This document shows, piece by piece, positions 1 through 64,000 of a DNA stretch of 64,000 nt (positions within the stretch are counted from its first letter, which is position 1; every line of letters starts with the position of its first letter). Source of the DNA: Deltaproteobacteria bacterium (GTDB taxonomy: Bacteria; Bdellovibrionota_F; JAHFAK01); the NCBI GenBank assembly GCA_023250585.1, contig JAHFAK010000001.1, positions 232 through 64,231 of the forward strand, read 5' to 3'. Both the position numbers and the translations under genes were made by a program. The notes under the pieces were generated by a model, which was not told where the DNA came from, made no database searches, and saw only the letters and a program-made list of their open reading frames with translations.

Positions 1-279
1 TTCAGGAATAATTGCTGATTCTCCTTGCATTAGTGAGTATGTTTTATTTCTTTTCTTAACAATAATTTCAATATTTCCCTCTGCAACAAAGAGATCATGT
101 TCGTGATTAGTAAAAAAATTTTTTATTGTAGAATGTAGATTTAATTCAACTTTATAAACACTAAATGCTGGCCTCAGAATAACTAAACGTATCATTCGAG
201 AGTTCTTGCGGTTCAAATAAAACCCAATTAACAACCCTTCCTCTCTCATCCGAGATAGGAACATAAATCCATGCTTCAT
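1..279 (-). CDS. partial cyclic-nucleotide-binding (Crp-like effector domain) protein; N-terminal part only, gene continues past window start
   Basis: Open frame on minus strand from ATG at 279 to the window edge. Translation ...HEHDLFVAEGNIEIIVKKRNKTYSLMQGESA fits the cNMP-binding beta-roll pattern (D-LY-V-SG-V-V ... GE-A). Not in the ORF track because it is truncated at the edge. Confidence 0.35.
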   Translation of the reverse strand, partial: MKHGFMFLSRMREEGLLIGFYLNRKNSRMIRLVILRPAFSVYKVELNLHSTIKNFFTNHEHDLFVAEGNIEIIVKKRNKTYSLMQGESAIIPE

Positions 280-1025
280 TTTTAGTATGTTTATTTTTGT
301 AAGGAAACTCTGTTGAAAGCGTTTTTAAAAATACGAACGATTTGGAAATATCTCTCGTAAATCAATATCTGTACGCTTAACAACCGATGGATGATCAGGA
401 TGTATTGAATTCATCTAGTTTTCAGCAATACTAAGTAAATTCTTACTAGAACCTAGAAGAAGGTTATTTCCTTGTGCAGCCCATGGATAATACACAGGAA
501 TTGTTTTGGTAATAAGAGGTTCTAGTTGTCTTTTTACAAATCTCATTTAATGCCTTCTCTTAAAAAGTCTTGAGCATATCAAGCAATTGATTGAATGTTA
601 GATCCAGTAACAAGAATAGTCTTTTCAGGCTCATTCATAATTAACTCTTCATAATTCAATTCATTAAAGTTTACTGATTGATTCAATACATACGATAATT
701 GGGTCATACCTACTTAAAAGTAAAAAATATAGTATAAGTTGATGATGATCAATGAGAAATAAGTATATACAATGTGAGCGTATCTCAGAGACAAAATTGA
801 AAGAATAGTGAAGTATTTTAGTCAAGATCTTTCTGAGATGCAGATATCAAATTTAAGAGAATTAAGTCGTAATGCAGCCAATAAAATTCTCCGTGTTTTA
901 AGAAAACGTATTGCCTCTCTTTGTGAGCAAGAATCTCCCTTCAAAGGAGAAATCGAGGTTTATGAATCCTTTAAAATCAATATAGTCTAAACGGTTAAAT
1001 TTATATTTCGCATTATATTTTATGG

Positions 1026-3152
1026 TTGCATTTTATGTTATCCCGTTCTATAAAGAAAAGAATGAACCGTATTATCTTATTTTTCTTTGCATTATATTAT
1101 ACGCTTGGTTTTACTTCTCTTAGAGCGCAGGAGCACCAATTAGAATATCCAAAAAATTTTATTGTAAAACATCCTCCTTCTGATGAACCACAAAGTAACT
1201 CTCAAGAAGAGGTACGTAATTACTTAACTGCAAAAAATATACTCGAAATTGTAAAGCTCCCGAAAAGAAATGAAGAACGCGAAGAATTCAAAAAAAAATT
1301 ACTCGAATTATACCATAATGGCTTAATTGATTATCTTGTATTTGCAATTCACTATGCCGGTGATTCAAATTATAAAACAAAACTCAACGAACTCTTAATT
1401 AAGTATGAACAATTTGTCGAAACAGTTCGCCAAGAACTGAAACAAGAAGAATCACAATTGACATTTTCCGAGAAAGAAAAATACGTATTGCAAAACAATA
1501 ATACATTACCAAAGGCACAAGAGTATTTACAAAATCTAGAAACGGAAGATACTTCTTTATATCAAAAAGCTATTGAACTATCATTTAAGTCACTCTTTTA
1601 CGGTCAACGAATTTTCAAAGAATATTTTCAAGGAAAAATACTGAGTTACGACAAATTTGATTGTGATGAAATGTCAGTAATACTTCAAAAATTAATAAGT
1701 GAATTTAGGATAGGCTACAATAGTTACATTGCAAGTAATAAACACGTTTCGTTACGGCTTAATTCTTTTCCGCTCGTTATTGATAGTCACGATATGCGTA
1801 TACGATCACTCGTAGAATTTGCTACAAAGGCAGAATATAAATCGAAAGAAGTCGGTAGTTATTTTTTAAGAGATCATGAGAACCATTATCTTGGAGTATA
1901 TGAAGAAGGTGCTTACCCTAAAAAAATCAAAGGATACACACAAGAAGTGAATAGACCATATCGCGTAAGCAAGGATGAAATGCTCTTGGGACTTATACTT
2001 GATTTAGCAAATCAACAAAAACTTATCTCAGTGCAAATTGATCTTTACGAATTTATTCTGGAACTTAACCCTGACTATTTATTTGCTCATCATAATTATG
2101 CTAATTTACTTTTTAAAAACGGTAAAAATGTGGATGCAAAGAAACATTACGAAAGAGCACTAATGATTAATTCTTATTATGCTGATACGTATTACAATTA
2201 TGCTATTTTATTCTCCTCGGAAAGTAATTTTCAAACGGCAAGGCAGTATTTTGAAATTGCTCTATCAATCGATCCTAATAATGCAGAAGCTCACTATAGC
2301 TATGCAAATTTATTAAATAAATTGGACAAGAAAGAGGAAGCACAGAAGCATTACGAATATGCATTAGAAATTGATCCTCAAAATGCGAATGCTCATAACA
2401 ATTATGCGGTTTTTATGAATTCACAGGGAAATAGAGTAGCAGCACGGGTCCATTATCAAATGGCTTGGATGAATAACCCTAATCATGCAGAAGCTTTTTA
2501 CAATTATGCAAATTTTCTCTTGAAAGAAGAAGACTTTAAGGAAGCCCGATTATATTACACAATAGCACTCGAGATTAATCCTCATTTTGTAGAAGCTCAC
2601 TATAGTTATGCAGCTTCACTATATAAAGAAGGGAAGATTGAAGAAGCTAAAGTACATTACAAAAAAGTACTGGAGCTGAATCCTCTTTATGAAGATGTTT
2701 TATATAGTTATGCATTTTTACTTCAGAAGCTTGGAGATAAAAAAGGAGCGCAAGAATATTACGAAAAAGCTATAGAAAAAAATCCCAATGATGCCCCTTC
2801 TCATAATAATCTTGCAGTTTTACTCAATCAAGTAAGAGATAAAGAAAGGGCCCACATGCATTTCAAAAAGGCTCTTGAAATAGATCCTACAAACGTAGAA
2901 TATATTGGTAATTATGCGGTCAGTCTTGAAGGATTTGGAAATCAAGCAGAAGCGGGAGAATACTTTAGAGAAGCTCTAAGATTAGATGCAAATAACACTG
3001 TTATTAATTATCAATATGCTCAGCACTTGTTTGAATTAAAAAATTATGAAGATGCTCGTAAGCATTTAGATAAATACAGAGAACTCCTCCATAATCACAG
3101 TGATAATAATTTTAGAGAACTTGATGAACAATTGAAAAATAAAGGATTTTAG
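1026..3152 (+). CDS. TPR-repeat protein with N-terminal signal peptide (secreted or lipoprotein)
   Basis: N-terminus MHFMLSRSIKKRMNRIILFFFALYYTLGFTSLRAQ has basic and hydrophobic segments. The C-terminal half holds about 12 consecutive 34-aa TPR units with pattern A-A-YNYA-L---G----A---Y--AL-I-P-N. Confidence 0.85.
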   Translation: MHFMLSRSIKKRMNRIILFFFALYYTLGFTSLRAQEHQLEYPKNFIVKHPPSDEPQSNSQEEVRNYLTAKNILEIVKLPKRNEEREEFKKKLLELYHNGLIDYLVFAIHYAGDSNYKTKLNELLIKYEQFVETVRQELKQEESQLTFSEKEKYVLQNNNTLPKAQEYLQNLETEDTSLYQKAIELSFKSLFYGQRIFKEYFQGKILSYDKFDCDEMSVILQKLISEFRIGYNSYIASNKHVSLRLNSFPLVIDSHDMRIRSLVEFATKAEYKSKEVGSYFLRDHENHYLGVYEEGAYPKKIKGYTQEVNRPYRVSKDEMLLGLILDLANQQKLISVQIDLYEFILELNPDYLFAHHNYANLLFKNGKNVDAKKHYERALMINSYYADTYYNYAILFSSESNFQTARQYFEIALSIDPNNAEAHYSYANLLNKLDKKEEAQKHYEYALEIDPQNANAHNNYAVFMNSQGNRVAARVHYQMAWMNNPNHAEAFYNYANFLLKEEDFKEARLYYTIALEINPHFVEAHYSYAASLYKEGKIEEAKVHYKKVLELNPLYEDVLYSYAFLLQKLGDKKGAQEYYEKAIEKNPNDAPSHNNLAVLLNQVRDKERAHMHFKKALEIDPTNVEYIGNYAVSLEGFGNQAEAGEYFREALRLDANNTVINYQYAQHLFELKNYEDARKHLDKYRELLHNHSDNNFRELDEQLKNKGF

Positions 3153-3187
3153 GCAAGAAAATTGATAAGTCGAAATGTTTTGATTGA

Positions 3188-5104
3188 TTATGTAAACACT
3201 ATATCGAGTTTATTTACCATTAAAATATCTTTTGGAGTGTCCTTCTTAGATTCTGGTTTAGGCACGTAATTTACTAATGACATAAGGAATTCAATTGTCA
3301 TTCTCTCTTTACTATCATGAGCCTTTTCAATGACTATATCAATAGCCTGTTTTAAAACATCCCATTCAAATAATGTCGGGTCAGCTACCATTATTTCTTC
3401 ATACTTTGTTTTTCGATTCACTTCTTCACTATATAGTGATTCATTAATTTTCTCGCCCTCTCGTAAGCCAGTATAGTGTATTTCAATATCTTTATGTGGC
3501 TCTCTACCCATAAGGTATATGAGATTTTCTGCCATCTCTACAATCTTTACAGGGTTACCCATATCGAGAATAAATACTTCCCCTCCTTCACCAATAGATG
3601 CTGCCTGAAGAACTAATTGCACCGCTTCATTCGTCAGCATAAAATAACGAGTAATATCAGGGTGGGTGACCGTAACGGGGCCTCCGTTTTTAATCTGTTC
3701 AATAAATTTTGGAATAACACTTCCTGAACTACCCAGTACATTACCAAATCGGACTGCAACGAATTCCGTTTTTGAATATCTATTAAAGTTTTGTAAAAAA
3801 AGCTCGGCAACGCGTTTTGTTGCGCCCATAATATTTGCCGGCTTTACTGCCTTATCAGTTGAAATGAGTACAAATTTTTCAACGTTATATTTATCAGAAA
3901 TGAGGGCGACATTCTTTGTACCTTCAATATTATTAATAATAGCTTGGCGGGCATTGTCCTCAAGCATATGAACATGCTTGTATGCCGCTGCATGAAATAC
4001 AATATGTGGTTTAAAATCTCGAAAAATACTTTCAAGATAGTCTCGTGATACGATATCGCAGAGTACATACTCAATTCCATTACTATCACTGAATTCTTCT
4101 CGTAAATTGTAGAGACCAACTTCAGATTGATCGAGTGCAATAATCTGTGAAGGATTATGTCTTTTACATTGTCTTACCAGTTCACTACCGATAGATCCAC
4201 CAGCTCCGGTTATTACAATTTTTTTGTCACGTATCAATAGTTCTATAGCCTCCATATCGAGATTACGAGGAGATCTCTTCAAGAGATCAGAAATTTCTAA
4301 ATTTCGTATTTGTGGCTCGATTTCAAGAATCTTCGTAAAATCGGGAATCAGCCTGCACATAATTCCATGACGTCTACAATCTCTAACAATATCACGAAGT
4401 CTTTGGCTTTCCAATTTCGAGATAGCCACAACAAGTTCATCTATTGCATATTTTAAGACAAGTCCATTGAGATCATTCCATGTACCCAAAACGGGAATAT
4501 TATGAATAATATTCTTCCGTTTTCGTATATCATCATCAATGAAACCGACAGGAATATAGGAAACACGATCAGAATACCGTAATTGCCTGAGAGCCATAGC
4601 TCCCAAATTCCCAGCACCATAAACGAGGATTCTTTTTCCTTGCCGAGATTTTAATACATATTCTTGATAGAGTCGTATTGCGAATCGTGAACCACCTACT
4701 AAAAATTGAGTCAGTAATAAATCAATAATGAGAATACGAAATTCAAATGAAGTATTTACAAAATAAAAAATTGGGGCAACAATAATGCTACTCGCTGTCG
4801 TTGCTTTAATAATCGCAAGGACAAAATCAAAACTCGCATAGCGGAGTATAGCTCTATAAAGACCAAGGTTAATGAAAACTGCTATTTTGATAAGAACGAT
4901 AATCAAAAATGATAAAATTGTGTTATGACTAATATTCAGTGTTAAATCTTTACCTGAAAGTAGAGATGCACTAAATAAAGAAACAAATATAATAACACTG
5001 TCTATTATACTAAAAACTATTAAACGCTTGAATTTACTCTTTGGTTTAAATAGTTCTTCAAAAAATGATGCTCTAATCCTATTAAGAGTACTTTTATTAT
5101 TCAT
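3188..5104 (-). CDS. membrane-anchored UDP-N-acetylglucosamine 4,6-dehydratase (CapD/PglF/WbpM/FlaA1 family)
   Basis: Four N-terminal TM helices, then Rossmann motif RILVYGAGNLGAMALRQL, then a second Rossmann motif KKIVITGAGGSIGSELVRQ followed by GNVLGSSGSVIP, typical of the polysaccharide biosynthesis CapD family. Confidence 0.85.
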   Translation of the reverse strand: MNNKSTLNRIRASFFEELFKPKSKFKRLIVFSIIDSVIIFVSLFSASLLSGKDLTLNISHNTILSFLIIVLIKIAVFINLGLYRAILRYASFDFVLAIIKATTASSIIVAPIFYFVNTSFEFRILIIDLLLTQFLVGGSRFAIRLYQEYVLKSRQGKRILVYGAGNLGAMALRQLRYSDRVSYIPVGFIDDDIRKRKNIIHNIPVLGTWNDLNGLVLKYAIDELVVAISKLESQRLRDIVRDCRRHGIMCRLIPDFTKILEIEPQIRNLEISDLLKRSPRNLDMEAIELLIRDKKIVITGAGGSIGSELVRQCKRHNPSQIIALDQSEVGLYNLREEFSDSNGIEYVLCDIVSRDYLESIFRDFKPHIVFHAAAYKHVHMLEDNARQAIINNIEGTKNVALISDKYNVEKFVLISTDKAVKPANIMGATKRVAELFLQNFNRYSKTEFVAVRFGNVLGSSGSVIPKFIEQIKNGGPVTVTHPDITRYFMLTNEAVQLVLQAASIGEGGEVFILDMGNPVKIVEMAENLIYLMGREPHKDIEIHYTGLREGEKINESLYSEEVNRKTKYEEIMVADPTLFEWDVLKQAIDIVIEKAHDSKERMTIEFLMSLVNYVPKPESKKDTPKDILMVNKLDIVFT

Positions 5105-5113
5105 TGGTATAGC

Positions 5114-6859
5114 CTATATCGAAAAATCAATATACCCCTCTTCTTTCAGATAGTAAAGGATATGAGCAACAGCTTCATGAACATCTATAGTTGTTGTATC
5201 AAGAACAATTTCTGGTTGTTTTGGTATTTCAAAAGGATCACTTATTCCCGTAAAATCTTTCAGATCTCCAGAACGGGCACGTGCATAGAGCCCTTTACGA
5301 TCACGCTCTTCACAGATAGTAAGAGGCGTTGAAACGTACACTTCAATATAGGCTCCATAGTGAGAAATAAGTGCCCTATTTTCTTGTCTAATATGTTCAT
5401 GAGGGGCAATGGGAGCACAGAGCACAATACCACCGTTTTTAGTAATTTCACTTGCTACAAATCCAATCCGTCGAACATTGATTTCTCGATGCTCTTTGGA
5501 AAACCCAAGTTCATTAGACAGGTGTTTTCGAACAATATCCCCATCTAAGAGAGTTACATGTCTTCCGCCATTTTCCCGCAATTTTGCATAGAGTGCTTTT
5601 GCTATCGTTGATTTTCCTGAACCAGAAAGGCCCGTGAAAAAAAGAGTAAAACCCTGTTCTTTCTTGGGAACATAGACTTTTCGTAACTCTTCTATAACTT
5701 CAGGATAAGAAAACCATTCTGGTATCTCTTCTCCTCTTTTCAAAAGATTTCGAAATTCTGTTCCGGAAAGTGTAAGCATGGTAGAATTTTTGGGAACTGA
5801 ATTCTTCGGTACACAGCGGTCTAATTCTTTACAGTAAACCATCTCTTGGAAAGGTATAATCTTAATTCCAATTTCTTTCTCACATGTTTTAACGTATTCT
5901 TGGGCTTCATAAGGTTCGTAAAAGTGATCTCCATTTATTTTTTCCCCCGGTTCCGCATGATCACGCCCAACAATAAAATGAGTACACCCATAACTTTTAC
6001 GAATCAAAGCGTGCCATAGGGCTTCTCTTTTACCTGCCATACGTATTGCTAATGGAAGAACTCGTAATAATACTGTATCTTTTAAATATTTTTCTGATAT
6101 GATTCTATAACAACGAACACGAGTATGATAATCAATATCATCTGGTTTTGTTATTCCTACAACGGGATTGAGAAGGACATGTCCTTGTACTTCATCACAT
6201 GCACGGAGTATAACTTCAACATGAGCTCGATGGAAAGGATTACGTGTTTGGAATCCAATCACTCGATTCCATCCATATTTTTGTAATTCCTCTTTTACTT
6301 CTTGTGGAGTCTTTCGCAGATCTTGAATATCGTAATGTTTTGGAAGCTCAACACATTCTATTCTCCCACCGCAATAGTACTCTTGCGTCTGATTAAAAAG
6401 ATATGAAACTCCTGAATGCTCAAGGGACGTTGTTCCAAAAATACACTGAGCTTCTTTAAGTTTATCGGGTTTCCAAATATCCTCTATATGAAATACAGCA
6501 AGAGGAACTCCTTCTTCATCACAAAGGGCAACTTCACTCTTTGTTTTTAGAGAACGTACTGTATCAGATGATATATCAAAAACAATAGGTATAGGCCATA
6601 GAGCTCCGTTATCTAAACGAGCATTGGTCAAAACAGAATAATAATCCTTTTGAGAGAGATACCCTTCCAAGGGATTAAAACTTCCATTCATAAGCATCTC
6701 GAGATCACAGAGTTGCCTTGTATTTAAATGAATTTGTGGAAGTTTCTTCGCGTATGAGAGAAGTTCTTTTCTCGAAGTCATAGTATTTTTGAAAATTTGC
6801 GTTGGTTTTCTTTCAATGCTTTCGATCATTATTCCCCGAGTATTACGATAAATATCCAA
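5114..6859 (-). CDS. bifunctional sulfate adenylyltransferase (ATP sulfurylase) / adenylylsulfate kinase (PAPS synthesis)
   Basis: ATP-sulfurylase motifs FQTRNPFHRAHVE and GRDHAEPG. C-terminal APS-kinase P-loop FFTGLSGSGKSTIAKAL. N-terminal PUA-like region. Start may instead be the Met 10 codons downstream (MIESIERK). Confidence 0.9.
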   Translation of the reverse strand: MDIYRNTRGIMIESIERKPTQIFKNTMTSRKELLSYAKKLPQIHLNTRQLCDLEMLMNGSFNPLEGYLSQKDYYSVLTNARLDNGALWPIPIVFDISSDTVRSLKTKSEVALCDEEGVPLAVFHIEDIWKPDKLKEAQCIFGTTSLEHSGVSYLFNQTQEYYCGGRIECVELPKHYDIQDLRKTPQEVKEELQKYGWNRVIGFQTRNPFHRAHVEVILRACDEVQGHVLLNPVVGITKPDDIDYHTRVRCYRIISEKYLKDTVLLRVLPLAIRMAGKREALWHALIRKSYGCTHFIVGRDHAEPGEKINGDHFYEPYEAQEYVKTCEKEIGIKIIPFQEMVYCKELDRCVPKNSVPKNSTMLTLSGTEFRNLLKRGEEIPEWFSYPEVIEELRKVYVPKKEQGFTLFFTGLSGSGKSTIAKALYAKLRENGGRHVTLLDGDIVRKHLSNELGFSKEHREINVRRIGFVASEITKNGGIVLCAPIAPHEHIRQENRALISHYGAYIEVYVSTPLTICEERDRKGLYARARSGDLKDFTGISDPFEIPKQPEIVLDTTTIDVHEAVAHILYYLKEEGYIDFSI

Positions 6860-7679
6860 GGACGTAAATCACTTTGTGATGGGATACAACCTCTCCGTGT
6901 CTTATAGATTGTGGCTCATAATAGGGAGCCATCATATCATTAATCTCTGAAGGGAGCGGTGCAAGCTTCCCAAAGAAAATTCTTTTTAAAAACTCTTTAC
7001 CTTTCATAGTTTTGGGAACAAGATGAAATCGTACTGCTGTCTGTTTAATTAACGAAATAAGATATGCTTTGAGTGATCCAGTATCTACGGGGTATGCTGC
7101 CTTACTTTCTGCTTTAAAACCAAACTTTTCAAGGAGATCTACAAGCTCAGTCGCAGAAAAATACTTTTTACTAAAGGGACTAGGATTAAAATCTGGCCAT
7201 TCTTTATTTGCCGAGCAAATGATTAAAGTACCTCCTTTACGAAGTACGCGTTTTGCTTCCATTAAAAATTTTTTCGGCTGTTCAAAGTAATAAATTGCTT
7301 CATAAAGAATAAGCACATCAAAGGTATTGTTTTCAAAAGGTAAGTGATGCGCATCTATGCTAACTACCTGAATACTATCCCTGTCTTTATACTGTTTTTT
7401 TGCAATTTCTACATTGCAAGGATCAATATCTCCTCCAACTACTTTTTTTGCCTGTGTTGCCAGATATCCTAATCCCTGCCCAGTACCACATGCAACTTCA
7501 AGAACATCTTTATTCTGACAAAATCGAGCAGCAAAGCGATACCGGGTGTAAAGCATCGAAAGCTGCTGTTCTGATGCGCCAATACCCGGTGCTTCTGTTA
7601 TCGAGTTATAATTGGCGGATATATTACTTGTTTCCATAGAATGTATGTACCTTTTCACAAACGTACGTAACCTGATCAT
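6843..7679 (-). CDS. class I SAM-dependent methyltransferase
   Basis: Motif I VLEVACGTGQGLGYL, an acidic residue after beta-2 (GGDID), and a Methyltransf_11-like layout. Confidence 0.75.
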   Translation of the reverse strand: MIRLRTFVKRYIHSMETSNISANYNSITEAPGIGASEQQLSMLYTRYRFAARFCQNKDVLEVACGTGQGLGYLATQAKKVVGGDIDPCNVEIAKKQYKDRDSIQVVSIDAHHLPFENNTFDVLILYEAIYYFEQPKKFLMEAKRVLRKGGTLIICSANKEWPDFNPSPFSKKYFSATELVDLLEKFGFKAESKAAYPVDTGSLKAYLISLIKQTAVRFHLVPKTMKGKEFLKRIFFGKLAPLPSEINDMMAPYYEPQSIRHGEVVSHHKVIYVLGYLS

Positions 7680-8739
7680 TGGTCAATTCTGTGGTTAGGG
7701 GCAACATCAATACACGTTCAAACATTCGTTCAGTTCGTGGAAGTTTATAGTGAGTAAGGCCGAGTGTTTTAAATTGATGTACTCCCTTTCCTCCCCACGG
7801 GATCATAATTTCAATTCCATTACTGCGTAAATGTTCAACTAAGCCTAAGCGATTTTCGGCTTCGATTTCATAATTTTGGTACATATCAAAATGATCGCTT
7901 TCTTTCGAAGGATTTGGTGGAAGATGAACCTGTTTCAGACGAGAAAGATTATCATAATAGAGTTGTGCAATTTCTCTACGTCTTGTTACCCATTGAGGAA
8001 ATAATTTCAATTTCATATCTAATACCGCTGCTTGAACATTATCAAGGCGACAGTTATATGCCCATGCACTCACTTCTCCGGGAATCCCTCGACCATGATC
8101 GCGAAGCGAACGGACTTTTTGAGCAATCTCTTCGCTATTGGTTGTTAATGCTCCTGCATCTCCAAACGCACCAAGCGCCTTTGCAGGATAGAAACTAAAA
8201 CACCCAGCTACGCCAAAAGATCCTCCTCGCTTTCCTTTAAATTCTCCACCCAGAGCCTGAGCTGAATCTTCAATCACTATGAGATTATGTTTCTGTGCGA
8301 TTGCAAGAATCGTATCCATTGTACATACCCGTCCATTTAAATGAACAGGAATAATTGCTTTCGTTTTTGGAGTAATTGCTTTTTCAATGAGATCTACATT
8401 CATGGTATGATCATCACTAATATCAATTAAAACCGGCGTAGCACCTACCATATGAATTGCTTCAGCTGTTGCTACAAAAGTGTGAGAAACAGTAATAACT
8501 TCATCTCCTGTTTTAATACCTGCAGCTCGCATCGCTAGGTGGAGCGCATCGGTACAATTACTCAAACCAACTGCATATTTTGTTCCTACATATGCTGCAA
8601 GATTTTTTTCAAAATTTTCAAGTTGATGACGAAGCATGAGATCCCCATTTGAAAGACAGGCTTCGATCTCTTTCATCATTTCTTTACCCCATTTTTTATA
8701 TTGCTGTCGATAATCAACAAAACGTACGTTCCATTCCAT
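7624..8739 (-). CDS. DegT/DnrJ/EryC1/StrS-family PLP-dependent sugar aminotransferase
   Basis: NCTDALHLAM, DEVITVSHTFVATAEA, and the PLP-lysine region FSFYPAKALGAFGDAGA. Size 371 aa, typical of NDP-keto-sugar aminotransferases. Confidence 0.85.
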   Translation of the reverse strand: MEWNVRFVDYRQQYKKWGKEMMKEIEACLSNGDLMLRHQLENFEKNLAAYVGTKYAVGLSNCTDALHLAMRAAGIKTGDEVITVSHTFVATAEAIHMVGATPVLIDISDDHTMNVDLIEKAITPKTKAIIPVHLNGRVCTMDTILAIAQKHNLIVIEDSAQALGGEFKGKRGGSFGVAGCFSFYPAKALGAFGDAGALTTNSEEIAQKVRSLRDHGRGIPGEVSAWAYNCRLDNVQAAVLDMKLKLFPQWVTRRREIAQLYYDNLSRLKQVHLPPNPSKESDHFDMYQNYEIEAENRLGLVEHLRSNGIEIMIPWGGKGVHQFKTLGLTHYKLPRTERMFERVLMLPLTTELTNDQVTYVCEKVHTFYGNK

Positions 8740-8742
8740 GTT

Positions 8743-9717
8743 TTATCCCTCCTTATATTTCTTAACGTCTGCACCACTATTGATCATTGGTTTCTTATGA
8801 CCAATAATTTGTTTAATATCTTTTAACATTTTCTCTACAGTTAATCCTTGAATTTTACGCAAATAATCTTGATCTCCAACTATAGTAGTATAAACAGAAG
8901 GAAGTGCAAAACGTTTAAAATGAACTTTAGGAAGATTTGATTCTGCAAGCACTTCAGCAACAGCTCCACCGAGCCCTCCAATGATGCTATGCTCTTCAAT
9001 AGCAAAAATTGCTTCTGTTTCACGAGCTGCGCTTAGGATTGCTTCAGTATCAAGGGGCTTTAAGGTATGCATACTTAAGACTCGTGCATTGATATTATCA
9101 CGAAGAAGTCGTTCTCGAAGTTCGGCTACCAGTTTTAATATCCCTCCAGTCGAAATTAAGGTAATATCCGTTCCTTTGAAAAGCTCTAATGCTTTCCCTA
9201 ATGTAAATTCAATTTTTCCGTTATGAACGACAGGCTCTCCAGCTCTTCCCAATCGAAGATAGCAGGGCCCAGTTCTTTCGACGACGGCACGGGTAGCGTA
9301 TTCGGCTTCGATAGGATCGCCAGGAGCAACGACTGTCATCTCGGGAAGCGAACGCATAATTGCTAAATCCTCAATTGCATGATGAGTCATACCTAAGGAT
9401 CCATAGGCATACCCTCCCCCAACCGAGACAATTTTGACATTGGCTTTATGGTAACAAACATCATTTCGAATTTGCTCAAGGCACCGTATTGTTGGAAAAT
9501 TTCCAATTGAATAGGTAAAAACTGTTTTACCTGAAAGTGCGATTCCTGCTGCTATGCCTGTCATGTTCTGTTCAGCGACTCCTGGATTAAGGTACCTCTT
9601 AGAATATTTTTTAGCAAAAGGTTCAACGACTCCAAAACCAAGATCTCCAACGAGAAGATACACTTGTTCATTTTCTTCCGCTATTTTCATTAAGGCATCA
9701 AAAAAAGCGTTTCTCAT
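8743..9717 (-). CDS. transketolase, C-terminal (pyrimidine-binding) subunit
   Basis: GIAEQNMTGIAAGIALSGK and HHAIEDLAIMRSLP motifs of the transketolase Pyr and C-terminal domains. ATGA-type 4-nt overlap with the N-terminal subunit gene. Confidence 0.8.
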   Translation of the reverse strand: MRNAFFDALMKIAEENEQVYLLVGDLGFGVVEPFAKKYSKRYLNPGVAEQNMTGIAAGIALSGKTVFTYSIGNFPTIRCLEQIRNDVCYHKANVKIVSVGGGYAYGSLGMTHHAIEDLAIMRSLPEMTVVAPGDPIEAEYATRAVVERTGPCYLRLGRAGEPVVHNGKIEFTLGKALELFKGTDITLISTGGILKLVAELRERLLRDNINARVLSMHTLKPLDTEAILSAARETEAIFAIEEHSIIGGLGGAVAEVLAESNLPKVHFKRFALPSVYTTIVGDQDYLRKIQGLTVEKMLKDIKQIIGHKKPMINSGADVKKYKEG

Positions 9718-10562
9718 AGAGTATTTTCCAATTCTTTAAGTGCATTCGTAAACTCATCTCCTTGAGGAGAACGGTAATGCCACAAAAGTAAATTTTCCAT
9801 GAAACTTACCCCTTTACCTTTAATCGTATGAGCGATAATACAACTTGGTTTACCCAAGGTAAATGGAAGAGTATCAAAAGCTTCTTTAATTTCTTTAAAA
9901 TCATGCCCATTGATCTCGTGAACTCCCCATCCAAATGCTTTCCACTTGTCGGCAAAAGGATCAAGATTGAGAACTTCTTTAACGGTTCCTAAACTCTGAA
10001 TCTTGTTGTAATCAACGATTGCAATCAAATTATCGAGTTTATGATGGGGAGCAAAGAGCGCTGCTTCCCAAATTGATCCTTCATCACATTCTCCATCAGA
10101 AAGCATCGTAAAAATTCGATATGATTTATTATCGTGTTTCGCTGCTAAAGCCATGCCAGAAGCTATACTTAATCCATGACCAAGAGCACCCGTTGAGACC
10201 TCAACACCAGGAATACCAGAATGAGTAACATGCCCAGGTAGATGTGATCCATTTAAATAAAAATCATCGAGCCATTTTTTTGGAAAAAAGCCACGTTCAG
10301 CTAGAATTGCGTAGAGCCCTGCACATCCATGTCCCTTACTTAAAATAAAACGATCTCGATCGGGCCATTCGGGTTTATGAGGATCCACTCGAAGCGTATC
10401 AGTATAGAGGACTGCAAGAAGATCTGCCATTGAAAATGAGCTTCCAACATGAGCACTCTTTGCTCGTCCGATCATTTTCAAAACATCAATACGAATTTTT
10501 TTTGCTCTATGCTTATATTTTTCTTCTTCAGCATGTGAAAAAGTTATTCTTCTTTTGGACAT
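9714..10562 (-). CDS. transketolase, N-terminal (thiamine-diphosphate-binding) subunit
   Basis: GHGCAGLYAILAERGF, GALGHGLSIASGMA, and the TPP/Mg site SDGECDEGSIWEA. Confidence 0.8.
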   Translation of the reverse strand: MSKRRITFSHAEEEKYKHRAKKIRIDVLKMIGRAKSAHVGSSFSMADLLAVLYTDTLRVDPHKPEWPDRDRFILSKGHGCAGLYAILAERGFFPKKWLDDFYLNGSHLPGHVTHSGIPGVEVSTGALGHGLSIASGMALAAKHDNKSYRIFTMLSDGECDEGSIWEAALFAPHHKLDNLIAIVDYNKIQSLGTVKEVLNLDPFADKWKAFGWGVHEINGHDFKEIKEAFDTLPFTLGKPSCIIAHTIKGKGVSFMENLLLWHYRSPQGDEFTNALKELENTL

Positions 10563-11164
10563 GACGTTAGCCTACTATCGACAAGTATTCGAAAGGTACG
10601 ATAGATAACTTTAAAATAGTTGCTGATCGAGGGATTGTTCACATACACAAGGCCAAGATGAATTTTTTCTGGCCGAATTAATCGTTTATATGCCTCATGA
10701 GGATCTGCTGCTCCCTTTAGAATTTCGCCTTCATTATGAAATTTAATTGATGCATAGTCGGTAATACCTGGCCTAATTGCTAGAAGTTTTCTTTCTTCTT
10801 CATTATAAAGATCCACCTCTTGTTGAACCTCTGGCCTTGGACCAACAATACTCATATCACCTTTTAACACATTCAATAATTGCGCAAGTTCATCAAGTTT
10901 GTAATTCCGAATAAAATGACCTATTTTCGTAATGCGAGGATCATCATCTGATGTCGATGGCCCACCAATTTTATCAGCATTTATAACCATTGTACGAAAT
11001 TTAAAAATCTTAAATTTCTTTCCATTTTTGCCAACTCTAATACCTCTATAAAATGCAGGGCCTTCTGAAGTGAGTTTAATTCCAATAACAAGAGCTAACA
11101 ATAGTGGAAAACTAATAATAAGACCTGTTAAAGCAAAGATAATATCGAACAAACGTTTTATCAT
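10544..11164 (-). CDS. small bacterial sugar transferase (PglC/WbaP C-domain type undecaprenyl-phosphate sugar-1-phosphate transferase), initiating enzyme
   Basis: Single N-terminal TM (LFDIIFALTGLIISFPLLLALVIGI), then KIFKFRTM and MSIVGPRPE motifs of the Bac_transf family. 206 aa. Confidence 0.85.
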   Translation of the reverse strand: MIKRLFDIIFALTGLIISFPLLLALVIGIKLTSEGPAFYRGIRVGKNGKKFKIFKFRTMVINADKIGGPSTSDDDPRITKIGHFIRNYKLDELAQLLNVLKGDMSIVGPRPEVQQEVDLYNEEERKLLAIRPGITDYASIKFHNEGEILKGAADPHEAYKRLIRPEKIHLGLVYVNNPSISNYFKVIYRTFRILVDSRLTSCPKEE

Positions 11165-11319
11165 GGCCGTGATTTATATTACACTTAAGAAGAATGTGTA
11201 AAGAAAAAAGTATTTGGGGTCTATAATCTCAAAATTCTCGTTAAAAAACAATATATCAATAGTAAACGATCATAATTTATATTCTTGCAAAATCATAGCG
11301 AGTTACCTACTATTTCCTA
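11165..11319. promoter_or_regulatory. divergent AT-rich intergenic region between the minus-strand locus and the only internal plus-strand gene; likely carries promoter(s)
   Basis: 155-nt non-coding gap flanked by divergent start codons. No specific -35/-10 assignment attempted. Confidence 0.3.
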
Positions 11320-12615
11320 ATGTTTACTCGTTTTCTAACTCGTTTAAATTCATCTGTCATGCTCCTTACTTCAACAATATTCGTTATCACCCTTTGTATT
11401 TCATGGAAACATCTACCTATTACAATAGATAATTATGTACCAAACCAAGATCGAAAGTATTACGAAAAAATAGCTCTTGGAAAATATTCTGAAGTTATTA
11501 AACCATTTTCAAAACGCGTTTTGCATCCGATTGTAGCTCGCAGTATAAGCTCTCTTTCCTCGTTGTCACTGAACCAATCATTTTTTATTATTTCTATTAT
11601 TTCGCTGATCATATTTATTTCATTTATTCTATGGATAATTAAAAACGAATCGTCGTTTCCTTTAGCAATGACTATACCCCTCTTAGTCACACCGTATATG
11701 AGTCTTCTCTTTTATGATTATTATATGCACGATCTCTTTTTTTCTACCGTGCTTATTGCCTTTTTTGTTTTTTTTATCAAAAAACTTTGGCCGCTTATGT
11801 TCTTAAGTCTCTATGCACTCTTTCTCATTCGAGAGGCGACAATACTCTTAAGCTTAATACTTATTATTTCATGCATCATAAAAAAAGAACCCCGGATCCT
11901 TTTGGGTGTTATTATAGCCACGGGATTAGGTCTTGTTAGTTCTTCATATTTTGCTGGATTAGGACAAGAGAATCGACATGCCTTAGGAGAACTTATTTTC
12001 ATGATCTCAAAAATTATTCACAACACCTTTTCAAATTTTTTTGGTATTAATTTGTGGGTAAATACTTATAAAGATTGTCATCCTATTTTAGAAATTAACA
12101 TTGTCAGACATCCTGATTGGCTTTCATTTGGTAAAATCACTAATTTTGGCGTATGTGATTTTAATCTTCTCCAACCTCTTCATACTTTGATACGATATCT
12201 TTCGTCATTTGGCCTAATTCCTCTTCTTTTCTTTTATATTATTAAACGCGAAGGGAAAAAGATTATAGAACACAATGATCTATGGTTTATTTCCTGTTTA
12301 CTTTTTGGCTTAGTGAGCTTTGTGATCGGCCCATGCTTAGGGCCAGGAGGATATCGTCTGATGGGTTATGGATGGCCACTATTTTGGATAGTATGTCCTA
12401 TTCTCATGTCGCTTTTTATTCAAAGCGAACCAGCAACGCGAAATAAAATTGTTATAATCCATGTAGTGTTAACATGGATTCTTTCGATAATGGAAATACT
12501 TCTTCCAAAATCAGAATTATTATACCCTCTTACCTTCTCTTTTATTCTTATTCTTTATGTACTTGCGTTTAGTCAGCTAAAAAAGATGAGCTTTATTTTG
12601 AGTAATAACGAATAG
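11320..12615 (+). CDS. polytopic integral membrane protein of unknown function (at least 10 predicted TM helices)
   Basis: 431-aa ORF dominated by hydrophobic helices. It is the only plus-strand gene inside the locus and is convergent with the downstream epimerase gene. No catalytic motif recognised. Confidence 0.5.
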   Translation: MFTRFLTRLNSSVMLLTSTIFVITLCISWKHLPITIDNYVPNQDRKYYEKIALGKYSEVIKPFSKRVLHPIVARSISSLSSLSLNQSFFIISIISLIIFISFILWIIKNESSFPLAMTIPLLVTPYMSLLFYDYYMHDLFFSTVLIAFFVFFIKKLWPLMFLSLYALFLIREATILLSLILIISCIIKKEPRILLGVIIATGLGLVSSSYFAGLGQENRHALGELIFMISKIIHNTFSNFFGINLWVNTYKDCHPILEINIVRHPDWLSFGKITNFGVCDFNLLQPLHTLIRYLSSFGLIPLLFFYIIKREGKKIIEHNDLWFISCLLFGLVSFVIGPCLGPGGYRLMGYGWPLFWIVCPILMSLFIQSEPATRNKIVIIHVVLTWILSIMEILLPKSELLYPLTFSFILILYVLAFSQLKKMSFILSNNE

Positions 12616-13570
12616 CTCGATCAATACCTGCTTGAAAATCAATCGTATATTTGAATCCCATTTTATGTTGTTTTGCAGTATCACCTCCGCGTGCAAAAAC
12701 ACCTTCGGGCTTATCTGACATACCTATCACATCAGGTGAATAACCACAGAACTGTGCTGCTACTCGCGCAAAATCTTTAAAGCTTGTATAGACTCCAGTT
12801 GAGAGATTAAGAGCTTCGCCATTGTCTATTCGGTCCATGGTTTTCAAAATACCATCAACACAATCTTCAATATGAATAAAATCTCTCATTTGGTCGCCAG
12901 TACCCCAAACACGGAGAAGCTTCTCCCCTTTGTGTGCCATAGCTCTTTTACAAATACTTGGAAATGGATATGTATCATTTTGATCTTCTCCATAACCGGA
13001 AAAAGGTCGATAGGTAACTGACTTCAATCCATGTTTTTCATATGCAAGTCGTGCGCAATATTCATGAGTTAGTTTTGCCCAACCATATGACATATCAGGC
13101 ATACCGAGATCTTCAGTAAAATCAATCATATCTTCTTTTAATAATACATAATTATCGTGCTTTTGATATTTAATGGGATATGCAGCTGAAGAACTAAAAC
13201 AGATTGTTTTTTTCGGCTGCGTTTTGACTGCCCATTGCCAATATTCAGAATCGATTGATAAATCATCGGCAACAGCGAGCGGGTTATTTTCAATCATAAG
13301 CCGTCCACCAACCATAGCAGCTAAATGAAAACAATAATCAAAGTCATTATCTAAAATCTTTTTAAAATACGACCGACAATCTTCATAGTGAAATTCAAAA
13401 TTTTTATAATCACGTGGATCAAATAACGGCCATCCTTTTTTTGGATCAATTCCCCCTGTGTAAGGAGCGACATTATCAATGCAAATTACTTTATCTCCAA
13501 AATCAAGAAACCGTCTCACCACATGTCTACCAACAAAACCTGCTCCGCCGGTAACTAATATTTTACGCAT
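12593..13570 (-). CDS. NAD(P)-dependent nucleotide-sugar epimerase/dehydratase/reductase (extended SDR)
   Basis: Start refined to the internal Met (MRKILVTGGAGFVGRHVV), which gives an 8-nt overlap with the upstream gene. Catalytic YGWAKL (YxxxK) is present. Confidence 0.8.
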   Translation of the reverse strand: MRKILVTGGAGFVGRHVVRRFLDFGDKVICIDNVAPYTGGIDPKKGWPLFDPRDYKNFEFHYEDCRSYFKKILDNDFDYCFHLAAMVGGRLMIENNPLAVADDLSIDSEYWQWAVKTQPKKTICFSSSAAYPIKYQKHDNYVLLKEDMIDFTEDLGMPDMSYGWAKLTHEYCARLAYEKHGLKSVTYRPFSGYGEDQNDTYPFPSICKRAMAHKGEKLLRVWGTGDQMRDFIHIEDCVDGILKTMDRIDNGEALNLSTGVYTSFKDFARVAAQFCGYSPDVIGMSDKPEGVFARGGDTAKQHKMGFKYTIDFQAGIDRAIRYYSK

Positions 13571-14486
13571 TTCTAAAATGTCTCCTATAGAGTTCAAAAG
13601 CTGTGATTGATATTTCAGGAAGATACTTCTCAATACTTTCCGGATCTTTTTTCAAATCCTCTACAAGCTTTAAATTATTTTCGTATCCTAAATATTCTTT
13701 TTTCATATCAACAACTAGATCATGTTCATTACGTTCCTGATATACTGTTGGCGCTCCGTAAATAACCTTTGCTCCTTTTGCTTGAACATAATATGCCGCC
13801 CAAATATCATCCATACGGCCAATATGAGGAAACAAAAAGTAATCCTTGAGGAGGCTACTCCGTATAAAAGTATTCTGCGAATTAAAAGGTGAAAGCTGAT
13901 TACTTGTAAACGGAAATGGTTTTTTATCAAACTGACATTCTGGTCGATGTTCCATACGACAAATAGCATCGATATCGGGATCACCATTCCAGAAATCTGC
14001 TTGAACATCAGGTGTAATCGTTGTTGTCTCAACGTGTGAGTAATCTCTTCGAGGGATTAATTGCAAAGGATATCCTCTATGCCATAAATGGTTTTCATTG
14101 GTTACTCCAATAGGATCAAATGCAGGAAGGTCTGTTTTGTAATACGAAACTTTTAATGTCTTACCTACACTAACATTACTACCCCATGTGTCATAGGGAA
14201 TATTATCATCATCAATAACTGCAACGATATCAGCACCCATATCATGAGCCCACAGAAGACCAAAATTTCTGCGTTGTATACAATTCCACCCAATAGCATC
14301 TGATAACTTTTTATCATACTTTTCTTGCATCTCACACGATACGTATAACCCTCGATCGAGTTTATAGTTTGCAGGAGTTTTTTTATCACCAATTACCACA
14401 AGATCCCAATCCGTGAACGATTGAAATTTATGTAAAGCCTTAGTGATGGGATTAATCGTTGTTGTAACAATGACTTTCTTAGACAT
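13563..14486 (-). CDS. RGP / UDP-L-arabinopyranose mutase-like protein (GT75 family homologue)
   Basis: Blocks collinear with plant reversibly-glycosylated polypeptides: VIDDDNIP (RGP TIDDDCF), HRGYPLQLIPRR (RGP VRGYPFSLREG), GRMDDIWAAYYVQ (RGP GRYDDMWAGWCVK), DMKKEY (RGP NLKKEY). Confidence 0.6.
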   Translation of the reverse strand: MSKKVIVTTTINPITKALHKFQSFTDWDLVVIGDKKTPANYKLDRGLYVSCEMQEKYDKKLSDAIGWNCIQRRNFGLLWAHDMGADIVAVIDDDNIPYDTWGSNVSVGKTLKVSYYKTDLPAFDPIGVTNENHLWHRGYPLQLIPRRDYSHVETTTITPDVQADFWNGDPDIDAICRMEHRPECQFDKKPFPFTSNQLSPFNSQNTFIRSSLLKDYFLFPHIGRMDDIWAAYYVQAKGAKVIYGAPTVYQERNEHDLVVDMKKEYLGYENNLKLVEDLKKDPESIEKYLPEISITAFELYRRHFRNA

Positions 14487-14502
14487 GTATCACCTCATGA
14501 AT

Positions 14503-15261
14503 TTATAATGATTGTTTTAAAAATCGAGCTTTTGGCGAAAAACGAACCTTCAATCCAATTTTAAAATAGAGAAAATTTCTGAAGAAAGTATTCTGAGATT
14601 CTCCCTCAACTCTCGCCTTCCATACTGATGGAATTTCGATTACGGGAATATTCAAACGTAACGGTTTTATAAGCGTTTCAAATAAAAATGGATGGCGTAG
14701 CTCTTCCCAATGAATATTCTGAACCACGCTTGTTGGAAACAGACGATAACCATACGTCATATCAGAAAGTTTTGTTTTGTATATTAACGAAAAGAATTTT
14801 TGAAAAACAAAATTGAAAAACCATTTAAGCGAATTATAGCCTTCAAATGTTCCTCCCTTAAGCCAACGGGAAGCGGTAATAATTGAATGAGGATTACTCT
14901 TTGCATGATTAATAAAGTGAACTACATCTTCAGGGTTAGTTTCCAAATCACTAGCCATCATAATAACATGGCTTCCTTGAGATAGATCAAAGGCCTCTCG
15001 AATAGCACCACCTAAAAAAGGAAGTTTTTGATGATGAATTATATAACGTCTGGGATCACAAACTACATAAGATCTACAAATTTCAAGACTCTCTTTCGTT
15101 GTCTTTTGACAAACAATCATGACATATTCCTTCACTGCTACCGATGAACTCTCTTCTATAATTTCTATAGTTTTTTTTAAAGACAAAGTTTCATTAATAA
15201 CAGGAAGCAATACAGTTACTGATTCAAATTTTGTTGCTATCTTCATAGTATCTTCTCGCAT
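14503..15261 (-). CDS. GT2-family glycosyltransferase (polyprenyl-phosphate sugar synthase-like, DPM1/ArnC type)
   Basis: N-terminal VTVLLPVINETLSLKKTIEIIEE glycos_transf_2 signature. 252 aa, soluble. Start may be the Met 5 codons in (MKIATKF). Confidence 0.7.
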   Translation of the reverse strand: MREDTMKIATKFESVTVLLPVINETLSLKKTIEIIEESSSVAVKEYVMIVCQKTTKESLEICRSYVVCDPRRYIIHHQKLPFLGGAIREAFDLSQGSHVIMMASDLETNPEDVVHFINHAKSNPHSIITASRWLKGGTFEGYNSLKWFFNFVFQKFFSLIYKTKLSDMTYGYRLFPTSVVQNIHWEELRHPFLFETLIKPLRLNIPVIEIPSVWKARVEGESQNTFFRNFLYFKIGLKVRFSPKARFLKQSL

Positions 15262-15315
15262 ACTAAGGTGTATTCATCCAATCTCATGATATTTGTCAAT
15301 AATTTAATATATATA

Positions 15316-16302
15316 TTATGCTTCATTATGAATTTCTTGGGTTATAGTAGACGTTGAAACTTCTGATGACAATGCATGCCTCAGAAAAAACATTCCAGTT
15401 ATTCCTTTTAAAAGAAAATTTATCATTTGAGCTGACAGACTTATAAGAATAACCATTTCACTCGCAGATACTTGTCCACTTGAAATAACTTCCCCACTGA
15501 TCTTATCAGCAAAAAAGGTAACAGTAACAAGTTGAACAACTCCTAATCCTCCTGGTGTTAATGGAATAGTTCCCAACAACATAATAATCGGAAGATAGGT
15601 AAGAACTGTTATAAAAGAAATATGCACGCTAAAAGTCCACGCAAAAAAGAAGAATGATGTATTAATAATCATATGAAGTGGGAATCGAATAGAAAGAGTA
15701 TATCCATAATCAGAAAAGTTTCGATCACGAAATGCTGAAAAGATATGAAATCGAGATGTCCAATTAAATAGTCTATTTTTCATGAGAGGTTTTCCCAAGA
15801 AAGCTAAAAGAATAATTCCGATTGTCGTAATAACCCAAAGTATTCGCAGAGACTGAAGAAAATTAAATTTCTCACTACTCAAATCAGAAAAACAAGAGCC
15901 AAAGAATGCGAGACTCACAATCCAATATAAATCTATCAATACAATGAATGAAACGAGGCTCGTACTTTTTAAAAACGGAAGATTTTTTTCTCGTTTGAAA
16001 AACCACGCGAGTGCACCCTGTCCGGCTGCATAGTTCACAAGCATTACAAGGTATGAAGCTAAACGAGGAACAAAAAGCTCACGCGCTGAAGTAATACTCC
16101 CAACTCGAGAAAAGAAACGTGACAGTGCCCAGCAATCAAGCCACCATACTATTACAAAATACATTATTGAAAAGCCAAGAAAATATGGTAACTGAACATA
16201 GGAAAGTGCAACCCCTAAATTAGTAATAGGATATTTCTTAAATAAATAATAAAATATAATAAGAGCAATACCCCAAGGTAATAATCTTTTTAATAAGCCC
16301 AT
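15316..16302 (-). CDS. integral membrane protein, flippase-like / lysylphosphatidylglycerol-synthase-TM-like family (partner of the GT2 above)
   Basis: 328 aa with about 8 TM helices. Positioned immediately upstream of a DPM1-like GT2, as in lipid-linked sugar modification pairs. Confidence 0.4.
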   Translation of the reverse strand: MGLLKRLLPWGIALIIFYYLFKKYPITNLGVALSYVQLPYFLGFSIMYFVIVWWLDCWALSRFFSRVGSITSARELFVPRLASYLVMLVNYAAGQGALAWFFKREKNLPFLKSTSLVSFIVLIDLYWIVSLAFFGSCFSDLSSEKFNFLQSLRILWVITTIGIILLAFLGKPLMKNRLFNWTSRFHIFSAFRDRNFSDYGYTLSIRFPLHMIINTSFFFFAWTFSVHISFITVLTYLPIIMLLGTIPLTPGGLGVVQLVTVTFFADKISGEVISSGQVSASEMVILISLSAQMINFLLKGITGMFFLRHALSSEVSTSTITQEIHNEA

Positions 16303-16317
16303 ATATTTCCTCTCATT

Positions 16318-17205
16318 TTAGAGACTGCGATTTTTATCTTCCCCTTTCAAAAGAGAAAGTAAATATTCACCATACCCGCTTAAGGATTGGGTTGAGGCAA
16401 GTCGTTCGAGTTGTGTATCATCTATCCAACCTTCACGGAAAGCTATTTCTTCTATACAAGCAATTTTTAGTCCTTGTCTTTTCTCAATAGTGGCAATGAA
16501 ATTGCCTGCGTCAAGTAACGAATTGTACGTTCCTGTATCAAGCCATGCAATACCACGACCAAGTTTTTCTACATGAAGTTCACCTAATTTTAAATAGACA
16601 TTATTCACATCAGTGATTTCCAATTCACCTCTTTGCGATGGTTTAAGATCAGCTGCAATTTTCGTAACTTTATTATCATAGAAATATAATCCCGTGATTG
16701 CATAATTCGATTTCGCTTTTTTCGGTTTTTCTTCAATGCTTATTACGGCTCCCTTACTATCAAATTCAACTACACCGTATCGTTCAGGATCCTTTACCCA
16801 ATACCCAAATACTGTTCCTCCAGACTTTTGATTGACTGCACGACGAAGAGATTCAGTAAGACCATGACCAAAAAATATATTATCTCCTAATGCTAAAGTA
16901 CATGAGTCTTCTTTTAAAAAGTTTTTTCCAATAAGAAAACTCTGAGCTATTCCTTCTGGTCTTTCTTGAATAGCATAAGAAAAGTTAACACCCCATTGTG
17001 AACCATCATTTAAAAAATTGTGAAAGAGTGTTTGAGAATCCGGCGTTGTAATAATCAATATATCCTGAATTCCTGCAAGCATGAGCGTTGAAATTGGATA
17101 ATAAATCATGGGCTTATCATAAATAGGTAATAACTGTTTACTTATGCTTCGAGTAATCGGATAAAGCCGAGATCCTGACCCTCCAGCAAGAATAATTCCT
17201 TTCAT
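16318..17205 (-). CDS. rfbA: glucose-1-phosphate thymidylyltransferase
   Basis: [46 protein letters not shown] is nearly canonical RmlA. Confidence 0.95.
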
Positions 17206-18068
17206 GTACGATACCTCTTTTCTTGTAAATAATCAGTCAGCGCTTCTTGCCAAGAACGAATAGATCCAATCTGGGCAGTGAGTTTAGCATTATCTAATAC
17301 ACTATAGCGTGGTCGTATTGCTTTATGAGGATACGTAGTACTTGTAACAACGCTAAGATTTGCATCACTTTTAATGTGTGAAATTATTTCTTGTGCAAAA
17401 TTAAACCAGGTTGCATGCCCTGTATTTACAGCATTATACATTCCAGGCTGTATTTTATTTTCCAAAATTATCCATATCCATTGTGCCAAATCTTTGGTAG
17501 ATGTAGGCGACATGGTTATATCATTAACGACCTCTATTGGTTTTTTCTCTTTTGTTTTATTAATTATGCTTGCAACAAAATTTCCGCCTTTGCCACGAGA
17601 GCCGGCAATACCAAAAAGAGAAGCTGTTCGTAAAATAATATTCTCCGAATATTCAAGTGCAAACACTTCTCCCAATGCTTTTGAAGTTCCATATACGCTC
17701 AAAGGTATAGGTAAATCAGCCTCTATATATGGTGTAGATTTGTTACCCGAAAACACATAGTCGGAACTAATATGTATAAAAATATGTTTTTGTTTTTCAC
17801 AAACTCGAGCAAATTCACGAACTGCGTATGCATTTACAAGGTAGGCTTCATGAACATTACTTTCCGCATCATCAACTCGATTATATGCAGCACAATTGAT
17901 AAGCACATCGAAGGATTGTTCAATAAGCAAAGGATAAATTCTCGCTGTATCGGATAAATCGAGTTGAGAACGATTGATAGAAACTATATCGATTTTGTTA
18001 TGGAGAGGTTTTGTTCTCATAAGATCACTTCCGAGTTGTCCACGAGAACCAATAATTAATATTTTCAA
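17202..18068 (-). CDS. rfbD: dTDP-4-dehydrorhamnose reductase
   Basis: [16 protein letters not shown] start, YGTSKALGE catalytic region. 288 aa. Context between rfbB and rfbA. Confidence 0.85.
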
Positions 18069-19078
18069 CGGTAATTACCTCTCATTCTTTGACCGTACTG
18101 TCGGTTATAATACTCCTCGAAACTTTTTCCCGTCTTAATTGGATGCCACCAATCACGCCTTTCCGTATACCATGAAATCGTATCTTTAAGGGCACCCTGA
18201 AATGATGTTTCTGGCTTCCATCCAAGCTTTTGTATTTTCTTACAATTGAGTGCATACCGTTTATCATGGCCTGGACGATCCTCTATATAGTGTAAAAGTT
18301 CTTTTGGCTTTCCCATAATCGTTAAGATCTCTTCAAATAATGTTTTGTTTTCTATCGAACAGGTTCCTCCAATATTATAAATTTCTCCAGGAACACCTTT
18401 TTCAAGGAGTAAATTTATTGCCCGCACATGATCGACGACATAGAGCCAATCACGAACATTGGTTCCTGTCCCATACAACGGAAATGGTTTATCTTCTAAA
18501 GCATTGGTAATCAAAAGCGGTAAAGCTTTTTCAGGAAATTGATACGGACCAAAGTTATTTGAACATCTAGTGGTAATTACAGGAAGGTTATAAGTTACAA
18601 AATACGAACGAGCAAAAAGATCGGAAGATGCTTTGGAAGCAGAGTATGGACTATTTGGTTCGAGGCTATCTGTCTCAACTGACTCTCCTTCTTCAACTGA
18701 ACCATATACTTCATCAGTACTGATATGAATAAAAAGTTTTATTTTGTTCGAAAGTGCCGTTTTAAGTAAGGTATATGTTCCTGTTACATTTGTTTTTAAA
18801 AATGCTTCTGGATCGAGTACTGATCTATCAACATGTGTCTCTGCGGCAAAGTGCACAACATAGTCGCAGTCTTTCATTGCAGTACTCACAACGTGAAAAT
18901 CAACAATATCTCCCTTAATCCAAGTATAATAGGGACTTGTTTCGATATCTTTGAGATTTTCAGGATTTCCTGAATAGGTTTGTTTATCTAAATTTACTAC
19001 TGCAATATTTTTTTGTATGAGTGAACGAACGAAATGTGAACCAATAAACCCAAGTCCTCCAGTAACTAATACTTTCAT
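18065..19078 (-). CDS. rfbB: dTDP-glucose 4,6-dehydratase
   Basis: MKVLVTGGLGFIGSHFVR, HFAAETHVDRS, YSASKASSD (YxxxK), ISTDEVYG are canonical RmlB. Confidence 0.95.
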   Translation of the reverse strand: MKVLVTGGLGFIGSHFVRSLIQKNIAVVNLDKQTYSGNPENLKDIETSPYYTWIKGDIVDFHVVSTAMKDCDYVVHFAAETHVDRSVLDPEAFLKTNVTGTYTLLKTALSNKIKLFIHISTDEVYGSVEEGESVETDSLEPNSPYSASKASSDLFARSYFVTYNLPVITTRCSNNFGPYQFPEKALPLLITNALEDKPFPLYGTGTNVRDWLYVVDHVRAINLLLEKGVPGEIYNIGGTCSIENKTLFEEILTIMGKPKELLHYIEDRPGHDKRYALNCKKIQKLGWKPETSFQGALKDTISWYTERRDWWHPIKTGKSFEEYYNRQYGQRMRGNYR

Positions 19079-19638
19079 TACAGTAACTCCCGTGCAGCAA
19101 CAAGGTTAGGCCACCCGAGATCTTTTTCTGAAAGAATTGCTTCTTTTTCTGAAACAGGCCATATTATTCCTAATGACGAATCATTCCATAAAATTCCCTT
19201 GTCATGTTCTTTTGAATAATAGTTTGTTACTTTATAAACAACTTCCGTATTTGATTCAAGGGTACAAAATCCGTGTGCAAACCCAATTGGAACAAGTAAC
19301 TGATGCCATTCTGTAGGACTTAATTCTACAGCGACATGTTTACCAAAAGAAGGAGATGCTTTTCTTATATCAAGCACAACATCGAGTATACGTCCTCGAG
19401 TAACTCGCACAAGTTTAGCTATTTCATAAGGAGGCGTCTGAAAATGCAATCCGCGAATCGTCCCTCGTGCTTCGCTCAAAGAATGATTATCTTGAACAAA
19501 TTTTTCAGTAATTCCCGCCTTATGAAATGCCTTTTCATTATATGTTTCAGAAAAAAACCCTCGTGAATCATTAATTTTACGGGTAATAATTAATTTGATT
19601 TCTGGAATTTCGAGTGGAATTACGTCTATCTTATTCAT
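19078..19638 (-). CDS. rfbC: dTDP-4-dehydrorhamnose 3,5-epimerase
   Basis: 186-aa cupin with RGLHFQ and FSETYN motifs of RmlC. Confidence 0.9.
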   Translation of the reverse strand: MNKIDVIPLEIPEIKLIITRKINDSRGFFSETYNEKAFHKAGITEKFVQDNHSLSEARGTIRGLHFQTPPYEIAKLVRVTRGRILDVVLDIRKASPSFGKHVAVELSPTEWHQLLVPIGFAHGFCTLESNTEVVYKVTNYYSKEHDKGILWNDSSLGIIWPVSEKEAILSEKDLGWPNLVAARELL

Positions 19639-21098
19639 TCAAAAACTCTCTTCGTTAAGTCTAGCCAATCCTTATATGCACGCTTTCTACTAAATCCATT
19701 GCGAGTTATCCCGCGTAGCATAGTCACAATAAAAACATAACATAAAGAACCACAAATAAATGCAGGAACATAATGCATAGAAGATTTAATACTCATCATA
19801 ACAACACTCATACAAACACCCGCGCCAAGACCTCTCATTACATTTTTAAGAGCACGATTGATCGAGAAAGGGATAATGTGTGAAGAAAGATAAAGCCCCA
19901 CTCCAAAAAATAAACAGTAACTTATGAGACACGAAACGGCTATCCCAATAACCCCAAAAAAAGGAATGAAGATAACAGTCAAAATTATGTTGAGGATCAT
20001 CGTGATACCTAAGAGTATTGTATGTATAACCTGACGATTACATGCATCAAGAAGACGCCCAATTGGCTGACTTAAAAATAATGGGACAAGAGCAATAGCA
20101 AGTAGCTTCAGTGTAGAGATCGATTCATTATATTCATTACTGAACACTAGGTGAATAATTTCCTCTGAAAAAATTGAAATGACGAGTGAAAAATATACAC
20201 ATATAATGAGTATCAATTCAAAAAATAAATCAAATGTTCTCTCTAACTTTTCTTGAGCAGTATTATAAAATGAACTAAACAGTGGAAAGATTACAGCTTC
20301 TAAAGCACCTGGAATAAAACGAAGAACGCCTACAATACAAGAAGCTGCTCCAAATAATCCCACGATTCTATCACTAGTAAAATATTTCAGTATAAACGTA
20401 TCTGCATAGATCAATTGCCCAAAAAATACCGCAATCATAAAAGGAATCGCTATCTTGGTTAAGGAAAAAATAAGATTCTTTTGAAAAATAAATCTAGGAA
20501 AGATAGCAAGCTCTCGATACAACGTATGGAATGAATACATGAAATGATACAGTTGGTTTAGTAATAGTGCTAAAACTAAAATATAGAGTGATGGATACAG
20601 TAACAATGAAAGCCCTCCAATAACAAGGGTAATCATTTGGCCAATAATATGGGCTCGAGCCTCGAATTTCATTTTTTGATACACTCGTAGACAGCCATAA
20701 AAAGTATCCGCAAAAGATTCAAACGTTATTGTTGCCATAAGCATTATTAACCAATGTTTTGTCGCTACAGGATAGCCCAATATCGTAACAAGTACTAGCC
20801 CCGAGACAAACATTATTACGGTAAAAAGTATTTTTACCGTAATAATGTTTGAAAGATATATCTCTAATTTTTCAGGTGATTTTGAACCTTCACGAATTAA
20901 GGTACTGGAAAGCCCAAAATCATGAAGCGCCGTGATTATTACTGCAAATGAAATGAGCCAAAAATAAAATCCCGTAGTCCAAATATCAGCATATCGAATA
21001 ACCAGGATAAAATAAATAAAGGTAATTACTTTTCTTCCAAAATAAGCTCCCATCATGTTTGTTACGTTGCGGATAAGTTGTCCTGCTGAAACAGTCAT
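19635..21098 (-). CDS. Wzx-type polysaccharide/O-antigen flippase (MOP superfamily, PST family)
   Basis: 487 aa, about 12-14 TM helices. N-terminal region typical of Polysacc_synt proteins. Confidence 0.6.
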   Translation of the reverse strand: MTVSAGQLIRNVTNMMGAYFGRKVITFIYFILVIRYADIWTTGFYFWLISFAVIITALHDFGLSSTLIREGSKSPEKLEIYLSNIITVKILFTVIMFVSGLVLVTILGYPVATKHWLIMLMATITFESFADTFYGCLRVYQKMKFEARAHIIGQMITLVIGGLSLLLYPSLYILVLALLLNQLYHFMYSFHTLYRELAIFPRFIFQKNLIFSLTKIAIPFMIAVFFGQLIYADTFILKYFTSDRIVGLFGAASCIVGVLRFIPGALEAVIFPLFSSFYNTAQEKLERTFDLFFELILIICVYFSLVISIFSEEIIHLVFSNEYNESISTLKLLAIALVPLFLSQPIGRLLDACNRQVIHTILLGITMILNIILTVIFIPFFGVIGIAVSCLISYCLFFGVGLYLSSHIIPFSINRALKNVMRGLGAGVCMSVVMMSIKSSMHYVPAFICGSLCYVFIVTMLRGITRNGFSRKRAYKDWLDLTKRVFE

Positions 21099-21110
21099 AA
21101 GTATATTTTT

Positions 21111-22169
21111 CTAAATTTTAAGAGCAGCTTGTTTACGTGCATAATATTTCTGTTGTAACGCTTTCAGAAGGCCATAAACCGATCCTAAACCATAACTTAC
21201 ATGAAGCGAAAAAAATATACCCGGCATTAAAAAAAAGTAAAGAAGATTCCTCGTTGTTACTGCTCTTTTAAAAGAAAAATAGAGAGTGCAAAAACAGTAG
21301 AGTCCAAAAACAGACAAAAAAATAAAACAACACACATTACTTACTACCGAAAGAAGAATAAATAATACAAAAAATAATACAAAAAATACAGGAACGAGAT
21401 GACGAATGGAAAAATCTGCATTATCTGAACCTAGAGGAAATGTAACAAGAACTCCATTGTTAAAGTTATGGATTAAAAATTCTCGTAAGGTCCCACGAGC
21501 AAAATAAAAACTCTCTATTTTTGGCACAAGAATAATCTTTCCTCCTCGCATTCTAATCCGACTATTTAGCTCAAAATCTTCATTACATCGGCCATGCCAT
21601 TTTGGTAACTGTTCATTATACATTCCTATTTCATCAAATAATTTTTTTCTAAAACATCCAAAAGGAACCGTATCAACTGCTCGAGGGGTTTCATTGTTCC
21701 TTGCTGTTCTAAAACCTCGAGGGCCAACTCCAAAAGGATGAGCCAGAGCTATAGCAATTGACTGCGCGATCAAGGTATTCTTTACAGGAAAAGTCTTTAC
21801 AATTCCGCCCACATTATCTGCATTATACTTTTCGAGATTCGCAATACATTGTGGAATATATTCTTTTGGATAGACGGCGTGCGCATCAATCCGGATAATA
21901 ATATCACCTTGCGCTGCCTGTATTCCTTTATTAAGAGCAGCAGGGGTGAACTTCTTTGGATTGTCTAACAATTTAATGAAAGGATATTTTTTTTGATACT
22001 GTTTTACAATCTGTATTGTTCTATCTTCACTATGTCCATCGACGACAATGATTTCAATGAGATTAATTAGGTAATCGGTATCAATGAGCGAATCAAGACA
22101 TTTTCCAATAAAATATTCTTCATTCAAACAAGGAATAATAACAGAAACCTTTTGATGAGGTACACTCAT
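21111..22169 (-). CDS. GT2-family glycosyltransferase with C-terminal membrane anchor
   Basis: VSVIIPCLNEEYFIGKCLDSL, DxD-like IVVDGHSEDRT, and three C-terminal TM helices. Confidence 0.8.
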   Translation of the reverse strand: MSVPHQKVSVIIPCLNEEYFIGKCLDSLIDTDYLINLIEIIVVDGHSEDRTIQIVKQYQKKYPFIKLLDNPKKFTPAALNKGIQAAQGDIIIRIDAHAVYPKEYIPQCIANLEKYNADNVGGIVKTFPVKNTLIAQSIAIALAHPFGVGPRGFRTARNNETPRAVDTVPFGCFRKKLFDEIGMYNEQLPKWHGRCNEDFELNSRIRMRGGKIILVPKIESFYFARGTLREFLIHNFNNGVLVTFPLGSDNADFSIRHLVPVFFVLFFVLFILLSVVSNVCCFIFLSVFGLYCFCTLYFSFKRAVTTRNLLYFFLMPGIFFSLHVSYGLGSVYGLLKALQQKYYARKQAALKI

Positions 22170-22891
22170 AAATTCAAATAATGAACATTCCTTTCAGTAA
22201 ACGTAAGATCTTCGAGAGTATTGATCTCAAATAATGGTTTATTGGTAGCATCAAGAGAATAATAATCTATTTCTTTAATTGCTTCGTGTATTATGCCAAA
22301 ATAATGCTGATTTTTATCTCCATATTTTATACATTGTTTAATTTTATTCAGCAAAAATTGAGTACTATTTTTTGAAAATTTTGCAAAACCAAATGCCTTT
22401 GCAACACACTCTGATGAATATATATGTGCCATTTTTGTGATTCTATCTTTTGAAAGCGTTACATATTCCATCTTTCCGTTTGGGGTAAAATCTTTTTTAA
22501 TTGCAATTATATTTTCATGAGAACTTACAATAAGCTCTTGTAAAAGATCTGGAGCAAATACAATATCACAATTCAAATGAATATAACTTTCACCCTGTAT
22601 CCAATCACGTGCTAACCATACAGAGAAAGAACTATTACTCGTTGCAAACTCTCTATTCCAGATGTAGTGAATGTGGATCTGAGGAAATTCTTCCTGCATA
22701 AAATGCTGAATTAGTTCTCCATGATATCCAAGAACAATCGCAATATCTTTAATGTCATTTGCTATTACAGATCGTATTTGATAATCTAATATTGGTTTTC
22801 CACCAACAGGTGTTAGAGCTTTTGGCCGATCGGCTGTTATGTATTTTAATCGTGATCCCAGACCAGCAGCAAGGATAAGTGCTTTTGACAT
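22166..22891 (-). CDS. sugar-phosphate / phospho-alcohol nucleotidyltransferase (NTP_transferase family; LicC/IspD-like size)
   Basis: MSKALILAAGLGSRLKYITADRPKALTPVGGKPILDYQI, i.e. the G-x-G-x-R-L ... K nucleotide-binding signature. 241 aa. Confidence 0.7.
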   Translation of the reverse strand: MSKALILAAGLGSRLKYITADRPKALTPVGGKPILDYQIRSVIANDIKDIAIVLGYHGELIQHFMQEEFPQIHIHYIWNREFATSNSSFSVWLARDWIQGESYIHLNCDIVFAPDLLQELIVSSHENIIAIKKDFTPNGKMEYVTLSKDRITKMAHIYSSECVAKAFGFAKFSKNSTQFLLNKIKQCIKYGDKNQHYFGIIHEAIKEIDYYSLDATNKPLFEINTLEDLTFTERNVHYLNL

Positions 22892-22900
22892 ATTCTATTA

Positions 22901-24505
22901 TTAATTATGGCTTGTATTTGTATACGCAACGGTAGGAGGTTTTGTAACAGGAGATATTTCGGGCAGTTGTCTACGTCTAAAGATCATTCGATAAGCAGTA
23001 CGAAGTACTGATTCTATCCTCGTTTCATCAGGTCTTCCCATAATAATATTGTAGAGAGCTTTAAAAAATCTCCACGGACGTAAACTATAGCTCACAATAT
23101 AAAATGAGATCAGTCCAAAGAATTTATATCGATGGAGCGCTCTACTTGAAATATGTAGAGACCATGAAACTGTCTTTTTTACAGTAGATGTCGAAGCTAA
23201 GGACCAAAGATATTCATCGTTATACTCCGGAATACGTCCGGAGGTTCGTAATTGATGAAAAAGTTCAGAACCTGGATATGGAATAAATCCCGTAATAGTG
23301 ATATCCTGAACACCAATTACTGCTAATTCCCAAATAAACCATATAGTTTCCCATATCTCACTATGTTTTTCTTCAGGAAATCCTATAATGATGTTTGCTT
23401 TTACTACAATTCCGCTCCGAAGACTGCTTCTCATTGAACGCTTCATTTTTTTGAGATCAACGGCCTTTTTGATTCTTTTTAGCACTCTAGGTGATCCACT
23501 CTCGGGAGCATAATAAATCGTGCGACATCCTGTGCGGTAAAGAAGGTCCGCTACTTCTTCGTCAATTGCTTCACTACGAGTTCCATTGGGAAATTGATAG
23601 GTAATATCGAGTTTTCTTTCTAATATTGACTTACAATACTCTATTATCCAACTCCGCTTTGTTACCATAGTCAGATCACAGAATCCAAAATTTTGGACTC
23701 CATATAGTTTGTTGTAATGCTCCATTTCATCAAGAATCTTTCTAGGGTCTCTCGTTAAATACGTCGTAGTCCACATTTGAGGACTTGAACAAAAGGTACA
23801 TTGAAAAGGACACCCTCGTGTAGCAAGAAAAGGAAGACTCCGGCGACCCTGGACCCCATGGCCAAAACCATTATCTAAGTACGCTGAAAGCGGGAAAAGA
23901 TCCCATGATGGAGGAGGAATATCATCCACCTTTTGGATACGGAGTGCCCGTAAGTTACGATCAACAGAACCTTGTGTAGGAATATGCCGAACTGGATTTT
24001 TTTGAGAAAGAATTGCTCCCGTTTCAGGCACAGGCTTACCATTATCTAGCAAGGAAATAAGACTTAAAAATGAAAATTCTCCTTCACCAATTATGCAATA
24101 ATCTATCTCAGGATTTTCTTCAAGTGTTATCTGAGCGGTAGCGGTCACATGTTCACCTCCAACGACAATTGGTCGATCTGGAAAATTTTTACGAATTTTT
24201 TTGATGAGATCTCGAGCAATTGGCCATTCATGAGAAAACATACATGAGATTCCAAAATAATCAGTTTTTGGATTGAGCCGCTCCAAAACTTCATCGAGTG
24301 TAAGACCGTGAGCAAAATATTTTCCTTCATGAACAGGATAAATTTGAAAGATTGATTCTCCTACTGAATCAATTGCATCTACAATGTGATCTTCTTTTTG
24401 GAGACAGGCAGCAAGATATGCAAGACCTAGAGGTGGAACACAAGACCGCGAAGGAACAGCCCTTACTACAACCATTGGTGGTCGTATCAGTGTAATATAA
24501 CTCAT
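22901..24505 (-). CDS. B12-binding domain radical SAM enzyme (class B radical SAM family)
   Basis: N-terminal cobalamin-binding region RPPMVVVRAVPSRSCVPPLGLAYLAACL and radical-SAM cluster ATRGCPFQCTFCSSPQMW (CxxxCxxC). Confidence 0.85.
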   Translation of the reverse strand: MSYITLIRPPMVVVRAVPSRSCVPPLGLAYLAACLQKEDHIVDAIDSVGESIFQIYPVHEGKYFAHGLTLDEVLERLNPKTDYFGISCMFSHEWPIARDLIKKIRKNFPDRPIVVGGEHVTATAQITLEENPEIDYCIIGEGEFSFLSLISLLDNGKPVPETGAILSQKNPVRHIPTQGSVDRNLRALRIQKVDDIPPPSWDLFPLSAYLDNGFGHGVQGRRSLPFLATRGCPFQCTFCSSPQMWTTTYLTRDPRKILDEMEHYNKLYGVQNFGFCDLTMVTKRSWIIEYCKSILERKLDITYQFPNGTRSEAIDEEVADLLYRTGCRTIYYAPESGSPRVLKRIKKAVDLKKMKRSMRSSLRSGIVVKANIIIGFPEEKHSEIWETIWFIWELAVIGVQDITITGFIPYPGSELFHQLRTSGRIPEYNDEYLWSLASTSTVKKTVSWSLHISSRALHRYKFFGLISFYIVSYSLRPWRFFKALYNIIMGRPDETRIESVLRTAYRMIFRRRQLPEISPVTKPPTVAYTNTSHN

Positions 24506-24540
24506 ATACTATTATTGTATATACTCTTAAAAAATTCTTA

Positions 24541-25464
24541 TCAAGAAACTTGTTTTTGTAGAATCAAATGAAGTCCATCTTGTTTTCGCTTTGCTCTCTC
24601 TAGCGCAATATCAATAACATCTTTTGCCGAAAACGAATTCTTATGAACTGGAATATTAATTGGCTTATAGTAATATCCTAATGCTCCTAACCACTCCAAA
24701 AGATTTTTTGCACTAGTACCAAATCTTTCTAAACCTGGTGGCCAAAATTCCATAATAATGGTCGGACTGCTTTTTTGCAAAAGTCTTTTTGCTCCTTCTA
24801 ATACCAAACCTTCTGCTCCTTGAATATTCATCTTGAGTACATCCAATTTCATAGTACCAACATGCTGATCAAAATAATCGTCAAGTCTTACTGAGTTGAC
24901 TGAATATTCTCTATACTCGTTTTCATCTCTTTCATTATCTTTACCGTGACTTTTGAGGGATGAAGATAAATTTTCTCGAGAAAGAGAACCTGCAGAAGTA
25001 AAATTGTTGTTTGCATATAAAGTTTGATAACCATTCGAGTTAGAAACTGCCATTTCTAATAGTGAAACGTTTTTATGAGTATTCGCCTCAACATTTTTCT
25101 TGAGGATTGCAAAACACTGAGGATCTGGTTCAAATGCATATACATGTCCTGTTTTACCCACTTGTTCAGCAGCTATTAGAGTGAGATGACCTATATTGGC
25201 ACCGATATCCGCTACAAACATGCCTGGTGAAATAGTCTTACTAAAATAATCGGTTATTGGCTTCACATGATCACCAAAAACAAGCAGACGGCGAGAAACA
25301 CCTAAATCAGTTGGAATAAGAAAAATTCTTTGCCCATGAAATTCCACTGATGGATTTTTTCCCAAGGTACGAATAAATATTAGATATGCCGAACTATAGA
25401 ATGAAAGAAACCCCGGGATTTTACCTATTCCCATTTTTTTAAGAAAACGAAAAAAATTTCTCAT
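24541..25464 (-). CDS. FkbM-family SAM-dependent methyltransferase
   Basis: MFVADIGANIGHLTLIAAEQ...VYAFEP is the Methyltransf_21/FkbM motif. Confidence 0.7.
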   Translation of the reverse strand: MRNFFRFLKKMGIGKIPGFLSFYSSAYLIFIRTLGKNPSVEFHGQRIFLIPTDLGVSRRLLVFGDHVKPITDYFSKTISPGMFVADIGANIGHLTLIAAEQVGKTGHVYAFEPDPQCFAILKKNVEANTHKNVSLLEMAVSNSNGYQTLYANNNFTSAGSLSRENLSSSLKSHGKDNERDENEYREYSVNSVRLDDYFDQHVGTMKLDVLKMNIQGAEGLVLEGAKRLLQKSSPTIIMEFWPPGLERFGTSAKNLLEWLGALGYYYKPINIPVHKNSFSAKDVIDIALERAKRKQDGLHLILQKQVS

Positions 25465-26849
25465 ACTCCTCCTCTTTGTGTATGTACTTCAATCCATTCT
25501 CCATTTTCATGACACTTGAAAAAGGTAAGTGGCTTGATTGATTGACATAAACTTTTGCCTGTTGTTGAGTCAAATCGAAGGCCATGCCAAGGACATAGTA
25601 TTGTTGAATCTTTAATAATTCCAGTAGCAAGATCTGCTCCCTCGTGAGGACAGAAACGATTAAATGCCATAACTCGATCATCGTATCGAGCAACGCAAAT
25701 TGAATCACTTAAAGGTCTAGTCTCATTATGCACAAGATCGGTTGAACGGAATACTATAATTGAAGGATCATTCCCCGAACGCGTTTTGAGATACTGATTT
25801 TTGCTCAGAGGTATTTCTGTTGCAGGAGGAATTATGCCTCGTTTAAAACCTTTGCTTCGGGCTAAGAAAAAACGAGGGTGAGGAAATCTCTGAACTTTGG
25901 CTTTCATCCTATGATTATGCGAAAAAAATTTCACTCGCCGAAAATCGTAATAACAGAAGTTCTTATAGTAATCAGGTTTTTCAAACGTCATTCTCATGCT
26001 GATAATTAAACGTGTTTTATCTGTTTGATTAATAGTTGAAGCATGAATTTGGTCTGCCATGAATAATAAAACATCTCCAGGCTCTAAATTAAACGTAATT
26101 CCTCTACCTAAATGATAATGAGGATCTATCTCTTGTTTTTCATTACAGGCAAGCTGTTTGCCCCACATGGTTGGATAAAATGTCAAACCATTAAATTCAG
26201 AGACATGTCCAATGGCACACCAAAGATTTACAGTATTAAATGCATGAAAAAACCAGGAATCCTGATGAGGCCCGTGAAGGGTTACTTTACCACGACCAAT
26301 TGTTTTTGCTAAATGCCGGAGACTTACTAACTCACGAGACATAACATCATATGGATACATCATTCGTATATTTGGGCCTGTCTCTACATAAAACGGAGTT
26401 CTCCTTGCCAAAGTAAAAAAATTAAACCGTGCCATAATATTGAGGGCAAGCTCGGGAATTACTTTTTCGGTTTCCTCATAAAATTTGCTAAGGCTTTTGG
26501 CAGGTAAAACTTCATGAATTTTTTCTATACCGTGTTTTTTAACATAACTTACAGCGCCTTCATTACAAACGATCATGAGTGCTCGCAAGATTTCAGCAAC
26601 AACGGTATCGTGCATTGCAATATTTTGAAGACACCGGCGGATCACAACGATTTCACCATGTTTAATCCGCTCAATTATTTCTTGAGAAGAAATTAATTCC
26701 ATTGTATCGAAGTTATGTGACTCTAGTAAAACCACGCCTTGAAAATCACGAACATCCCAAGAAAAAACATTAATCTTTTTCAGAAAATAACGTCTCAAAT
26801 ATGCAGGCATTTGTTGTAAACTCATATTATCGTAAAAAAACCTTTTCAA
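25461..26849 (-). CDS. fusion protein: PhyH-like Fe(II)/2-oxoglutarate-type oxygenase domain + C-terminal Rieske [2Fe-2S] domain
   Basis: HGPHQDSWFF (HxD facial-triad motif) and distal IHASTINQTDKTRLIISMRM (H...N-S...R as in PhyH). C-terminal CPHEGADLATGIIKDSTILCPWH is an exact CxH-x16-CxxH Rieske site. Confidence 0.6.
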   Translation of the reverse strand: MKRFFYDNMSLQQMPAYLRRYFLKKINVFSWDVRDFQGVVLLESHNFDTMELISSQEIIERIKHGEIVVIRRCLQNIAMHDTVVAEILRALMIVCNEGAVSYVKKHGIEKIHEVLPAKSLSKFYEETEKVIPELALNIMARFNFFTLARRTPFYVETGPNIRMMYPYDVMSRELVSLRHLAKTIGRGKVTLHGPHQDSWFFHAFNTVNLWCAIGHVSEFNGLTFYPTMWGKQLACNEKQEIDPHYHLGRGITFNLEPGDVLLFMADQIHASTINQTDKTRLIISMRMTFEKPDYYKNFCYYDFRRVKFFSHNHRMKAKVQRFPHPRFFLARSKGFKRGIIPPATEIPLSKNQYLKTRSGNDPSIIVFRSTDLVHNETRPLSDSICVARYDDRVMAFNRFCPHEGADLATGIIKDSTILCPWHGLRFDSTTGKSLCQSIKPLTFFKCHENGEWIEVHTQRGGV

Positions 26850-28395
26850 AAGGATCTTTAAAAATTTTATTAAACAACTTACTGATAAGCGCCTTAAGAG
26901 ATGCCTCCATACGAGACTCTTCTTTTTTTCCCATCACAATATTAAACAGGGGTTTGAAAAATCTTTGTGGACGTCTCACAAAGCTCACTGAATAAAAAAG
27001 CAGAAGACCAAAAATACGATACAAAGCTAGCTCTCTATGAGAAATATCATCCGACCATGATACTGATTTTGAAATATTTGAGGTTGTTGCTAAAGACCAG
27101 AAATACTCATCATGGTATTCGGGTAAACGTCCTGTAGCTCTTAAGTGATCATAGATTTCAGTTCCTGGATATGGAATATATCCTGAGATAGTTGTTTCAT
27201 GTACTCCCAACCATGCTATTTCTACTAAAAACTTCATTGTCTGCCATACTTCTCTATGCGTTTCTCCAGGAAAACCTAATATAGTATTACTCTTGATTAC
27301 CATGCCTTTTTTAAGACATCCTTTCATTGATTTTTTCATAGAATGAAGGTTCACCTTCTTTTTTATTCTCGCAAGTACTGTAGGCGACCCACTTTCTGGG
27401 GCATAATTTAAATTACGGCACCCTGATGTATAAAGAAGTTCTGCAACTTCTTCATCAATCGCTTCTGACCGTGTACCACTAGGCAGTTGCCAGGTAAATT
27501 GGTGTTTTCTTTTAAGAATAAGATTGCAAAATTCTACAATCCAATTTTTCTTAACAATTGCCGTGAGGTCATAAAAACTAAAATTTTCTGCTTTATACCG
27601 ATCAAGATACAATTCCATTTCTGATAAAACTTTTTCAGGTTTTCGTGCAACCCATCGGGTACTCCACATTTGAGGACTAGAACAAAAAGTACATTGATAC
27701 GGGCATCCACGTGTGGCAAGCATCGGCATATTTCGACCACGATTAACGCCGTAACCAAAGTTGTGGTCAAGATATTCTTCTAATCGAATAAGATCCCATG
27801 CAGGTAGGGGTATATCATCAATATCATGTACTCGAAGATTAAAGAGATATTTATCAACGGGACCGGAGCGATGTGGCTTTATAGGATTTGATTTTGTAAT
27901 AACAGCAGGAAGCCCTTCTCCGTTTTCACCTAAAGATAAAGCGCCTACAAGTCGAGTAAAATGCAACTCCCCCTCTCCTAATACACATGCATCGACTTCT
28001 TGAAAATTTTTTAAAATCCATGAAGCAGTAGCCGTTACATGTTCTCCCCCACAAATGATAGGCTTATGAGGGAATCGAAGCTTTAACTTTTTAATGACCT
28101 GATACGCAAGAGGCCACTCTACGGAGAACATAGCTGAAACACCAATGATATCGAAATTATCATCAACCCTTTCAACAATTTCATCAGGGGTAAGACCATG
28201 AATAATATGACGCCCATTATTAATAGGTGTCATTTGAAATATTGATTCTCCAACTGCATCGATAATTTTAACCTCATGTCCTGCTTCTCGTAAACTTGAT
28301 GCAATATACCCAAGCCCAAGTGGTGGACACGTGGATCGAGACTGAACAAGTCTCACAACAATCATTGGAGGACGAATTAAGATAACTCGACTCAT
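26827..28395 (-). CDS. B12-binding domain radical SAM enzyme, paralogue of 22901..24505
   Basis: RPPMIVVRLVQSRSTCPPLGLGYIASSL and ATRGCPYQCTFCSSPQMW. Collinear with the other copy over its whole length. Confidence 0.85.
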   Translation of the reverse strand: MSRVILIRPPMIVVRLVQSRSTCPPLGLGYIASSLREAGHEVKIIDAVGESIFQMTPINNGRHIIHGLTPDEIVERVDDNFDIIGVSAMFSVEWPLAYQVIKKLKLRFPHKPIICGGEHVTATASWILKNFQEVDACVLGEGELHFTRLVGALSLGENGEGLPAVITKSNPIKPHRSGPVDKYLFNLRVHDIDDIPLPAWDLIRLEEYLDHNFGYGVNRGRNMPMLATRGCPYQCTFCSSPQMWSTRWVARKPEKVLSEMELYLDRYKAENFSFYDLTAIVKKNWIVEFCNLILKRKHQFTWQLPSGTRSEAIDEEVAELLYTSGCRNLNYAPESGSPTVLARIKKKVNLHSMKKSMKGCLKKGMVIKSNTILGFPGETHREVWQTMKFLVEIAWLGVHETTISGYIPYPGTEIYDHLRATGRLPEYHDEYFWSLATTSNISKSVSWSDDISHRELALYRIFGLLLFYSVSFVRRPQRFFKPLFNIVMGKKEESRMEASLKALISKLFNKIFKDPFEKVFLR

Positions 28396-29147
28396 TAGTC
28401 AGTTCTTCCTATATGATACCCGCCATCGACGGGTAATGTTACGCCCGTAATCCACGAAGAATCATCGGAAAGTAAAAAAAGTACTGCGCGAGCAATATCA
28501 TGTATTGAACCAAATCTTCCTAAAGCATGACTCTTTTTCAGTGCTTCATGTTCGTCATCTGATAATGCTGATAGATAATTTTCTACCAATGGAGTTTCTA
28601 CATACCCTGGGCAGACACAATTTGCTCTAATATTATGTTTAGCATAGTCAATAGCAATTGATTGAGTCAGCCCAACAAGACCCCATTTACTTGACATATA
28701 CGATGCACGTTCTTTCAGTGCACAAATTCCTGCAATAGATGAAATATTGACAATACTTCCCGCGCCTACCGAAATCATATGCTCAAGCGCTGCCTTAGAA
28801 CAATTAAACACTCCGGTGAGATTTGTCGCAATGGTTTTTTCCCAATCATCAAAACTGGTATTTCCAAGAACATTACGGGATGGGTTAATACCGGCGTTAT
28901 TCACAAGTCCAGTGACAGCATGCCCCTCTTTTTTAAGATGTTCAAAAAGTTTTGTAACATCTTCGGGAATGCTTATATCACATACATTGGTAATAAGTGA
29001 CGAAGATCTTTTGAGAGAAGCTAATTTTTCTTCTGTACGACCAATAGCATAAACAGTTGCTCCTTCATGTACAAGATCATAGGTAATTTGTTTTCCAATA
29101 CCTGAACCTGCACCGGTAACGACGATCGTTTTTTCTTTAAATCGCAT
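28395..29147 (-). CDS. short-chain dehydrogenase/reductase (classical SDR)
   Basis: TIVVTGAGSGIGK, NNAGIN, and the YMSSKWG catalytic YxxxK. Confidence 0.85.
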   Translation of the reverse strand: MRFKEKTIVVTGAGSGIGKQITYDLVHEGATVYAIGRTEEKLASLKRSSSLITNVCDISIPEDVTKLFEHLKKEGHAVTGLVNNAGINPSRNVLGNTSFDDWEKTIATNLTGVFNCSKAALEHMISVGAGSIVNISSIAGICALKERASYMSSKWGLVGLTQSIAIDYAKHNIRANCVCPGYVETPLVENYLSALSDDEHEALKKSHALGRFGSIHDIARAVLFLLSDDSSWITGVTLPVDGGYHIGRTD

Positions 29148-29149
29148 AA

Positions 29150-30274
29150 CTATACATCTTGTTTCAATTTATTCCAATGATCAATCCAAATATTATCATG
29201 AGTATCAAAAAAACGCGTTAGGAAATTTTTTACTCTATCTGGTTCTACCATATAAAAAGGTGAACCATTATTGTTATAGGGTAGTGCAATATCTTTAATA
29301 AGAACAAGACCTATTTTTTCGCTGGATGATTTTTTATCTCCTCGCATAAGCGCTGTTATAGCTTCTGCATCGATTCCTTGCTGAACTCGTCTATTAAGAG
29401 CTAAACGATTCATAAGTATAACAACATAATCTTTGAGTTCTGATGAAATTATACTCTGCTCTACACTAAAAGTAAGAGCCATCATGATACCAGCAGCGAT
29501 CGCATCTCCATGGCTTACCTCGTAATGAGAATATTTTTCAAGCGCATGGCCAAACGTATGCCCTAGATTGCTTGCTAATGGATCTTGTCGTCGTATCTTA
29601 ATTCTCACATTAATTGTTTCTCGTACAATTTCTATCATTACATCATCCGATGGTACTTCTTTATAGGCCATGAGAAGATCAAGAAGACGATGCGATCCGA
29701 GTAATCCATATTTAAATACCTCAGAAAATCCTTGTCTCATTTGATACGGTGAATTCGTATGAAGTAAGGTTACATTGTTGTATACAACACGAGGAAGATA
29801 GAGTGTGCCTAATAAATTTTTTGAGTACTCTGTATTAATACACGTTTTACCTGCAGTCGCTGCATCAGCTTGACCAATTAACGTCGTAGGAATCATCATA
29901 AGAGGAATGCCTCTCATATATACTGAAGCAAGAAATGAAATCGCATCAAGAATTGTTCCACCCCCAAGAGCAACAATTAAATCATCTCGCGAACATTTTA
30001 AATGAGCAAGATGATCAACTAAGAAAGCAAATGATCTAAGATCTTTTGATGCTTCTTCTGCTTTTAGAAATATAATCCCTTCTAAAGGAAAAAAATTGTG
30101 CAATTTTTTTTGTAAAGCGGGTAACCACGTATTTCTCAAAGCTTCGTCACAAAAGACAATCACTTTTCCGGGTTGTTTTGTAAGAATATTAAGCGTAAGT
30201 TCATCAAAGCTTTTTGTTTTATCAAGAATAAAACGCACTGTTTGTGTCTCAGTAACTGATTCTTCAAAAATCAT
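29150..30274 (-). CDS. 3-dehydroquinate-synthase-like sugar-phosphate cyclase superfamily enzyme
   Basis: GGGTILDAISFLASVYMRGIPLMMIPTTLIGQADAATAGKTCIN and HTFGHALE match the DHQS nucleotide and metal sites. Confidence 0.8.
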   Translation of the reverse strand: MIFEESVTETQTVRFILDKTKSFDELTLNILTKQPGKVIVFCDEALRNTWLPALQKKLHNFFPLEGIIFLKAEEASKDLRSFAFLVDHLAHLKCSRDDLIVALGGGTILDAISFLASVYMRGIPLMMIPTTLIGQADAATAGKTCINTEYSKNLLGTLYLPRVVYNNVTLLHTNSPYQMRQGFSEVFKYGLLGSHRLLDLLMAYKEVPSDDVMIEIVRETINVRIKIRRQDPLASNLGHTFGHALEKYSHYEVSHGDAIAAGIMMALTFSVEQSIISSELKDYVVILMNRLALNRRVQQGIDAEAITALMRGDKKSSSEKIGLVLIKDIALPYNNNGSPFYMVEPDRVKNFLTRFFDTHDNIWIDHWNKLKQDV

Positions 30275-30288
30275 ATTTTCTCATGATG

Positions 30289-30999
30289 CTATAAGAGAAA
30301 GAGTTTTTCTCTTTCTCTTTGTTGTTCTATTTCTTTGATTTTATTGACTCGTGTAACAAAAGCATCAAAATTGCCTTGTATAAGATTATGTTCGCCGAGT
30401 ATCGAAAAAAGACGAGGCATTGTACTCATGTATATAGGGTCCATTTTTAAAAAATCAGCAGCAAAGTGGTAGCCTAATTGTTGAGGTTCCATGCATGAAA
30501 AAAAATCTTTTAAAATTTTTTTTTCATGCTCACACGCAAGTGAAAGACGTACATCATAGTAAGAATCTACCCACGGTGGAGTAAAATCAACATAAGCCAG
30601 TTCGACTCCATTCCATACAAAGTTTTTAATGTGAGGATCAAAATTCAATCGAGCGTTTTGTGCTTTACGGAGAATACTAAAAATCCTGTCGAGAACTTTT
30701 TTTTCCGGGAGCAGATCATTAGGTGCTATTTTCCTCATATATTGTAAAATATTTGGACCTTTAAACTCACATATATAGATGAGACGTTCTTGATTTGCTT
30801 CTGATTTATATATTTCTGGTACGGGAATTCCAGCACTTGTTAGTTTTGTAACGTAGTGAATAATAGCTTTCTCAAGATCACACCAGTGAATTCCCAAGTG
30901 AACATTTAGGCGAGTTTCCTTACGGATACATTCACGACCTTCAAAATGTACTGTAGAAAATTTAGAATCTTGAACGCTATAACGATTTAATTCTTCCAT
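30289..30999 (-). CDS. hypothetical protein with weak protein-kinase-like / phosphotransferase fold features
   Basis: RLNFDPHIKNFVW resembles the HxD-x4-N catalytic loop, and AYVDFTPP a DFG-like metal loop, of APH/choline-kinase/Kdo-kinase enzymes. Weak. Confidence 0.3.
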   Translation of the reverse strand: MEELNRYSVQDSKFSTVHFEGRECIRKETRLNVHLGIHWCDLEKAIIHYVTKLTSAGIPVPEIYKSEANQERLIYICEFKGPNILQYMRKIAPNDLLPEKKVLDRIFSILRKAQNARLNFDPHIKNFVWNGVELAYVDFTPPWVDSYYDVRLSLACEHEKKILKDFFSCMEPQQLGYHFAADFLKMDPIYMSTMPRLFSILGEHNLIQGNFDAFVTRVNKIKEIEQQREREKLFLL

Positions 31000-32036
31000 T
31001 GCCCAATATATCTTACTAAATCAACAACACGTGATGAATATCCCCATTCGTTGTCATACCACAAAACCATTTTCAGATAATTGTGTTCATTCATATAAAT
31101 CCATCGGTGATCTATGACAGCTGAATAGCTTGATCCAGTAAAGTCTGTAGAAACAAGCGCTTCTTTATTATTAAAGAATATATTCCATTTCTGATTTTTT
31201 TCTTCCTCTTCAAATACTGATTGAATGGTATCAACATTGACTTTTTCCTCGAGCTCAACGGAAAGATCAGCAGAAGAAACAATCATTGTTGGAATACGAT
31301 ATGACATAGATAAAAATTTTCCCGTAAGGTTTTTAAGTACTTTACATGAAGCAGAAATTGCAGATGTTGTTTTTGGTATTAATGAATTCGTACTTCCTCT
31401 TCCTAACGCATAATGATCATGAATTTTCCCCGGCGTAGCATAAGAAATCGAAGGACCATCAAGGAGATTCTGATAATTTAACCATGGATGTAGGGTAGTC
31501 AAAAATCCATGTTTAATTCCAAATTTTTTATCGAGCACATGTGCTGTCGGTGAAAAAGCATTGGCATCGCAGATACTACTTGAAATAAGAAAATGACGTT
31601 CTGGCTTGAAATCATCATGATTAACTCCTAAGATAATTGCAATATCAACTTCATCTTCTTGAGGAGCATTCGTAACAATGCAATGACGAACTCCTTGTGT
31701 TTTCAGTTTCCGTGCATTGATAAGATTCTGCTTAACCCCAGAAGAATCAATGACAATATCAACTCCTTCTTTATTCCATGGAACATCAGAAATATTTTCA
31801 TGACGATACACGCGCAATTTTTTTTCGTTTCCTATAGTAATTGTATCTCCTGTTACTGCAATACTCTTCTCAAGACGTCCATATGTTGAATCATACTTAA
31901 TAAGATAAGCAATATTATTAATATCTGGGTTAATATCGTTGATACAAACAATATCAATATCAGGATGCTCAAGCGTAATACGTAATACCGCTCGCCCTAT
32001 TCTTCCTAGACCGTTAATACCTACTTTAAAACTCAT
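30987..32036 (-). CDS. glyceraldehyde-3-phosphate-dehydrogenase-family dehydrogenase (divergent)
   Basis: Start refined to the internal ATG (MSFKVGINGLGRIGRAV). C-terminal WYDNEWGYS GAPDH signature. Active-site region SSSICDANAFSP retains Cys but is atypical. Confidence 0.8.
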   Translation of the reverse strand: MSFKVGINGLGRIGRAVLRITLEHPDIDIVCINDINPDINNIAYLIKYDSTYGRLEKSIAVTGDTITIGNEKKLRVYRHENISDVPWNKEGVDIVIDSSGVKQNLINARKLKTQGVRHCIVTNAPQEDEVDIAIILGVNHDDFKPERHFLISSSICDANAFSPTAHVLDKKFGIKHGFLTTLHPWLNYQNLLDGPSISYATPGKIHDHYALGRGSTNSLIPKTTSAISASCKVLKNLTGKFLSMSYRIPTMIVSSADLSVELEEKVNVDTIQSVFEEEEKNQKWNIFFNNKEALVSTDFTGSSYSAVIDHRWIYMNEHNYLKMVLWYDNEWGYSSRVVDLVRYIGQWKN

Positions 32037-32062
32037 ATTAATTCCTTTCGTAAAGAGCATTA

Positions 32063-32764
32063 TTATTGTATATTCTTTGATCGAGGATAATTCAAGAAAC
32101 TCATGCTGAGCCACAGTATTGATGAAATTCCATAAAAAATAGTTACAACAAATGAAATAACTTTTAGATCCCACCCACAAACAATAGTGATTCCTAAAAA
32201 AAGAGGAAGTAAAGCTAACATAAACCGTACTGAAAGAAATGAATATTTGTTATAGTATAAATGAACAAATGTTCCTATAAAACCTTGAGAAGGCATTTCT
32301 TTTACTGCCAGTGGAACAAAAATGATGAGCACTCCGCTTGAAAAAGCTGCGAGTAGAATTAAGTAATAGCTCTCTGTATAAATCCCAAAAAGGACAATGA
32401 GCATCAACCGAGCAAGATTACAGCCCAAATCATCAAGAAGGTGCCCAAGCATACTACAACTGTTTGAAGCTTTAGCTATAGGACCATCAGCAAAATCAAC
32501 AAAGATAAGAAAATAAATGCAAAAGATTCCAATAATGGGAAGCAGAACTACTCCATTCATAGCTGTCACAAGAAAACAATATCCAATGAACACAAGAAAA
32601 ATTGCAGAAACATCAAGCACGTTGGCGGTTATCCCAATTTTGTAAGCAAAAAAAGCAAACTGCAGTGCAATCCATTTCACAAGATTAGTCGTAAAATCAA
32701 ATTGTTTTCTGTCAAAAACTGATCTTTCAGGAAACTGTTTAGCTGTAAATTGAGTAAATGTCAT
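32063..32764 (-). CDS. CDP-alcohol phosphatidyltransferase-family membrane enzyme
   Basis: DFADGPIAKASNSCSMLGHLLDDLGCNLAR contains the D-G-x2-A-R/K...G-x3-D-x3-D signature. 6 TM helices. Confidence 0.7.
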   Translation of the reverse strand: MTFTQFTAKQFPERSVFDRKQFDFTTNLVKWIALQFAFFAYKIGITANVLDVSAIFLVFIGYCFLVTAMNGVVLLPIIGIFCIYFLIFVDFADGPIAKASNSCSMLGHLLDDLGCNLARLMLIVLFGIYTESYYLILLAAFSSGVLIIFVPLAVKEMPSQGFIGTFVHLYYNKYSFLSVRFMLALLPLFLGITIVCGWDLKVISFVVTIFYGISSILWLSMSFLNYPRSKNIQ

Positions 32765-33993
32765 AATGTAGTTCCTTCCATGAGTTCAAGAAAACGATCT
32801 GCTGAAATTGACCATGAATAATGCTTTTCGGTAATCGAACGGATATCTTCTGCTCGCATAACATACCTTTCTCGATTTCGACAAAAATCCTCTATTTTAT
32901 TACCTATGCTTTGAGGATCACATCCATTAATAATCCACTCTTTGTTATAGCGCTTAAGAATTTCTGGAGTTGCCCCATTGTCAGTGCCAAGCACAACAAG
33001 TCCTGAGAGTAATGCTTCAACAGTTGCAAGACCAAATCCTTCAGCACCTTGCGTAGGAAGAATAAAAGCATCCGCAACTTGATAGTAATGAGCTAACTCT
33101 ATTTCAGAAATTCCACTGACAAGGCGGACAGAATCTTTTAGAGAAAGTGAGTCTATGTACTGACGAATTTTCGTTTCCATCACACCTCGTCCAACAATTA
33201 TTATAAAAAATGAAACTCCTTTTTTTTTGAGCCCTGCAAGGGCTTCGACAAGTTTATCAACTCCTGTCCGAGGTTTCAAACCACGTGCTGTTATAAAAAG
33301 AATCTGCTCTAACGGAAGATTAAGTTCCTTACGAAGTTTTATCTTTAATGCATTATTAGTAATCGGAGTATACAGTTTTTCATCTGCTCCACCTGGAACA
33401 ATTTTAATCTTATCTTTAACTCCATTTCGGCCAATTGAAATACAACGATCACGTGCATACTCACTGTGAACCAAAACAAGATCTGCTTTGCTAATAACTG
33501 AAATAGCAATGCGATCGAAAAAATGTCCAATAATCTGTACTACTGGATTTTTTGGATAATTATATAAAAGTTCCGAATAAACATCACTATGAAAATCATA
33601 TATAATTTTTGCACGAGGCCACCATCGTTTTGGATTAAAACCTATCATCCACCATGGATTATGAACCCACACAACATCTATATTTTCATACTGCGATGCC
33701 ATCTTCTTCTGAGCACTATAGGATTGTACTGCAGTAACAAGAGGCCATAACATATGAGTGAGATCGCCTCTTTTAGGAATAGAAACTCGGAAATAGTGCA
33801 TATTTTCGACTATTTCATATGAAGAATATTTATGACTGTATTTCCGGGTAAGTATAATAACTTCATGGTTTCGATATGCTAATTCTCGTGAAATATTGTA
33901 TACAAGCTTAGGTAAGCCGCTATGGCGATCAGGATAAATTCCGGGTGTAAGAACAAGTATCTTCATTCTAGTTATTTTTTTTATGCCCAACAA
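32761..33993 (-). CDS. GT4-family glycosyltransferase (GT-B, retaining)
   Basis: C-terminal PTQGAEGFGLATVEALLSGLVVLGTDNGATPEIL is the EX7E region of Glycos_transf_1. Confidence 0.85.
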   Translation of the reverse strand: MLGIKKITRMKILVLTPGIYPDRHSGLPKLVYNISRELAYRNHEVIILTRKYSHKYSSYEIVENMHYFRVSIPKRGDLTHMLWPLVTAVQSYSAQKKMASQYENIDVVWVHNPWWMIGFNPKRWWPRAKIIYDFHSDVYSELLYNYPKNPVVQIIGHFFDRIAISVISKADLVLVHSEYARDRCISIGRNGVKDKIKIVPGGADEKLYTPITNNALKIKLRKELNLPLEQILFITARGLKPRTGVDKLVEALAGLKKKGVSFFIIIVGRGVMETKIRQYIDSLSLKDSVRLVSGISEIELAHYYQVADAFILPTQGAEGFGLATVEALLSGLVVLGTDNGATPEILKRYNKEWIINGCDPQSIGNKIEDFCRNRERYVMRAEDIRSITEKHYSWSISADRFLELMEGTTL

Positions 33994-35665
33994 AACGGTA
34001 ACTCAATAAAAGTATGCTCACCCATAGTAATAAAATCAATGAGGAAACAGTGAACTTTGTCTCTACCAACCCACAACCGCCGATAGAATCAACGTTCGAG
34101 AATATTGAAAGTCTCTTTATAGAACAGTTGACTTTACAACTTCCTTTAGAACTATTGCCATTAGCCTCTCCATCATCACATTCTTCTTCTCCCGCTTCTA
34201 TAAAACCATCTCCACATATAGCTAACTTACAAGTATTCAAGCATGAATCAGTATTCTCTGCATTACCATCATCACATTCTTCTTCTCCCGCTTCTATAAA
34301 ACCATCTCCACATATAGCTAACTTACAAGTATTCAAGCATGAATCAGTATTCTCTGCATTACCATCATCACATTCTTCACCCACAGCGAGTTTTCCATCA
34401 CTACATCCAAGTTCTATAGCTCCAATATCACATCTGACGCTTTGATCCCCATCACCATCAATTGGCCTAATAAAACCACGCTGATCAAAAGAAGGACAAC
34501 TCACTGGATCTCCTTTATCAATTGCAGGACTTCCGGGCCGAATCACATGAGTATCGGTGGGCCCTCCATTGTTATCAAGCGAACCTAGTTTCACATCCAG
34601 TTCATAATTCGGATAATATCCATAGATATCAGTAGTATTTGAAGGTTTAGGAAGATCATAGGTATTAACACCATTTATCTTACATCCCATGGTTACTTTG
34701 ATGATGTTGTATCCCTCTGAAACAATTGGGCCTCGACAATCATGCGGCGGACTCCCCTGATCAGGACTTGCATCCTTATTCTCCGCTATAATCGTATTCT
34801 TTACTACTATAGTTAATACATCTGTTGGAAAATCACTTGTATAAATTCCCCACGTAAAATCACCTATGGCTATACCACCTGCATGACCACTATCATTTTT
34901 ATCGCTATCGGCAGTATTACTAGAAATTGTACTATTTACTATGGTTGTCTCAGCGTCTAAGGACATTGCCGCACCACTCTCGATTGTAGTATTTCCGCTA
35001 AACGTAGAACTTTCTACAATCATTATTCCCGAAGCATTCCATACTCCACCGCCATAGTCTGCTTTATTACCAGAAATAGTACTCCGATCTATATGTAATA
35101 TCCCATTATTCGTATTTAATATTCCTCCTCCTGTTCCTAGTCCCTCTGATATACCTGTTAAAGAATGAACTGCTACAGGAAAAGTTCCTGAAAGGGTACT
35201 ATTATTTTTGATAGTACAATAGAAAAGAGATAAATTTCCTTCATTGCGAACACCTGCTCCACCCTTATCAACATCCATTCCATTTTGGATTGTCACATCT
35301 CGAATTGTTACTGTTGCACCTGAAGCAACAAAGAAAATTCGTGGAGGAGTATTTCCTCCATCAATGAAAGTACTTCGTGTACCCGATCCCTGAAGTGTAA
35401 TATCTTTATTAATGGTGATCCCATTTTCAATATACGTCCCCTCAGCAATAATAACAACATCAGCATCCTGTGACGCTTCTATCGCTTCTTTAATTGAACA
35501 ATAGGGATTACCATGTATATCATTACAATGGGAATCATTTTTATTAACATTTCGTGTGATACCAGCCCACGTATGAGAAATAAACACTGGACTACTCATT
35601 AGAATTACCATAGCTGTAAGGGAAATATATTTTATTTGGTAGATCTTAATTTTTATACTCAACAT
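33968..35665 (-). CDS. secreted right-handed parallel beta-helix protein with three C-terminal cysteine-rich (Myxococcus-type CGDG...CDDGN) repeats and a C-terminal hydrophobic anchor
   Basis: Signal peptide MLSIKIKIYQIKYISLTAMVILMSSPVFISHTWAG. PbH1-like repeats (NNSTLSG, ISGNKADYGGGVWNASG, FSGNTTIESGAAM, ISSNTADSD). 3x CGDGFIEAGEEECDDGNAENTDSCLNTCKLAI. Ends ...LILLLWVSILLLSYRFVGHKKNN. Confidence 0.7.
   Translation of the reverse strand: MLSIKIKIYQIKYISLTAMVILMSSPVFISHTWAGITRNVNKNDSHCNDIHGNPYCSIKEAIEASQDADVVIIAEGTYIENGITINKDITLQGSGTRSTFIDGGNTPPRIFFVASGATVTIRDVTIQNGMDVDKGGAGVRNEGNLSLFYCTIKNNSTLSGTFPVAVHSLTGISEGLGTGGGILNTNNGILHIDRSTISGNKADYGGGVWNASGIMIVESSTFSGNTTIESGAAMSLDAETTIVNSTISSNTADSDKNDSGHAGGIAIGDFTWGIYTSDFPTDVLTIVVKNTIIAENKDASPDQGSPPHDCRGPIVSEGYNIIKVTMGCKINGVNTYDLPKPSNTTDIYGYYPNYELDVKLGSLDNNGGPTDTHVIRPGSPAIDKGDPVSCPSFDQRGFIRPIDGDGDQSVRCDIGAIELGCSDGKLAVGEECDDGNAENTDSCLNTCKLAICGDGFIEAGEEECDDGNAENTDSCLNTCKLAICGDGFIEAGEEECDDGEANGNSSKGSCKVNCSIKRLSIFSNVDSIGGCGLVETKFTVSSLILLLWVSILLLSYRFVGHKKNN
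34171..34400. repeat. tandem direct repeat, unit 96 bp: two perfect copies (34171-34266, 34267-34362) plus a diverged partial third copy; encodes the 32-aa cysteine-rich repeats of the beta-helix protein
   Basis: Identical 96-nt strings (catcatcacattcttcttctcccgcttctataaaaccatctccacatatagctaacttacaagtattcaagcatgaatcagtattctctgcattac) at 34171 and 34267. Confidence 0.9.
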
Positions 35666-35668
35666 TCT

Positions 35669-36262
35669 TTATACAAGAAAAGAAATTTCTTGAGCTATTC
35701 TATGAGTATCACGTTGACCAATGATACGATTATAAACTAAAGATACTTTCTTGGCAGTTTTTGTCTCAAGATCATAACTAAGACAACCAACAATTGGTTT
35801 ATAATAAACATGAAGCGTACAGGCACGACGATTGTTAATTGCAGGATTCTCTAATTGATGAATCCCGATCTCATCATCAATATAAGAAACGTCTCCCCTA
35901 TTATACGTTTCTTGAAGTAATGGTGTAAGGTCGCCTTTAAAGTCAATGGATTTTACATAAACATAATTTTTACTCTCTATAGTCCCTCGTAGAACAGTCA
36001 TACAACAATGCTGCCCTTCATGATCATGAATTGGTGTTTTTTGCCCTGGTTCCCAACATAGAATAAGTATTTCAAAAAATTCATTTTTAAAAATAAGATT
36101 CCGGGTATAATGAGATTGATGAAAATAATATAAATTTTCCAAGGAACATTCAAAAAGTTTATATTGATGCATGAGTTCTAAAATTCTTTCATTTTCTATA
36201 GCTAAGGATGGAGAGAATAATCGAGAAATTTTCTGAATAAATTCTCTCAGTTGAGTTAGCAT
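35669..36262 (-). CDS. cysteine-dioxygenase-type-I-like cupin (thiol dioxygenase family)
   Basis: ILILCWEPGQKTPIHDHEGQHCCMTVLRG closely parallels mammalian CDO [29 protein letters not shown] (the 3-His iron site HxH...H). Confidence 0.7.
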   Translation of the reverse strand: MLTQLREFIQKISRLFSPSLAIENERILELMHQYKLFECSLENLYYFHQSHYTRNLIFKNEFFEILILCWEPGQKTPIHDHEGQHCCMTVLRGTIESKNYVYVKSIDFKGDLTPLLQETYNRGDVSYIDDEIGIHQLENPAINNRRACTLHVYYKPIVGCLSYDLETKTAKKVSLVYNRIIGQRDTHRIAQEISFLV

Positions 36263-36373
36263 ACAATATTTTCTACAATATTATAGGAAAATTATTGTTC
36301 ATTTTTTATAGCTTTAATTAAAATATCATCAGCGAACAAAGAAATTTTTCTATAACCAAATCCGATCTCCTAG

Positions 36374-38353
36374 TTAATACATTCGGGGAAGAGCATTAAT
36401 AGTTTTTAGCACTTCTTTATGATTAACACGTATCACATCGAGATATTCTAATATAGACTCTTTGCGAGGATAATTTTCTACTTCTATAAGCTTTAATGCA
36501 TCTGACCGATCGATGTGATGTTCACGTATTTGATTTGAACGAAAACAATCATTTTCGCTAAAACCGCATATCGTTCTATACACATAGTTATAGAAAGCAG
36601 CGGTTCCATCACCTATACGCCATGTAGTACTTGTATCTTTCGCTATCTCCCAATTATATTCATTAATTAAGATATCATTTATAATTTTTTCATTCCATGG
36701 AACATATTTATATAAATAAACATGGTCTTGCCGAATAAAATAATAACAAAGATAAGCCCAAAAAGTATCGATGATAGAATTATTAAGATACCGAGGATTA
36801 AGAAGATATTGCTTCATATAGTAATAGAGAATCTTAATCTTATTAAAGTTAGAAATAGTTATATGTCGTCTACCTTGAGACAGATCTTTGACATATCCAA
36901 TATTATTAATTCCTGAAAAACCTGCTTTAAAGCCTACATGCTCTAAGAAATTTTGACAAAAGATTAAGAGCTGTATTCCCGTATCTTTTTTTATCTTGTT
37001 CGCATAATAGAAAAATTGTTTATCTCCTGCCATCAATAATGGGATCATTCCAAGAACTGGCTGATGAATCCAGGCATTAATATTTTTTCTGATATTATCC
37101 CTCTTTTTTTTGATATCGGCTGAAACAAGAATATGCTCAATACCAAGTTTTCCACAGACTCTAGCTTGATTTCGTCTGCCAATATCGGTAATTATCCCCC
37201 AATCATATGAATAGGCAATGGGATTCATACCAAATTCTTTTTTAATAAGATGCAGACCATAACTGCTGTCGCGTCCACCGCTAAAGGCAACAATGCAATC
37301 TGGATTACCGTTATTTTGGCGATGCTCATCTAAAATTTGAAGGAACTTGTCCTTTCCCTGTAATTTGATATTTTTGTAAGAATGACAGTAATTACAAACT
37401 CCTTTCTCATCAAAGCTAATGAAAGGCATAGTTTCTGTAAGTATACAGATGGAACAACGCTTTAAATGGTAATTTTGAGGATAAAGCCATAGATTTTCAT
37501 TATCATTGAACTCCGTATTTTCTACTGCATTTTTAAAAGCATTCCCATTCTTTTGAGAAAATATGCGAGATTGACATTTATTAGAGTTATCTAACAAAAA
37601 ATTCTCTCTATGAAGAGTATCAAGGTTCATGATAATTGCCTGATGAGCACCTACATGAAAAATTTCTAATTTATTTTCAAAAGATTTTAATATCCCACAA
37701 GACTTAATTCGTTTTAGCATTGAGTATTCAGATGCAAAAATGAAGATTTCTTGGTTTGAATCAGCCATATAATAGAGAGATCCATTATTCGTAGCTAGAA
37801 TTAAATTTTTGTTTATACTATCTATCAAAGCAGTAGAAACAGTGCCTTCTATTTCACTATACGTTAAACTAAGTGATTGCGCATAAGAATGATTTCTACA
37901 TAAATGAGAAAAAATTTTCAGAAAGATTTCTGTATCTATGGTGTGTTTTTTTTCTAAAAACGAGTATTTATCCCATAGCATATCATCATTGACAATAATT
38001 CCATTATGAATACAGTAAAAAGAATGTTCTTCAAGGGGTTGATTATTATCTTGATGGATACTGCTCCCATCCGTAACTAATCGTGTATGGCCAATAACGC
38101 AGCTTGGGTGTATATTATCTGTCTTTTTACTGCCTATATTAAATAATTCTTTAAACTCTCGACTCTTAATAAACACAGAGGCCTTTTCTCTAGATTTTTT
38201 AATTGTTACTTTATTATCTTTAAAGATTGCAATTCCGGCAGCATCTTTCCCGCGAGACTGAGAGTATTGAAACAACTTTTGAGTGGTTTCTTGGAAACTA
38301 TCACAAGGAATAATATCTGCTTCTCTTAGTGCTATACCAAATATACCACACAT
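36374..38353 (-). CDS. fusion: class-II (Ntn) glutamine amidotransferase domain + zinc-ribbon/PP-loop N-acetyl-sugar amidotransferase domain (WbuX/WbpG/PseA-like)
   Basis: N-terminal MCGIFGIA (Cys2 nucleophile), GHTRLVTDG, HNGIIVND as in AsnB/PurF. Mid-protein CSICILTETMPFISFDEKGVCNYC zinc ribbon followed by PP-loop IVAFSGGRDSS, as in TIGR03573-type amidotransferases. Confidence 0.75.
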   Translation of the reverse strand: MCGIFGIALREADIIPCDSFQETTQKLFQYSQSRGKDAAGIAIFKDNKVTIKKSREKASVFIKSREFKELFNIGSKKTDNIHPSCVIGHTRLVTDGSSIHQDNNQPLEEHSFYCIHNGIIVNDDMLWDKYSFLEKKHTIDTEIFLKIFSHLCRNHSYAQSLSLTYSEIEGTVSTALIDSINKNLILATNNGSLYYMADSNQEIFIFASEYSMLKRIKSCGILKSFENKLEIFHVGAHQAIIMNLDTLHRENFLLDNSNKCQSRIFSQKNGNAFKNAVENTEFNDNENLWLYPQNYHLKRCSICILTETMPFISFDEKGVCNYCHSYKNIKLQGKDKFLQILDEHRQNNGNPDCIVAFSGGRDSSYGLHLIKKEFGMNPIAYSYDWGIITDIGRRNQARVCGKLGIEHILVSADIKKKRDNIRKNINAWIHQPVLGMIPLLMAGDKQFFYYANKIKKDTGIQLLIFCQNFLEHVGFKAGFSGINNIGYVKDLSQGRRHITISNFNKIKILYYYMKQYLLNPRYLNNSIIDTFWAYLCYYFIRQDHVYLYKYVPWNEKIINDILINEYNWEIAKDTSTTWRIGDGTAAFYNYVYRTICGFSENDCFRSNQIREHHIDRSDALKLIEVENYPRKESILEYLDVIRVNHKEVLKTINALPRMY

Positions 38354-38373
38354 TCGTAACTACCTCCAATCAT

Positions 38374-39564
38374 CTATTTCCCATGAAAGTAGGTGACTTT
38401 TTTTCTCTTACCATCCCAATGAATATCGGGAATGAGAACCTCTTTCTTTGCTTCTATACGATCTCGATATTTAATAAGATCCTGTAACATGATATGAATC
38501 TCTGCTTCCATATCTTTTGTTGGTTGATAGCCTAGTTCTAGTAGCTTTTTATGATCGGGTTTATAGTAATGTTCTTCCGCTTCATACCGTGGATTTTCAA
38601 CATTCTTAACTTCTACTTTTAATCCCAGATCTCTTCCTACACTTTTTACTTTTAAGGCCAATTGTGTAATATCATATACTTCTTCAAACTGATTGAAGAC
38701 TCGATATTCTCCTTGTGCAGGAGGATTTTCAATAACAAGCGTTAAACACTGGATTGAATCTTTCAGAGGCAAGAAACCCCGTTTTTGATGACCCTTTCCA
38801 AATGGAGAAAGTGGTTGATCAACTACAGCTTGGCAACAGAAACGATTGATAGCTGTTCCAAAACACTGGTCAAAATCAAGTCTCGTCAGCAAACGATCAT
38901 CTTCGTTCATTTCAAGAATACGCGAACCATATACTATTCCTTGCATAATATCAGAAGAACGAAGTCCCCAAATACGACAGGCAAGCATGACATTATTGCT
39001 ATCATGTACTTTACTTTGATGGTACCAACTACCCGCTTGCCGAGGAAAAGGAAGATTTTCTTTTCGACCACGATATTCAATCTCAAAAAACCCTTCAGGA
39101 ATATCTATGTTTGGTGTGCCGTACTCCCCCATAGTTCCCAGCTTTATAAGATGACCTTGTGGTGTTATATTCTTCATAGCATAGAGGACATTAAGAGTAC
39201 CTACAATATTGTTTGTCTGCGTCCACGCAGCATGTTTAGCATCAATCATACTGTAAGGAGCAGATGGATTTTCGCCTAAATGGACAATGGCTTCAGGTTT
39301 GAAATCTCTGAATATCTGTTCCACAAAATCGTAATGAATAAGATCCCCCTTAGAAAAAAAGAGTTCCTTTTTAAAGTGATCCTCAAAAGCTTTCAGACGT
39401 TCTGGCATTTCGTGAATAGGGAGAGCAGAATGGGAATCCATTTCACTCACACATTCTCGACGTGAAAAATTATCTATTCCTCCTATGGTATAACCTTTCG
39501 AAGCAAGACGTAGTGCAAGAGACCAACCTAAATATCCATCAATACCTAAAATAAGAACTCTCAT
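38374..39564 (-). CDS. sqdB: UDP-sulfoquinovose synthase
   Basis: Collinear with plant SQD1 and cyanobacterial SqdB: MRVLILGIDGYLGWSLALRL (SQD1 VMVIGGDGYCGWATALHL), GENPSAPYSMID, KLGTMGEYGTPNIDIPEG, YHQSKVHDS, FGTAINRFCCQAVVDQPL, RVFNQF, NPRYEAEEHYY. Confidence 0.9.
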   Translation of the reverse strand: MRVLILGIDGYLGWSLALRLASKGYTIGGIDNFSRRECVSEMDSHSALPIHEMPERLKAFEDHFKKELFFSKGDLIHYDFVEQIFRDFKPEAIVHLGENPSAPYSMIDAKHAAWTQTNNIVGTLNVLYAMKNITPQGHLIKLGTMGEYGTPNIDIPEGFFEIEYRGRKENLPFPRQAGSWYHQSKVHDSNNVMLACRIWGLRSSDIMQGIVYGSRILEMNEDDRLLTRLDFDQCFGTAINRFCCQAVVDQPLSPFGKGHQKRGFLPLKDSIQCLTLVIENPPAQGEYRVFNQFEEVYDITQLALKVKSVGRDLGLKVEVKNVENPRYEAEEHYYKPDHKKLLELGYQPTKDMEAEIHIMLQDLIKYRDRIEAKKEVLIPDIHWDGKRKKVTYFHGK

Positions 39565-39576
39565 GAAAAACTCCTA

Positions 39577-40899
39577 TCACAATTGAACTTGATTACCTTT
39601 GGTTTTAAGAAAATGAGCTTGAAAATATCTCCATACATATGTCATCCCTGCCCCAGCATACAAAGCTAAAAATGGCTCCAAAGGAAGCCGTGCTCGCATA
39701 CTCGATCTTATCAATGTAAATATAAAAACGAGTGAGATACAATAACCCCATATGACTAAATGGCTCCTAAACATTTTTCGTGCTCTTATAAGCCCAACAA
39801 GAGCTAACAACAAAATAGGTCCATAGGTCACTATACTCATTACTTTAAAAGGTGATGCCGTAAAAGAACTTTCTGAAATAGTTTCTTCCGGATAAAACCT
39901 CCACAAATTTAGAAATCGTTCAAGACAAAGGACAAGGAATTGTAGAGGATGAGATCTAATAAAATCTGTTGACTTAGCAGTAAAAATTCTATTTTTTGCC
40001 AAATCATTTTCATCTTTTAGTTCTTCTTCTATTCTAGGTAAAATATTGTTAGTAAACTGTAGAAAGTTTTCCTTTCTATTAAATCCAGATGAAAATTCAT
40101 TATTATGCATATATAAAACTTTTCCTACATTGCTTTTTGTAGTCAAAAACTCCCCAAGAACAAAATAATTACGTATACCCCAGAGACATACCGTTGAATA
40201 AAAAATAAGCATAAATAGCACTGTTTTTGTTACCCTCTTTATTAATGACTCGTGTCTTAAGATATACATTACGATGAAGAAAGCAAGAATGATAAAAGGG
40301 CTTAAGATTGAAATTGTAAAATTGGCCAATCCAAAAAGTAATGCGGATAACCAAAGAAAAGACGGTTTCGTACATGCCAGTGAGAAGCTCAAAATTCCTA
40401 ACACCACAAGAAGAGTAAAAAATGTTTCTGGAAGAATAAGAACAGATGAAAAAATAAGAATAGGATAACAAGCAACAATAAACATAGCACATAGAGCACT
40501 CGTTTTTCCAAAAATATGGCGCGTTAGAAAATATACGCAAGGCATCATACTTGAATTAAGGCATGCTAGGATAATGCGTGTCCATAGAATATCTCCATCT
40601 CCTAAATGAAAATAAATTGAAAGTACATAGGGAAAAAATGGCATGATATTAGTTTTACTCCCCCACCCTTTACCTTCAAATAATCGAAGGGCTGCTGGGT
40701 AATAATCGTTTATTTCATCAGGCCATATAAAACGATCACCTGTAACAAAAACAGCAACAATTATACGAAGGGCACCTCCGATGAAACATATAAAAAGTGG
40801 AATAATCACACTATTTGAGTTATTTCCACCAACTCTTGATAATAGTTTTTCCAAAGTTAAATCCATAATTCCAATCAGTGCCTTTTTTTGTAATACCAT
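39577..40899 (-). CDS. GT-C fold membrane glycosyltransferase (ArnT/PMT-like, GT83/GT39-type)
   Basis: About 11 TM helices. First periplasmic-loop motif FIWPDEINDYYPAALRL (the DE motif of GT-C enzymes). Follows a membrane GT2. Start may be further downstream; 80-nt overlap with the upstream gene as drawn. Confidence 0.55.
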   Translation of the reverse strand: MVLQKKALIGIMDLTLEKLLSRVGGNNSNSVIIPLFICFIGGALRIIVAVFVTGDRFIWPDEINDYYPAALRLFEGKGWGSKTNIMPFFPYVLSIYFHLGDGDILWTRIILACLNSSMMPCVYFLTRHIFGKTSALCAMFIVACYPILIFSSVLILPETFFTLLVVLGILSFSLACTKPSFLWLSALLFGLANFTISILSPFIILAFFIVMYILRHESLIKRVTKTVLFMLIFYSTVCLWGIRNYFVLGEFLTTKSNVGKVLYMHNNEFSSGFNRKENFLQFTNNILPRIEEELKDENDLAKNRIFTAKSTDFIRSHPLQFLVLCLERFLNLWRFYPEETISESSFTASPFKVMSIVTYGPILLLALVGLIRARKMFRSHLVIWGYCISLVFIFTLIRSSMRARLPLEPFLALYAGAGMTYVWRYFQAHFLKTKGNQVQL

Positions 40900-41863
40900 A
40901 TTTTCTTGTATGAATTATTATAGAAACCTCTCCTATACGAAGGCCTTTTTTAGCAGACTCAAGTATTACCTCTGCAGATTGGAATTGATCTTCTTTTAGT
41001 TGAAGACACTTAAGAGCATTAACATTAAAAGCCTTGAGGCCGCTCGAACAATCAGTCAATCGTACATTGGCAAGAAAGTTAATAATTCTTGTAAAAAATC
41101 GAATCCCTATCTTTCTTAATGTACTCCCTCTATAAGCTCCCATCATTCGGGATCCAATCACGAGATCCTTTTCTCCGTTTATAATTGGAGCTACTAATTT
41201 TTCAATTTCAAGAGGAGAATGTTGAAGATCTGCATCCATGGTGACTCCAATAGGAATATTATAGTTAACTAAAACATCGTACCCTAGTCTCGATGCAGCT
41301 CCTTGTCCACGATTAATCTTATTTTTGACAACGACAGCTCCACTCTCACAACTCACTCCCGCAGTGTTATCAGTACTTCCATCATCAATGACAAGAATTC
41401 CTACTGATCTTCTTTGAATCGTGCGAGGTATCTTACTAAGGAGTTCTTGTAAGTTTGCTTCTTCATTGAATGCAGGAATGATAATGACAATTTCCTTATT
41501 AAAAAGTTCCTTGTCCAAAACATTCTTAGCTTCTTCATATCCCAAACGACGAAGGAGAAGATCAATTTGATGTCTCATATCATCAAACAATGATTTTGTA
41601 TAGAAGAAAAAAATCCATATGACAAAATTTGAAGCTATAAGCAAAGCTAATATTCGTCCTCTCTGATGCATTGCCAATTGCAACATTTCTGCAATTGCAT
41701 TGAGAATATTTGGGTTAGAACTTACTAAAAGGAGTGACACACTGAAACACGCGGAAAAAACAAAATTCATCCTTCTCCATTTAGGTCCTCTATAGAAAAT
41801 AAAACTTAAGACAAGACCTATTAGACCTAAACTAAAACCAAATATACGTAGACTTGAAAACAT
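40820..41863 (-). CDS. membrane-anchored GT2 glycosyltransferase (polyprenyl-phosphate sugar synthase, ArnC/DPM1/GtrB-like)
   Basis: Three N-terminal TM helices, then IVIIIPAFNEEANLQELLSKI and GILVIDDGSTDNT GT2 motifs. Confidence 0.75.
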   Translation of the reverse strand: MFSSLRIFGFSLGLIGLVLSFIFYRGPKWRRMNFVFSACFSVSLLLVSSNPNILNAIAEMLQLAMHQRGRILALLIASNFVIWIFFFYTKSLFDDMRHQIDLLLRRLGYEEAKNVLDKELFNKEIVIIIPAFNEEANLQELLSKIPRTIQRRSVGILVIDDGSTDNTAGVSCESGAVVVKNKINRGQGAASRLGYDVLVNYNIPIGVTMDADLQHSPLEIEKLVAPIINGEKDLVIGSRMMGAYRGSTLRKIGIRFFTRIINFLANVRLTDCSSGLKAFNVNALKCLQLKEDQFQSAEVILESAKKGLRIGEVSIIIHTRKYGITKKGTDWNYGFNFGKTIIKSWWK

Positions 41864-41869
41864 ATAATA

Positions 41870-42823
41870 TTATTGAGAAGTATAACTTTCTTTGAAATAG
41901 TCGAACGTTTTTTGTAGACCCTCTCGTAAATTAGTTCTTATACTAAATCCTAAATCTTTTTTAGCTTTTGTACTATCTGCATAATTTCTTACGACTTCCC
42001 ACTCTGATCTTTGCATATGAGCTATTTCTACTCGATATTTACCTTCTCTTTCAATAACCTGCTTGATGAGAATAACCAGATCTTTTATACTTGTTTCTCG
42101 ATTGGTACCAATATGAAAAATTTCTCCACATCCTTTCTTTTGAATTGCACAAAGAATAGCTTCACAAAGGTCATCAACAAATATAAAATCTCTTGTTTGT
42201 GAACCATCTCCGTAAATAATAATAGATTTTTTCTCAAGAACGTTTTTCATACATTTTGCCACGACACTATTTTTATGTAGGGAAAAGGGTCCATAGACAT
42301 TGCTAAATCGAAGAATAGTTGAAGGAATTCCAAAGCTTTTTGTGTAAGCTCGAGTATATCCCTCACACGAAAGCTTCCCCGCCCCATAAGGAGAAGTAGG
42401 TTTTGCTGCAAGCTCTTCATTATAGGGAGGATTAACCTCTCCCAAAGCAGCACCAGATGAGGCAAGAATAAAACTTGAGACTCGCGCCTCACGGGCCGCT
42501 TCAAGCATATTAAGAGTACCTCGAACATTTATTTCAAAATCTACTCGTGGATTATTAAGTGAAGGAGCAATTCCCGTCGAAGCAGCAAGATGAATAACAA
42601 CATTACAATCTGAACAAGCATTTTGACAACTCTTATAATCTAAAATATCTGCCTCGCGTACTTCTATAGATGGATCTATTTTCATTATTGTTTCTCGACG
42701 TCCGATACTAAGATTATCCAGGATACAAAGAGTAAGATTAGGTATTCTTTGACGAAGCATTATAATAAGATTTGTTCCAATAAATCCACACCCGCCAGTA
42801 ATAAGCCATCTTTGAGTTGTCAT
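41870..42823 (-). CDS. NAD-dependent nucleotide-sugar epimerase/dehydratase (extended SDR; UDP-GlcA decarboxylase or 4-epimerase type)
   Basis: WLITGGCGFIGTNLI, catalytic YGAGKLSCE (YxxxK). 317 aa. Confidence 0.85.
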   Translation of the reverse strand: MTTQRWLITGGCGFIGTNLIIMLRQRIPNLTLCILDNLSIGRRETIMKIDPSIEVREADILDYKSCQNACSDCNVVIHLAASTGIAPSLNNPRVDFEINVRGTLNMLEAAREARVSSFILASSGAALGEVNPPYNEELAAKPTSPYGAGKLSCEGYTRAYTKSFGIPSTILRFSNVYGPFSLHKNSVVAKCMKNVLEKKSIIIYGDGSQTRDFIFVDDLCEAILCAIQKKGCGEIFHIGTNRETSIKDLVILIKQVIEREGKYRVEIAHMQRSEWEVVRNYADSTKAKKDLGFSIRTNLREGLQKTFDYFKESYTSQ

Positions 42824-42877
42824 AAATTTTTATAATTGTTTCCTACAAGAAGTATGTTCGTGAATATTTAACTCATT

Positions 42878-44266
42878 CTAAATTTTAATTTGAACTAGAT
42901 CATATTCCTGATATTGAATAGAGTTAAGTTTTATGATCAATCCAGTAATTATAAAAGTACTTGGGGTGAGATAGAAGGTTCTTACAATGCCGGTCATGAC
43001 GAGCGCTAGGTAAATTCCTGTTAGAAACAACGGCAGATGATCAATGGTATCTTTTGGCTGACGAAAATAGGTTCGGAGCCCATACCCTATAGTAAAAATA
43101 ACAATTAAAATTTGAGTTAAGAAACCCCAGATTCCAGTATCACCAAGAAAGATAATAAAATTCGAGTGGGACCCATATTTAACCGGATACCGCTTATAGA
43201 CAAAATCATCAAAATTTTCCGAGCCTCTCCCAAAACCAAGATTGTCAAAACCATGTATCATCGCAAGTTTCATATGACTCGAAAAAAATTCAATCTGAAT
43301 AGATCTCATACTTTCAATAAATGGATTTACTCTTTTAATAAGATGGATTGGCGTCTTAATTGTTGTTGTCTCGCTTAATTTAATTTCTGATCTGTCAAAA
43401 AAAGATGAAGTATTGCTCACATAGAGGCCTATTATAATAAACAATACAATAAATGAAGTTTTATAAAAATTAAATACCAAAGGAAAAAACCGACGATCTT
43501 TCGAACGGTAGAAAATATAAATGAATGATAAGAACGCTCCAAGGCCGAGATATGAACTACGTGAAACCGAAAGCACTATCGTCACAAAGAATAGAGAAGT
43601 TATAAACATAAATTTTAGTGTTTTATATTTATATATACCATATATTGATAAACTGAAAGGAATAATCAACCATGGGCCAAAACCATCTCCAATGAACCCT
43701 GTCATATAGGCAAAGCCAGGGATAGAGAAAGCACCTGTTCCATATCCAAATGCTTTCATCCCAGATTGTCCCCGGAAGAGTTCTTTCAATGGAGGAAAAA
43801 TCATTTCATTAAAAAAATAATATCCAATAAGCTGAGTTAATCCCATAACACAATTGAAAATCCCTCCTAGAATAAAAAACTTAATTGCTTTTTCTACATG
43901 CTGTCTCGTCTTTAGAAAAAAAATCACGTAGAAAAAGCAAAGCATATTTTCGAGGAAATACCCTCCTGCACCACGTAAAGCATCTATAGGACTATCAGCA
44001 ACCACAGCTCCGAACATACAAATAAGAAAGAAAATAAAATAAAGAGCCCCTATTATACTAATCTGGGGTACTTGTTGACGAACACAAGCAATCAGAATTA
44101 CAATGGGTAAAGCAAGGATGACAAGAAGATTAATTGGTGTTAGTCCTACATTCCCAAGTTCAACGGCATAGACACCAAATCCAGAAAGAAAGATTATAAG
44201 ATAAATAAAGCTAGCTCCAGGATTTATTCGTACTATCGGTAATTTAAAGCTTGCTACTTTTTCCAT
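42878..44266 (-). CDS. O-antigen polymerase/ligase-like polytopic membrane protein (Wzy/WaaL superfamily)
   Basis: 462 aa, at least 10 TM helices, with a larger loop near the C-terminal third. Context in an O-antigen locus. No strong motif. Confidence 0.45.
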   Translation of the reverse strand: MEKVASFKLPIVRINPGASFIYLIIFLSGFGVYAVELGNVGLTPINLLVILALPIVILIACVRQQVPQISIIGALYFIFFLICMFGAVVADSPIDALRGAGGYFLENMLCFFYVIFFLKTRQHVEKAIKFFILGGIFNCVMGLTQLIGYYFFNEMIFPPLKELFRGQSGMKAFGYGTGAFSIPGFAYMTGFIGDGFGPWLIIPFSLSIYGIYKYKTLKFMFITSLFFVTIVLSVSRSSYLGLGAFLSFIYIFYRSKDRRFFPLVFNFYKTSFIVLFIIIGLYVSNTSSFFDRSEIKLSETTTIKTPIHLIKRVNPFIESMRSIQIEFFSSHMKLAMIHGFDNLGFGRGSENFDDFVYKRYPVKYGSHSNFIIFLGDTGIWGFLTQILIVIFTIGYGLRTYFRQPKDTIDHLPLFLTGIYLALVMTGIVRTFYLTPSTFIITGLIIKLNSIQYQEYDLVQIKI

Positions 44267-45168
44267 TGCAACCCCATTTTTCCCCGTAATCCATCAAAGA
44301 ATCCTAACCAACAGGTCCATCCATAATGAGGATATCCCTGAAAGGTTCTTATAACAAATTTCATTGGTAATTCTAACAACCCCATGTAAAAAACAGAAAA
44401 GATATAGTTCATTGTTGTTCCATATTTTCGCGCTAGGTAGAGTCTATTTCTTTGAATTAAGTATCCTTGAAACGTATTAAATTGTTGTGGAAGAGATTTG
44501 TGCCGTACACGACACCTGAGATCAACATAGGCTTTTAACCCTGCTGTACGTATTTGAAAACCAAGATCAATCTCTTCCCCATACATAAATAATTTTTCAT
44601 CTAACCGAATTCCCTTTTGCAAAGCTTTTTGAGAAAAAAGAATCAATGCTCCTTGCACATAATCTACCTCTAATACTTCATTGTCAGGCATATTATACGG
44701 AAGAGTTCTTTCCCAATGACCGCGAGCTTTTAAAAATGAAAATCCTTTCCCCCCTATAGTTCGTATTTCTTTTGTTTGATAATTCTCTTCTATAACTCCA
44801 ACCATTCCACAATTGGGCATCTTTTCGGCTGTTTCAACGAGGTGTTGAAGCATATCAGGGCCACAGATAAGATCATGATTACTAATTAAAACATAATTAA
44901 ATCCTTCACGAAGTCCACGATCAAAAGCCCAATTATTACCACCTGTATAACCATGATTTTGATTAAGGACAACAACTTCAAGATCAGGAAAGGTATTTTT
45001 GATAGTTTCTCCAACAGGATTTGGAGATGCATTATCAACAACTTGAAGATAAAAATTCTGATAACTCTGATTTCGAAAGCACTTTACTGCCTCGAGAGTG
45101 TCTTCAACGTTGTTATATGTTAGTATTGATACAAGAACTTTAGGGTCTGTTTTATATTCTCTTTTCAT
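44254..45168 (-). CDS. GT2-family glycosyltransferase (rhamnosyltransferase-like)
   Basis: LVSILTYNNVEDTLEAVKCF, VVDNASPN, and a later DLRCRVRH region typical of soluble GT2 O-antigen transferases. Confidence 0.8.
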   Translation of the reverse strand: MKREYKTDPKVLVSILTYNNVEDTLEAVKCFRNQSYQNFYLQVVDNASPNPVGETIKNTFPDLEVVVLNQNHGYTGGNNWAFDRGLREGFNYVLISNHDLICGPDMLQHLVETAEKMPNCGMVGVIEENYQTKEIRTIGGKGFSFLKARGHWERTLPYNMPDNEVLEVDYVQGALILFSQKALQKGIRLDEKLFMYGEEIDLGFQIRTAGLKAYVDLRCRVRHKSLPQQFNTFQGYLIQRNRLYLARKYGTTMNYIFSVFYMGLLELPMKFVIRTFQGYPHYGWTCWLGFFDGLRGKMGLQWKK

Positions 45169-45204
45169 AAGTTTGATATCTTCCCTAGATAATTTATATC
45201 AGGA

Positions 45205-47136
45205 CTAATTTCTTACTGAGAAATCTTTTACCTTGGGAAATATTTTCTCGCTGACGAAAAAATCAAAATTCTTGGAATGACGAGATATACATTGAATGAG
45301 CTTCTCTTTTAAATTAACATCAATTTTTGATCCGTTTAAATAAATAATGATTCGTTCATAAAATTCACCGCGAGCAATACCATGTCTTTCTTCCTGAAGA
45401 ATATGTATATTTTCAAGGTTAATCCTTGAAGTAGCACGTTCTCGAGAAGAAGCAAACAATATATATCCGCCTAATCGATCAATTATTTTCAGTTGATAAC
45501 TATCAAGATATACTAATTCAGCAATAGCATAATCTTTTTTATTTTGTACTCCATCAGCATCAAATAATGAAGAACCATGTCGGAATGAAACATCATTAAG
45601 ATGATATAAGGATGACAAAGTTGGGAGAAGGTCAATAGATGATTCAAGCAATTCATCGCACTCACCATTCTGAAGAGGAAACTCATTTGAATACAAAAGA
45701 AATGGAGTTCTAATTTCTTCATCAGATAAATTATTTCCTAAAGGATGAGTAAATGAATATCCATGATCCGAAGTAAGAATTACGCTTACATTTTCTCTTT
45801 TTTCAAGAAGACTGAAGACTTCTCCTAACTCTTGATCAACCTCTCGGAGCTTGTCGCGATAGCAATCATCAAGAAATGCAAAATCTTCAGCGTTTAAGTT
45901 GTTTTGAAATGACCTTTTAACGTAATGGTTGATGGTTTCCTGAAAAAGTAAATAGTTTTTTTGTTGTCTTCCCGAACTATGAAGGTAGGGAAAATGTGTA
46001 TCAAAAATATGAACAAATCCAAAAAAAGGAATATCAGAAAAATTCCTTAAATAGTTTTTTAGTTCCCTTAGCTCTAAATATACATTATTTGGTCCTTTTT
46101 CTCCTGGAGAATTATATTTTCCTTCAACAGTTTGGCTAAAACTAAAATGTTCAAACCCTCTATGATGCCCAAGTGCTTGATTACATCGACGATGAGAGAC
46201 AGAAGCATACGTATAAAATCCCTTATTACGGAAAAGCTCAGCAAGTGTAGGGATAGTTCGAGATAATGGAGAGCTATAACGATCGGGATCTACCACATTG
46301 TGATTAGAAGCATAACGAGATAAAGACATAGATGCAAACGTAGGTAAAGTCCAATTACTTTGTGCAAAACTATTTTTATAATAAATTCCTTTTTTAAAAA
46401 AATGATCAATTGCGGGAGTTTCAGTTCTCATGGGATTATAAATACCCAGATCGTTGGGTCTAAGAGCATCGAGAATAAAAACCAAGAGCATTTGTGGTAT
46501 CTGTTTTTTTTTACGAATTATAGGAGATGAAATACAAACGCGGCTATCATTATGATCAACTTTCCAGCTCATTGTAACTGCATCCTCTACATTAAAAGAA
46601 GAAGGAAATTTGAATTCAAAAAGATCCCAATGATTTTCAAGAGACGAAATTTTTTTATGAAGTATCATTTGTTTTTGCTCTTTTTGTTCAAGAAATACCT
46701 GTAATGACCCCTTCCGAGATGAGAGTTTTTGACAACCAATAAAAAGACGAATTGTTTCAATTTCTGATAGATGAACTGTCATTGGGAGATCGCCTTGTGC
46801 GGCATAAGCAGTAGAAAAACTATTCTTAAAAGTATGATCAATAGAATATTTTGCATACATATCAGGTGCTGACGGCAAAAAATCTGGAATCAGTAATATT
46901 TCTTCATTAAGAAACGATGAAAAATTTTTTCTCAAAGCCTGAAGTGTATATTTAAAAGTAGCATAACTAAGAAAATATAATGATCTTGTTTTATTAATTT
47001 TCACTCGTTCACTGGTTTTTATATCAAAGAAAGAAACCAATTCTCCATCTCCATAGCGAAGAATGCGAATAAACCTTAAGATTTGCTCACGGATTTTTTT
47101 TAGTTTTTTTTTCATAAACTTAAGAATAGCATCCAA
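45205..47136 (-). CDS. alkaline-phosphatase-superfamily protein, sulfatase-like fold with Thr in place of the formylglycine Cys
   Basis: MLLVFILDALRPNDLGIYNP...TPAIDHF matches the sulfatase N-terminal metal-site block. The expected C-x-P-x-R is SNWTLPTFA (Cys to Thr, Arg to Phe). About 280-aa N-terminal extension without TM helices. Confidence 0.55.
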   Translation of the reverse strand: MDAILKFMKKKLKKIREQILRFIRILRYGDGELVSFFDIKTSERVKINKTRSLYFLSYATFKYTLQALRKNFSSFLNEEILLIPDFLPSAPDMYAKYSIDHTFKNSFSTAYAAQGDLPMTVHLSEIETIRLFIGCQKLSSRKGSLQVFLEQKEQKQMILHKKISSLENHWDLFEFKFPSSFNVEDAVTMSWKVDHNDSRVCISSPIIRKKKQIPQMLLVFILDALRPNDLGIYNPMRTETPAIDHFFKKGIYYKNSFAQSNWTLPTFASMSLSRYASNHNVVDPDRYSSPLSRTIPTLAELFRNKGFYTYASVSHRRCNQALGHHRGFEHFSFSQTVEGKYNSPGEKGPNNVYLELRELKNYLRNFSDIPFFGFVHIFDTHFPYLHSSGRQQKNYLLFQETINHYVKRSFQNNLNAEDFAFLDDCYRDKLREVDQELGEVFSLLEKRENVSVILTSDHGYSFTHPLGNNLSDEEIRTPFLLYSNEFPLQNGECDELLESSIDLLPTLSSLYHLNDVSFRHGSSLFDADGVQNKKDYAIAELVYLDSYQLKIIDRLGGYILFASSRERATSRINLENIHILQEERHGIARGEFYERIIIYLNGSKIDVNLKEKLIQCISRHSKNFDFFVSEKIFPKVKDFSVRN

Positions 47137-47163
47137 ATAAGTGCTTCATGTTTCTATTCCATC

Positions 47164-48516
47164 TTAATGAGATACAGGCGATTTTCTGAAATGAAATACT
47201 TTGAAATAGTGAATTAGTTTATTCCATCCAAAAGTCCATAAAAACTTAAAGTCCTCCCTTTTTGGGATAAGAAATTCCTTGTATAATCCTGAACTAATTT
47301 TTTTATAAATTATAACAGTGATAACAGATGTTACAAGAAATGAAATTGATACTGCTAGTGCTCCTCCAATAATTCTGAAAGGAGGAATTAACATGAAGCA
47401 GAGTACTATTTGTAAAATGAGAGGAACTATTTGTATGTACATTGGAATCTCTGGTCTACCAATACCAAGAAAATATTGCCGTAAAAGACTTGAAGGACCA
47501 AAAAGAATAAGACCCGGCAAAATTATAAAAAAGGCATCAACACTTGGAAGGAAAGCACGTCCATATAAAATCAAAGTAGCGGGATATATTATCAACGCTA
47601 AAAAGATTCCAGCAATAATAAATGTAATAAAAGATAGTCTAAATACACGTTCCGTTATTTTCCGTGAATCGCAATTCATACCATTTAAGTTTGATACGTG
47701 AGGAAAAAGAATGGTACCAATTGCATTGCTAATGCGATTGAGATATTCCGCTTTTCCTTTTGCCATTGCAAAAAATCCTAATGCCGCAGGAACGAGTAAA
47801 ATAGCCGTCACCATGTTCGAAAAATAAATAGTCAAAAAACCAATCGCTTCAGAAAGGTAGATTTTCATACTATATCTCAGTAATTCTGGAAGGCGAGCAC
47901 AAGACGTTTTCCAACGCCAAGGAATTTTTCTATGTACAACACTTATTCCATAAATCAACGCAATCAAATTGGATACATGAAAAGCAATGGCAACTGACCA
48001 CAGATTCATATTAAAGACTACAAGAAGAACAATATTGACAATACCCTTACAAGAATCGTGGATAAGCATTAACCGATTATACGACTTTACATCTTCCTGT
48101 GAGAGAAAAATATACATATAATTTCTCAAAAGAAAACGAAAAGGTATATAAGCAAAAACAAAACTTATGAAAAATGATGATAAGGTAGTCTTGAAAAAAA
48201 ATTCTGAAAGTATCTCTTGACCCATAGAGAGTAATAAAAAAATGCCGACCCCAAGACCAAAACCAACGTAATTAATAAGACTCAAAAGCTCTGCTGGATC
48301 TATTGTTTTTTTACCTAAAAAATGTACTGCAGCAATCTCTAAACGTGGTCCGCCAAAAACTCGACAGTAATTGATGACAAGCTCAAACATTGCCCATAAC
48401 CCAAAACCAGAAGGTCCTAGCTTACGCGCAACAATTGCTCCAGTTACAATATGGATACCTGTAAAGAGAAGTTCGCGATTAAAGAGACTAAATGATTTAT
48501 CTGCAAGTGATGACAT
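47164..48516 (-). CDS. second Wzx-like polysaccharide flippase (MOP/PST family)
   Basis: 450 aa, about 12 TM helices. N-terminal LFTGIHIVTGAIVARKLGPSGFGLWAMF resembles Polysacc_synt family openings. Confidence 0.6.
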   Translation of the reverse strand: MSSLADKSFSLFNRELLFTGIHIVTGAIVARKLGPSGFGLWAMFELVINYCRVFGGPRLEIAAVHFLGKKTIDPAELLSLINYVGFGLGVGIFLLLSMGQEILSEFFFKTTLSSFFISFVFAYIPFRFLLRNYMYIFLSQEDVKSYNRLMLIHDSCKGIVNIVLLVVFNMNLWSVAIAFHVSNLIALIYGISVVHRKIPWRWKTSCARLPELLRYSMKIYLSEAIGFLTIYFSNMVTAILLVPAALGFFAMAKGKAEYLNRISNAIGTILFPHVSNLNGMNCDSRKITERVFRLSFITFIIAGIFLALIIYPATLILYGRAFLPSVDAFFIILPGLILFGPSSLLRQYFLGIGRPEIPMYIQIVPLILQIVLCFMLIPPFRIIGGALAVSISFLVTSVITVIIYKKISSGLYKEFLIPKREDFKFLWTFGWNKLIHYFKVFHFRKSPVSH

Positions 48517-48522
48517 ATAAAA

Positions 48523-49455
48523 TTATAATAAACCTCCAAGATATTTTATTAAACGTTTCATGAGTCCCGTATAATAATCTTTTCTAAAATTCATTTCACA
48601 TTTAAAAGCCAATAGCCAATTAAAACGATATGATTCCTCATAGCTTTTGACGTGTTTTCTTGTTACAAGATCAATATATCCTGATTCTCTTTTTTTAAGA
48701 TACCTAAAATTCTTTATCGTACAATCCCAAGGAGTAGCAAAATACCAAGCATTGGGAGAATATTGAATTGCAAAATGCTTTCTATCTAATTTATGGCAGA
48801 GTTCAAAAATACGATTAGTACCGACCGCATCAGCAAGTGCCGACGGAAAAGATTGATTACCAATATACAAATTGCATCCTTTTAATATACATGCGTGTTC
48901 ATAATTATCATATGGGCGATAATATTCTACCTGTACATCATCAAATTCTTTCCATTCATCTTCAAGACGCGAAACAAACACAATATTTTTCTTTCCAAGA
49001 ACATCGATAAGTTTTTTCCAATTAAAAAGTGGGTTTGGAATTCTTACTGTTTTCGAAGTTCTGCGATGAATGACTATCTTATCAGAAAATCTATGATCAG
49101 CAGGAACATCGATCCATCCATAAACAGGCTCATTCAATGTGAGCCTATGAGATCTACTCATTACATCGAGAAGTGTCGTACGATATAACGATTTACTTTT
49201 TCGAAATTGATCAAGATTAACATCAATAGGTTCCCCTTTATGAATATTGAAAGAACTAATATAATTTTGAGAACTCACAAGTTTTCCACATGACTCAAGA
49301 ACGCTTTCAAGAGGTTCTTCAAATTCGCCCTTAGTCACAAATACGTTACCCCCTCCCATTGCTTTCACGATATAGAGGGTCATAATGAGATCTCCCTTTT
49401 TACCGGAAGTGATAAAATTATATTTAGTAGGAAACATATTCTTTTTCTTCAACAA
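48523..49455 (-). CDS. GT9-like glycosyltransferase (heptosyltransferase family fold), putative
   Basis: N-terminal FITSGKKGDLIMTLYIVKAMGG (GT9 I-R-SLGD-I-PLL-AL-like). C-terminal NLYIGNQSFPSALADAVGTNRIFEL resembles the GT9 GNDSGPMHLAAALG-P-V-L motif. Confidence 0.45.
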   Translation of the reverse strand: MLKKKNMFPTKYNFITSGKKGDLIMTLYIVKAMGGGNVFVTKGEFEEPLESVLESCGKLVSSQNYISSFNIHKGEPIDVNLDQFRKSKSLYRTTLLDVMSRSHRLTLNEPVYGWIDVPADHRFSDKIVIHRRTSKTVRIPNPLFNWKKLIDVLGKKNIVFVSRLEDEWKEFDDVQVEYYRPYDNYEHACILKGCNLYIGNQSFPSALADAVGTNRIFELCHKLDRKHFAIQYSPNAWYFATPWDCTIKNFRYLKKRESGYIDLVTRKHVKSYEESYRFNWLLAFKCEMNFRKDYYTGLMKRLIKYLGGLL

Positions 49456-49831
49456 GCTCTGAACCTACCTGATCGTTAATTTTTCTTTTAATGCGAGCTC
49501 GTTCATCATTTGAGCGATATTCATCACGAGTTAGCTCAATAAATTCTTTGCCAAATTTTTTTTCAGCTTCTGCGCGACGCATAAAGTCTTCAATATCCCA
49601 CAATCGTTCATTTATTTTTTTTAATGCTATTTGTTCATTTGGATAAGAGATCTTATGCTCCTTTACAAGACTCATTAATATTTCATATTCATGGCGAACA
49701 TTATCTTTTTTATTTTTATCTTTCATTCTTTCGAGTTTGATTTCTAAAATTGTAATTTTGTCAATTAATTCACCAACGGAAACAGGAACCTTGATCATAG
49801 CTACTCCTTTTTTGATTGATAATCTTCCCAA
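49424..49831 (-). CDS. hypothetical charged/coiled-coil small protein
   Basis: 135-aa ORF, Lys/Glu-rich, no motif recognised. Position-based call only. Confidence 0.3.
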   Translation of the reverse strand: MGRLSIKKGVAMIKVPVSVGELIDKITILEIKLERMKDKNKKDNVRHEYEILMSLVKEHKISYPNEQIALKKINERLWDIEDFMRRAEAEKKFGKEFIELTRDEYRSNDERARIKRKINDQVGSELVEEKEYVSY

Positions 49832-50772
49832 TACCAGGAAACTGTTTTTTTTAAACCATCTATGAGAGAAGTTTTTGGTTTAAAACCAAGTTGTTGCAAT
49901 TTAAGCGTGTCAGGACATCGACGAGGTGTCGAACCTAAAAGCCGTTCCGAAGTAAGAACTTTTATAGTATACCCACAAACATCTGAAAGTTTTGCAATTA
50001 GATCTTTAATAGTAATTTCTTCCATAGTACCTATATGGTATATATCATTTTTGTTGGTACCAAGAGTACTCATAATAATAGCTTGTGCGGCATCTTCTAC
50101 GAAAATAAATGATCTCGTTTCCTCTCCGTTGCCTTGAATCGTGATTGTTATTTCTTCTGTAGTCATATTGCTGTGATGTGCTTCAACAATTTTTTTTACG
50201 AGCTCCGGAATTACATGCTCATATCCCATACACGGACCATAGACATTATGAGGACGAAAGATAACCCAGCGAGTATCTGAATTACGAAGATAGTTAATCG
50301 TCAAAAGCTCACTTGCAATTTTACCTCCACCATATGAAAAACGCGGATTTGTTACATCAGGAATTTTCATTTCAACTTCTTCAGTAGTCGGAATATGATC
50401 AGCTTTTTGATACACTTCAGAAGAAGATGCCAAAAAGAAATGAGGAACTTTATTCTTAAGACATGCTTTGAGAATATTATGGGTACCTATAATACCAATT
50501 TCTAAAATTTTGTCGGGAATAGTATAAAAATACTTTGTACCATTAATATATGCAAGATGATAAATCGCTTCAACACCGCAGGTAATCTCACAAAGACCTT
50601 CAAAATCAAGTACATCACCTGTCACTAACTTAATACGCTCATGACCATGAAGCATATCAAGATTACCGCGAGTATTGTTATCAAATGCTAAGACTTCATG
50701 TCCTTGTTCTGCTAAACTATACGTTAAGACACGGCCGATGAAGCCTCCTGCTCCTGTAACAAGTAGCTTCAC
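49801..50772 (-). CDS. NAD-dependent nucleotide-sugar epimerase/dehydratase (extended SDR)
   Basis: MKLLVTGAGGFIGRVL, YGGGKIASE (YxxxK). 323 aa. Confidence 0.85.
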   Translation of the reverse strand: MKLLVTGAGGFIGRVLTYSLAEQGHEVLAFDNNTRGNLDMLHGHERIKLVTGDVLDFEGLCEITCGVEAIYHLAYINGTKYFYTIPDKILEIGIIGTHNILKACLKNKVPHFFLASSSEVYQKADHIPTTEEVEMKIPDVTNPRFSYGGGKIASELLTINYLRNSDTRWVIFRPHNVYGPCMGYEHVIPELVKKIVEAHHSNMTTEEITITIQGNGEETRSFIFVEDAAQAIIMSTLGTNKNDIYHIGTMEEITIKDLIAKLSDVCGYTIKVLTSERLLGSTPRRCPDTLKLQQLGFKPKTSLIDGLKKTVSWYWEDYQSKKE

Positions 50773-52001
50773 ACACGTTCCTTTCTTAATACGACCTGGT
50801 TTTTACCAAGGCAATTCCAAATATCAATGACAAGGGCTTCTGGTTTAAGAGCTTTCCAAATGATATTACTGTTACTAAATTCCTTATGATTAACTGCTAC
50901 AAAAACAATATCCGTTCCTTGCAACGCTTCTGAAATATTTCGGTTAGCATATCGTTCGATCACCTGTGTTTTGAGATTTGGTTCACAAAGAACAATTTCA
51001 TGAGGAACTTTTCTCTCAATATAGCGAATAAGCTTTGGAACAAGACTATCACGTGTATCGTCTGAATCTCTCTTGAAGGTATACCCAAGAACTGCAACCT
51101 TTGCTCCTTTAATCTCAGCATGGCGAGCGGCAAGTTCTATAAGATGATAAGGCATAAATTCATTAATTTTCCATGAAGCAAGTAAAAGATCCGAACCCGG
51201 AGAAAGTTCGTTAATCATACCAAAGTCTTTACGAAGACATGTCCCCGCGGTAAGCCCTGGCCGATAAATAAAACCACGAGGATAATCTTCATTTGCAAGT
51301 CTTAAAATATCATAAATGTTTTGATCGAACTCATTTGCATAAATCGCAAATTGGTTTGCAACTGCAAATTCAATATACCTCGCAGAATTGTTGAAGAGCT
51401 TAACTAATTCAGCAGAAATATAGGTGGTTTTAAACATTTTAACATTAAAGGGAGCGAATATCTCTATTGCTTTTTCATAGCTTAATTCATCTTCACAGCC
51501 AATTATTTGAGGAAGCGTTTTCAATTCTGCCAAAGCTTTGTGCTCTGCCAAACGCTCTGGACAAAATGCAAGCGCTATATTTTTTCCTATACGAAATGAT
51601 GAATGTTCTTCCAAAAAACTTTTCACATATTCAGTTGTACGTGGAGCTACAGTAGAACGTAAAAAAATTGATTGTCCTTTCTGCATGTGAGGAATTAAAG
51701 ATTTTATGACTGCTTCAACGTTTGAAAGATCAGTTTCAATATGAGGCATTAAAGGAGTTCCCACTGTAATAAAGATATAATCGACATTTTTTATTATACT
51801 AATATCATCGGTAAATTGAATCCGTGAATGGGTTAAAAGATCTTGGCAGCCTGGTTCTTCAAAGGGCATAATACGATCTCTTAAAATTTTCAAAAGGGCT
51901 ATGTCTTTATCAATTCCCGTTACAGAAAATCCCAAGGACTCAAGAAAAAGCCCAAAAGGAAGACCCACCCTCCCCGTTCCAATGATTGCTATTTTTTTCA
52001 T
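50769..52001 (-). CDS. UDP-glucose / UDP-N-acetyl-hexosamine 6-dehydrogenase family enzyme
   Basis: MKKIAIIGTGRVGLPFGL Rossmann. Catalytic-Cys block GFIYRPGLTAGTCLRKD. 410 aa. Confidence 0.85.
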   Translation of the reverse strand: MKKIAIIGTGRVGLPFGLFLESLGFSVTGIDKDIALLKILRDRIMPFEEPGCQDLLTHSRIQFTDDISIIKNVDYIFITVGTPLMPHIETDLSNVEAVIKSLIPHMQKGQSIFLRSTVAPRTTEYVKSFLEEHSSFRIGKNIALAFCPERLAEHKALAELKTLPQIIGCEDELSYEKAIEIFAPFNVKMFKTTYISAELVKLFNNSARYIEFAVANQFAIYANEFDQNIYDILRLANEDYPRGFIYRPGLTAGTCLRKDFGMINELSPGSDLLLASWKINEFMPYHLIELAARHAEIKGAKVAVLGYTFKRDSDDTRDSLVPKLIRYIERKVPHEIVLCEPNLKTQVIERYANRNISEALQGTDIVFVAVNHKEFSNSNIIWKALKPEALVIDIWNCLGKNQVVLRKERV

Positions 52002-52010
52002 TTATTCTCC

Positions 52011-52997
52011 TTAATCTAAGGTATGTAAAGCAACTGACTGAACCATTAAAGTTACAAGTTCATCGAATTTTATTGTATGCTTCCATCCAAGCTTTCTATA
52101 TGCTTTATCTGCATTACCAATGAGTTGTGCTTGCCCAACAGAGGTGTAACTGGGTTCAAGCCGAATATAATTTTTCCAGCCTGTAATATTGACTGCTTGA
52201 AAAGCAAGTCGAAGAAAGTCTTCTACCGTGTGTGTAACTCCTGTTGAAAGAATATAATCATCTGGACTATCTGCTTGTGCCATAAGCCACATACCATAGG
52301 CATAATCTTTGGCATATCCCCAATCTTTTTGAGAATCCATATTGCCTAAAACGATTTCCTTTTTTTGTTTTTCTTTTATAAGCACTACTTGTTCTGCTAT
52401 TTTTTGCGTAACAAATGAAGACCCTCTCCGTGGAGATTCATGATTGTAAAGAATTACTGTTGAAAAATGCATATTTTCTGTGTCTCTATAAAAACGTGCA
52501 AGTTCTGCAGCAGCAATCTTTGATAAACCATACAAAGAATTACTTTGATATGGTGTGAGTTCGGTTTGTGGCGACTGAGACGTTCCATCAAACATAAGAC
52601 ATGACCCTGCCAAAACAAGACGAGTTTTTGGAGAGACTTCATTAATTCCATGAATCAAATGAGAAGCAGAACGAATATTATTCTCATATAAGGTACATGC
52701 GATTTTTTTCCGTTCTCCTTGTGATGTTGACGATGAATAATGAGTAGCGGCCAGATGGTAACATTCATCGGGTTTTAATTCAGCAAGTAATTTTACAACA
52801 TCTCTATATTCATTGAGATCAATCTCATGAGTATGAATCTTAATTTCTTTACCAAAAAGATATTGGGCAATCCGTTTGGTATTTTGCGATAAAGGCTTAC
52901 GAATAATGCCATGTACTTCATAGCCTTTGTTGTAAAGAATCTCTGTAAGATAACTTCCATCTTGACCAAAAATACCAGTTACTACTGCTTTTTTCAT
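52011..52997 (-). CDS. GDP-mannose 4,6-dehydratase-like NDP-hexose 4,6-dehydratase
   Basis: KKAVVTGIFGQDGSYLTEILYNKGYEVHGIIR closely matches the Gmd hallmark ITGxxGQDGSYLxExLLxKGYEVHG. Confidence 0.75.
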   Translation of the reverse strand: MKKAVVTGIFGQDGSYLTEILYNKGYEVHGIIRKPLSQNTKRIAQYLFGKEIKIHTHEIDLNEYRDVVKLLAELKPDECYHLAATHYSSSTSQGERKKIACTLYENNIRSASHLIHGINEVSPKTRLVLAGSCLMFDGTSQSPQTELTPYQSNSLYGLSKIAAAELARFYRDTENMHFSTVILYNHESPRRGSSFVTQKIAEQVVLIKEKQKKEIVLGNMDSQKDWGYAKDYAYGMWLMAQADSPDDYILSTGVTHTVEDFLRLAFQAVNITGWKNYIRLEPSYTSVGQAQLIGNADKAYRKLGWKHTIKFDELVTLMVQSVALHTLD

Positions 52998-52998
52998 T

Positions 52999-54279
52999 TT
53001 ATTTCTTTAGTATTGAACTATCGAGACAATGAACTTGAGGCATTGGAACAATAAACTTTCCACCTTCTTTAAGGAATTGAAATTCTCTCTTAATCATTTC
53101 ATCCATAAAGAAGTATGGCAGAACGAGAAAATAATCAGGTTTCTTCATACGAGCTTCTTCTTCTGAAATAATAGGAATGTTCGAACCAACCGTCCAGCAG
53201 CCAGCTTTATGAGAGTTACGATCAGCAGCGTATGGAATATCATGAACGGTTAAACTACAATACTGAAGTATAACATTTCCTTTACTTGAAGCACCATATA
53301 CAAAAGTTTTTTTACCTTTTTTATTTTCAGTTCTAATAAACGTTGTCAGTTTATCGCGAATTCGTTCCGAATTTTCACGGAATTTTTTATAGGGTTCTTC
53401 TTCGTCTAATTTTAGTTTTTTTTCTTCATTAAAAAAAGTATTGAGACGAACGTTTGCTTCCGCTGAAGGTTCAGAGCCCTCTTTTTTACGAAGATAAAAT
53501 CGGTAGCTACTACCATTTACTGTATTTTTTTCCATATCTACAATTTTTAATCCATGACGTTCAACAAGATAACGAAAAGGTCGGATATGATAGTATTCCA
53601 AATGTTCATGAAAAATTTGATCGAACATATTTTGTTCTAGCATCTCAGGAAGGTCAGCCATTTGAACCACCCACACTCCATCGGTATGCAAAATTGAAGC
53701 AATATCAGAAACAAAAGTATTCGGATCATCTAAATCATAAAACATTGCGATACTTGTAATAACTTTTGCTTTTTTTGTAGGACACGCCTTTTCAAATGAT
53801 CTTCTATTAAAAAAATCCACAACTCGTCTGAAATTTTCTTTCTCACCTCGTATATTTTCAACAGGATCAAATCCTATTCGATCGATAAAATTCTGTGTAT
53901 AACTATTTAAAAGTGTCCCATCGTTACAGCCAATATCAACTACCGTATCACCAGGAATAAGGTCCACAAAATGCCCCGCGCCCTCAATAACATCTTTGAG
54001 AGCATCACGCATCGTCTGATTTATACCCGAACGATACCAATATTCTCGGTAGATAAGATCTCCTGGAAACGTATGACGAAGCTGAACAAGCCCACACGCA
54101 TTCTTATTTTTTGCAGGATTACAGCGAACAACTTCAATTGGCACTGCTTGAGAAGGATAACGATCCTGATTCTCATGACTAACGGTGACTGAGGCTAACA
54201 GCTGACTTCCCAAGTTGATTACTGGAGTTAACTCTTTTGATCCGCAAATCCGACACGAATCAATTGCTTTAATATTCAT
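52999..54279 (-). CDS. NDP-hexose C-methyltransferase (TylCIII-like: Zn-ribbon + class I MT + C-terminal C-methyltransferase domain)
   Basis: N-terminal CRICGSKEL...zinc knuckle, MT motif VVDIGCNDGTLL, about 426 aa, as in sugar C3-methyltransferases. Confidence 0.65.
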   Translation of the reverse strand: MNIKAIDSCRICGSKELTPVINLGSQLLASVTVSHENQDRYPSQAVPIEVVRCNPAKNKNACGLVQLRHTFPGDLIYREYWYRSGINQTMRDALKDVIEGAGHFVDLIPGDTVVDIGCNDGTLLNSYTQNFIDRIGFDPVENIRGEKENFRRVVDFFNRRSFEKACPTKKAKVITSIAMFYDLDDPNTFVSDIASILHTDGVWVVQMADLPEMLEQNMFDQIFHEHLEYYHIRPFRYLVERHGLKIVDMEKNTVNGSSYRFYLRKKEGSEPSAEANVRLNTFFNEEKKLKLDEEEPYKKFRENSERIRDKLTTFIRTENKKGKKTFVYGASSKGNVILQYCSLTVHDIPYAADRNSHKAGCWTVGSNIPIISEEEARMKKPDYFLVLPYFFMDEMIKREFQFLKEGGKFIVPMPQVHCLDSSILKK

Positions 54280-55807
54280 AAACCTCCTTAATAAGTTTTG
54301 CTAATCGCACTGATGAACTCACATTTTGTACAAGCCCCGCATGACGGCAATAGAGAACTTGCTTATTTTTCAATTCAGTACGTATATTTTGATCTTCGAG
54401 CAATAAACGAATAGTAGGAATAAGTTTTTCTTTCTTTCTTACTGCCATCGCAGCCTCAAGAGTTGCATAATCCACAAGATCCTCTCTGTTTGTCAAATTA
54501 ATAAAGATTAGAGGTTTCTCAAGTAAAATTGTTTCTAAGCCTGCAGTAGAATGTAACGTAATAACAACATCGGCTGCATTTAAAATTTCTCTTAAAGTTT
54601 TCTTTTGATCAATTAATATTTGTTTATTCTGATTAAGAAAGGATTGATGGACAGAATGATCTTCTTCCGGATGAAATCGTACAAACAATTTTATATCCTG
54701 TATCTTTTTTGGCACTTCATATACCGCTTGAAGGACATTCAGATATTCTGTATGAGTAATATATGATTCTAAAGAACCAATGCCTTCTGGGGCCAAAGGA
54801 ATTGACAAAAAAACGACTAATGGAGTTTGATCAGAAAGACCTAGTTCTTGTCGTATTTTTTTGCGTCCTTCTTCATCATCTTGTTTATATTGATCAAAAC
54901 GTGGATTCCCCGTAACAAAAATTTTATCTTTGGAAATTCCATGCTTTTCGATGATTTCTGCTGACTGCGTGTCAAATGCTGCCACATAATCATGAGCTAG
55001 AAACCTCCATTCACTGTCAGCAGCACAAACACTTCCATACTGAAGACACAGAGAAGGAATTCCAAAAGAACGCCCAATGAGCGCAAAACTTTTTGCCTCA
55101 AAATCTGCGGGATCTGTTGTCACAATTATTGAAGGCTTTGTTTGGCTCAACATGATATCGGCAAGGAGAAGAGATCGTACACAATGGACTGCTTTTTTTC
55201 TAAACCATGCTTCAAAACCTGACCAAATACGTCCATTGAGTTGCAGACGCGCTTTTCGTTTCCAATAACTCATTAACTGCCGTGTTTCTTTTATTAGTCG
55301 TTTTATGTAGGTAACATCTCGAAGCGTAGTCCAATCACTATAATAAGCATTCTGATGAAGAACTTGAGCGTCTTTGGGTAAGGCTGCTTTACTTACGATA
55401 CCGATTTTTAATTTTTCAGATTTCAACAATTCACGGATTACGGGAGCTATACTTTCATGCTGCCGGCTAACGTTACAAACAAAAAGGATGTTAGTCTGTA
55501 ACGATGAATGCTTATGTTCTATACTTTTAGCTGCTAATGCTACTTCACGAATAAACCACATGAGATTGAACAAAAAATATTTTGAAGACGATTCTACATT
55601 CCTACCTAACGCTTCTTCTTTTAATACTTTTCGAAGATAATATATGACGAGAGAAGATGCCCCTGCTTCAAAGACCGTTGTTCCTTGAATATGAGGCGCA
55701 ACGGTATCATTTTTAATTGTATCAAGAAAAGTAAGCATTACATCCTCTGCTTTTCGAGAAAAATCAAACTCAGAAAGAGCATCTTTTATACTAGTCATTG
55801 TAGGCAT
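54269..55807 (-). CDS. hypothetical GT-B-like protein, possibly a CDP-alcohol glycerophosphotransferase (TagB/TagF-like) or capsule KpsC/KpsS-like transferase
   Basis: C-terminal half has KLFVRFHPEE (K-x-HP as in Glyphos_transf) and ITLHSTAGLETILLEKPLI. Weak. Confidence 0.35.
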   Translation of the reverse strand: MPTMTSIKDALSEFDFSRKAEDVMLTFLDTIKNDTVAPHIQGTTVFEAGASSLVIYYLRKVLKEEALGRNVESSSKYFLFNLMWFIREVALAAKSIEHKHSSLQTNILFVCNVSRQHESIAPVIRELLKSEKLKIGIVSKAALPKDAQVLHQNAYYSDWTTLRDVTYIKRLIKETRQLMSYWKRKARLQLNGRIWSGFEAWFRKKAVHCVRSLLLADIMLSQTKPSIIVTTDPADFEAKSFALIGRSFGIPSLCLQYGSVCAADSEWRFLAHDYVAAFDTQSAEIIEKHGISKDKIFVTGNPRFDQYKQDDEEGRKKIRQELGLSDQTPLVVFLSIPLAPEGIGSLESYITHTEYLNVLQAVYEVPKKIQDIKLFVRFHPEEDHSVHQSFLNQNKQILIDQKKTLREILNAADVVITLHSTAGLETILLEKPLIFINLTNREDLVDYATLEAAMAVRKKEKLIPTIRLLLEDQNIRTELKNKQVLYCRHAGLVQNVSSSVRLAKLIKEVYEY

Positions 55808-55812
55808 CTCAA

Positions 55813-57366
55813 TTATTGTTTAGGTAAATACAACTGAAGGCTTTTCATAAAATCACCAGTAGAAATTTCTTCTTTCAATTCATAATTGCGAGTAATTGAT
55901 TCCATCAAAGTTGGAATATAAGGAGCTATTACTTTTGACATGTTCTTTTGTGCAAAAAACCTTCCTTCTTCAAGAACAATGATGGAATATTTTTTAGCTT
56001 CAATATTATTTTTCAAAATTTTTTCGTTTGCCAAATGATGTGTTTCAACAAATGTTTCATCTAAGCTGGGTTTGAACGCATACATCTCCATATTAAGCCG
56101 TGGTTCATTAATTATTGTTTCATTTGCTAAAACTGGAGTAAATGAAAGCATAACTCCTCTTTGGTTGTGTGTATATGAATTAATTTTTGCCCCAACTTTT
56201 CTAATAATTGCAAGGTCAGATTGAAAATAATTAGTTTTTAAAAACTCTCCTGTTGAAGCAAGAGGCGCTCCTAAAAATAGTAAAAAAAACAATATAAAAA
56301 CATTTGGCGTCCGTGGTCCGGATTGATCCATTAATTTATTAATTAAAGCTAAACATAAAATCATGATAAATGGGAAAGTATAGAGTTTTGTTGGCGGATA
56401 ATCAGCTATAGTTTGATAATAAAATGAAAAACTGAGTAAAATCATTATAGAAACATAAGAAAATGCTACGGTATGCTCAGAAGATAATTTTTTTTCGTAA
56501 TTCTCTTTATTTTTTTTGTCTTTCAGCCAGGAAAAAGCGAGATATCCCATAGAAAAAAAGGCCAAAATATTATAAGGATACAAACTGTCAAACTCTTCGA
56601 ATCTTAGATTCAAGAAAGTACGTACTATCGATGAAAGGTTCTTGTTATCTATTTTTACTGAAGACTGATCAATATTAAATCGAATAGTATCGAAGAAAAT
56701 ATTTATATCTCCAAAAAAAATTGAATACTTAAAAATATAACAAAGCCCAATAAACGTTGCTGCAAAAATTGCGCCAAGAATGGCAAAATCCTTTCGAAAT
56801 TTAATACAAAGAATTATAACGAGACCGAGAATAAACATAGTCTGATAATCAACAAGATAACGATTTGAAATAAGGAAAAAATTAATCAGAAGAAACCAAA
56901 ATACTTTCCAATGTTTTTGCCAGGAGCTGAGAAGAACTAATAATGAAAGAGTTCTCAATAAAGCATTCAAAGAATATGTTGTATTTGTTAAAAAACTATA
57001 TAATCCCATCGGAATTAAAAATGAAGTATAACTGAGTATAATCGACTGAATATTGCTAAATAATTTATATACAACAAGAGCCTGAATATTGATGAGTAAA
57101 ATAAAAAATACTAATGAAATAATTCTTCCTGTTAAAAAAGAAGCCCCAAAAATTTTAAATAAAGTTCCATAGAGCTCAATATGTAATGGCAATCGATGAT
57201 AGAAAAAATCGATATAGGGATACATTCCTTTGGAAAATAGCAATGCTCCATGATAATACCAATTTTCATCGTTCCAAAATCGACAATGATAGATCCAGAA
57301 AAAACCAAACAATATAAAAAATAAATTAATCCCTAGAAAAAGAAAAACTTTTGACTGTTTTATCAT
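55813..57366 (-). CDS. large polytopic membrane protein of unknown function (possible GT-C/O-antigen polymerase-like)
   Basis: 517 aa, at least 11 TM helices, soluble C-terminal about 120-aa domain. No motif recognised. Confidence 0.4.
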   Translation of the reverse strand: MIKQSKVFLFLGINLFFILFGFFWIYHCRFWNDENWYYHGALLFSKGMYPYIDFFYHRLPLHIELYGTLFKIFGASFLTGRIISLVFFILLINIQALVVYKLFSNIQSIILSYTSFLIPMGLYSFLTNTTYSLNALLRTLSLLVLLSSWQKHWKVFWFLLINFFLISNRYLVDYQTMFILGLVIILCIKFRKDFAILGAIFAATFIGLCYIFKYSIFFGDINIFFDTIRFNIDQSSVKIDNKNLSSIVRTFLNLRFEEFDSLYPYNILAFFSMGYLAFSWLKDKKNKENYEKKLSSEHTVAFSYVSIMILLSFSFYYQTIADYPPTKLYTFPFIMILCLALINKLMDQSGPRTPNVFILFFLLFLGAPLASTGEFLKTNYFQSDLAIIRKVGAKINSYTHNQRGVMLSFTPVLANETIINEPRLNMEMYAFKPSLDETFVETHHLANEKILKNNIEAKKYSIIVLEEGRFFAQKNMSKVIAPYIPTLMESITRNYELKEEISTGDFMKSLQLYLPKQ

Positions 57367-57986
57367 AGAATAAATTGAATAGAAACGATTTGCGTTTCCA
57401 GATATTTTTCGGGCATTTCTTGAAAAATCTCAATGTTTGCAGATTCTTGTAATTCATGCTCAATCTTCTTAATTTCATCTTGTGCTAAATAAAGCAAAAG
57501 ACGCCCCGTTTTTTTAAGATATTGTGGAGATTGCTTAATAAATAAAAGAATCAATGAAAGCCTTTCTTGTCCAAAGAATAATTTTACAAATGGAATTGCC
57601 ATTCCCACGAGCAGCGGATGTCTTCTTACAAAACTACCTATATGATTTATAAAGGCATTATTCGGAATTCTTGGTGGATTGAAAACAATAAGATCATAAG
57701 TCGCTTTTACATGATCAAAGAGAGAAGAGTAATAGATATTCAAAGCTATACCATTTCTTTGAGCATTCTCTCTTGTATTTTTGAGAGCCTTTTCATTCAC
57801 ATCAACAGCATCTACATCAAAACCAAGCTTTGCAAGATAAATCGCAATATAGCCTGTGCCTGTCCCCATATCAAGAGCTTTCCCACGTGGAAACAGAGAA
57901 GCTGTTTTAGCTAACAGAAAAGTATCTTCTGCCGGTTGGCAGACTCCGGGAAATTCTATAATTTTAATTTCATCTTTGATCGACAT
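57363..57986 (-). CDS. class I SAM-dependent methyltransferase (small-domain / HemK-like, NPP motif)
   Basis: KALDMGTGTGYIAIYLAKLG (motif I) and LIVFNPPR (motif IV (D/N)PP) typical of N-methyltransferases. Confidence 0.65.
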   Translation of the reverse strand: MSIKDEIKIIEFPGVCQPAEDTFLLAKTASLFPRGKALDMGTGTGYIAIYLAKLGFDVDAVDVNEKALKNTRENAQRNGIALNIYYSSLFDHVKATYDLIVFNPPRIPNNAFINHIGSFVRRHPLLVGMAIPFVKLFFGQERLSLILLFIKQSPQYLKKTGRLLLYLAQDEIKKIEHELQESANIEIFQEMPEKYLETQIVSIQFIL

Positions 57987-57991
57987 ACATC

Positions 57992-58837
57992 TTAAATGAG
58001 CGTTACATTAAATTTTCGTACAACGTCTAATGTCTCCTTAGCCGTTATAGCGCGAAGTTCTTCCTCTCGCATGTCGGTCCAAAAATCATACTCTTTAAGA
58101 TCATTATCAACATATCCGGGATGGCAGACTATTTCAGAAACACCTTGAGGGATATTTTTTATATAATGATACAGCGCTTCTTTATAGTATCCCTTAGGAA
58201 CATAGCCCACACCAAAGACATGCCCCGCGTTATTCAAATTACTCATAGGACGCTGTAATGGAGATGCAATTTTAGAAAGAATCAACTGTTTCACAAATCC
58301 AATATATATTCCTTTTCGAAACAGAATTTGTTTTTTATAGAATGATCCTCTCCATAATCCTAAAGAAACACTTCGGATTCTACGGATTCCAAACCGCGAA
58401 GAAAGTCCCAAAAGCACTCGTCCAATTGCAGGATGAAAATGAATATGCCGATGTGAATCTATATGTTCTAGATTAATTCCGCTTTCAATCACTCTTTCAA
58501 TTTGTGCACTGAATTCCTTCTCAACTTCTCTTAATGAAATACGTCCTAAGAAAAGTCGAGACATAAAACGAGAAAGCGAATAAAAAGTATTATTCTTATC
58601 AAGAAGGCTTGAGATTTCTCTAGGAGAAGATAGAGAGCTCCCACACGTAATATTTAAATGAAGACCTACCGATAAATCAGGTTCCTTCTTGAGCAGTTGT
58701 ACACTTTTCTCAAAGCCTGGTATATTAGACATCAATGAAGTACTTCTCACAATTCCATTGCGAAAACATTCAATGATACCTGCGTTAATTCCCTCAGAAA
58801 TACCAAAATCATCTGCGTTTACAATGAGTTTTTTCAT
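57992..58837 (-). CDS. YdjC/ChbG-family carbohydrate deacetylase
   Basis: MKKLIVNADDFGISEGINAGIIECFRNGIVRSTSLM is nearly the family consensus. Downstream HLNIT and HID...H metal ligands. Confidence 0.75.
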   Translation of the reverse strand: MKKLIVNADDFGISEGINAGIIECFRNGIVRSTSLMSNIPGFEKSVQLLKKEPDLSVGLHLNITCGSSLSSPREISSLLDKNNTFYSLSRFMSRLFLGRISLREVEKEFSAQIERVIESGINLEHIDSHRHIHFHPAIGRVLLGLSSRFGIRRIRSVSLGLWRGSFYKKQILFRKGIYIGFVKQLILSKIASPLQRPMSNLNNAGHVFGVGYVPKGYYKEALYHYIKNIPQGVSEIVCHPGYVDNDLKEYDFWTDMREEELRAITAKETLDVVRKFNVTLI

Positions 58838-59580
58838 TTATAATAACCCTGATGATCGTTTCGTTTAACTTTCCAAAGATCTCGCAACATTCTGACTGTA
58901 TCTTGAAAAAAATTCACTGTTGATTTTTCATGAAAATAACGAAATCGTATGGGGACTTGATGAATAATAAATCCTAATTTTTTTGCAACGTACAAAGCTT
59001 CAACGTCGAAACTAAATCTCTCCAACGTTTGTTTTGTAAAAATAGCCTGTGCTGCTTCCTTTCGGAAACCTTTCAATCCCGCTTGTGTATCAAGCAATTC
59101 GGGTAAAAGCCACAGCCGCACTAATAGATTAAAAAAGCGGCCCATTAAATGTCTTGTATAGAGATAACGAAAGAAAACCGGACTGATTTCATAGCGAGAT
59201 TCCGGAAGTACACGGCATGCAATGGCAACATCTGCGCCCTTCTCTAACACCTCCAGAATTCTAAAAATTTGATCGGGCTGATATGCTAAATCTGAATCGT
59301 TAAAGACAAGATACCGTCCACGAGCTTCTCCAAATCCATGTCGAATTGCATATCCCTTACCACGATTTTTTCTGTTAGAAACAACTTTAATGTTTTGGTA
59401 CTTCTCTGTAATACGGTTCAATACAGAAAGAGAATTATCATAACTACCATCATCCACGAGAATCAATTCCCATGGATAATGCTGTTTTTCTAACTGTTCC
59501 ACTAATAAAGCAACATTTCCTTCAATAAACTCTGAAGCATTAAAAACTGGAACTACAACTGATAAGTGTATAGTACTCAT
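58834..59580 (-). CDS. GT2-family glycosyltransferase (small, DPM1/ArnC-like)
   Basis: LSVVVPVFNASEFIEGNVALL and LILVDDGSYDNS. Confidence 0.8.
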   Translation of the reverse strand: MSTIHLSVVVPVFNASEFIEGNVALLVEQLEKQHYPWELILVDDGSYDNSLSVLNRITEKYQNIKVVSNRKNRGKGYAIRHGFGEARGRYLVFNDSDLAYQPDQIFRILEVLEKGADVAIACRVLPESRYEISPVFFRYLYTRHLMGRFFNLLVRLWLLPELLDTQAGLKGFRKEAAQAIFTKQTLERFSFDVEALYVAKKLGFIIHQVPIRFRYFHEKSTVNFFQDTVRMLRDLWKVKRNDHQGYYK

Positions 59581-59590
59581 ACTAATCTAT

Positions 59591-60511
59591 CTAACTCCAA
59601 TCATGATCATTGTAAAAAGATCGAGAGATAGGCTCTACCTCACGTCGAATTCGGTCTATCTCAGCAGCAGTAAGTCTACTTTTCCAAATATCAACTGTTT
59701 TACGACTATCTCTTCTACTATTATCTTTTTTTCCATGAAATTCTACTACATTTAATGGAGAAGTATAAAGATTCATTATCTCTTCTGTTTTCTTTGTAAA
59801 TGATAGATTGAATTTCTCGTAAAGTTTTCTAAATTCCTCAATAGGTGCAGAGGCTAAATCCTCATGTCTAACAAAAATCCATTCAGGATGTTCCCTTGTA
59901 AGAATTTCAACCGTTCCATACAGAGCTTTCCATTGAAGAATTCCCATACCTATAATATCAGGTCTTTGAGGATGATTTTGAATTTCTTTCTCAAATCTAA
60001 ATAAATATCTTTTCATTAAATTTTTCTGATCAAGAAAATGATTAAAGTTAAATCCCCAATTAAGACGTTTTAAGCTACTTACGAAGGATGCTGGGTGTCT
60101 TATAACAACGATAACATGCGTATTAAATTTTTTAGCAAACCATTCGGTAGAAAAAAGACCAATAGGTTCGATAAAAATCTGCGGAAATCTAGAATTAAAC
60201 TGGCGAAACAGAGATCTAAATTTTCTTTTGGTTACACGTCCAAAATCTCGGAGTGATTCTATTTTGCTCAGGCTTTTAAAAAAATCATACTTCATATCCA
60301 CACACTTTTGGATATAGGGATAAAATTGCTTCTCGTTTTCCTGAGAGATATAGGTGTACATCCATGGAAAAGGTTGACATCCAATCTCTGAAGCAACATT
60401 AAAAATTTCCTCATCTCGCATAAGAAATTCTCCTGAGATAGAAAGCATTCTTCCAACCCAGCTTGAACCAGATCGATGTGATCCTGTAATGTAGATATGT
60501 TTTTTTATCAT
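59591..60511 (-). CDS. PAPS-dependent sulfotransferase, Stf0-like
   Basis: 5'-phosphosulfate-binding loop YITGSHRSGSSWVGRML (Mtb Stf0 ICSTQRSGSTWLCELL). 3'-phosphate-binding region VVIRHPASFVSSLKR. 306 aa. Confidence 0.75.
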   Translation of the reverse strand: MIKKHIYITGSHRSGSSWVGRMLSISGEFLMRDEEIFNVASEIGCQPFPWMYTYISQENEKQFYPYIQKCVDMKYDFFKSLSKIESLRDFGRVTKRKFRSLFRQFNSRFPQIFIEPIGLFSTEWFAKKFNTHVIVVIRHPASFVSSLKRLNWGFNFNHFLDQKNLMKRYLFRFEKEIQNHPQRPDIIGMGILQWKALYGTVEILTREHPEWIFVRHEDLASAPIEEFRKLYEKFNLSFTKKTEEIMNLYTSPLNVVEFHGKKDNSRRDSRKTVDIWKSRLTAAEIDRIRREVEPISRSFYNDHDWS

Positions 60512-60530
60512 TACAAAAAAGAGCCTTTGC

Positions 60531-62711
60531 TTATGCTACAAAAATTTCCTCTCCTCTCTCAATTTCCTCTAATAAAAAAGTTGATATCTCTTTTCTCATA
60601 AACCAATCAGGAAGCTCTTTTCCTGATTTGAGCATTTCACGCGCTTCACTGCCACTGATTAAACGCATATTTTTTTCATCATGATTACATTTTTCTACAT
60701 AGCGATTGCACTGCTGACAGTAAGAAATAGTGTCAAAAAATACAGGCGTTATTCCCAAATCCCCCATACTCTTAAATAGTTCTTGAGAAGCATGAGTACC
60801 ATAGAAATTACCAACGCCTGTATGATCTCTTCCCATAATAAAATGAGTACATCCAAAGTTTTTCCTACAAAGAGCAGTAAAAACAGCCTCACGTGGTCCC
60901 GCATATCGTGAATAGGTAGAAAATGCTCCGATCAATACTTTTTCTTTAGGGTAATAAGTATTAAGCAACTTCTCATAACTTTGTATAATAGCATGACTGA
61001 CAAAATCACCTTTCTTTTTGATACCTATTACTGGATGAACAAAAAGGCCATCGCATGAAGTACGTTCCAGCGCTAGAATTTGTAATGTTTCATGGGCTCT
61101 ATGAACAACATTTCTTGTATGGAAACCAACAACTCGGCTCCATCCTTTATGTTCAAAAAGGGCCCGCGTTTGCAAAGGAGTGAATTCATATTGTTTGTTC
61201 ATACGTGGAAGACGTTTTATCAATTCAACTTTTCCACCAATGAAATAATTGTCTTTTCCGAAGAGAGCTGCAACTCCTGGATGCGCTTTATCTTGTGTTC
61301 CAAACATCATTTGAGATAATTCCGTGAGGTCATAGGGGTAAATTTCCTCTATCTCAATCGTAGCAACAATATCCTGCGAGGATTGAAGAGCTAAACTCAC
61401 TATAGTTCCTTCATGAAATTTTGTTGCTTCTTCTTTACTCACTTGCAATAAAATAGGAAGAGGCCATGCAACCCCGTTAGAAAGTTTATAATCATGCAAA
61501 ACACTCGTAAGTTCTTCTCGATTCATAAAACCTTGTAATGGCGAAAAAGAACCAAGAGCAATTTGCTCTGCATCCATCAGTATTTTTTCGTCAACAATTA
61601 AGCGTGGGTACTGATTAAGCAGAGTTTTATCACACTCTTGAGCAATACGATACGTAAGTATTCCTCCATGTGGCTTGATCAAAAATCGAGAATGATCATC
61701 CAGAAGTTTTCCAAAGGAAACTTTTCGATTGGAGCTCTCAAATTCATTTATAAGAGAAACAACAACCGCTGCACAATCAACGGGATGTTGACCAATAGCA
61801 GTTTCAGCAGCGAGGACTAAACCGTCAGCTCCATCAAGTAAAGTATTGATAACATCGTTAACTTCTGCTCGTGTTGGTTTCCTCTTTTGTGTCATAGACT
61901 CTAATAAGTTTGTAGCTACATAAATCGGTTTACCAGCAGAATTTGCTCGTTGAATAAGAAGCTTCTGAAGAAAAGGAATTTTTTCGATGGGAACTTCGCG
62001 AGAGAGATCTCCTCTATCGATGAGGAGCGCGTCAGCAAGCGTCACAATAGCATCAACATTTTTTACACCCTGCCTGCTTTCAATTTTTGCAATAATTCTG
62101 GCCTGTGCACCAACGAGTTCTCTCATTTCCGAAACAGCTTCTTTACTCGATGCAAAGGAAAGAGCAAAATTGGTTATGCCATATTTTTTGGATAACGTCA
62201 TGACTTCTTTGTCTTTTTTAGAAAGAACAGGAAGCATAATATCTTGATCAACAGTAACTGCTTTATTACTTCCGACAATACCTCCGCAAAGCACTCGTGC
62301 TTTTAATGAACCACCATTTTTTTCAATGACCTGTAAAAAGAGAGAATTAAAATCAACATTAATGAGACTACCTATTTCTATTTTTTCTACTACAAATCCT
62401 GGAGTAAGTGAAATAGTATGTTCATCACAAATGATATTTTCACTTACAATATCAACTATATCTCCTTCTTTTAGATAAATTTCTCCGCCTTTTACACTTC
62501 TATTCCTAATTTGAGCTCCTTCGGTATCAATACATATTGGTTTTTTCGTGTATTGACCAATGGTCTGCATCATTTTTTCAGCTACATTGATATCAACATG
62601 TGAAAGATTAATACGAAAGAGATCTACTCCAAGCGCGTCTAAACGTTGAATAACAATTTTATCCAACGAAGCAGGCCCAATAGTTGCTAATATTTGAAGT
62701 TTTTTTATCAT
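60531..62711 (-). CDS. fusion protein: pyruvate-kinase catalytic (A+B) domain lacking the C-terminal allosteric domain + complete ATP sulfurylase (sulfate adenylyltransferase)
   Basis: Start refined to MIKKLQ (ATGA overlap with the upstream SDR). PK blocks: ATIGPAS, FRINLSH, IDTEGAQIR, IIAKIESRQG, LLIDRGDLSREVP, KPIYVATNLLESMTQKRKPTRAEVNDVINTLLDGADGLVLAAETAIGQHP. ATP sulfurylase blocks: FHTRNVVHRAHE, GRDHTGVG. Confidence 0.85.
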   Translation of the reverse strand: MIKKLQILATIGPASLDKIVIQRLDALGVDLFRINLSHVDINVAEKMMQTIGQYTKKPICIDTEGAQIRNRSVKGGEIYLKEGDIVDIVSENIICDEHTISLTPGFVVEKIEIGSLINVDFNSLFLQVIEKNGGSLKARVLCGGIVGSNKAVTVDQDIMLPVLSKKDKEVMTLSKKYGITNFALSFASSKEAVSEMRELVGAQARIIAKIESRQGVKNVDAIVTLADALLIDRGDLSREVPIEKIPFLQKLLIQRANSAGKPIYVATNLLESMTQKRKPTRAEVNDVINTLLDGADGLVLAAETAIGQHPVDCAAVVVSLINEFESSNRKVSFGKLLDDHSRFLIKPHGGILTYRIAQECDKTLLNQYPRLIVDEKILMDAEQIALGSFSPLQGFMNREELTSVLHDYKLSNGVAWPLPILLQVSKEEATKFHEGTIVSLALQSSQDIVATIEIEEIYPYDLTELSQMMFGTQDKAHPGVAALFGKDNYFIGGKVELIKRLPRMNKQYEFTPLQTRALFEHKGWSRVVGFHTRNVVHRAHETLQILALERTSCDGLFVHPVIGIKKKGDFVSHAIIQSYEKLLNTYYPKEKVLIGAFSTYSRYAGPREAVFTALCRKNFGCTHFIMGRDHTGVGNFYGTHASQELFKSMGDLGITPVFFDTISYCQQCNRYVEKCNHDEKNMRLISGSEAREMLKSGKELPDWFMRKEISTFLLEEIERGEEIFVA

Positions 62712-63490
62712 ATAATACTCCATCCTCCATCTACAACTAAATTATGTCCCGTAACATAGGCTGAGGCATCCGAAGCTAAGAAAATTGCTGCACCTACTAT
62801 TTCTTCTGCAGATGCCATTCGTTGTAACGGTGTTTTTTTAATATAATTTTTTACGAAACTTTGAGGTTGTGAATCAAAAATTCCACCAGGAGAAATTGCA
62901 TTTACTCTCACTCCATGGTTACCGTAATATGATGCTAAATATTTTGTAAATTGGATAACACCCCCTTTGATTGCGGCATACGCAGCTGGCATAGTCATAT
63001 CTGTTCCTTCATAGATTGAAAAATCAGGGGCAACAATTCCATAAATTGAAGCAATATTTATAATAGATCCTTTTTTTGCTTCTTTCATTATTTCGGTAAC
63101 TTTTTGGCAGCAGAGGCAATACCCATTTAAATGTTTATTGATATTCTCTTGCCACGAATTAAACGGAATTTTTTCAAATGATACTCCCCAATCTTTTGTC
63201 CGAGGATATGCATTATTTATCCATACATCAATTCGTCCTTCTTCTTTGAGAATTTGTGTTACTCCGTTAATAACAGATTTTTCATCGGCAATATCTAATA
63301 AAAGAAAGCGTGCAGTATAGCCATCTTTTTTTAATTCTTCACAAGCTCTTATCCCCTTTTCTTCATCGATCTCTGCGATGATCACTTGTGCTCCATACGA
63401 AGCAAATCCTCGGGCAAATGCTTTTCCCAAAAGGCCTCCCCCTCCAGTTATGACAGTTACCTTATGAGTTAAATCAAATAAATTTTTCAT
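62708..63490 (-). CDS. short-chain dehydrogenase/reductase (classical SDR)
   Basis: KVTVITGGGGLLGKAFA, NNAYP, YAAIKGG (YxxxK). Confidence 0.85.
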   Translation of the reverse strand: MKNLFDLTHKVTVITGGGGLLGKAFARGFASYGAQVIIAEIDEEKGIRACEELKKDGYTARFLLLDIADEKSVINGVTQILKEEGRIDVWINNAYPRTKDWGVSFEKIPFNSWQENINKHLNGYCLCCQKVTEIMKEAKKGSIINIASIYGIVAPDFSIYEGTDMTMPAAYAAIKGGVIQFTKYLASYYGNHGVRVNAISPGGIFDSQPQSFVKNYIKKTPLQRMASAEEIVGAAIFLASDASAYVTGHNLVVDGGWSII

Positions 63491-64000
63491 AGAGTTGTGT
63501 ATCCTTTCTCGATCAAAAATTCGACAAAGTGAAAATCAATCTCACGGTCTATATCAAAACCTGAAACATCCGGCATACAATACACAATTGAATTATCGGT
63601 GATGACCGATGTATTTTCTTTGAGAAAAAAATTCCGGGAATAAAAATAAATCGAGGCGTTCATATCATAAACTTTCGGAGCATCTTGCCTTCGATGAGTA
63701 GCATGCGTTAATGACTTTGAAAGATGCGCTCGTCCGTTTCGATCAAGTTCTACCATATTAAAATATGGATTTTTATGAGAAGGTACAACGCTAAATAAAT
63801 TTTCAGGTTTTTCTTTAAGAAATAACTGATAACAATTTTCCAAATCCTTTGTAGTTCTTAAAGGAGACGTAGCATCGAGATCAACGACTATATCGTACTT
63901 CTCATTAAATATTTTTTCGGATTCTAATACTGCATGATGAATGACGGCTAATTTATCCGCAGTATCACTTGCCAAATCTTTCGGACGCTCGAAAGGCACT
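63487..64000 (-). CDS. CMP-sugar (acylneuraminate/Kdo-type) cytidylyltransferase, C-terminal part; gene start lies beyond window end
   Basis: VVDLDATSPLRTTKDLENCYQLF and the later dimerisation region resemble the NeuA/KdsB CTP_transf_3 family. The N-terminal P-loop-like block is absent, so the ORF is truncated by the window. Confidence 0.55.
   Translation of the reverse strand, partial: VPFERPKDLASDTADKLAVIHHAVLESEKIFNEKYDIVVDLDATSPLRTTKDLENCYQLFLKEKPENLFSVVPSHKNPYFNMVELDRNGRAHLSKSLTHATHRRQDAPKVYDMNASIYFYSRNFFLKENTSVITDNSIVYCMPDVSGFDIDREIDFHFVEFLIEKGYTTL

What the first reader, a model, noticed from the sequence alone, without database searches (positions are those of the whole stretch)
5114..6859. 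Dedicated PAPS-generating enzyme plus Stf0-like sulfotransferase: evidence for a sulfated glycan as well
A bifunctional ATP sulfurylase/APS kinase (PAPS synthase) lies at the 3' end of the locus. An Stf0-like PAPS-dependent sulfotransferase (59591..60511; RSGSSW 5'-PSB loop, RHP...S 3'-PB region) lies at the 5' end next to the PK-ATP sulfurylase fusion. Stf0-type enzymes O-sulfate sugars (trehalose 2-sulfate in mycobacteria). With SqdB, the locus therefore encodes two different routes for placing sulfur on carbohydrate: C-S (sulfonate) and O-S (sulfate ester). The two sulfate-activation genes being housed inside the polysaccharide locus rather than the assimilatory cys operon argues that they serve glycan decoration.
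Basis: partly seen in the sequence, partly recalled or inferred. Interest (0 to 1): 0.7.

Follow-up and report, generated by a model that had tools for sequence, protein, structure and literature searches.

The report
PAPS supply and sulfotransferase in glycan locus
A large surface-polysaccharide gene cluster from an uncultured bacterium carries its own genes to make the activated sulfate donor PAPS plus a sulfotransferase, so it probably makes a sulfated sugar polymer, a known kind of arrangement with one uncharacterised twist (a pyruvate-kinase-fused ATP sulfurylase).

Summary
The genes exist as described. The ORF at 5114-6859 (minus strand; likely start ATG 6829, 571 aa) is a bifunctional ATP sulfurylase/APS kinase with intact catalytic motifs. 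It holds the only APS-kinase domain in the 64 kb window.

Comparative context supports dedicated sulfation:
- Relatives of the adjacent PK-ATP sulfurylase fusion have an APS kinase directly downstream in 33 of 72 loci, and a sulfotransferase within 2 kb in 44 of 83 loci.
- The closest PK-Sat relative (72% identity) reads PK-Sat, APS kinase, two genes, then this sulfotransferase family.
- Sat-CysC relatives sit beside sulfotransferases, PAP-phosphatase-like genes and sulfate transporters, not beside cysH or sulfite reductase.

The acceptor is unknown. The sulfotransferase always travels with nonulosonic-acid genes and a GT2/YdjC-deacetylase pair. I could not test whether other cys genes exist elsewhere in the genome. 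Dedicated PAPS genes in polysaccharide clusters are already documented, so interest is moderate.

The parts
5114..6829 (-). Bifunctional ATP sulfurylase / APS kinase (Sat-CysC, PAPS synthase), 571 aa from ATG 6829. The maximal ORF runs to a TTG at 6859. The sulfurylase part (PUA_2 + ATP-sulfurylase) lies at about 5678-6775 and the APS-kinase domain at about 5198-5656.
   Evidence: Pfam and NCBIfam NF004040, 843 bits. Aquifex aeolicus SAT/APS kinase 2gks, E 5e-171, with FQTRNPFHRAH, GRDHA, the P-loop GLSGSGKST and LLDGD aligned. Exact 571-aa product called in ENA contigs. It is the only APS-kinase-like sequence in the window by tblastn.
59591..60511 (-). Soluble PAPS-type sulfotransferase, 306 aa, from an uncharacterised family. 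It is structurally closest to the TPST / CurM / OLS sulfotransferases, not to Stf0.
60531..62723 (-). Pyruvate-kinase (A/B domains, no C domain) fused to a PUA_2 + ATP sulfurylase with a zinc-site motif. It is the second sulfate-activating enzyme and has no APS-kinase domain. PK lies at about 61776-62705 and Sat at about 60567-61679. Public gene calls start at 62711 (726 aa).
   Evidence: Pfam PK 1.4e-69 and ATP-sulfurylase 3e-78. PDB PK 2e28, E 1.7e-56. PDB ATP sulfurylases 8a8d, E 3.8e-101, and 1v47. PK catalytic residues are invariant, and the sulfurylase motif reads FHTRN / GRDHTG across 120 homologues. Neighbourhood statistics.
57992..59580 (-). GT2 glycosyltransferase (58834-59580, 248 aa) and YdjC-family deacetylase (57992-58837, 281 aa), directly downstream of the sulfotransferase. 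They neighbour this sulfotransferase clade in all four informative loci.
   Evidence: Pfam. Synteny in L004, L006 and L174.
55813..57986 (-). MTS/HemK-type methyltransferase (57363-57986) and a 517-aa polytopic membrane protein (55813-57366), possibly a GT-C-type transferase. Both are part of the conserved block.
   Evidence: Pfam MTS. No Pfam hit for the 517-aa protein, which has 7 hydrophobic segments. Homologues in L174 at 41-43% identity and the equivalent genes in L004.
62708..63999 (-). PtmA-like short-chain dehydrogenase (62708-63490) and the 3' part of a CMP-nonulosonate synthetase-type gene (63487-63999, cut by the window end). This is the edge of a nonulosonic-acid cluster that continues beyond the window.
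   Evidence: NCBIfam NF006619 and FlagModPtmA. In L001 the upstream genes are CTP_transf_3, TauE, GFO_IDH, NeuB and PglD_N.
38374..39564 (-). UDP-sulfoquinovose synthase (SqdB). It uses sulfite, not PAPS.
   Evidence: NCBIfam NF041015, 579.1 bits against a 575 cut-off.
35669..36262 (-). Cysteine dioxygenase type I, two genes downstream of SqdB. It is a possible sulfite source through cysteine sulfinate (my inference).
   Evidence: Pfam CDO_I, E 1.6e-23.

Best explanation
The locus carries its own cytoplasmic PAPS pathway for a glycan-modifying sulfotransferase.

Proposed steps:
1. Sulfate is adenylated to APS by two ATP sulfurylases: the Sat domain of the 571-aa Sat-CysC protein and the PK-fused sulfurylase.
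2. APS is phosphorylated to PAPS by the only APS-kinase domain in the window, the C-terminal domain of Sat-CysC.
3. The 306-aa soluble sulfotransferase next to PK-Sat transfers the sulfo group to a cytoplasmic-face intermediate of this polysaccharide pathway. The likely catalytic residues are Arg13 in the 5'-PSB, Arg138 and Ser146 in the 3'-PB, and Glu34 as the base.

The most likely acceptors are products of its conserved neighbours: a nonulosonic acid or its CMP-activated form, or the amino sugar produced by the GT2 + YdjC-deacetylase pair.

What is shown: domain identities, intact motifs, the sulfotransferase fold, a single APS-kinase domain in the window, and the conserved gene neighbourhoods.

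What is inferred: enzyme activities, the division of labour between the two sulfurylases, the acceptor, and that the pathway is dedicated rather than housekeeping.
For: - Domains and motifs. The query keeps the kinase P-loop GLSGSGKST and LLDGD, which the non-catalytic Penicillium chrysogenum domain aligned has lost (GYMNSGKD, LLGD).
- Only one APS-kinase domain lies in the 64 kb window.
- Sulfotransferase motifs and fold.
- Genes are tightly packed on one strand, with gaps from -118 to 54 nt except for three larger ones.
- PK-Sat neighbourhoods in 83 loci: an APS kinase is present in 44 of the 72 loci with room downstream, and directly downstream in 33 of those 72. A sulfotransferase-like ORF is present in 47 of 83 loci, and within 2 kb of PK-Sat in 44. 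Two representative neighbours were confirmed as Sulfotransfer_1.
- Three annotated examples from different phyla show PK-Sat followed by APS kinase, two of them with a sulfotransferase, set among NeuB, CTP_transf_3 and GFO_IDH genes.
- L175 carries a PK-Sat 72% identical to the window's, followed by a 151-aa APS kinase, then two genes, then a 56%-identical member of this sulfotransferase family. The window therefore looks like that module with the small kinase missing and Sat-CysC supplying the function.
- Sat-CysC relatives: L171 sits with a DHH phosphoesterase, Wzt, Sulfotransfer_1 and a pyruvyl transferase. L172 sits with TauE and Inositol_P. L173 (Kiritimatiella) sits with Inositol_P, a Na/sulfate symporter and UGDH. 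L065 lies 1.7 kb from a homologue of this sulfotransferase. None has cysH or sulfite reductase within 7-10 kb.
- Precedent: second copies of cysDNC plus sulfotransferases inside the capsule cluster of Vibrio sp. KMM 8419, which makes a structurally proven sulfated capsule (PMC11641403).
Against: - The rest of the genome is not available. These could be the organism's only sulfate-activation genes and also feed assimilation.
- The two closest syntenic loci (L004 and L006) keep the sulfotransferase block without any sulfurylase within 10 kb, so a local PAPS supply is not obligatory.
- Sat-CysC lies 53 kb from the sulfotransferase, and a plus-strand ORF (11320-12615) separates its sub-cluster from the rest, so co-transcription with the sulfotransferase is unlikely.
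- No PAP phosphatase (CysQ or DHH type) was found in the window.
- No member of this sulfotransferase family has been characterised. Its nearest solved structures act on protein tyrosine or acyl-ACP, not on sugars.
- Across 80 genome loci of the wider family, no window gene other than short-chain dehydrogenases (16 of 80 loci for each of the window's two) recurs near it.
Confidence: 0.68

Rival explanations
1. The housekeeping reading. Sat-CysC, and perhaps PK-Sat, are the organism's general sulfate-activation enzymes for cysteine and methionine synthesis and lie in the polysaccharide region by accident of gene order. The sulfotransferase simply draws on the general PAPS pool.
For: NF004040-type Sat-CysC is a very common family: 8000 candidates all scored E <= 1e-50, and many bacteria use it for assimilation (general knowledge). 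L004 and L006 show that this sulfotransferase block can work without local sulfurylase genes. The rest of the genome was not seen.
Against: No cysH, sulfite reductase or cysteine synthase lies in the 64 kb window or in the flanks seen. Having two sulfurylases in one glycan locus is hard to explain by chance. PK-Sat relatives are linked to APS kinases and sulfotransferases, not to reduction genes. Four Sat-CysC relatives sit in sulfation-type contexts.
Confidence: 0.12
2. One or both sulfurylases mainly feed the sulfonate branch. APS or PAPS would be reduced to sulfite for SqdB (UDP-sulfoquinovose synthase), so the sulfate-activation genes serve C-S rather than O-S chemistry.
For: SqdB is in the same locus and needs sulfite (established biochemistry of SqdB/SQD1). 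Two sulfurylases but only one kinase leaves one enzyme that produces APS only.
Against: No APS or PAPS reductase was found in the window. A cysteine dioxygenase two genes from SqdB offers a different sulfite route (my inference). PK-Sat relatives pair with APS kinases and sulfotransferases. An APS-kinase domain is unnecessary for an APS-reductase route.
Confidence: 0.1
3. The sulfotransferase modifies something other than a glycan: a protein or peptide tyrosine (RaxST/TPST-like), a lipid or a small metabolite. Its position in the locus would then be incidental.
Against: Identity to those structures is only 12-19%. The gene is embedded, with 10-19 nt gaps, between PK-Sat and a GT2. It keeps the same glycan-gene neighbours in four loci despite gene-order shuffling. 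In the wider family the commonest neighbours are GT2 enzymes (38 of 80 loci) and other genes that look envelope-related from sequence alone: large polytopic membrane proteins, a small membrane protein and a second sulfotransferase. No peptide-precursor or export genes of the rax type were seen.
Confidence: 0.1

Closest known systems
Aquifex aeolicus bifunctional SAT/APS kinase (PDB 2gks); NCBIfam NF004040
   Same: Same domain order (PUA-like, ATP sulfurylase, APS kinase) and full-length alignment at E 5e-171. QTRNPxHRxH, GRDHA, the kinase P-loop and LDGD are all present.
   Different: About 50% identity only. The kinase motif FSKEDR reads FSKEHR here. It is encoded inside a polysaccharide cluster next to PglF-, PglE- and PglC-like genes.
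Dedicated PAPS genes plus sulfotransferases in bacterial polysaccharide or Nod-factor clusters (second cysDNC copies in the sulfated-capsule cluster of Vibrio sp. KMM 8419, PMC11641403; rhizobial NodPQ/NodH, from my own knowledge)
   Same: The same logic: sulfate-activation genes co-located with a sulfotransferase and glycan-assembly genes. [quoted passage not shown]
   Different: Those systems use the GTPase-coupled heterodimeric CysD/CysN-type sulfurylase. This locus uses homo-oligomeric Sat-type enzymes, one fused to APS kinase and one fused to a pyruvate-kinase domain. No product structure is known here.
Tyrosylprotein sulfotransferases TPST1/2 (PDB 5wri, 3ap3) and the CurM/OLS sulfotransferase domains (4gbm, 4gox)
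   Different: Identity is 11-19%. The acceptors are different (protein Tyr, beta-hydroxyacyl-ACP). The genomic context here is a glycan locus.
Mycobacterial Stf0 trehalose 2-sulfotransferase (PDB 1tex, Pfam PF09037)
Zinc-site ATP sulfurylases of Methanothermococcus thermolithotrophicus (8a8d) and Thermus thermophilus (1v47)
   Same: Closest solved relatives of the sulfurylase half of PK-Sat (E 3.8e-101 and 4.7e-82). The Cys3His motif is conserved.
   Different: PK-Sat has an N-terminal pyruvate-kinase A/B domain. It also replaces the two sulfate-sandwiching residues family-wide: Gln to His in QxRN and Ala to Thr in GRDHAG (residue roles from PMC3779200).

Membership tests
Bifunctional sulfate adenylyltransferase/adenylylsulfate kinase (NCBIfam NF004040) | Whole-protein score above the curated equivalog cut-off (669 bits) | tested here: met
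   843.4 bits, profile positions 13-570 of 572.
Bifunctional sulfate adenylyltransferase/adenylylsulfate kinase (NCBIfam NF004040) | Catalytic sulfurylase loops QxRNxxHxxH and GRD | tested here: met
   FQTRNPFHRAH and VGRDHA align with 2gks and 1m8p. The roles of these motifs are from PMC3779200.
Bifunctional sulfate adenylyltransferase/adenylylsulfate kinase (NCBIfam NF004040) | A catalytic rather than degenerate/regulatory APS-kinase domain: Walker A GxxGxGKS/T and the LDGD Mg2+/APS motif | tested here: met
   GLSGSGKST and LLDGD are present. The regulatory P. chrysogenum domain shows GYMNSGKD and LLGD at the same positions. Enzyme activity itself was not tested.
PAPS-dependent sulfotransferase superfamily | 5'-phosphosulfate-binding loop near the N terminus and a 3'-phosphate-binding Arg...Ser motif | tested here: met
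   R13-S14-G15 and R138...S146 are invariant in 42 homologues. Arg replaces the Lys of cytosolic sulfotransferases, as in the TPST sequences aligned.
PAPS-dependent sulfotransferase superfamily | Sulfotransferase fold | tested here: met
Stf0 sulfotransferase family (Pfam PF09037) | Match to the family profile | tested here: not met
   Only PF13469 and PF00685 are reported, even at max E-value 10.
Stf0 sulfotransferase family (Pfam PF09037) | Stf0 as the nearest solved structure | tested here: not met
Tyrosylprotein sulfotransferase-like enzymes | Catalytic Glu base at a fixed distance after the 5'-PSB Arg | tested here: inconclusive
   Invariant E34 lies 21 residues after R13 and aligns with the second Glu of the TPST1 ...CGEE motif in the profile alignment. 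Its identity with the TPST catalytic Glu rests on my memory of TPST2 numbering. No peptide substrate or export genes were seen.
Dedicated (non-assimilatory) PAPS module of a sulfated-glycan cluster | Sulfate-activation genes co-located with a sulfotransferase and glycan-assembly genes | tested here: met
   for the window. The association recurs in homologous loci.
Dedicated (non-assimilatory) PAPS module of a sulfated-glycan cluster | A separate housekeeping set of cys genes elsewhere in the genome | not testable with these tools
   Only the window and up to 10 kb of flank on matching metagenome contigs could be read.
Dedicated (non-assimilatory) PAPS module of a sulfated-glycan cluster | A sulfated product | not testable with these tools
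   The organism is uncultured and known only from metagenome contigs.
UDP-sulfoquinovose synthase SqdB (NCBIfam NF041015) | Score above the equivalog cut-off (575 bits) | tested here: met
   579.1 bits over positions 1-383 of 384, only just above the cut-off.

The most novel reading that the evidence does not exclude
The PK-fused ATP sulfurylase, an APS kinase and a sulfotransferase may form a widespread, uncharacterised PAPS-generating cassette of nonulosonic-acid and surface-glycan clusters.

In this reading the intact pyruvate-kinase domain uses PEP to regenerate ATP from the ADP released by APS kinase. That would pull the unfavourable sulfurylase reaction forward without the GTPase that CysDN uses. 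The family-wide change of the two sulfate-sandwiching residues (Gln to His, Ala to Thr) would reflect altered anion handling.

The 306-aa sulfotransferase would then sulfate either a nonulosonic acid or the free amine produced by the adjacent GT2 + YdjC-deacetylase pair, giving a bacterial deacetylate-then-N-sulfate route analogous to heparan NDST.
Probability: 0.15. Interest if true: 0.65.

Novelty: new variant of a known kind. Interest (0 to 1): 0.4.

Why it matters
Sulfated bacterial surface glycans change charge, phage and host recognition, and have biotechnological value, but few bacterial polysaccharide sulfotransferases and their PAPS supply routes are characterised.

This locus adds a member of a large uncharacterised sulfotransferase family (at least 550 genomes). 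It also points to a recurrent cassette of PK-fused sulfurylase, APS kinase and sulfotransferase that I could not find described in the searchable literature. If confirmed, that cassette would be a useful genomic marker for sulfated nonulosonic-acid-type glycans in uncultured bacteria.

On its own, the co-location of PAPS genes and a sulfotransferase follows a documented pattern.

Tried and rejected
- **Single-sequence PDB search with the sulfotransferase.** It gave only chance hits. A profile of 42 homologues was needed to reach sulfotransferases.
- **Exact look-up of the TTG-start Sat-CysC and of the 730-aa PK-Sat.** Neither is in the collection. The ATG-6829 version was found.
- **tblastn of all 55 window proteins against 80 genome loci of the sulfotransferase family.** No conserved partner appeared beyond short-chain dehydrogenases (16 of 80 loci for each of the window's two). 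Only the two closest loci share synteny, so the wide family does not inform the acceptor.
- **Promoter and terminator scan of 2900-12800.** Counts equal the shuffled expectation (38 vs 35.1; 6 vs 5.8), so nothing can be said about transcription units.
- **Comparison of the TauE permease upstream of the window with the TauE next to a Sat-CysC homologue.** There is no significant similarity. A sulfate-import role for it remains a guess.
- **Taxonomy look-up of the closest syntenic MAG name.** The tool rejected it. The source organism stays unidentified. The best syntenic relative is 'Deltaproteobacteria bacterium RIFCSPHIGHO2_02_FULL_40_28'.
- **The 643-aa 'Sulfatase'-family protein (45205-47136) as a true sulfatase.** Rejected as unlikely, because it has no C/S-x-P/A-x-R motif.
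- **Literature searches for a PK-sulfurylase fusion.** Nothing relevant was found.
Full report
**Observation**

The window is an AT-rich stretch (31-40% G+C). It holds about 54 tightly packed minus-strand genes with polysaccharide-biosynthesis annotations. These include rmlABCD, two Wzx-type flippases, a Wzy-like protein, many GT2/GT4 enzymes, a PglC-like initiating transferase and PglF/PglE-like enzymes.

The ORF given in the finding, 5114-6859 (minus), is real.
- It carries PUA_2, ATP-sulfurylase and APS_kinase domains.
- It passes the NCBIfam equivalog NF004040 for the bifunctional enzyme, at 843 bits against a 669 cut-off.
- Public gene calls start it at ATG 6829, giving 571 aa. The TTG-start version is not on record.
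- It aligns end to end with the Aquifex aeolicus SAT/APS kinase (2gks, E 5e-171). The alignment shows the sulfurylase loops FQTRNPFHRAH and GRDHA, the kinase P-loop GLSGSGKST and LLDGD.
- The non-catalytic kinase-like domain of the Penicillium enzyme, in the same output, has lost the last two motifs.
- A six-frame search finds no other APS-kinase-like sequence in the window.
- The gene is the penultimate one of the strand. A PglF-like dehydratase follows after 9 nt, then a convergent TPR gene.

**The sulfotransferase**

The ORF at 59591-60511 (306 aa, no hydrophobic segment) has weak but significant Pfam matches to Sulfotransfer_3 and Sulfotransfer_1. It has no NCBIfam name.
- It has 296 detectable homologues in the protein collection and at least 550 loci in species-representative genomes. 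These are mostly Chloroflexota, Cyanobacteria and Actinomycetota, and almost all are annotated only as hypothetical or 'sulfotransferase'.
- In 42 aligned homologues, G10, R13, S14, G15, W18, E34, R138, P140 and S146 are invariant.
- An AlphaFold model built on that alignment is confident, at pLDDT 93.2 and pTM 0.91. Its structural neighbours are exclusively sulfotransferases.
- A profile search aligns the R13...E34 segment with the PRSGTT...CGEE segment of TPST1, which suggests an Arg/Glu catalytic arrangement. This is an inference.

The enzyme is therefore a PAPS-type sulfotransferase of an uncharacterised family. The Stf0 analogy, and the O-sulfation of a sugar argued from it, is not supported by sequence or structure.

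**The second sulfurylase**

The ORF at 60531-62723 lies 19 nt upstream of the sulfotransferase. It fuses pyruvate-kinase A/B domains to a zinc-site ATP sulfurylase.
- The PK part matches 2e28 at E 1.7e-56 and has no C domain.
- The sulfurylase part matches 8a8d at E 3.8e-101 and 1v47 at E 4.7e-82.
- The architecture is common. All 120 listed hits share it, and at least 549 metagenome stretches encode it.
- In 120 homologues the PK catalytic positions are invariant or nearly so. These are RxNxS, DT (Asp invariant, Thr 109/120), KxE, RGD and AT-N (Thr 119/120).
- The sulfurylase loop reads FHTRN (His 120/120) and GRDHTG (Thr 101/120).
- In characterised enzymes the corresponding Gln and Ala 'sandwich' the sulfate, and the loops are described as strictly conserved (PMC3779200). 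The nearest solved enzymes keep Gln and Ala.
- I have no explanation for this paired substitution.

**Comparative context**

This is the main support for a dedicated role.

*(a) PK-Sat.*
- In three annotated genomes from different phyla, a stand-alone APS kinase follows PK-Sat directly. All three lie among nonulosonic-acid-type genes (CTP_transf_3 in all three; NeuB, GFO_IDH or DegT in some), and two of the three also carry a sulfotransferase.
- I examined 83 PK-Sat loci in all. An APS kinase is present in 44 of the 72 that have room downstream, and is directly downstream on the same strand in 33.
- A sulfotransferase-like ORF is present in 47 of 83 loci, and lies within 2 kb of PK-Sat in 44. 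Two representatives were confirmed by Pfam.
- Nonulosonic-acid markers occur in 19 of the 46 loci of 12 kb or more.

*(b) The closest PK-Sat relative.* L175 (72% identity) reads PK-Sat, a 151-aa APS kinase, a GMC oxidoreductase, a 138-aa ORF, and then a 56%-identical member of this very sulfotransferase family. The window has the same module without the small kinase. The kinase domain of Sat-CysC, 53 kb downstream, is the only one available locally.

*(c) Relatives of Sat-CysC (55-58% identity).*
- One lies next to a DHH phosphoesterase, Wzt, a Sulfotransfer_1 protein and a pyruvyl transferase.
- One lies next to a TauE-family permease and an Inositol_P (CysQ-like) phosphatase.
- In Kiritimatiella glycovorans, one lies next to an Inositol_P phosphatase, a Na/sulfate-symporter-type transporter and a UDP-glucose dehydrogenase.
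- A Planctomycetota locus has a 53%-identical Sat-CysC 1.7 kb from a homologue of this sulfotransferase.
- None of these loci shows cysH or sulfite reductase.

*(d) Flanks of the window.* No reductive-assimilation gene occurs in the window or in the flanks read on matching contigs. Upstream lies a nonulosonic-acid cluster with PglD-like, NeuB, GFO_IDH, TauE and CTP_transf_3 genes. Downstream lie an MPI-cupin protein, PRPP synthetase and a cold-shock-domain protein.

**What is sulfated**

Gene order around the sulfotransferase is shuffled among the window, L004 (58% identity), L006 (53%) and L174 (51%). The company it keeps is nevertheless constant.
- Always present: a CMP-nonulosonate-synthetase-type gene, a short-chain dehydrogenase (a clear homologue of the window's PtmA-like enzyme only in L174), a 248-aa GT2, a YdjC-family deacetylase, a Glyphos_transf/Epimerase_2-like protein of about 510 aa and a sugar C-methyltransferase.
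- Usually present: an MTS-type methyltransferase and a polytopic membrane protein of about 510 aa.
- The GT2 + YdjC + large-membrane-protein trio resembles, from my own knowledge, the polyprenyl-phosphate amino-sugar modification systems ArnC/ArnD/ArnT and FlmF2/NaxD/FlmK.

The sulfotransferase is soluble and needs cytoplasmic PAPS. It must therefore act on a nucleotide-activated or lipid-linked intermediate at the cytoplasmic face.

The candidates are the nonulosonic acid and the deacetylated amino sugar. In the second case either O- or N-sulfation is conceivable. Nothing here discriminates between them.

In the wider family, at 35-40% identity, the commonest neighbours are GT2 enzymes (38 of 80 loci). 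Others are large polytopic membrane proteins, a small membrane protein, a second sulfotransferase and an MptE-like protein. Many of those loci are related Anaerolineales and are not independent observations.

**Relation to SqdB**

The locus does encode a UDP-sulfoquinovose synthase, so the 'two routes for sulfur on sugar' remark is reasonable at the gene level.

SqdB needs sulfite. No APS or PAPS reductase is present in the window, but a cysteine dioxygenase lies two genes away. It could supply sulfite through cysteine sulfinate, which is my inference. The sulfonate branch may therefore be independent of the sulfate-activation genes.

**Verdict**

The interpretation, a dedicated PAPS supply for glycan sulfation, is the best-supported reading (about 0.68). 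It remains unproven because the rest of the genome and the product are unknown.

The pattern has direct precedent: second cysDNC copies with sulfotransferases in a Vibrio capsule cluster whose product is a proven sulfated polysaccharide (PMC11641403). The finding is therefore a variant of a known kind.

The parts that are new are the uncharacterised sulfotransferase family and the recurrent cassette of PK-fused sulfurylase, APS kinase and sulfotransferase. I found no literature on that cassette.

Noticed in passing
window 60531-62723 (minus); homologues P0121-P0240; loci L086-L088, L091-L170, L175: The pyruvate-kinase/ATP-sulfurylase fusion is a widespread, uncharacterised architecture. Its PK catalytic residues are intact and it has no PK C domain. 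The two residues that sandwich sulfate in known ATP sulfurylases are replaced family-wide: Gln to His (120/120) and Ala to Thr (101/120). It is usually followed by a small APS kinase and lies next to sulfotransferases.
   Followed up: partly
window 35669-39564 (minus): SqdB (UDP-sulfoquinovose synthase, just above the NCBIfam cut-off) sits with a WbuX-like amidotransferase and a type I cysteine dioxygenase inside an O-antigen-like cluster. The dioxygenase could supply sulfite through cysteine sulfinate. No APS or PAPS reductase was seen.
   Followed up: partly
L001 1-7025 (beyond window position 64000): The same-strand cluster continues upstream with a nonulosonic-acid set (PglD-like acetyltransferase, NeuB, GFO_IDH oxidoreductase, CTP_transf_3). 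A TauE/TSUP-family permease is embedded in it, two genes before PK-Sat. It is a possible sulfate or sulfite transporter, but it shows no similarity to the TauE next to a Sat-CysC homologue.
   Followed up: partly
window 55813-59580 (minus): A conserved block of GT2 (248 aa), YdjC deacetylase, an MTS/HemK-type methyltransferase (with an NPPR motif) and a 517-aa polytopic membrane protein with no Pfam match. It resembles the polyprenyl-phosphate amino-sugar modification systems ArnC/ArnD/ArnT and FlmF2/NaxD/FlmK.
   Followed up: partly
window 22166-32764 (minus): An unusual sub-cluster: two B12-binding radical SAM enzymes, a PhyH/Rieske fusion, an FkbM methyltransferase, a short-chain dehydrogenase, a 3-dehydroquinate-synthase-like sugar-phosphate cyclase, a GAPDH-like protein with an N-terminal extension, a weak CDP-alcohol phosphatidyltransferase-like protein and a nucleotidyltransferase. 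Together these suggest a cyclitol or heavily tailored sugar.
   Followed up: no
window 45205-47136 (minus): A 643-aa 'Sulfatase'-family (alkaline-phosphatase superfamily) protein with no hydrophobic segment and no C/S-x-P/A-x-R motif. It is probably not a sulfatase. It is conserved next to the sulfotransferase block in L006 and L174.
   Followed up: partly
window 8743-10562 (minus): A split transketolase pair (N-terminal and pyrimidine/C-terminal halves as separate genes) lies between a PglC-like initiating transferase and a DegT aminotransferase, in the same sub-cluster as Sat-CysC. It may add a two-carbon branch to a sugar.
   Followed up: no
window 11320-12615 (plus): The only plus-strand ORF inside the cluster (431 aa, no Pfam match). 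It separates the Sat-CysC sub-cluster (3188-11164) from the rest and is also called as a gene in the ENA contig L089.
   Followed up: no
window 33968-35665 (minus): A 565-aa protein whose only match is a DUF4215 repeat, embedded between a GT4 glycosyltransferase and the cysteine dioxygenase.
   Followed up: no

Follow-up and report, generated by a model that had tools for sequence, protein, structure and literature searches.

The window, meaning the whole stretch of 64,000 nucleotides analysed, contains on its minus strand an ORF (13563..14486) with an ATG start and 307 codons of protein, assigned by homology and AF2 fold to GT75-like GT-A proteins (MtdL/RGP/STELLO superfamily). Directly downstream, on the same strand, lies a gene (12593..13570) for an extended SDR of 325 aa resembling NDP-sugar 4-epimerases, with GxxGxxG, SSSAAY and YGWAK motifs and a match to the Pfam Epimerase family (4.5e-31). 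A preliminary description of this DNA had already recognised this neighbour as an epimerase, and its assignment to the extended, epimerase-type SDRs was borne out. The SDR gene begins before the mutase-like gene ends, its ATG overlapping the stop region by 8 nt, and it has a ribosome-binding site of its own (AGGAGA). On the other side, the minus-strand gene 14503..15261 encodes a GT2 protein of 252 aa (PF00535, 5e-12), of the polyprenyl-phosphate sugar synthase type (DPMS/AglJ/ArnC-like), and is separated from the mutase-like gene by 16 nt, in which a GAGGTG ribosome-binding site is found. Its best NCBIfam matches, all below cutoff, were AglJ, PgfS, Dol-P-hexose transferase and ArnC, and its sole relative in the PDB was the Pyrococcus Dol-P-Man synthase 5MLZ (E 2e-7). 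Judging from these sequence matches, this GT2 is probably a polyprenyl-phosphate sugar synthase.

The next minus-strand gene upstream (15316..16302) encodes a 328-aa protein with a PF03706 domain (LPG_synthase_TM, MprF-type transmembrane domain; 9.7e-14), which could serve as a flippase or as a membrane protein working with the GT2. The PF03706 family is also found just upstream of the GT2 gene in other phyla (e.g. L056:6194-7210, E 4e-36), and no GtrA-, MATE- or EmrE-type gene was present in the cassette. The fifth gene (11320..12615) is on the plus strand, convergent with the SDR gene, the 3′ end of which it overlaps by 23 nt. It encodes a polytopic protein of 431 aa with about 11 TM helices. 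As a jackhmmer search against all neighbour ORFs returned no relatives of this protein, its nature was read from the structure, a model based on a 5-sequence alignment (pLDDT 70), which identified it as a glycosyltransferase with a GT-C fold. It has an invariant D44 in the first loop, and D133, H137 and D138 are invariant as well. The junctions between the cassette genes display translational coupling, and a promoter/terminator scan gave no signal above chance.

The SDR scored below every NCBIfam cutoff. When the profile of its orthologs was compared with the PDB, the closest entries were the UDP-GlcA 4-epimerase 6ZL6 (2e-25), TmGalE and MoeE5, with GME and GFS at about 1e-18. We rejected an assignment of substrate on this basis, the scores being far below the cutoffs and the UDP- and GDP-sugar enzymes being only seven orders of E-value apart. 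The SDR was not called a GDP-mannose 3,5-epimerase or a fucose synthase either, because the position of the Cys acid/base appears, in a by-eye reading, to be occupied by Ala (SSSAAYP).

Four blocks are collinear in the 307-aa protein: I91-D92-D93-D94, R137-G-Y-P-L, G223-R-M-D-D-I-W-A and K262-K-E-Y. They had been pointed out previously (as IDDD, RGYP-L, GR-DD-WA and KKEY) as a likeness to plant reversibly glycosylated polypeptides (RGPs)/UDP-L-arabinopyranose mutases (UAMs), and they fall on the catalytic motifs of MtdL, a GT75 mutase of solved structure. The 307-aa protein alone matched MtdL with an E-value of 1.5e-17 (phmmer) and the family profile did so with an E-value of 4.4e-44; in a profile-profile comparison (hhalign), MtdL and the mutase-like family aligned over 279 columns with an E-value of 1.4e-47 and 100% probability. 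The closest structure to the AF2 model (pLDDT 87.9) was, by a wide margin, MtdL (Foldseek, TM 0.79), followed by rice UAM2 (E 2.2e-9, TM 0.59), whereas true GT2 transferases gave a TM of about 0.4. The tie to plant RGP/UAM proteins is by structure only: rice UAM2 (8CID) was out of reach of the family profile in the search against the PDB, even at E≤10. The proposed likeness to RGP/UAM proteins therefore holds as GT75 homology, through MtdL and through structure, but not as similarity to the plant proteins detectable by sequence.

Scanning the ORF against Pfam and NCBIfam yielded nothing useful. The preliminary description had taken the lack of a PF03214 match as a refutation, and no match to this family was found for the 307-aa protein at E≤1, nor for any of 64 diverse relatives at E≤0.1; for contrast, PF03214 was present in 119 of the 120 proteins listed for the MtdL clade. 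However, this test is too strict, because homology was demonstrated via MtdL and via structure, and it would be wrong to dismiss the ORF on PF03214 alone, because these scans are uninformative even though the GT75 homology is real. The 307-aa protein, on its sequence and model, is thus securely placed as a genuine bacterial relative, though a distant one, of the metal-dependent GT75 ring-contracting enzymes of plants and actinomycetes, and the mutase-like family is best explained as a sister family to CAZy GT75.

Residue conservation was assessed in 99 sequences, including 98 representatives at 50% identity, and in a second set of 80 close homologs. The key residues of the 307-aa protein are T9, I11, D34, K36, R72/R73, D92-D93-D94, R137-G138, D171, Q204, R224, D227, Q250, R252 and H255. 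R137, G138 and D171 were invariant (99/99), and D92-94, Q204, R224, D227, R252, D34 and T9 were each kept in at least 95 of the 99 sequences, with at least 96 for the DXD motif D92-D93-D94 (MtdL D109-D111), 98 for D34 and, for the equivalents of MtdL D260, R257 and Q229, 98 (D227), 98 (R224) and 95 (Q204). All these residues were invariant in the 80 close homologs. D171 and D227 correspond to the catalytic aspartates D195 and D260 of MtdL, and R224 and Q204 to its phosphate-binding R257 and Q229. R137-G138-Y-P140 is the counterpart of the R-G-F/Y-P motif containing the nucleophilic R159 of MtdL. Both features named beforehand as decisive for an enzyme of this kind, a DXD motif (D92-94) and a nucleophilic Arg (R137), are therefore present, the former near-invariant and the latter invariant.

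The mechanism and residue roles of GT75 mutases are those established for MtdL, which, like Hyg20, is a Mn2+-dependent GDP-L-galactose/GDP-L-fucose pyranose-furanose mutase of actinomycete antibiotic pathways (PDB 7XPR, 7YUA; PMC9937993). In MtdL, His287 is the second Mn2+ ligand, a residue conserved in the active AtRGP1-3 and lost in the inactive AtRGP5, Asp87 is essential, and T13 and S86 are the base-selective positions (PMC9937993). The family described here has the same GT-A-derived fold, the DDD motif, the Arg of R-G-[FY]-P and the equivalents of Asp195/Asp260, Gln229, Arg257, Arg289 and His292. It nevertheless differs from MtdL in several respects. Identity is only about 23-27%, PF03214 recognition is lost, and the 307-aa protein is shorter by about 70 residues, so it has less of the C-terminal helical region through which MtdL makes its tetramer contacts. 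The position of the GT75 His metal ligand is occupied by Gln250 in the 307-aa protein and all 80 close homologs (of the 99 sequences of the family, 82 have Gln, 10 have His and five have Ser), Asp87 is replaced by Ile70 and Asn42 by Lys. The loci are also of another kind, MtdL belonging to secondary-metabolite clusters and the mutase-like genes to cell-surface polysaccharide loci with GT2, SDR and GT-C genes. At the base-selective positions T13 and S86, the family has Thr and Cys/Ser/Thr, residues of the GDP type, and the plant-type Pro/Asp are not present. The cues to the nucleotide conflict, as Thr9 and Cys69 look GDP-like, whereas the nearest solved relatives of the SDR are UDP-sugar 4-epimerases. 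From its sequence and model, the 307-aa protein is predicted to be a metal-dependent NDP-sugar pyranose-furanose mutase.

Gene neighbourhoods were counted around the 80 best species-representative matches, the denominators being the loci with enough flank. These loci come from at least 10 phyla, across which the mutase-like family is 64-75% identical. The carriers amount to roughly 146 species, and the culturable Dethiosulfatarculus sandiegensis and Occallatibacter savannae are among the cassette's hosts. A GT2 gene was located directly upstream of the mutase-like gene in 56 of 73 loci and an SDR ortholog (63-74% identical) directly downstream in 53 of 77. Where both flanks were present (70 loci), 38 loci had both partners, 15 only the GT2, nine only the SDR and eight neither. 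The SDR was missing from about a quarter of the loci and a recognisable adjacent GT2 from about a fifth, with divergent GT2s found in some of the loci scored as having none. The three genes are neighbours, co-directional and often overlapping, and the four-gene block, with its GT-C homolog, recurs on an independent contig. The conserved GT2/mutase-like/SDR/GT-C cassette had been missed in the preliminary description. Our literature searches found no description of it, which is no proof of absence, as many subscription papers were outside their reach. Domain fusions offered no more than marginal functional clues: the protein P0269 may be a mutase-SDR read-through, and P0174 has a weak GT2 match.

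In our preferred reading, to which we would give an even chance, the 307-aa protein is a soluble GT-A-fold, divalent-cation-dependent NDP-sugar pyranose-furanose mutase acting in a five-gene “three-component-plus” cassette, in which the epimerase, the mutase, the formation of a lipid-phosphate furanose and periplasmic transfer would follow one another. No transmembrane segment was apparent in the protein on inspection of its sequence and AF2 model. The co-translated SDR would 4-epimerise a common NDP-sugar to a galacto-configured NDP-pyranose, the ring of which would be contracted by the GT75-like enzyme to yield an NDP-furanose, with C1 attacked by Arg137, Asp227 and Asp171 acting as bases, and the metal-diphosphate held by DDD92-94 and Gln250. 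The DPMS-like GT2 would then move the furanose onto undecaprenyl phosphate, and this trapping would pull an unfavourable equilibrium forward. The PF03706 membrane protein may assist the flipping of the lipid-linked sugar, and the GT-C enzyme would attach the furanose, on the periplasmic side, to the surface polysaccharide made by the Wzx/Wzy route.

An alternative that we consider unlikely dispenses with the mutase. The 307-aa protein would be an ordinary GT-A transferase or a STELLO-like or arginine-self-glycosylating protein, with a lipid-linked intermediate or a protein partner as the acceptor, and the GT2 and SDR would supply a lipid-linked pyranose. The GT-A fold with its DXD motif is consistent with this proposal, as are the replacements of the GT75 His metal ligand by Gln and of D87 by Ile. 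STELLO was described as having functional DXD motifs in a region related to GT75, and its function was reported to require the DXD motif, the conserved Arg being dispensable (PMC4906169). PF03385 (STELLO) was matched by 11 of 64 distant relatives, as against none for PF03214, the best E-values being 2.7e-12 for a single-domain relative and 1.7e-23 for a multidomain protein of 1162 aa. However, these matches span only model positions 1-109 and cover only the C-terminal third of the domain, and the 307-aa protein itself had no PF03385 match in the Pfam scan. STELLO/DUF288 proteins of the plant Golgi, unlike this protein, are membrane-anchored, lumenal and much longer. Furthermore, the family-wide invariance or near-invariance of the Arg-Gly nucleophile, Asp171, Asp227, Arg224 and Gln204 would be difficult to account for in a generic transferase, and the TM value for MtdL, almost double that for true GT2 transferases, points to a mutase.

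The preliminary description had proposed that enzymes of this locus convert UDP-Glc via UDP-GlcA, UDP-Xyl and UDP-L-Arap to UDP-L-Araf. The 307-aa protein would then be a cytosolic UDP-L-arabinopyranose mutase that provides UDP-L-Araf for Leloir glycosyltransferases and is fed by a UDP-sugar 6-dehydrogenase (UGD), a UDP-xylose synthase (UXS) and a UDP-Xyl 4-epimerase from the same locus; we judge this improbable. GT75, to which the 307-aa protein is homologous, includes the plant UAMs (GT75, PF03214; rice UAM2, PDB 8CID), which belong to the same superfamily by structure and share the catalytic motif blocks. The adjacent 4-epimerase-like SDR could be a UDP-Xyl 4-epimerase, and the window does contain an NDP-sugar dehydrogenase gene and several SDR genes. 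Arabinose and xylose are also mentioned in a comparative analysis of Leptospira LPS (PMC4628369), and the presence of these sugars in leptospiral LPS had been raised in favour of this pathway; there was no Leptospira genome among the 80 best species-representative matches. The enzymes required fared poorly, however. The candidate UGD (50769..52001) passed no model other than the generic one for NDP-sugar dehydrogenases, and it scored higher with the UDP-ManNAc dehydrogenase model than with that for UGD. The candidate UXS genes (49801..50772 and 41870..42823) reached 72 and 44 bits, respectively, against a cutoff of 294 for the only model available with UDP-xylose synthase activity, that of the bifunctional UDP-4-keto-pentose/UDP-xylose synthase. 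There was no sign of a UDP-Xyl supply. The distance between these candidate genes and the mutase-like ORF is 28-37 kb, and neither UGD nor UXS was conserved near the mutase-like gene in the 80 other genomes. The 307-aa protein gave no match to plant RGP/UAM proteins as a single sequence or as a profile, its base-selective positions resemble those of the GDP-using MtdL rather than those of the UDP-using plant RGPs, and the genes conserved beside its own encode a lipid-phosphate sugar synthase and a GT-C enzyme rather than Leloir glycosyltransferases. From the earlier account, the ORF, its motif blocks, the adjacent epimerase and a GT75 homolog with a DXD motif and Arg are retained, but not the sequence similarity to plant proteins, the UGD and UXS identities or the UDP-L-Araf scheme. 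The sharing of a pathway with plants, presented there as notable, is a dated point, as the bacterial GT75 mutases MtdL and Hyg20 have already been characterised (PMC9937993).

It is very improbable that the mutase-like enzyme and/or the SDR act on a polyprenyl-P-pyranose made first by the GT2, as DprE1/DprE2 act on decaprenyl-P-ribose, although the gene order (GT2, mutase-like gene, SDR), the precedents of lipid-level epimerisation in DPA synthesis and of an auxiliary SDR setting Ribf versus Xylf in one three-component system (PMC11127046), and the possible fit of a monophosphate substrate to the loss of the His metal ligand would agree with this order of events. The ribose- and base-binding residues of MtdL (T9, I11, D34 and R73) and both diphosphate-binding arginines are conserved, which argues for a nucleotide-sugar substrate, and no membrane segment or amphipathic anchor is evident in the AF2 model.

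Mammals lack furanose sugars, which in microbial envelopes are often immunodominant or essential. The known bacterial routes to them are the flavoenzyme UGM family, producing NDP-furanoses for Leloir glycosyltransferases, and the synthesis of lipid-linked pentofuranoses derived from PRPP. To our knowledge, bacterial GT75 mutases have been characterised only in two actinomycete antibiotic pathways. UGM (Glf) and its relatives (UNGM, Fcf2) catalyse the type of reaction predicted here, the conversion of NDP-pyranose to NDP-furanose for surface glycans, but they are FAD-dependent and have no similarity in sequence or fold to the mutase-like family. In its combination of a lipid-phosphate sugar synthase, a transporter candidate and a GT-C enzyme, the cassette resembles the GtrA/B/Gtr*, ArnC/E/F/T, PpgS/Rv3779 and GT136 systems, and it shares with three-component systems an auxiliary SDR epimerase and a position inside a Wzx/Wzy polysaccharide locus. 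None of the three-component systems described has a GT75-like mutase. The PRPP-dependent pentofuranose systems with GT136 and an auxiliary SDR epimerase provide a precedent for such logic (PMC11127046), but they start from PRPP and use a UbiA-type synthase and a MATE flippase, whereas the cassette has a GT2 synthase and a PF03706 flippase candidate.

We tentatively suggest, with somewhat less confidence than for the function of the protein itself, that the GT2/GT75-like/SDR cassette, with PF03706 and GT-C proteins, may constitute a previously unrecognised, phylogenetically very widespread route to lipid-linked furanose donors, in which an FAD-independent mutase would produce an NDP-furanose that is trapped at once on undecaprenyl phosphate and used for the periplasmic furanosylation of surface glycans. 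Such a route would parallel the PRPP-fed decaprenyl-P-arabinose and GT136 systems, but with nucleotide sugars as its starting material. It would introduce a new logic of donor synthesis into bacterial glycobiology, provide a bioinformatic marker for furanose-decorated glycans in uncultured phyla, with Prochlorococcus, Acidobacteriota, Planctomycetota and Verrucomicrobiota among the groups concerned, and a first enzymatic function for the bacterial side of the GT75/STELLO superfamily, and offer mechanistic studies a GT75 metal site in which Gln naturally replaces His, along with possible clues to the biochemistry of the plant STELLO proteins. Several thousand unannotated proteins keep the GT75 catalytic machinery and are tied genetically to a lipid-phosphate sugar synthase and a GT-C enzyme. 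The query was matched by 6,186 clusters at 90% identity, a figure in which remoter relatives of the GT75 or STELLO type may be counted, and 209 of the matching clusters at 50% identity scored E≤1e-30.

The open reading frame (ORF) proposed in the preliminary description was recovered at 13563..14486 on the minus strand, with an ATG start and a product of 307 aa, and the four motifs attributed to it were all present and collinear (IDDD, residues 91-94; RGYPL, 137-141; GRMDDIWA, 223-230; KKEY, 262-265). The PF03214 (RGP) model, put forward there as a check, did not match the protein even at E≤1, and an NCBIfam scan gave no match. A single-sequence search against solved structures identified MtdL (labelled “Transglycosylse”; E 1.5e-17), an actinomycete GDP-L-Gal/Fuc pyranose-furanose mutase that was the first GT75 NDP-pyranose mutase to have its structure characterised (PMC9937993). 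A profile built from 64 diverse relatives matched MtdL over nearly its full length (E 4.4e-44), and profile-profile comparison with 28 bacterial PF03214-carrying proteins gave 100% probability (E 1.4e-47, 279 columns, 27% identity); the plant GT75 mutase UAM2 of rice lay out of reach of the family profile by sequence, even at E≤10. In a structure search, the AlphaFold model (pLDDT 87.9, pTM 0.89) had MtdL as its top match (TM 0.79, E about 1e-19), followed by rice UAM2 (E 2.2e-9), with generic GT-A enzymes ranking lower (TM about 0.4). The sequence and profile matches to MtdL, together with the fold matches, therefore identify the resemblance to GT75 as genuine homology, the detection of which needs either the bacterial GT75 clade or structural comparison.

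Searches with this protein retrieved 6,186 clusters at 90% identity, and an exhaustive search of 50%-identity representatives yielded 2,436 matches at E≤1e-3, of which 209 reached E≤1e-30. Family members were annotated as “hypothetical protein” wherever they were named, most sources giving no name at all, and the relatives among the matches listed carried no Pfam domains. The top matches (64-75% identical) came from Verrucomicrobiota, Planctomycetota, Omnitrophota, Lentisphaerota, Bacteroidota, Acidobacteriota, Alpha-, Gamma- and Deltaproteobacteria, Margulisiibacteriota, Chlorobi-like bacteria, Actinomycetota and Prochlorococcus. None of the 64 diverse members matched PF03214, and 11 matched PF03385 (STELLO, formerly DUF288), solely at model positions 1-109, corresponding to the C-terminal third of the domain. 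STELLO proteins have been described with a GT75-related region (PMC4906169), and these matches thus place the family within the GT75/STELLO superfamily, yet outside both curated models. Three members are longer: P0269 (428 aa) runs on into an SDR N-terminus, perhaps as a mutase-SDR fusion or by read-through of the overlapping genes, P0174 (615 aa) weakly matches GT2 on the C-terminal side of its mutase-like domain, and P0263 is a multidomain protein of 1162 aa with a PF03385 match at residues 792-898 (E 1.7e-23).

The residue roles reported for MtdL (PMC9937993) were mapped through alignments of the window protein to MtdL and to PF03214 proteins. The DXD motif (D109-111 in MtdL) corresponds to D92-94, the nucleophilic, autoglycosylated Arg (R159) to R137, the β-phosphate-binding Arg (R257) to R224 and the general base (D260) to D227; D195, Q229, R289 and H292 correspond to D171, Q204, R252 and H255, and the ribose/base contacts T13, I15, D40 and R90 to T9, I11, D34 and R73. 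R137, G138 and D171 were invariant among 99 sequences (the window protein and 98 representatives at 50% identity), and the remaining mapped catalytic and binding residues were kept in at least 95, with all mapped residues unchanged in 80 of 80 close homologs. A non-mutase GT-A or STELLO-like transferase appears unlikely, principally because this mutase-specific Arg/Asp constellation is almost absolutely conserved. Other positions differ from MtdL: Gln250 replaces the Mn2+ ligand H287 (of the 99 sequences, 82 have Gln, 10 His and five Ser), Ile70 replaces the sugar-contacting D87 (Ile or Val in 79/99) and Lys36 replaces N42. The base-selectivity positions, T13 and S86 in MtdL and Pro and Asp in UDP-using plant RGPs (PMC9937993), are occupied by Thr9 and Cys69 (the latter Cys, Thr or Ser family-wide), apparently a GDP-type pattern.

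Genomic context was surveyed in the best 80 species-representative genome matches. A GT2 gene (about 250 aa), the mutase-like gene and an SDR gene (about 325 aa) followed one another in this fixed order, co-directional, adjacent and often overlapping. An SDR ortholog (63-74% identical) lay directly downstream in 53 of the 77 loci with enough flank, and a GT2 (46-68% identical) directly upstream in 56 of 73; the 70 loci with both flanks comprised 38 with both partners, 15 with the GT2 only, nine with the SDR only and eight with neither, some loci scored as lacking the GT2 containing divergent GT2s. This block was very frequently flanked by a PF03706 protein (MprF-type TM domain; about 330 aa) and by at least one large protein of 8-12 TM helices, the gene for which frequently converged on that of the SDR; several of the latter were PF13231 PMT_2 proteins, i.e. 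GT-C enzymes. In the window, the cassette consists of the PF03706 gene (15316..16302), the GT2 (14503..15261), the mutase-like gene, the SDR (12593..13570) and, convergent with the SDR, a gene for a 431-aa, 11-TM protein (11320..12615). It adjoins rmlA, rmlD, rmlB and rmlC, all above their model cutoffs.

The sole solved relative of the GT2 was the Pyrococcus dolichol-phosphate mannose synthase. The SDR has a Ser/Tyr/Lys signature (SSSAAY, YGWAK) and reached no NCBIfam cutoff; its ortholog profile was closest to NDP-sugar 4-epimerases (B. cereus UDP-GlcA 4-epimerase, 2e-25, then TmGalE and MoeE5), and matched GDP-mannose 3,5-epimerase and GDP-fucose synthase at about 1e-18. The junctions have the features of translational coupling: the SDR ATG and the mutase stop region overlap by 8 nt, the SDR having an AGGAGA site of its own, and the mutase ATG lies 16 nt past the GT2 stop, preceded by a GAGGTG site. 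A promoter/terminator scan found nothing above chance. Identity across phyla, whose genomes probably differ widely in base composition (G+C content of the window, about 35%), is 64-75% for both the mutase-like protein and the neighbouring SDR but only about 55% for the GT2, and no relationship among the GT-C partners is recognisable. Such unusually strong constraint on two soluble proteins suggests that they may form a complex.

The UDP-L-Araf pathway first envisaged for this locus is quite improbable. The presumed UDP-sugar 6-dehydrogenase (50769..52001) passed only a generic NDP-sugar dehydrogenase model, scoring 178 bits for UDP-ManNAc dehydrogenase against 138 bits or less for UGD models, and the two “decarboxylase-type” SDRs scored 72 and 44 bits (cutoff 294) on the sole model with UDP-xylose-synthase activity that was searched, a bifunctional UDP-4-keto-pentose/UDP-xylose synthase. 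Their distance from the ORF is 28-37 kb, and they had no conserved association with the mutase-like gene elsewhere. Leptospira, to which the host had been likened, was absent from the best 80 genome matches, and pathway sharing with plants is not new in itself, because the bacterial GT75 mutases MtdL and Hyg20 were already known (PMC9937993).

We instead propose, with moderate confidence, that the cassette makes and transfers a lipid-linked furanose. Homology, fold, the conservation of residues and cassette, and the GT-C and DPMS-like character of the partner proteins are established here, and the steps that follow are inferred from them. The SDR would 4-epimerise a housekeeping NDP-sugar to a galacto-configured NDP-pyranose, a configuration that is, to our knowledge, common to the known mutase substrates. 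The GT75-like enzyme would then contract the ring, with Arg137 as nucleophile and Asp227/Asp171 as bases, and the GT2 would trap the thermodynamically disfavoured furanose on undecaprenyl phosphate. After flipping, which the PF03706 protein would assist, the GT-C enzyme would transfer the furanose in the periplasm to a Wzx/Wzy-made polysaccharide; Wzx, Wzy-like and initiating-transferase genes are present in the locus. Action of the mutase-like protein on a lipid-linked sugar is very improbable, chiefly in view of its conserved nucleotide-binding residues. Thr9 and Cys69 point to GDP as the nucleotide, and the nearest relatives of the SDR point weakly to UDP. Speculatively, the hydrophobic Ile70, where MtdL has an Asp that binds O4/O6, would suit a 6-deoxyhexose or pentose. 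The self-contained design, including a dedicated epimerase, fits a cassette that works after transfer between very different hosts.

The cassette resembles three-component extracytoplasmic glycosylation systems. Conceptually, it comes closest to a recently described pentofuranose system comprising a PRPP-dependent lipid-phosphoribose synthase, a MATE flippase, a GT136 GT-C enzyme and, optionally, an SDR epimerase, in the description of which no mutase, GT2 or GT75 is mentioned (PMC11127046). No GT75-like gene in a three-component system was found in the literature searched, the coverage of which was incomplete. We regard the window protein as a GT75-type enzyme that represents a new sister family, differs in its metal site and has been recruited into a cassette for lipid-linked donors. 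The evidence for this module, which is widespread, highly conserved and undescribed, is solid, and the module yields a concrete, testable prediction.

A second set of the same logic, lacking a mutase, occupies 39577..42823 (minus strand): an SDR (41870..42823), a GT2 extended at its N-terminus by about 120 aa (40820..41863; best matches, AglJ/PpgS polyprenyl-phosphate sugar synthases) and a PMT_2 GT-C protein (39577..40899). With the cassette, it implies that the locus may add two different lipid-linked sugars extracytoplasmically. Two sulfate-activation genes, encoding a PUA_2 + ATP-sulfurylase + APS-kinase fusion and an unusual pyruvate-kinase-barrel + PUA_2 + ATP-sulfurylase fusion, and a sulfatase-family membrane enzyme (together 5114..6859, 60531..62723 and 45205..47136, minus strand) hint at a sulfated (or phospho-modified) polysaccharide. 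Unusual sugar-tailoring genes (22901..32180, 8743..10562 and 52999..54279, minus strand) encode two B12-binding radical-SAM enzymes (22901..24505, 26827..28395), a Rieske + PhyH oxygenase (25461..26849), 3-dehydroquinate-synthase-like (29150..30274) and GAPDH-like (30987..32180) proteins, a split transketolase (8743..9717 and 9714..10562) and a sugar C-methyltransferase (52999..54279), suggesting a branched-chain or otherwise exotic monosaccharide. The window contains two Wzx-type flippase genes (19635..21098 and 47164..48516, minus strand), a single Wzy_C-like gene (42878..44266) and a single gene for a Bac_transf initiating transferase (10544..11164), and may hold two polysaccharide gene clusters back to back. 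Much of its gene content recurs, in a different order, on an independent 47-kb contig of JGI metagenome 3300045950 (1..20927): the C-methyltransferase, Wzx, sulfatase, pyruvate-kinase-like gene, Wzy, GT2/mutase/SDR/GT-C block, DUF4215, GT4, GAPDH-like gene, HAD and B12 radical-SAM enzyme. The DUF4215-containing protein (565-633 aa) is encoded at 33968..35665 (minus strand) in the window and at 13198..15099 in the metagenomic locus.

Follow-up and report, generated by a model that had tools for sequence, protein, structure and literature searches.

Fe(II)/2-oxoglutarate (2OG) oxygenases draw both of their reducing equivalents from 2OG, and the hydroxylations they carry out need no external electrons. 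The PhyH family (PF05721), which includes PhyH itself (2a1x), MysH, SnoN/SnoK, PtlH and SptF, has an HxD...H triad and a Ser/Arg pair that holds 2OG. In the Rieske non-heme iron oxygenases, such as the naphthalene and carbazole dioxygenases, SxtT and NdmA, a [2Fe-2S] centre feeds a mononuclear iron, and the Rieske domain precedes a catalytic domain of Bet v 1/START-like fold. Class B radical SAM enzymes join an N-terminal B12-binding domain to a CxxxCxxC core; Fom3, GenK, TokK, CysS, TsrM and PhpK are examples, along with the non-methylating BchE and HpnJ and the related AprD4. Of the characterised radical SAM members in which a B12-binding domain scores, most are methylases, and the substrate of Fom3 is cytidylylated. 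Small side groups are activated by the CDP-alcohol pathways, among them IPCT/DIPPS, LicA/LicC for phosphocholine and the pneumococcal Gtp1-3 for CDP-2-glycerol. In di-myo-inositol-phosphate synthesis, it is the pairing of an NTP transferase with a CDP-alcohol transferase that activates the cyclitol phosphate.

How does the present locus compare with these systems? A surface-polysaccharide locus takes up most of the window, by which we mean the whole 64-kb stretch of DNA analysed. Adjacent minus-strand genes in it encode two B12-radical SAM proteins (rSAM_A and rSAM_B), an FkbM-family methyltransferase, and a fusion of a PhyH-like domain to a Rieske domain. The probable task of these four genes is to decorate a small, activated side group that a cell-surface polysaccharide carries.

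The sub-operon and its relatives

The four genes lie where the first-pass annotation had placed them, on the minus strand: rSAM_B at 22901-24505 (534 aa), the FkbM-family SAM-dependent methyltransferase at 24541-25464 (307 aa), the PhyH-Rieske fusion at 25461-26849 (462 aa as called) and rSAM_A at 26827-28395 (522 aa). Profile searches bore out all of its domain calls, namely B12-binding and Radical_SAM domains in both rSAM proteins, FkbM, and PhyH plus Rieske in the fusion. The FkbM protein scores 88.1 bits against Methyltransf_21/FkbM (PF05050; cut-off 22.7) and 118.9 against TIGR01444 (cut-off 37.7), and the start of its gene overlaps the fusion stop by 4 nt. The four genes were also taken to be a self-contained cassette, and this they are not, as rSAM_A is part of a conserved core module and rSAM_B and the fusion make up a pair that is conserved on its own. 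What functions as a unit is a co-directional sub-operon of 13 genes at about 19.6-32.8 kb, of which the four genes form the variable middle, or tailoring core. Packing in the sub-operon is tight, its genes overlapping by 1-4 nt or lying no more than 35 nt apart, and promoter-like and terminator-like sites in the region do not exceed shuffled expectation.

The other genes, likewise on the minus strand, include a short-chain dehydrogenase/reductase (SDR; 28395-29147, 250 aa; adh_short_C2, 199.6 bits) and a DHQS-like sugar-phosphate cyclase or phosphate-eliminating lyase (29150-30274, 374 aa). We do not assign the latter as AroB because its score against the aroB model TIGR01357 (243.8) is under the cut-off of 305, though the Pfam domains DHQ_synthase and DHQS_C are present. 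Its closest solved relative is a true DHQS (3clh, E 2.5e-39), and DOIS (2d2x, 2.6e-20) and EEVS (4p53, 8.1e-17) are more distant; this greater nearness to true DHQS than to the known cyclitol synthases counts against the pathway that we propose below. At 30289-30999 is a 236-aa protein that we call, weakly, a putative small-molecule kinase. Its score against DUF6206, 21.4 bits, is under the cut-off of 30.4, a PDB profile search with it gave no match, and its DPHIKN and VDF motifs are shared with an ortholog in a related locus, L081. The GAPDH-like dehydrogenase (30987-32180; Gp_dh_N, Gp_dh_C) has a probable true start at M49, position 32036, which gives about 349 aa. Read by eye, a Cys (in SICDAN) and a His (in LTTLHPW) occupy the GAPDH catalytic positions, and the protein falls under the cut-offs of all the GAPDH and E4PDH equivalogs.

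The divergent CDP-alcohol phosphatidyltransferase-like membrane protein (32063-32764, 233 aa) scores 22.1 bits against PF01066, where the cut-off is 22. Its motif, D-x2-D-G-x2-A-K-x8-G-x3-D, departs from the signature D-x2-D-G-x2-A-R-x8-G-x3-D-x3-D by a K for R and by a shift in the end spacing, and the last signature Asp is Asn in the window protein, whereas five orthologs keep it. Both this Asn and the weakness of the kinase call count against the proposed pathway. On the other side of the tailoring core are a nucleotidyltransferase, predicted to be an activating enzyme (22166-22891, 241 aa; NTP_transf_3, NTP_transferase), which weakly matches inositol-1-phosphate cytidylyltransferase (E 7.4e-11), a GT2 glycosyltransferase (21111-22169, 352 aa; Glycos_transf_2, 114.8 bits) and a Wzx-type flippase (19635-21098, 487 aa; Polysacc_synt, MurJ).

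Much of this arrangement recurs elsewhere. Loci L081 and L082 are syntenic with the window over GT4, CDP-alcohol-transferase-like, GAPDH-like, kinase-like, rSAM, NTP-transferase, GT2 and Wzx genes. Identities between window and L081 proteins are 73% for the GAPDH-like protein, 45% for the kinase-like protein, 76% for the rSAM, 54% for the NTP transferase, 56% for GT2 and 41% for Wzx, which is in the same position. These simpler loci have neither the DHQS-like gene nor the SDR, fusion, FkbM and rSAM_B genes. Parts of the module are repeated in L084-L086: L084 has GAPDH-like (63% identical) and GT2 (50%) orthologs, NTP-transferase orthologs flank the rSAM in L081, L084 and L085, and L086 has a weaker NTP-transferase match (32%) about 6 kb from its rSAM. 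There is thus a recurrent core module, made up of CDP-alcohol-transferase-like, GAPDH-like, kinase-like, B12-rSAM, NTP-transferase, GT2 and Wzx genes. Like the known CDP-alcohol side-group pathways, it has a kinase-like protein, a small NTP transferase and a CDP-alcohol-transferase-like protein in one operon; it differs from them in the addition of a GAPDH-like enzyme and a B12-rSAM, and in its divergent transferase signature.

The PhyH-Rieske fusion

The fusion ORF as called begins at a TTG and overlaps the end of rSAM_A. An ATG at 26825 (M9) or 26810 (M14) is the likelier true start, giving 454 or 449 aa; a database copy of the protein (P0001) has 449 aa. The first-pass description, a 462-aa protein with an N-terminal part of about 370 residues, was right about both domains, and needs correction for the probable length and for the extent of the PhyH-like part. 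The latter, with an N-terminal helical extension, covers residues 40-330 or so and is followed by a low-confidence linker and by the Rieske domain at about 360-460. The Pfam PhyH match (40.2 bits, cut-off 22) spans residues 176-280 and the Rieske match (46.4 bits, cut-off 20.3) residues 368-432. An AF2 model of the fusion has a pLDDT of 86.8 and a pTM of 0.87.

The motifs of the two domains are H195-Q-D197 with H269, and C400-P-H402-x16-C419-P-W-H422. Across 16 homologs there is no variation, or almost none, at H195, D197, H269, S271, R280/R286, C400, H402, C419 and H422. The best solved relative of the N-domain profile is human PhyH (2a1x, E 4.9e-7). The profile alignment places HgpHqD on the HPLHQD of PhyH and vHgS on its IHGS, the HxD and distal His of the family on H175, D177 and H264, and S271 and R280 on Ser266 and Arg275, the pair that binds the 2OG C5-carboxylate. 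The PhyH-like triad that had been called from the letters is therefore conserved relative to the PhyH structure, and the C-terminal CPH-x16-CPWH proved as much a textbook Rieske site as it had been said to be. In Foldseek searches the N-domain matched SptF, SnoN, PtlH, PhyH and MysH (E about 1e-6), with only 12-19% identity to these solved structures, and the C-domain matched the ferredoxins CarAc, TodB and that of NDO (target TM-score 0.70-0.79, rmsd 2.1-2.8 Å). By sequence, the Rieske domain is without the extra cysteines of high-potential bc1-type Rieske proteins; it is of the ferredoxin/oxygenase type.

The fusion thus shares with the PhyH family its predicted fold, its triad and its 2OG-holding Ser/Arg, and differs from the matched solved members, which have no iron-sulfur domain, in its conserved C-terminal Rieske domain and in its setting in polysaccharide loci. 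With the Rieske oxygenases and the Rieske ferredoxins it shares the CxH-x16-CxxH site, and with the former, probably, the logic by which a [2Fe-2S] centre supplies a mononuclear iron. The two domains stand in the opposite order, however, the catalytic fold is of the PhyH type, and near the fusion there is no gene for a partner reductase or ferredoxin. With its Rieske domain at the C-terminus and its PhyH-type catalytic domain, the protein does not match the layout of a Rieske non-heme iron oxygenase alpha subunit, in which an N-terminal Rieske domain is followed by the Rieske-oxygenase catalytic domain.

That a C-terminal Rieske domain on a PhyH-like fold is unusual, as the first reading of the letters held, is borne out: no PDB chain among the top 50 Foldseek matches spans both domains, the catalytic part always comes first, and the family is rare. 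It comprises about 253 clusters at E<=1e-30 among 1.84 billion representatives, and has no name. H-x-D...H-x-[ST]-x8-R is present in 135 of the 150 best representatives, and 108 of those 135 also have CxH...CxxH, C-terminal every time. In the 112 ORFs that neighbour the fusion gene at 22 loci, the commonest family is polysaccharide pyruvyl transferase, and methyltransferases, GT2, Wzx and GT4 come next; further members adjoin Wzt or Wzx, and natural PS_pyruv_trans-PhyH-Rieske(-GT41) fusions exist. The fusion is a conserved, rare family confined to polysaccharide loci. The claim that such chemistry is more typical of antibiotic pathways than of O-antigen loci does not survive this survey, since the family recurs in the polysaccharide loci of many uncultured bacteria.

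The two B12-radical SAM proteins

The two rSAM proteins score 60.8 and 71.5 bits for B12-binding (cut-off 32.1) and 64.6 and 69.7 bits for Radical_SAM (cut-off 29.5). They are 53% identical over 514 residues, and the CPxQCTFC motif noticed at first sight is indeed shared, as CPYQCTFC in rSAM_A and CPFQCTFC in rSAM_B. The pair had been taken to have arisen by duplication, which holds for old paralogs and fails for a local event: in the rSAM tree an A-like clade and a B clade, each with 100% bootstrap, are separate and each contains orthologs from other organisms. rSAM_A is the ortholog of the single rSAM in the core module, and besides the L081 protein it has 62% identical orthologs in L084-L086 that are next to NTP-transferase and CDP-alcohol-transferase-like genes. 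rSAM_B is in a small clade, and forms with the fusion a separately conserved adjacent pair. Its orthologs in L087 and L088 are 64-66% identical and each is directly followed by a fusion ortholog, and every rSAM_B-type gene with a readable neighbour (three contigs) is beside a PhyH-Rieske gene.

Both proteins have the N-terminal B12-binding domain and CxxxCxxC core of class B radical SAM enzymes and, as for Fom3, a nucleotidyltransferase gene in the same operon. Both are members of a large family that has no name and gives over 5,000 database matches, and both fall far below the cut-offs of all the named NCBIfam equivalogs (Sden_1168, BchE, HpnJ, PhpK, AprD4 and others). The best model for both is the Sden_1168 P-methyltransferase, at 156-158 bits where the cut-off is 575. 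This distance from every named equivalog, and a best solved relative by sequence, AprD4 (6fd2, E 1.2e-15), that is a dehydratase and not a methylase, also count against the proposed pathway.

A proposed pathway and its alternatives

What might the sub-operon make? Our proposal, which we regard as about evenly balanced between right and wrong, is that it assembles a small glycan side group, methylates it at carbon, hydroxylates it, methylates it at oxygen and activates it with a nucleotide; what the substrate is, that the B12-rSAMs are methylases and what the Rieske domain does are inferred. A phosphorylated precursor would be converted to a small polyol-like or cyclitol-like unit by the GAPDH-like enzyme, the DHQS-like phosphate-eliminating cyclase and the SDR. 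The B12-rSAM enzymes would place methyl groups on unactivated carbons, the PhyH-Rieske protein would use O2 to hydroxylate the unit, on the new methyl group or a neighbouring carbon, and FkbM would methylate a hydroxyl. The kinase-like protein would phosphorylate the unit and the NTP transferase would activate it with a nucleotide, after which the CDP-alcohol-transferase-like protein or GT2 would hand it to the growing glycan and Wzx would flip the repeat unit. The order of these steps is guesswork.

Standard chemistry does not explain the role of the Rieske domain, because 2OG oxygenases hydroxylate without electrons from outside. The first-pass annotation had suggested that the protein may be a self-sufficient oxygenase with an inbuilt electron relay. 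Most likely the Rieske domain would give single electrons to the mononuclear iron, so that Fe(II) is kept or restored. Might the protein instead be a 2OG-independent monooxygenase, in which a separate reductase passes two electrons through the Rieske domain, and the Ser/Arg holds a carboxylate or phosphate of the substrate? The conservation of the Rieske site in 108 of the 150 best representatives, in a constant fusion order, would fit, as would the resemblance of the domain, free of bc1-type extra cysteines, to ferredoxins of oxygenase systems; many members are also beside or fused to pyruvyl transferases, whose products bear a carboxylate. We nonetheless consider this somewhat unlikely. The exact H-x-S-x8-R that binds 2OG in PhyH is retained, so that a Rieske domain simply standing in for 2OG is not the default reading, and no reductase gene was seen near the fusion in the window or in the related loci. 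Similar doubt attaches to a non-methylating role for one or both B12-rSAMs, as catalysts of a radical rearrangement, dehydration, ring contraction or cyclisation in the manner of AprD4, HpnJ, OxsB or BchE. AprD4 does come ahead of the methylases TsrM, TokK and CysS, and the scores of the BchE and HpnJ models come close to that of the P-methyltransferase model; yet that top model is a methyltransferase for both proteins (about 157 bits), further methylase models match, all far below cut-off, and methylases predominate among the characterised members with a B12-binding domain.

Is the substrate an activated cyclitol or polyol at all? The cassette could tailor an ordinary NDP-hexose, or a sugar of the lipid-linked repeat, with the DHQS-like, GAPDH-like and CDP-alcohol-transferase-like genes serving a separate side pathway. 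Distant fusion homologs do occur among glycosyltransferases, pyruvyl transferases and NDP-sugar epimerases and dehydratases with no core module, and rmlCBDA is just downstream of the block. We hold this to be a minority reading, as in L081/L082 and L084 the rSAM_A orthologs are inside the CDP-alcohol-transferase-like/GAPDH-like/NTP-transferase module, in L085 and L086 they adjoin parts of it, and the window genes are translationally packed with the core module. One might also think of an embedded, antibiotic-like secondary-metabolite cluster with a free small-molecule product, since DHQS-like cyclases, B12-rSAMs, PhyH-type oxygenases and FkbM are familiar enzyme types of aminoglycoside and polyketide pathways. 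This is very improbable: glycosyltransferases and a Wzx flippase are on both flanks, all on one strand, the related loci have the same glycan context, and we found none of the genes for resistance, regulation or export that usually mark such clusters.

A bolder form of our proposal is that the PhyH-Rieske protein represents a new class of hybrid oxygenase, in which a 2OG-type iron is driven or obligatorily primed by the fused Rieske domain, and that here it works in a fixed pair with rSAM_B. The two would equip a CDP-activated cyclitol- or polyol-phosphate, the decoration of a surface glycan, with a branch that derives from a C-methyl group and is oxygenated and then O-methylated. We think it rather unlikely that all of this is correct. 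No such side group, and no such pathway, was found in the literature that we searched.

A conserved, fused electron-transfer domain is unexpected in an enzyme type that takes both reducing equivalents from 2OG. It suggests a built-in rescue of oxidised iron, or another power source for the PhyH-type fold, and either would interest enzymologists and those who engineer C-H hydroxylases. Two uncharacterised gene sets that recur in environmental polysaccharide loci are now defined, the B12-rSAM/NTP-transferase/CDP-alcohol-transferase-like/GAPDH-like module and the rSAM_B and PhyH-Rieske pair, and both offer testable ways into glycan decorations not yet described. Most of the rSAM_A-clade members examined, like the fusion family, are in polysaccharide loci of uncultured bacteria.

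The tailoring cassette and its PhyH-Rieske protein

The cassette consists of four minus-strand genes: those for the B12-radical-SAM proteins rSAM_B (22901-24505, 534 aa) and rSAM_A (26827-28395, 522 aa) and, between them, those for an FkbM methyltransferase (24541-25464, 307 aa) and a PhyH-Rieske fusion protein (25461-26849, 462 aa). These ORFs are present exactly as the first-pass annotation described them, and its domain calls are borne out by Pfam with every score above the gathering cut-off: B12-binding and Radical_SAM in both rSAM proteins, FkbM in the methyltransferase, where NCBIfam concurs, and PhyH (residues 176-280) plus Rieske (residues 368-432) in the fusion. That annotation's observation is thus confirmed, and its interpretation is supported in part. 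Over 514 residues the rSAM proteins share 53% identity, and both have the motif CP[FY]QCTFC. As listed, the fusion gene starts at a TTG and overlaps the end of the rSAM_A gene; an ATG at 26825 or 26810 is the more likely start, and the database copy of the protein has 449 aa.

Is the N-terminal domain of the fusion a PhyH-type oxygenase? The motifs of the fusion are H195-Q-D197, H269 and C400-P-H402-x16-C419-P-W-H422. Both domains are kept in all 16 homologs found by a word-indexed search, among which H195, D197, H269, S271, R280, R286, C400, H402, C419 and H422 are invariant or nearly so. With a profile of the N-domain alone, the best solved relative is human phytanoyl-CoA hydroxylase (2a1x, E 4.9e-7), followed by MysH. 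In that alignment the family motif HgpHqD falls on HPLHQD of PhyH, and vHgSeiNqTdeTR on IHGSGQNKTQGFR; the PhyH positions concerned are H175, D177 and H264, which bind the iron, and S266 and R275, which bind 2OG. The annotation had named a HxD/H triad not conserved relative to PhyH structures as grounds for giving up its assignment. Since the family triad aligns to the PhyH iron ligands, and the 2OG residues align as well, the assignment holds.

Given the alignment of 16 sequences, AlphaFold2 models the fusion with confidence (pLDDT 86.8, pTM 0.87), apart from a weak linker at about residues 331-350. Foldseek searches of the PDB matched the N-domain to the PhyH-family 2OG oxygenases SptF, SnoN/SnoK, PtlH, PhyH, AndA and MysH, and the C-domain to Rieske ferredoxins of oxygenase systems, namely CarAc, TodB and the NDO ferredoxin, with target TM-scores of 0.70-0.79. 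No structure among the top 50 matches spans both domains; each covers one. Unlike bc1-type Rieske proteins, the fusion, judged from its sequence, has no extra cysteines at its Rieske site, which would fit a domain of the low-potential, electron-donating type.

How might the two domains work together? Artefactual joining of two genes is ruled out, as the single ORF is conserved in >100 clusters and modelled at pTM 0.87. A halogenase is likewise ruled out, because the HxD aspartate is retained. That the Rieske domain reduces the rSAM clusters we judge unlikely, since most members of the fusion family have no rSAM neighbour and Rieske potentials are too high for such a role. An enzyme driven by its Rieske domain and using no 2OG is possible. 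Because the 2OG-binding residues are retained, we favour instead a 2OG-using oxygenase, in which the Rieske domain would give single electrons that keep the iron ferrous.

The fusion family

Searched exhaustively with a profile, 1.84 billion representative proteins yielded 253 clusters of the fusion family at E<=1e-30. The motifs H-x-D...H-x-[ST]-x8-R and CxH...CxxH occur together in 108 of the best 150 representatives, always with the oxygenase domain first; the Rieske motif is missing from another 27, mostly short sequences. Full-length or near-full-length members occur in about 17 of 185,579 species genomes, and the hosts include Nostoc, Desmonostoc, Microcoleus, Myxococcota, Acidobacteria, Sphingomonadales, Cycloclasticus and Methylocaldum. 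This is a real family, rare and widely scattered.

Pfam was used to scan 112 ORFs situated no more than about 3.3 kb from 22 non-redundant members of the family. Polysaccharide pyruvyl transferase was the commonest neighbour (12 ORFs), ahead of methyltransferases, GT2, Wzx-type flippases and GT4. In some long members PS_pyruv_trans, PhyH and Rieske domains are naturally fused, in one case with a GT41 domain in addition, and other long members bear a GT1-type domain; two closer relatives adjoin a Wzt ABC exporter and a Wzx flippase. From these neighbours and natural fusions, we conclude that this is a glycan-locus family. Near the more distant fusion loci examined there was neither a B12-rSAM nor a DHQS-like gene.

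The two radical SAM genes

The family to which both rSAM proteins belong is unnamed and very large, with >5,600 matches, among which identities of about 50% are common. Neither protein reaches any curated equivalog cut-off; for both, the best-scoring model is the Sden_1168 P-methyltransferase (about 157 bits, against 575), then BchE, ApyD and HpnJ, and the nearest solved sequences are AprD4, TsrM, TokK and CysS. In a neighbour-joining tree with 100 bootstraps, an A-like clade and a B clade (rSAM_B, the database homolog P0034 and a fragment on metagenome contig L088) each have 100% support, and the two are sister groups, again at 100%. The first-pass annotation had the two genes arise by duplication. 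They are indeed paralogs, of old standing; their places in separate clades rule out a recent tandem duplication within this locus.

Each rSAM gene keeps its own company. A B-clade rSAM with a readable neighbour was found on two further metagenome contigs, L087 (GC 54%) and L088 (GC 46%), and in both the gene directly downstream, after a gap of at most about 10 nt, encodes a PhyH-Rieske ortholog of 36-40% identity. These orthologs cluster with the fusion of the window with 58% support alone and 100% when the database homologs P0143 and P0152 are included. The adjacency in all three cases, together with the rarity of the fusion family, indicates that rSAM_B and the fusion are functionally coupled.

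The rSAM_A orthologs (62-76% identity) lie on other metagenome contigs within a recurring gene set. In L081 and L082 the order is GT4, CDP-OH_P_transf, GAPDH-like, HAD, a 236-240-aa protein, rSAM, NTP transferase, DUF218, GT2 and Wzx, syntenic with the window at identities of 76% for the rSAM, 73% for the GAPDH-like protein, 56% for GT2, 54% for the NTP transferase, 52% for CDP-OH and 45% for the kinase-like protein. L084 has CDP-OH, GAPDH-like, NTP transferase, GT2 and Wzx genes a few kilobases from its rSAM, and L085 and L086 have CDP-OH, NTP transferase and DUF218 genes near theirs. On L083, the fifth A-like contig examined, the rSAM gene has ribosomal-protein and rpoB genes as neighbours, with no core module and no glycan locus around it. 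HAD and DUF218, present in L081, are missing from the window, which has gained the DHQS-like gene, an SDR, the fusion, FkbM and rSAM_B. By this comparison what had been annotated as one cassette is one core gene, rSAM_A, with three accessory genes, and the accessory set also takes in the genes at 29150-30274 and 28395-29147.

L081 (JGI 3300045950) has a GC content of 57%, 22 points above the roughly 35% of the window, yet many genes are syntenic. At the amino-acid level the GT2 at 14503, orf13563, the epimerase at 12593, the GAPDH-like gene and rSAM_A reach 70-76% identity between the two, and the order of blocks is not the same. Such likeness despite the GC gap suggests that parts of the locus have been transferred between distant hosts.

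A possible pathway

What might these genes make? Domain content, conserved catalytic residues, gene neighbourhoods and phylogeny are the observations from which we infer a pathway. From a phosphorylated precursor, the GAPDH-like and DHQS-like enzymes and the SDR would make a unit resembling a polyol or cyclitol. On this unit, rSAM_A and rSAM_B, as putative methylases, would place methyl groups on unactivated carbons, the PhyH-Rieske enzyme would hydroxylate, and FkbM would O-methylate. The kinase-like protein and the NTP transferase may then activate the unit, and the CDP-alcohol-transferase-like protein or the GT2 may join it to the glycan, with export by Wzx to follow.

The partner proteins vary in their likeness to known enzymes. 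In the GAPDH-like enzyme the Cys and His are retained, judging from the translation. True DHQS is the closest relative of the DHQS-like protein, which scores below the aroB cut-off. In the kinase-like protein DPHIKN and VDF motifs are conserved, and support is otherwise weak: a PDB profile search gave no match, and its single-sequence AF2 model (pLDDT 35.9) is unusable. The NTP transferase weakly matches a family of di-myo-inositol-phosphate synthesis, a pathway that provides a precedent for pairing an NTP transferase with a CDP-alcohol transferase to handle a cyclitol phosphate. In the CDP-alcohol-phosphatidyltransferase-like protein (32063-32764, minus strand) the last signature position is Asn (LLDDLGCN), against Asp in five orthologs on other contigs (…LGCD/…LGID/…LGGD); throughout this subfamily K replaces the R of the motif and the spacing is shifted at the motif's end. 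Lower-glycolysis-like enzymes, namely His_Phos_1 (phosphoglycerate-mutase-like), a pyruvate kinase barrel and a PEP-utilizer/PPDK protein, are found near the NTP transferase in L085 and L086; on this ground the core module could be activating an acid of three carbons, for instance glycerate, PEP or lactate.

Within the sub-operon, 13 co-directional genes at about 19.6-32.8 kb that include the cassette, adjacent genes overlap or are separated by short gaps. Between 16 and 36 kb, promoter-like sites (62, against 76 in shuffled sequence) and terminator-like sites (12, against 10.3) do not exceed expectation, so internal operon boundaries are not placeable.

Full-text literature searches found no papers on a PhyH-Rieske fusion or on a B12-rSAM/CDP-alcohol module. 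What is new here is a family of PhyH-Rieske hybrids and, in glycan loci, a B12-rSAM side-group module, both of them uncharacterised variants of known enzyme kinds.

The surrounding glycan locus

The remainder of the window is one very large glycan locus, nearly all on the minus strand and of even GC (0.30-0.40), with rmlCBDA, two Wzx-like flippases, a Wzy-like protein, many glycosyltransferases, a CDP-glycerol glycerophosphotransferase-like protein and an aminotransferase. Two sulfate-activation systems, a 730-aa fusion of pyruvate kinase barrel, PUA and ATP sulfurylase (60531-62723, minus) and a 581-aa ATP-sulfurylase and APS-kinase protein (5114-6859, minus), together with a sulfotransferase (59591-60511, minus), suggest that the glycan is sulfated. 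The first of these fusions is unusual in itself. A type I cysteine dioxygenase (35669-36262, minus; 83.5 bits) adjoins the gene for an AsnB-like glutamine amidotransferase (36374-38353, minus) within the polysaccharide locus, which may hint at a decoration joined by an amide bond and derived from cysteine sulfinate, hypotaurine or taurine. Finally, a classical TylC3-type NDP-hexose C-methyltransferase (Methyltransf_14/13; 52999-54279, minus) and a split, two-subunit transketolase-like pair (8743-10562, minus) mean that the glycan may also carry branched sugars from non-radical routes.

Just upstream of the GT4 and CDP-OH genes lies the gene for a cysteine-rich DUF4215-repeat protein of 565 aa (33968-35665, minus), which has a counterpart of 46% identity in the same position in L081 (3665-5566). 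Four ORFs of 307-517 aa, at 11320-12615 (plus), 13563-14486 (minus), 48523-49455 (minus) and 55813-57366 (minus), match no Pfam family at an E as lax as 0.05; for orf13563 there is a counterpart of 72% identity in L081.
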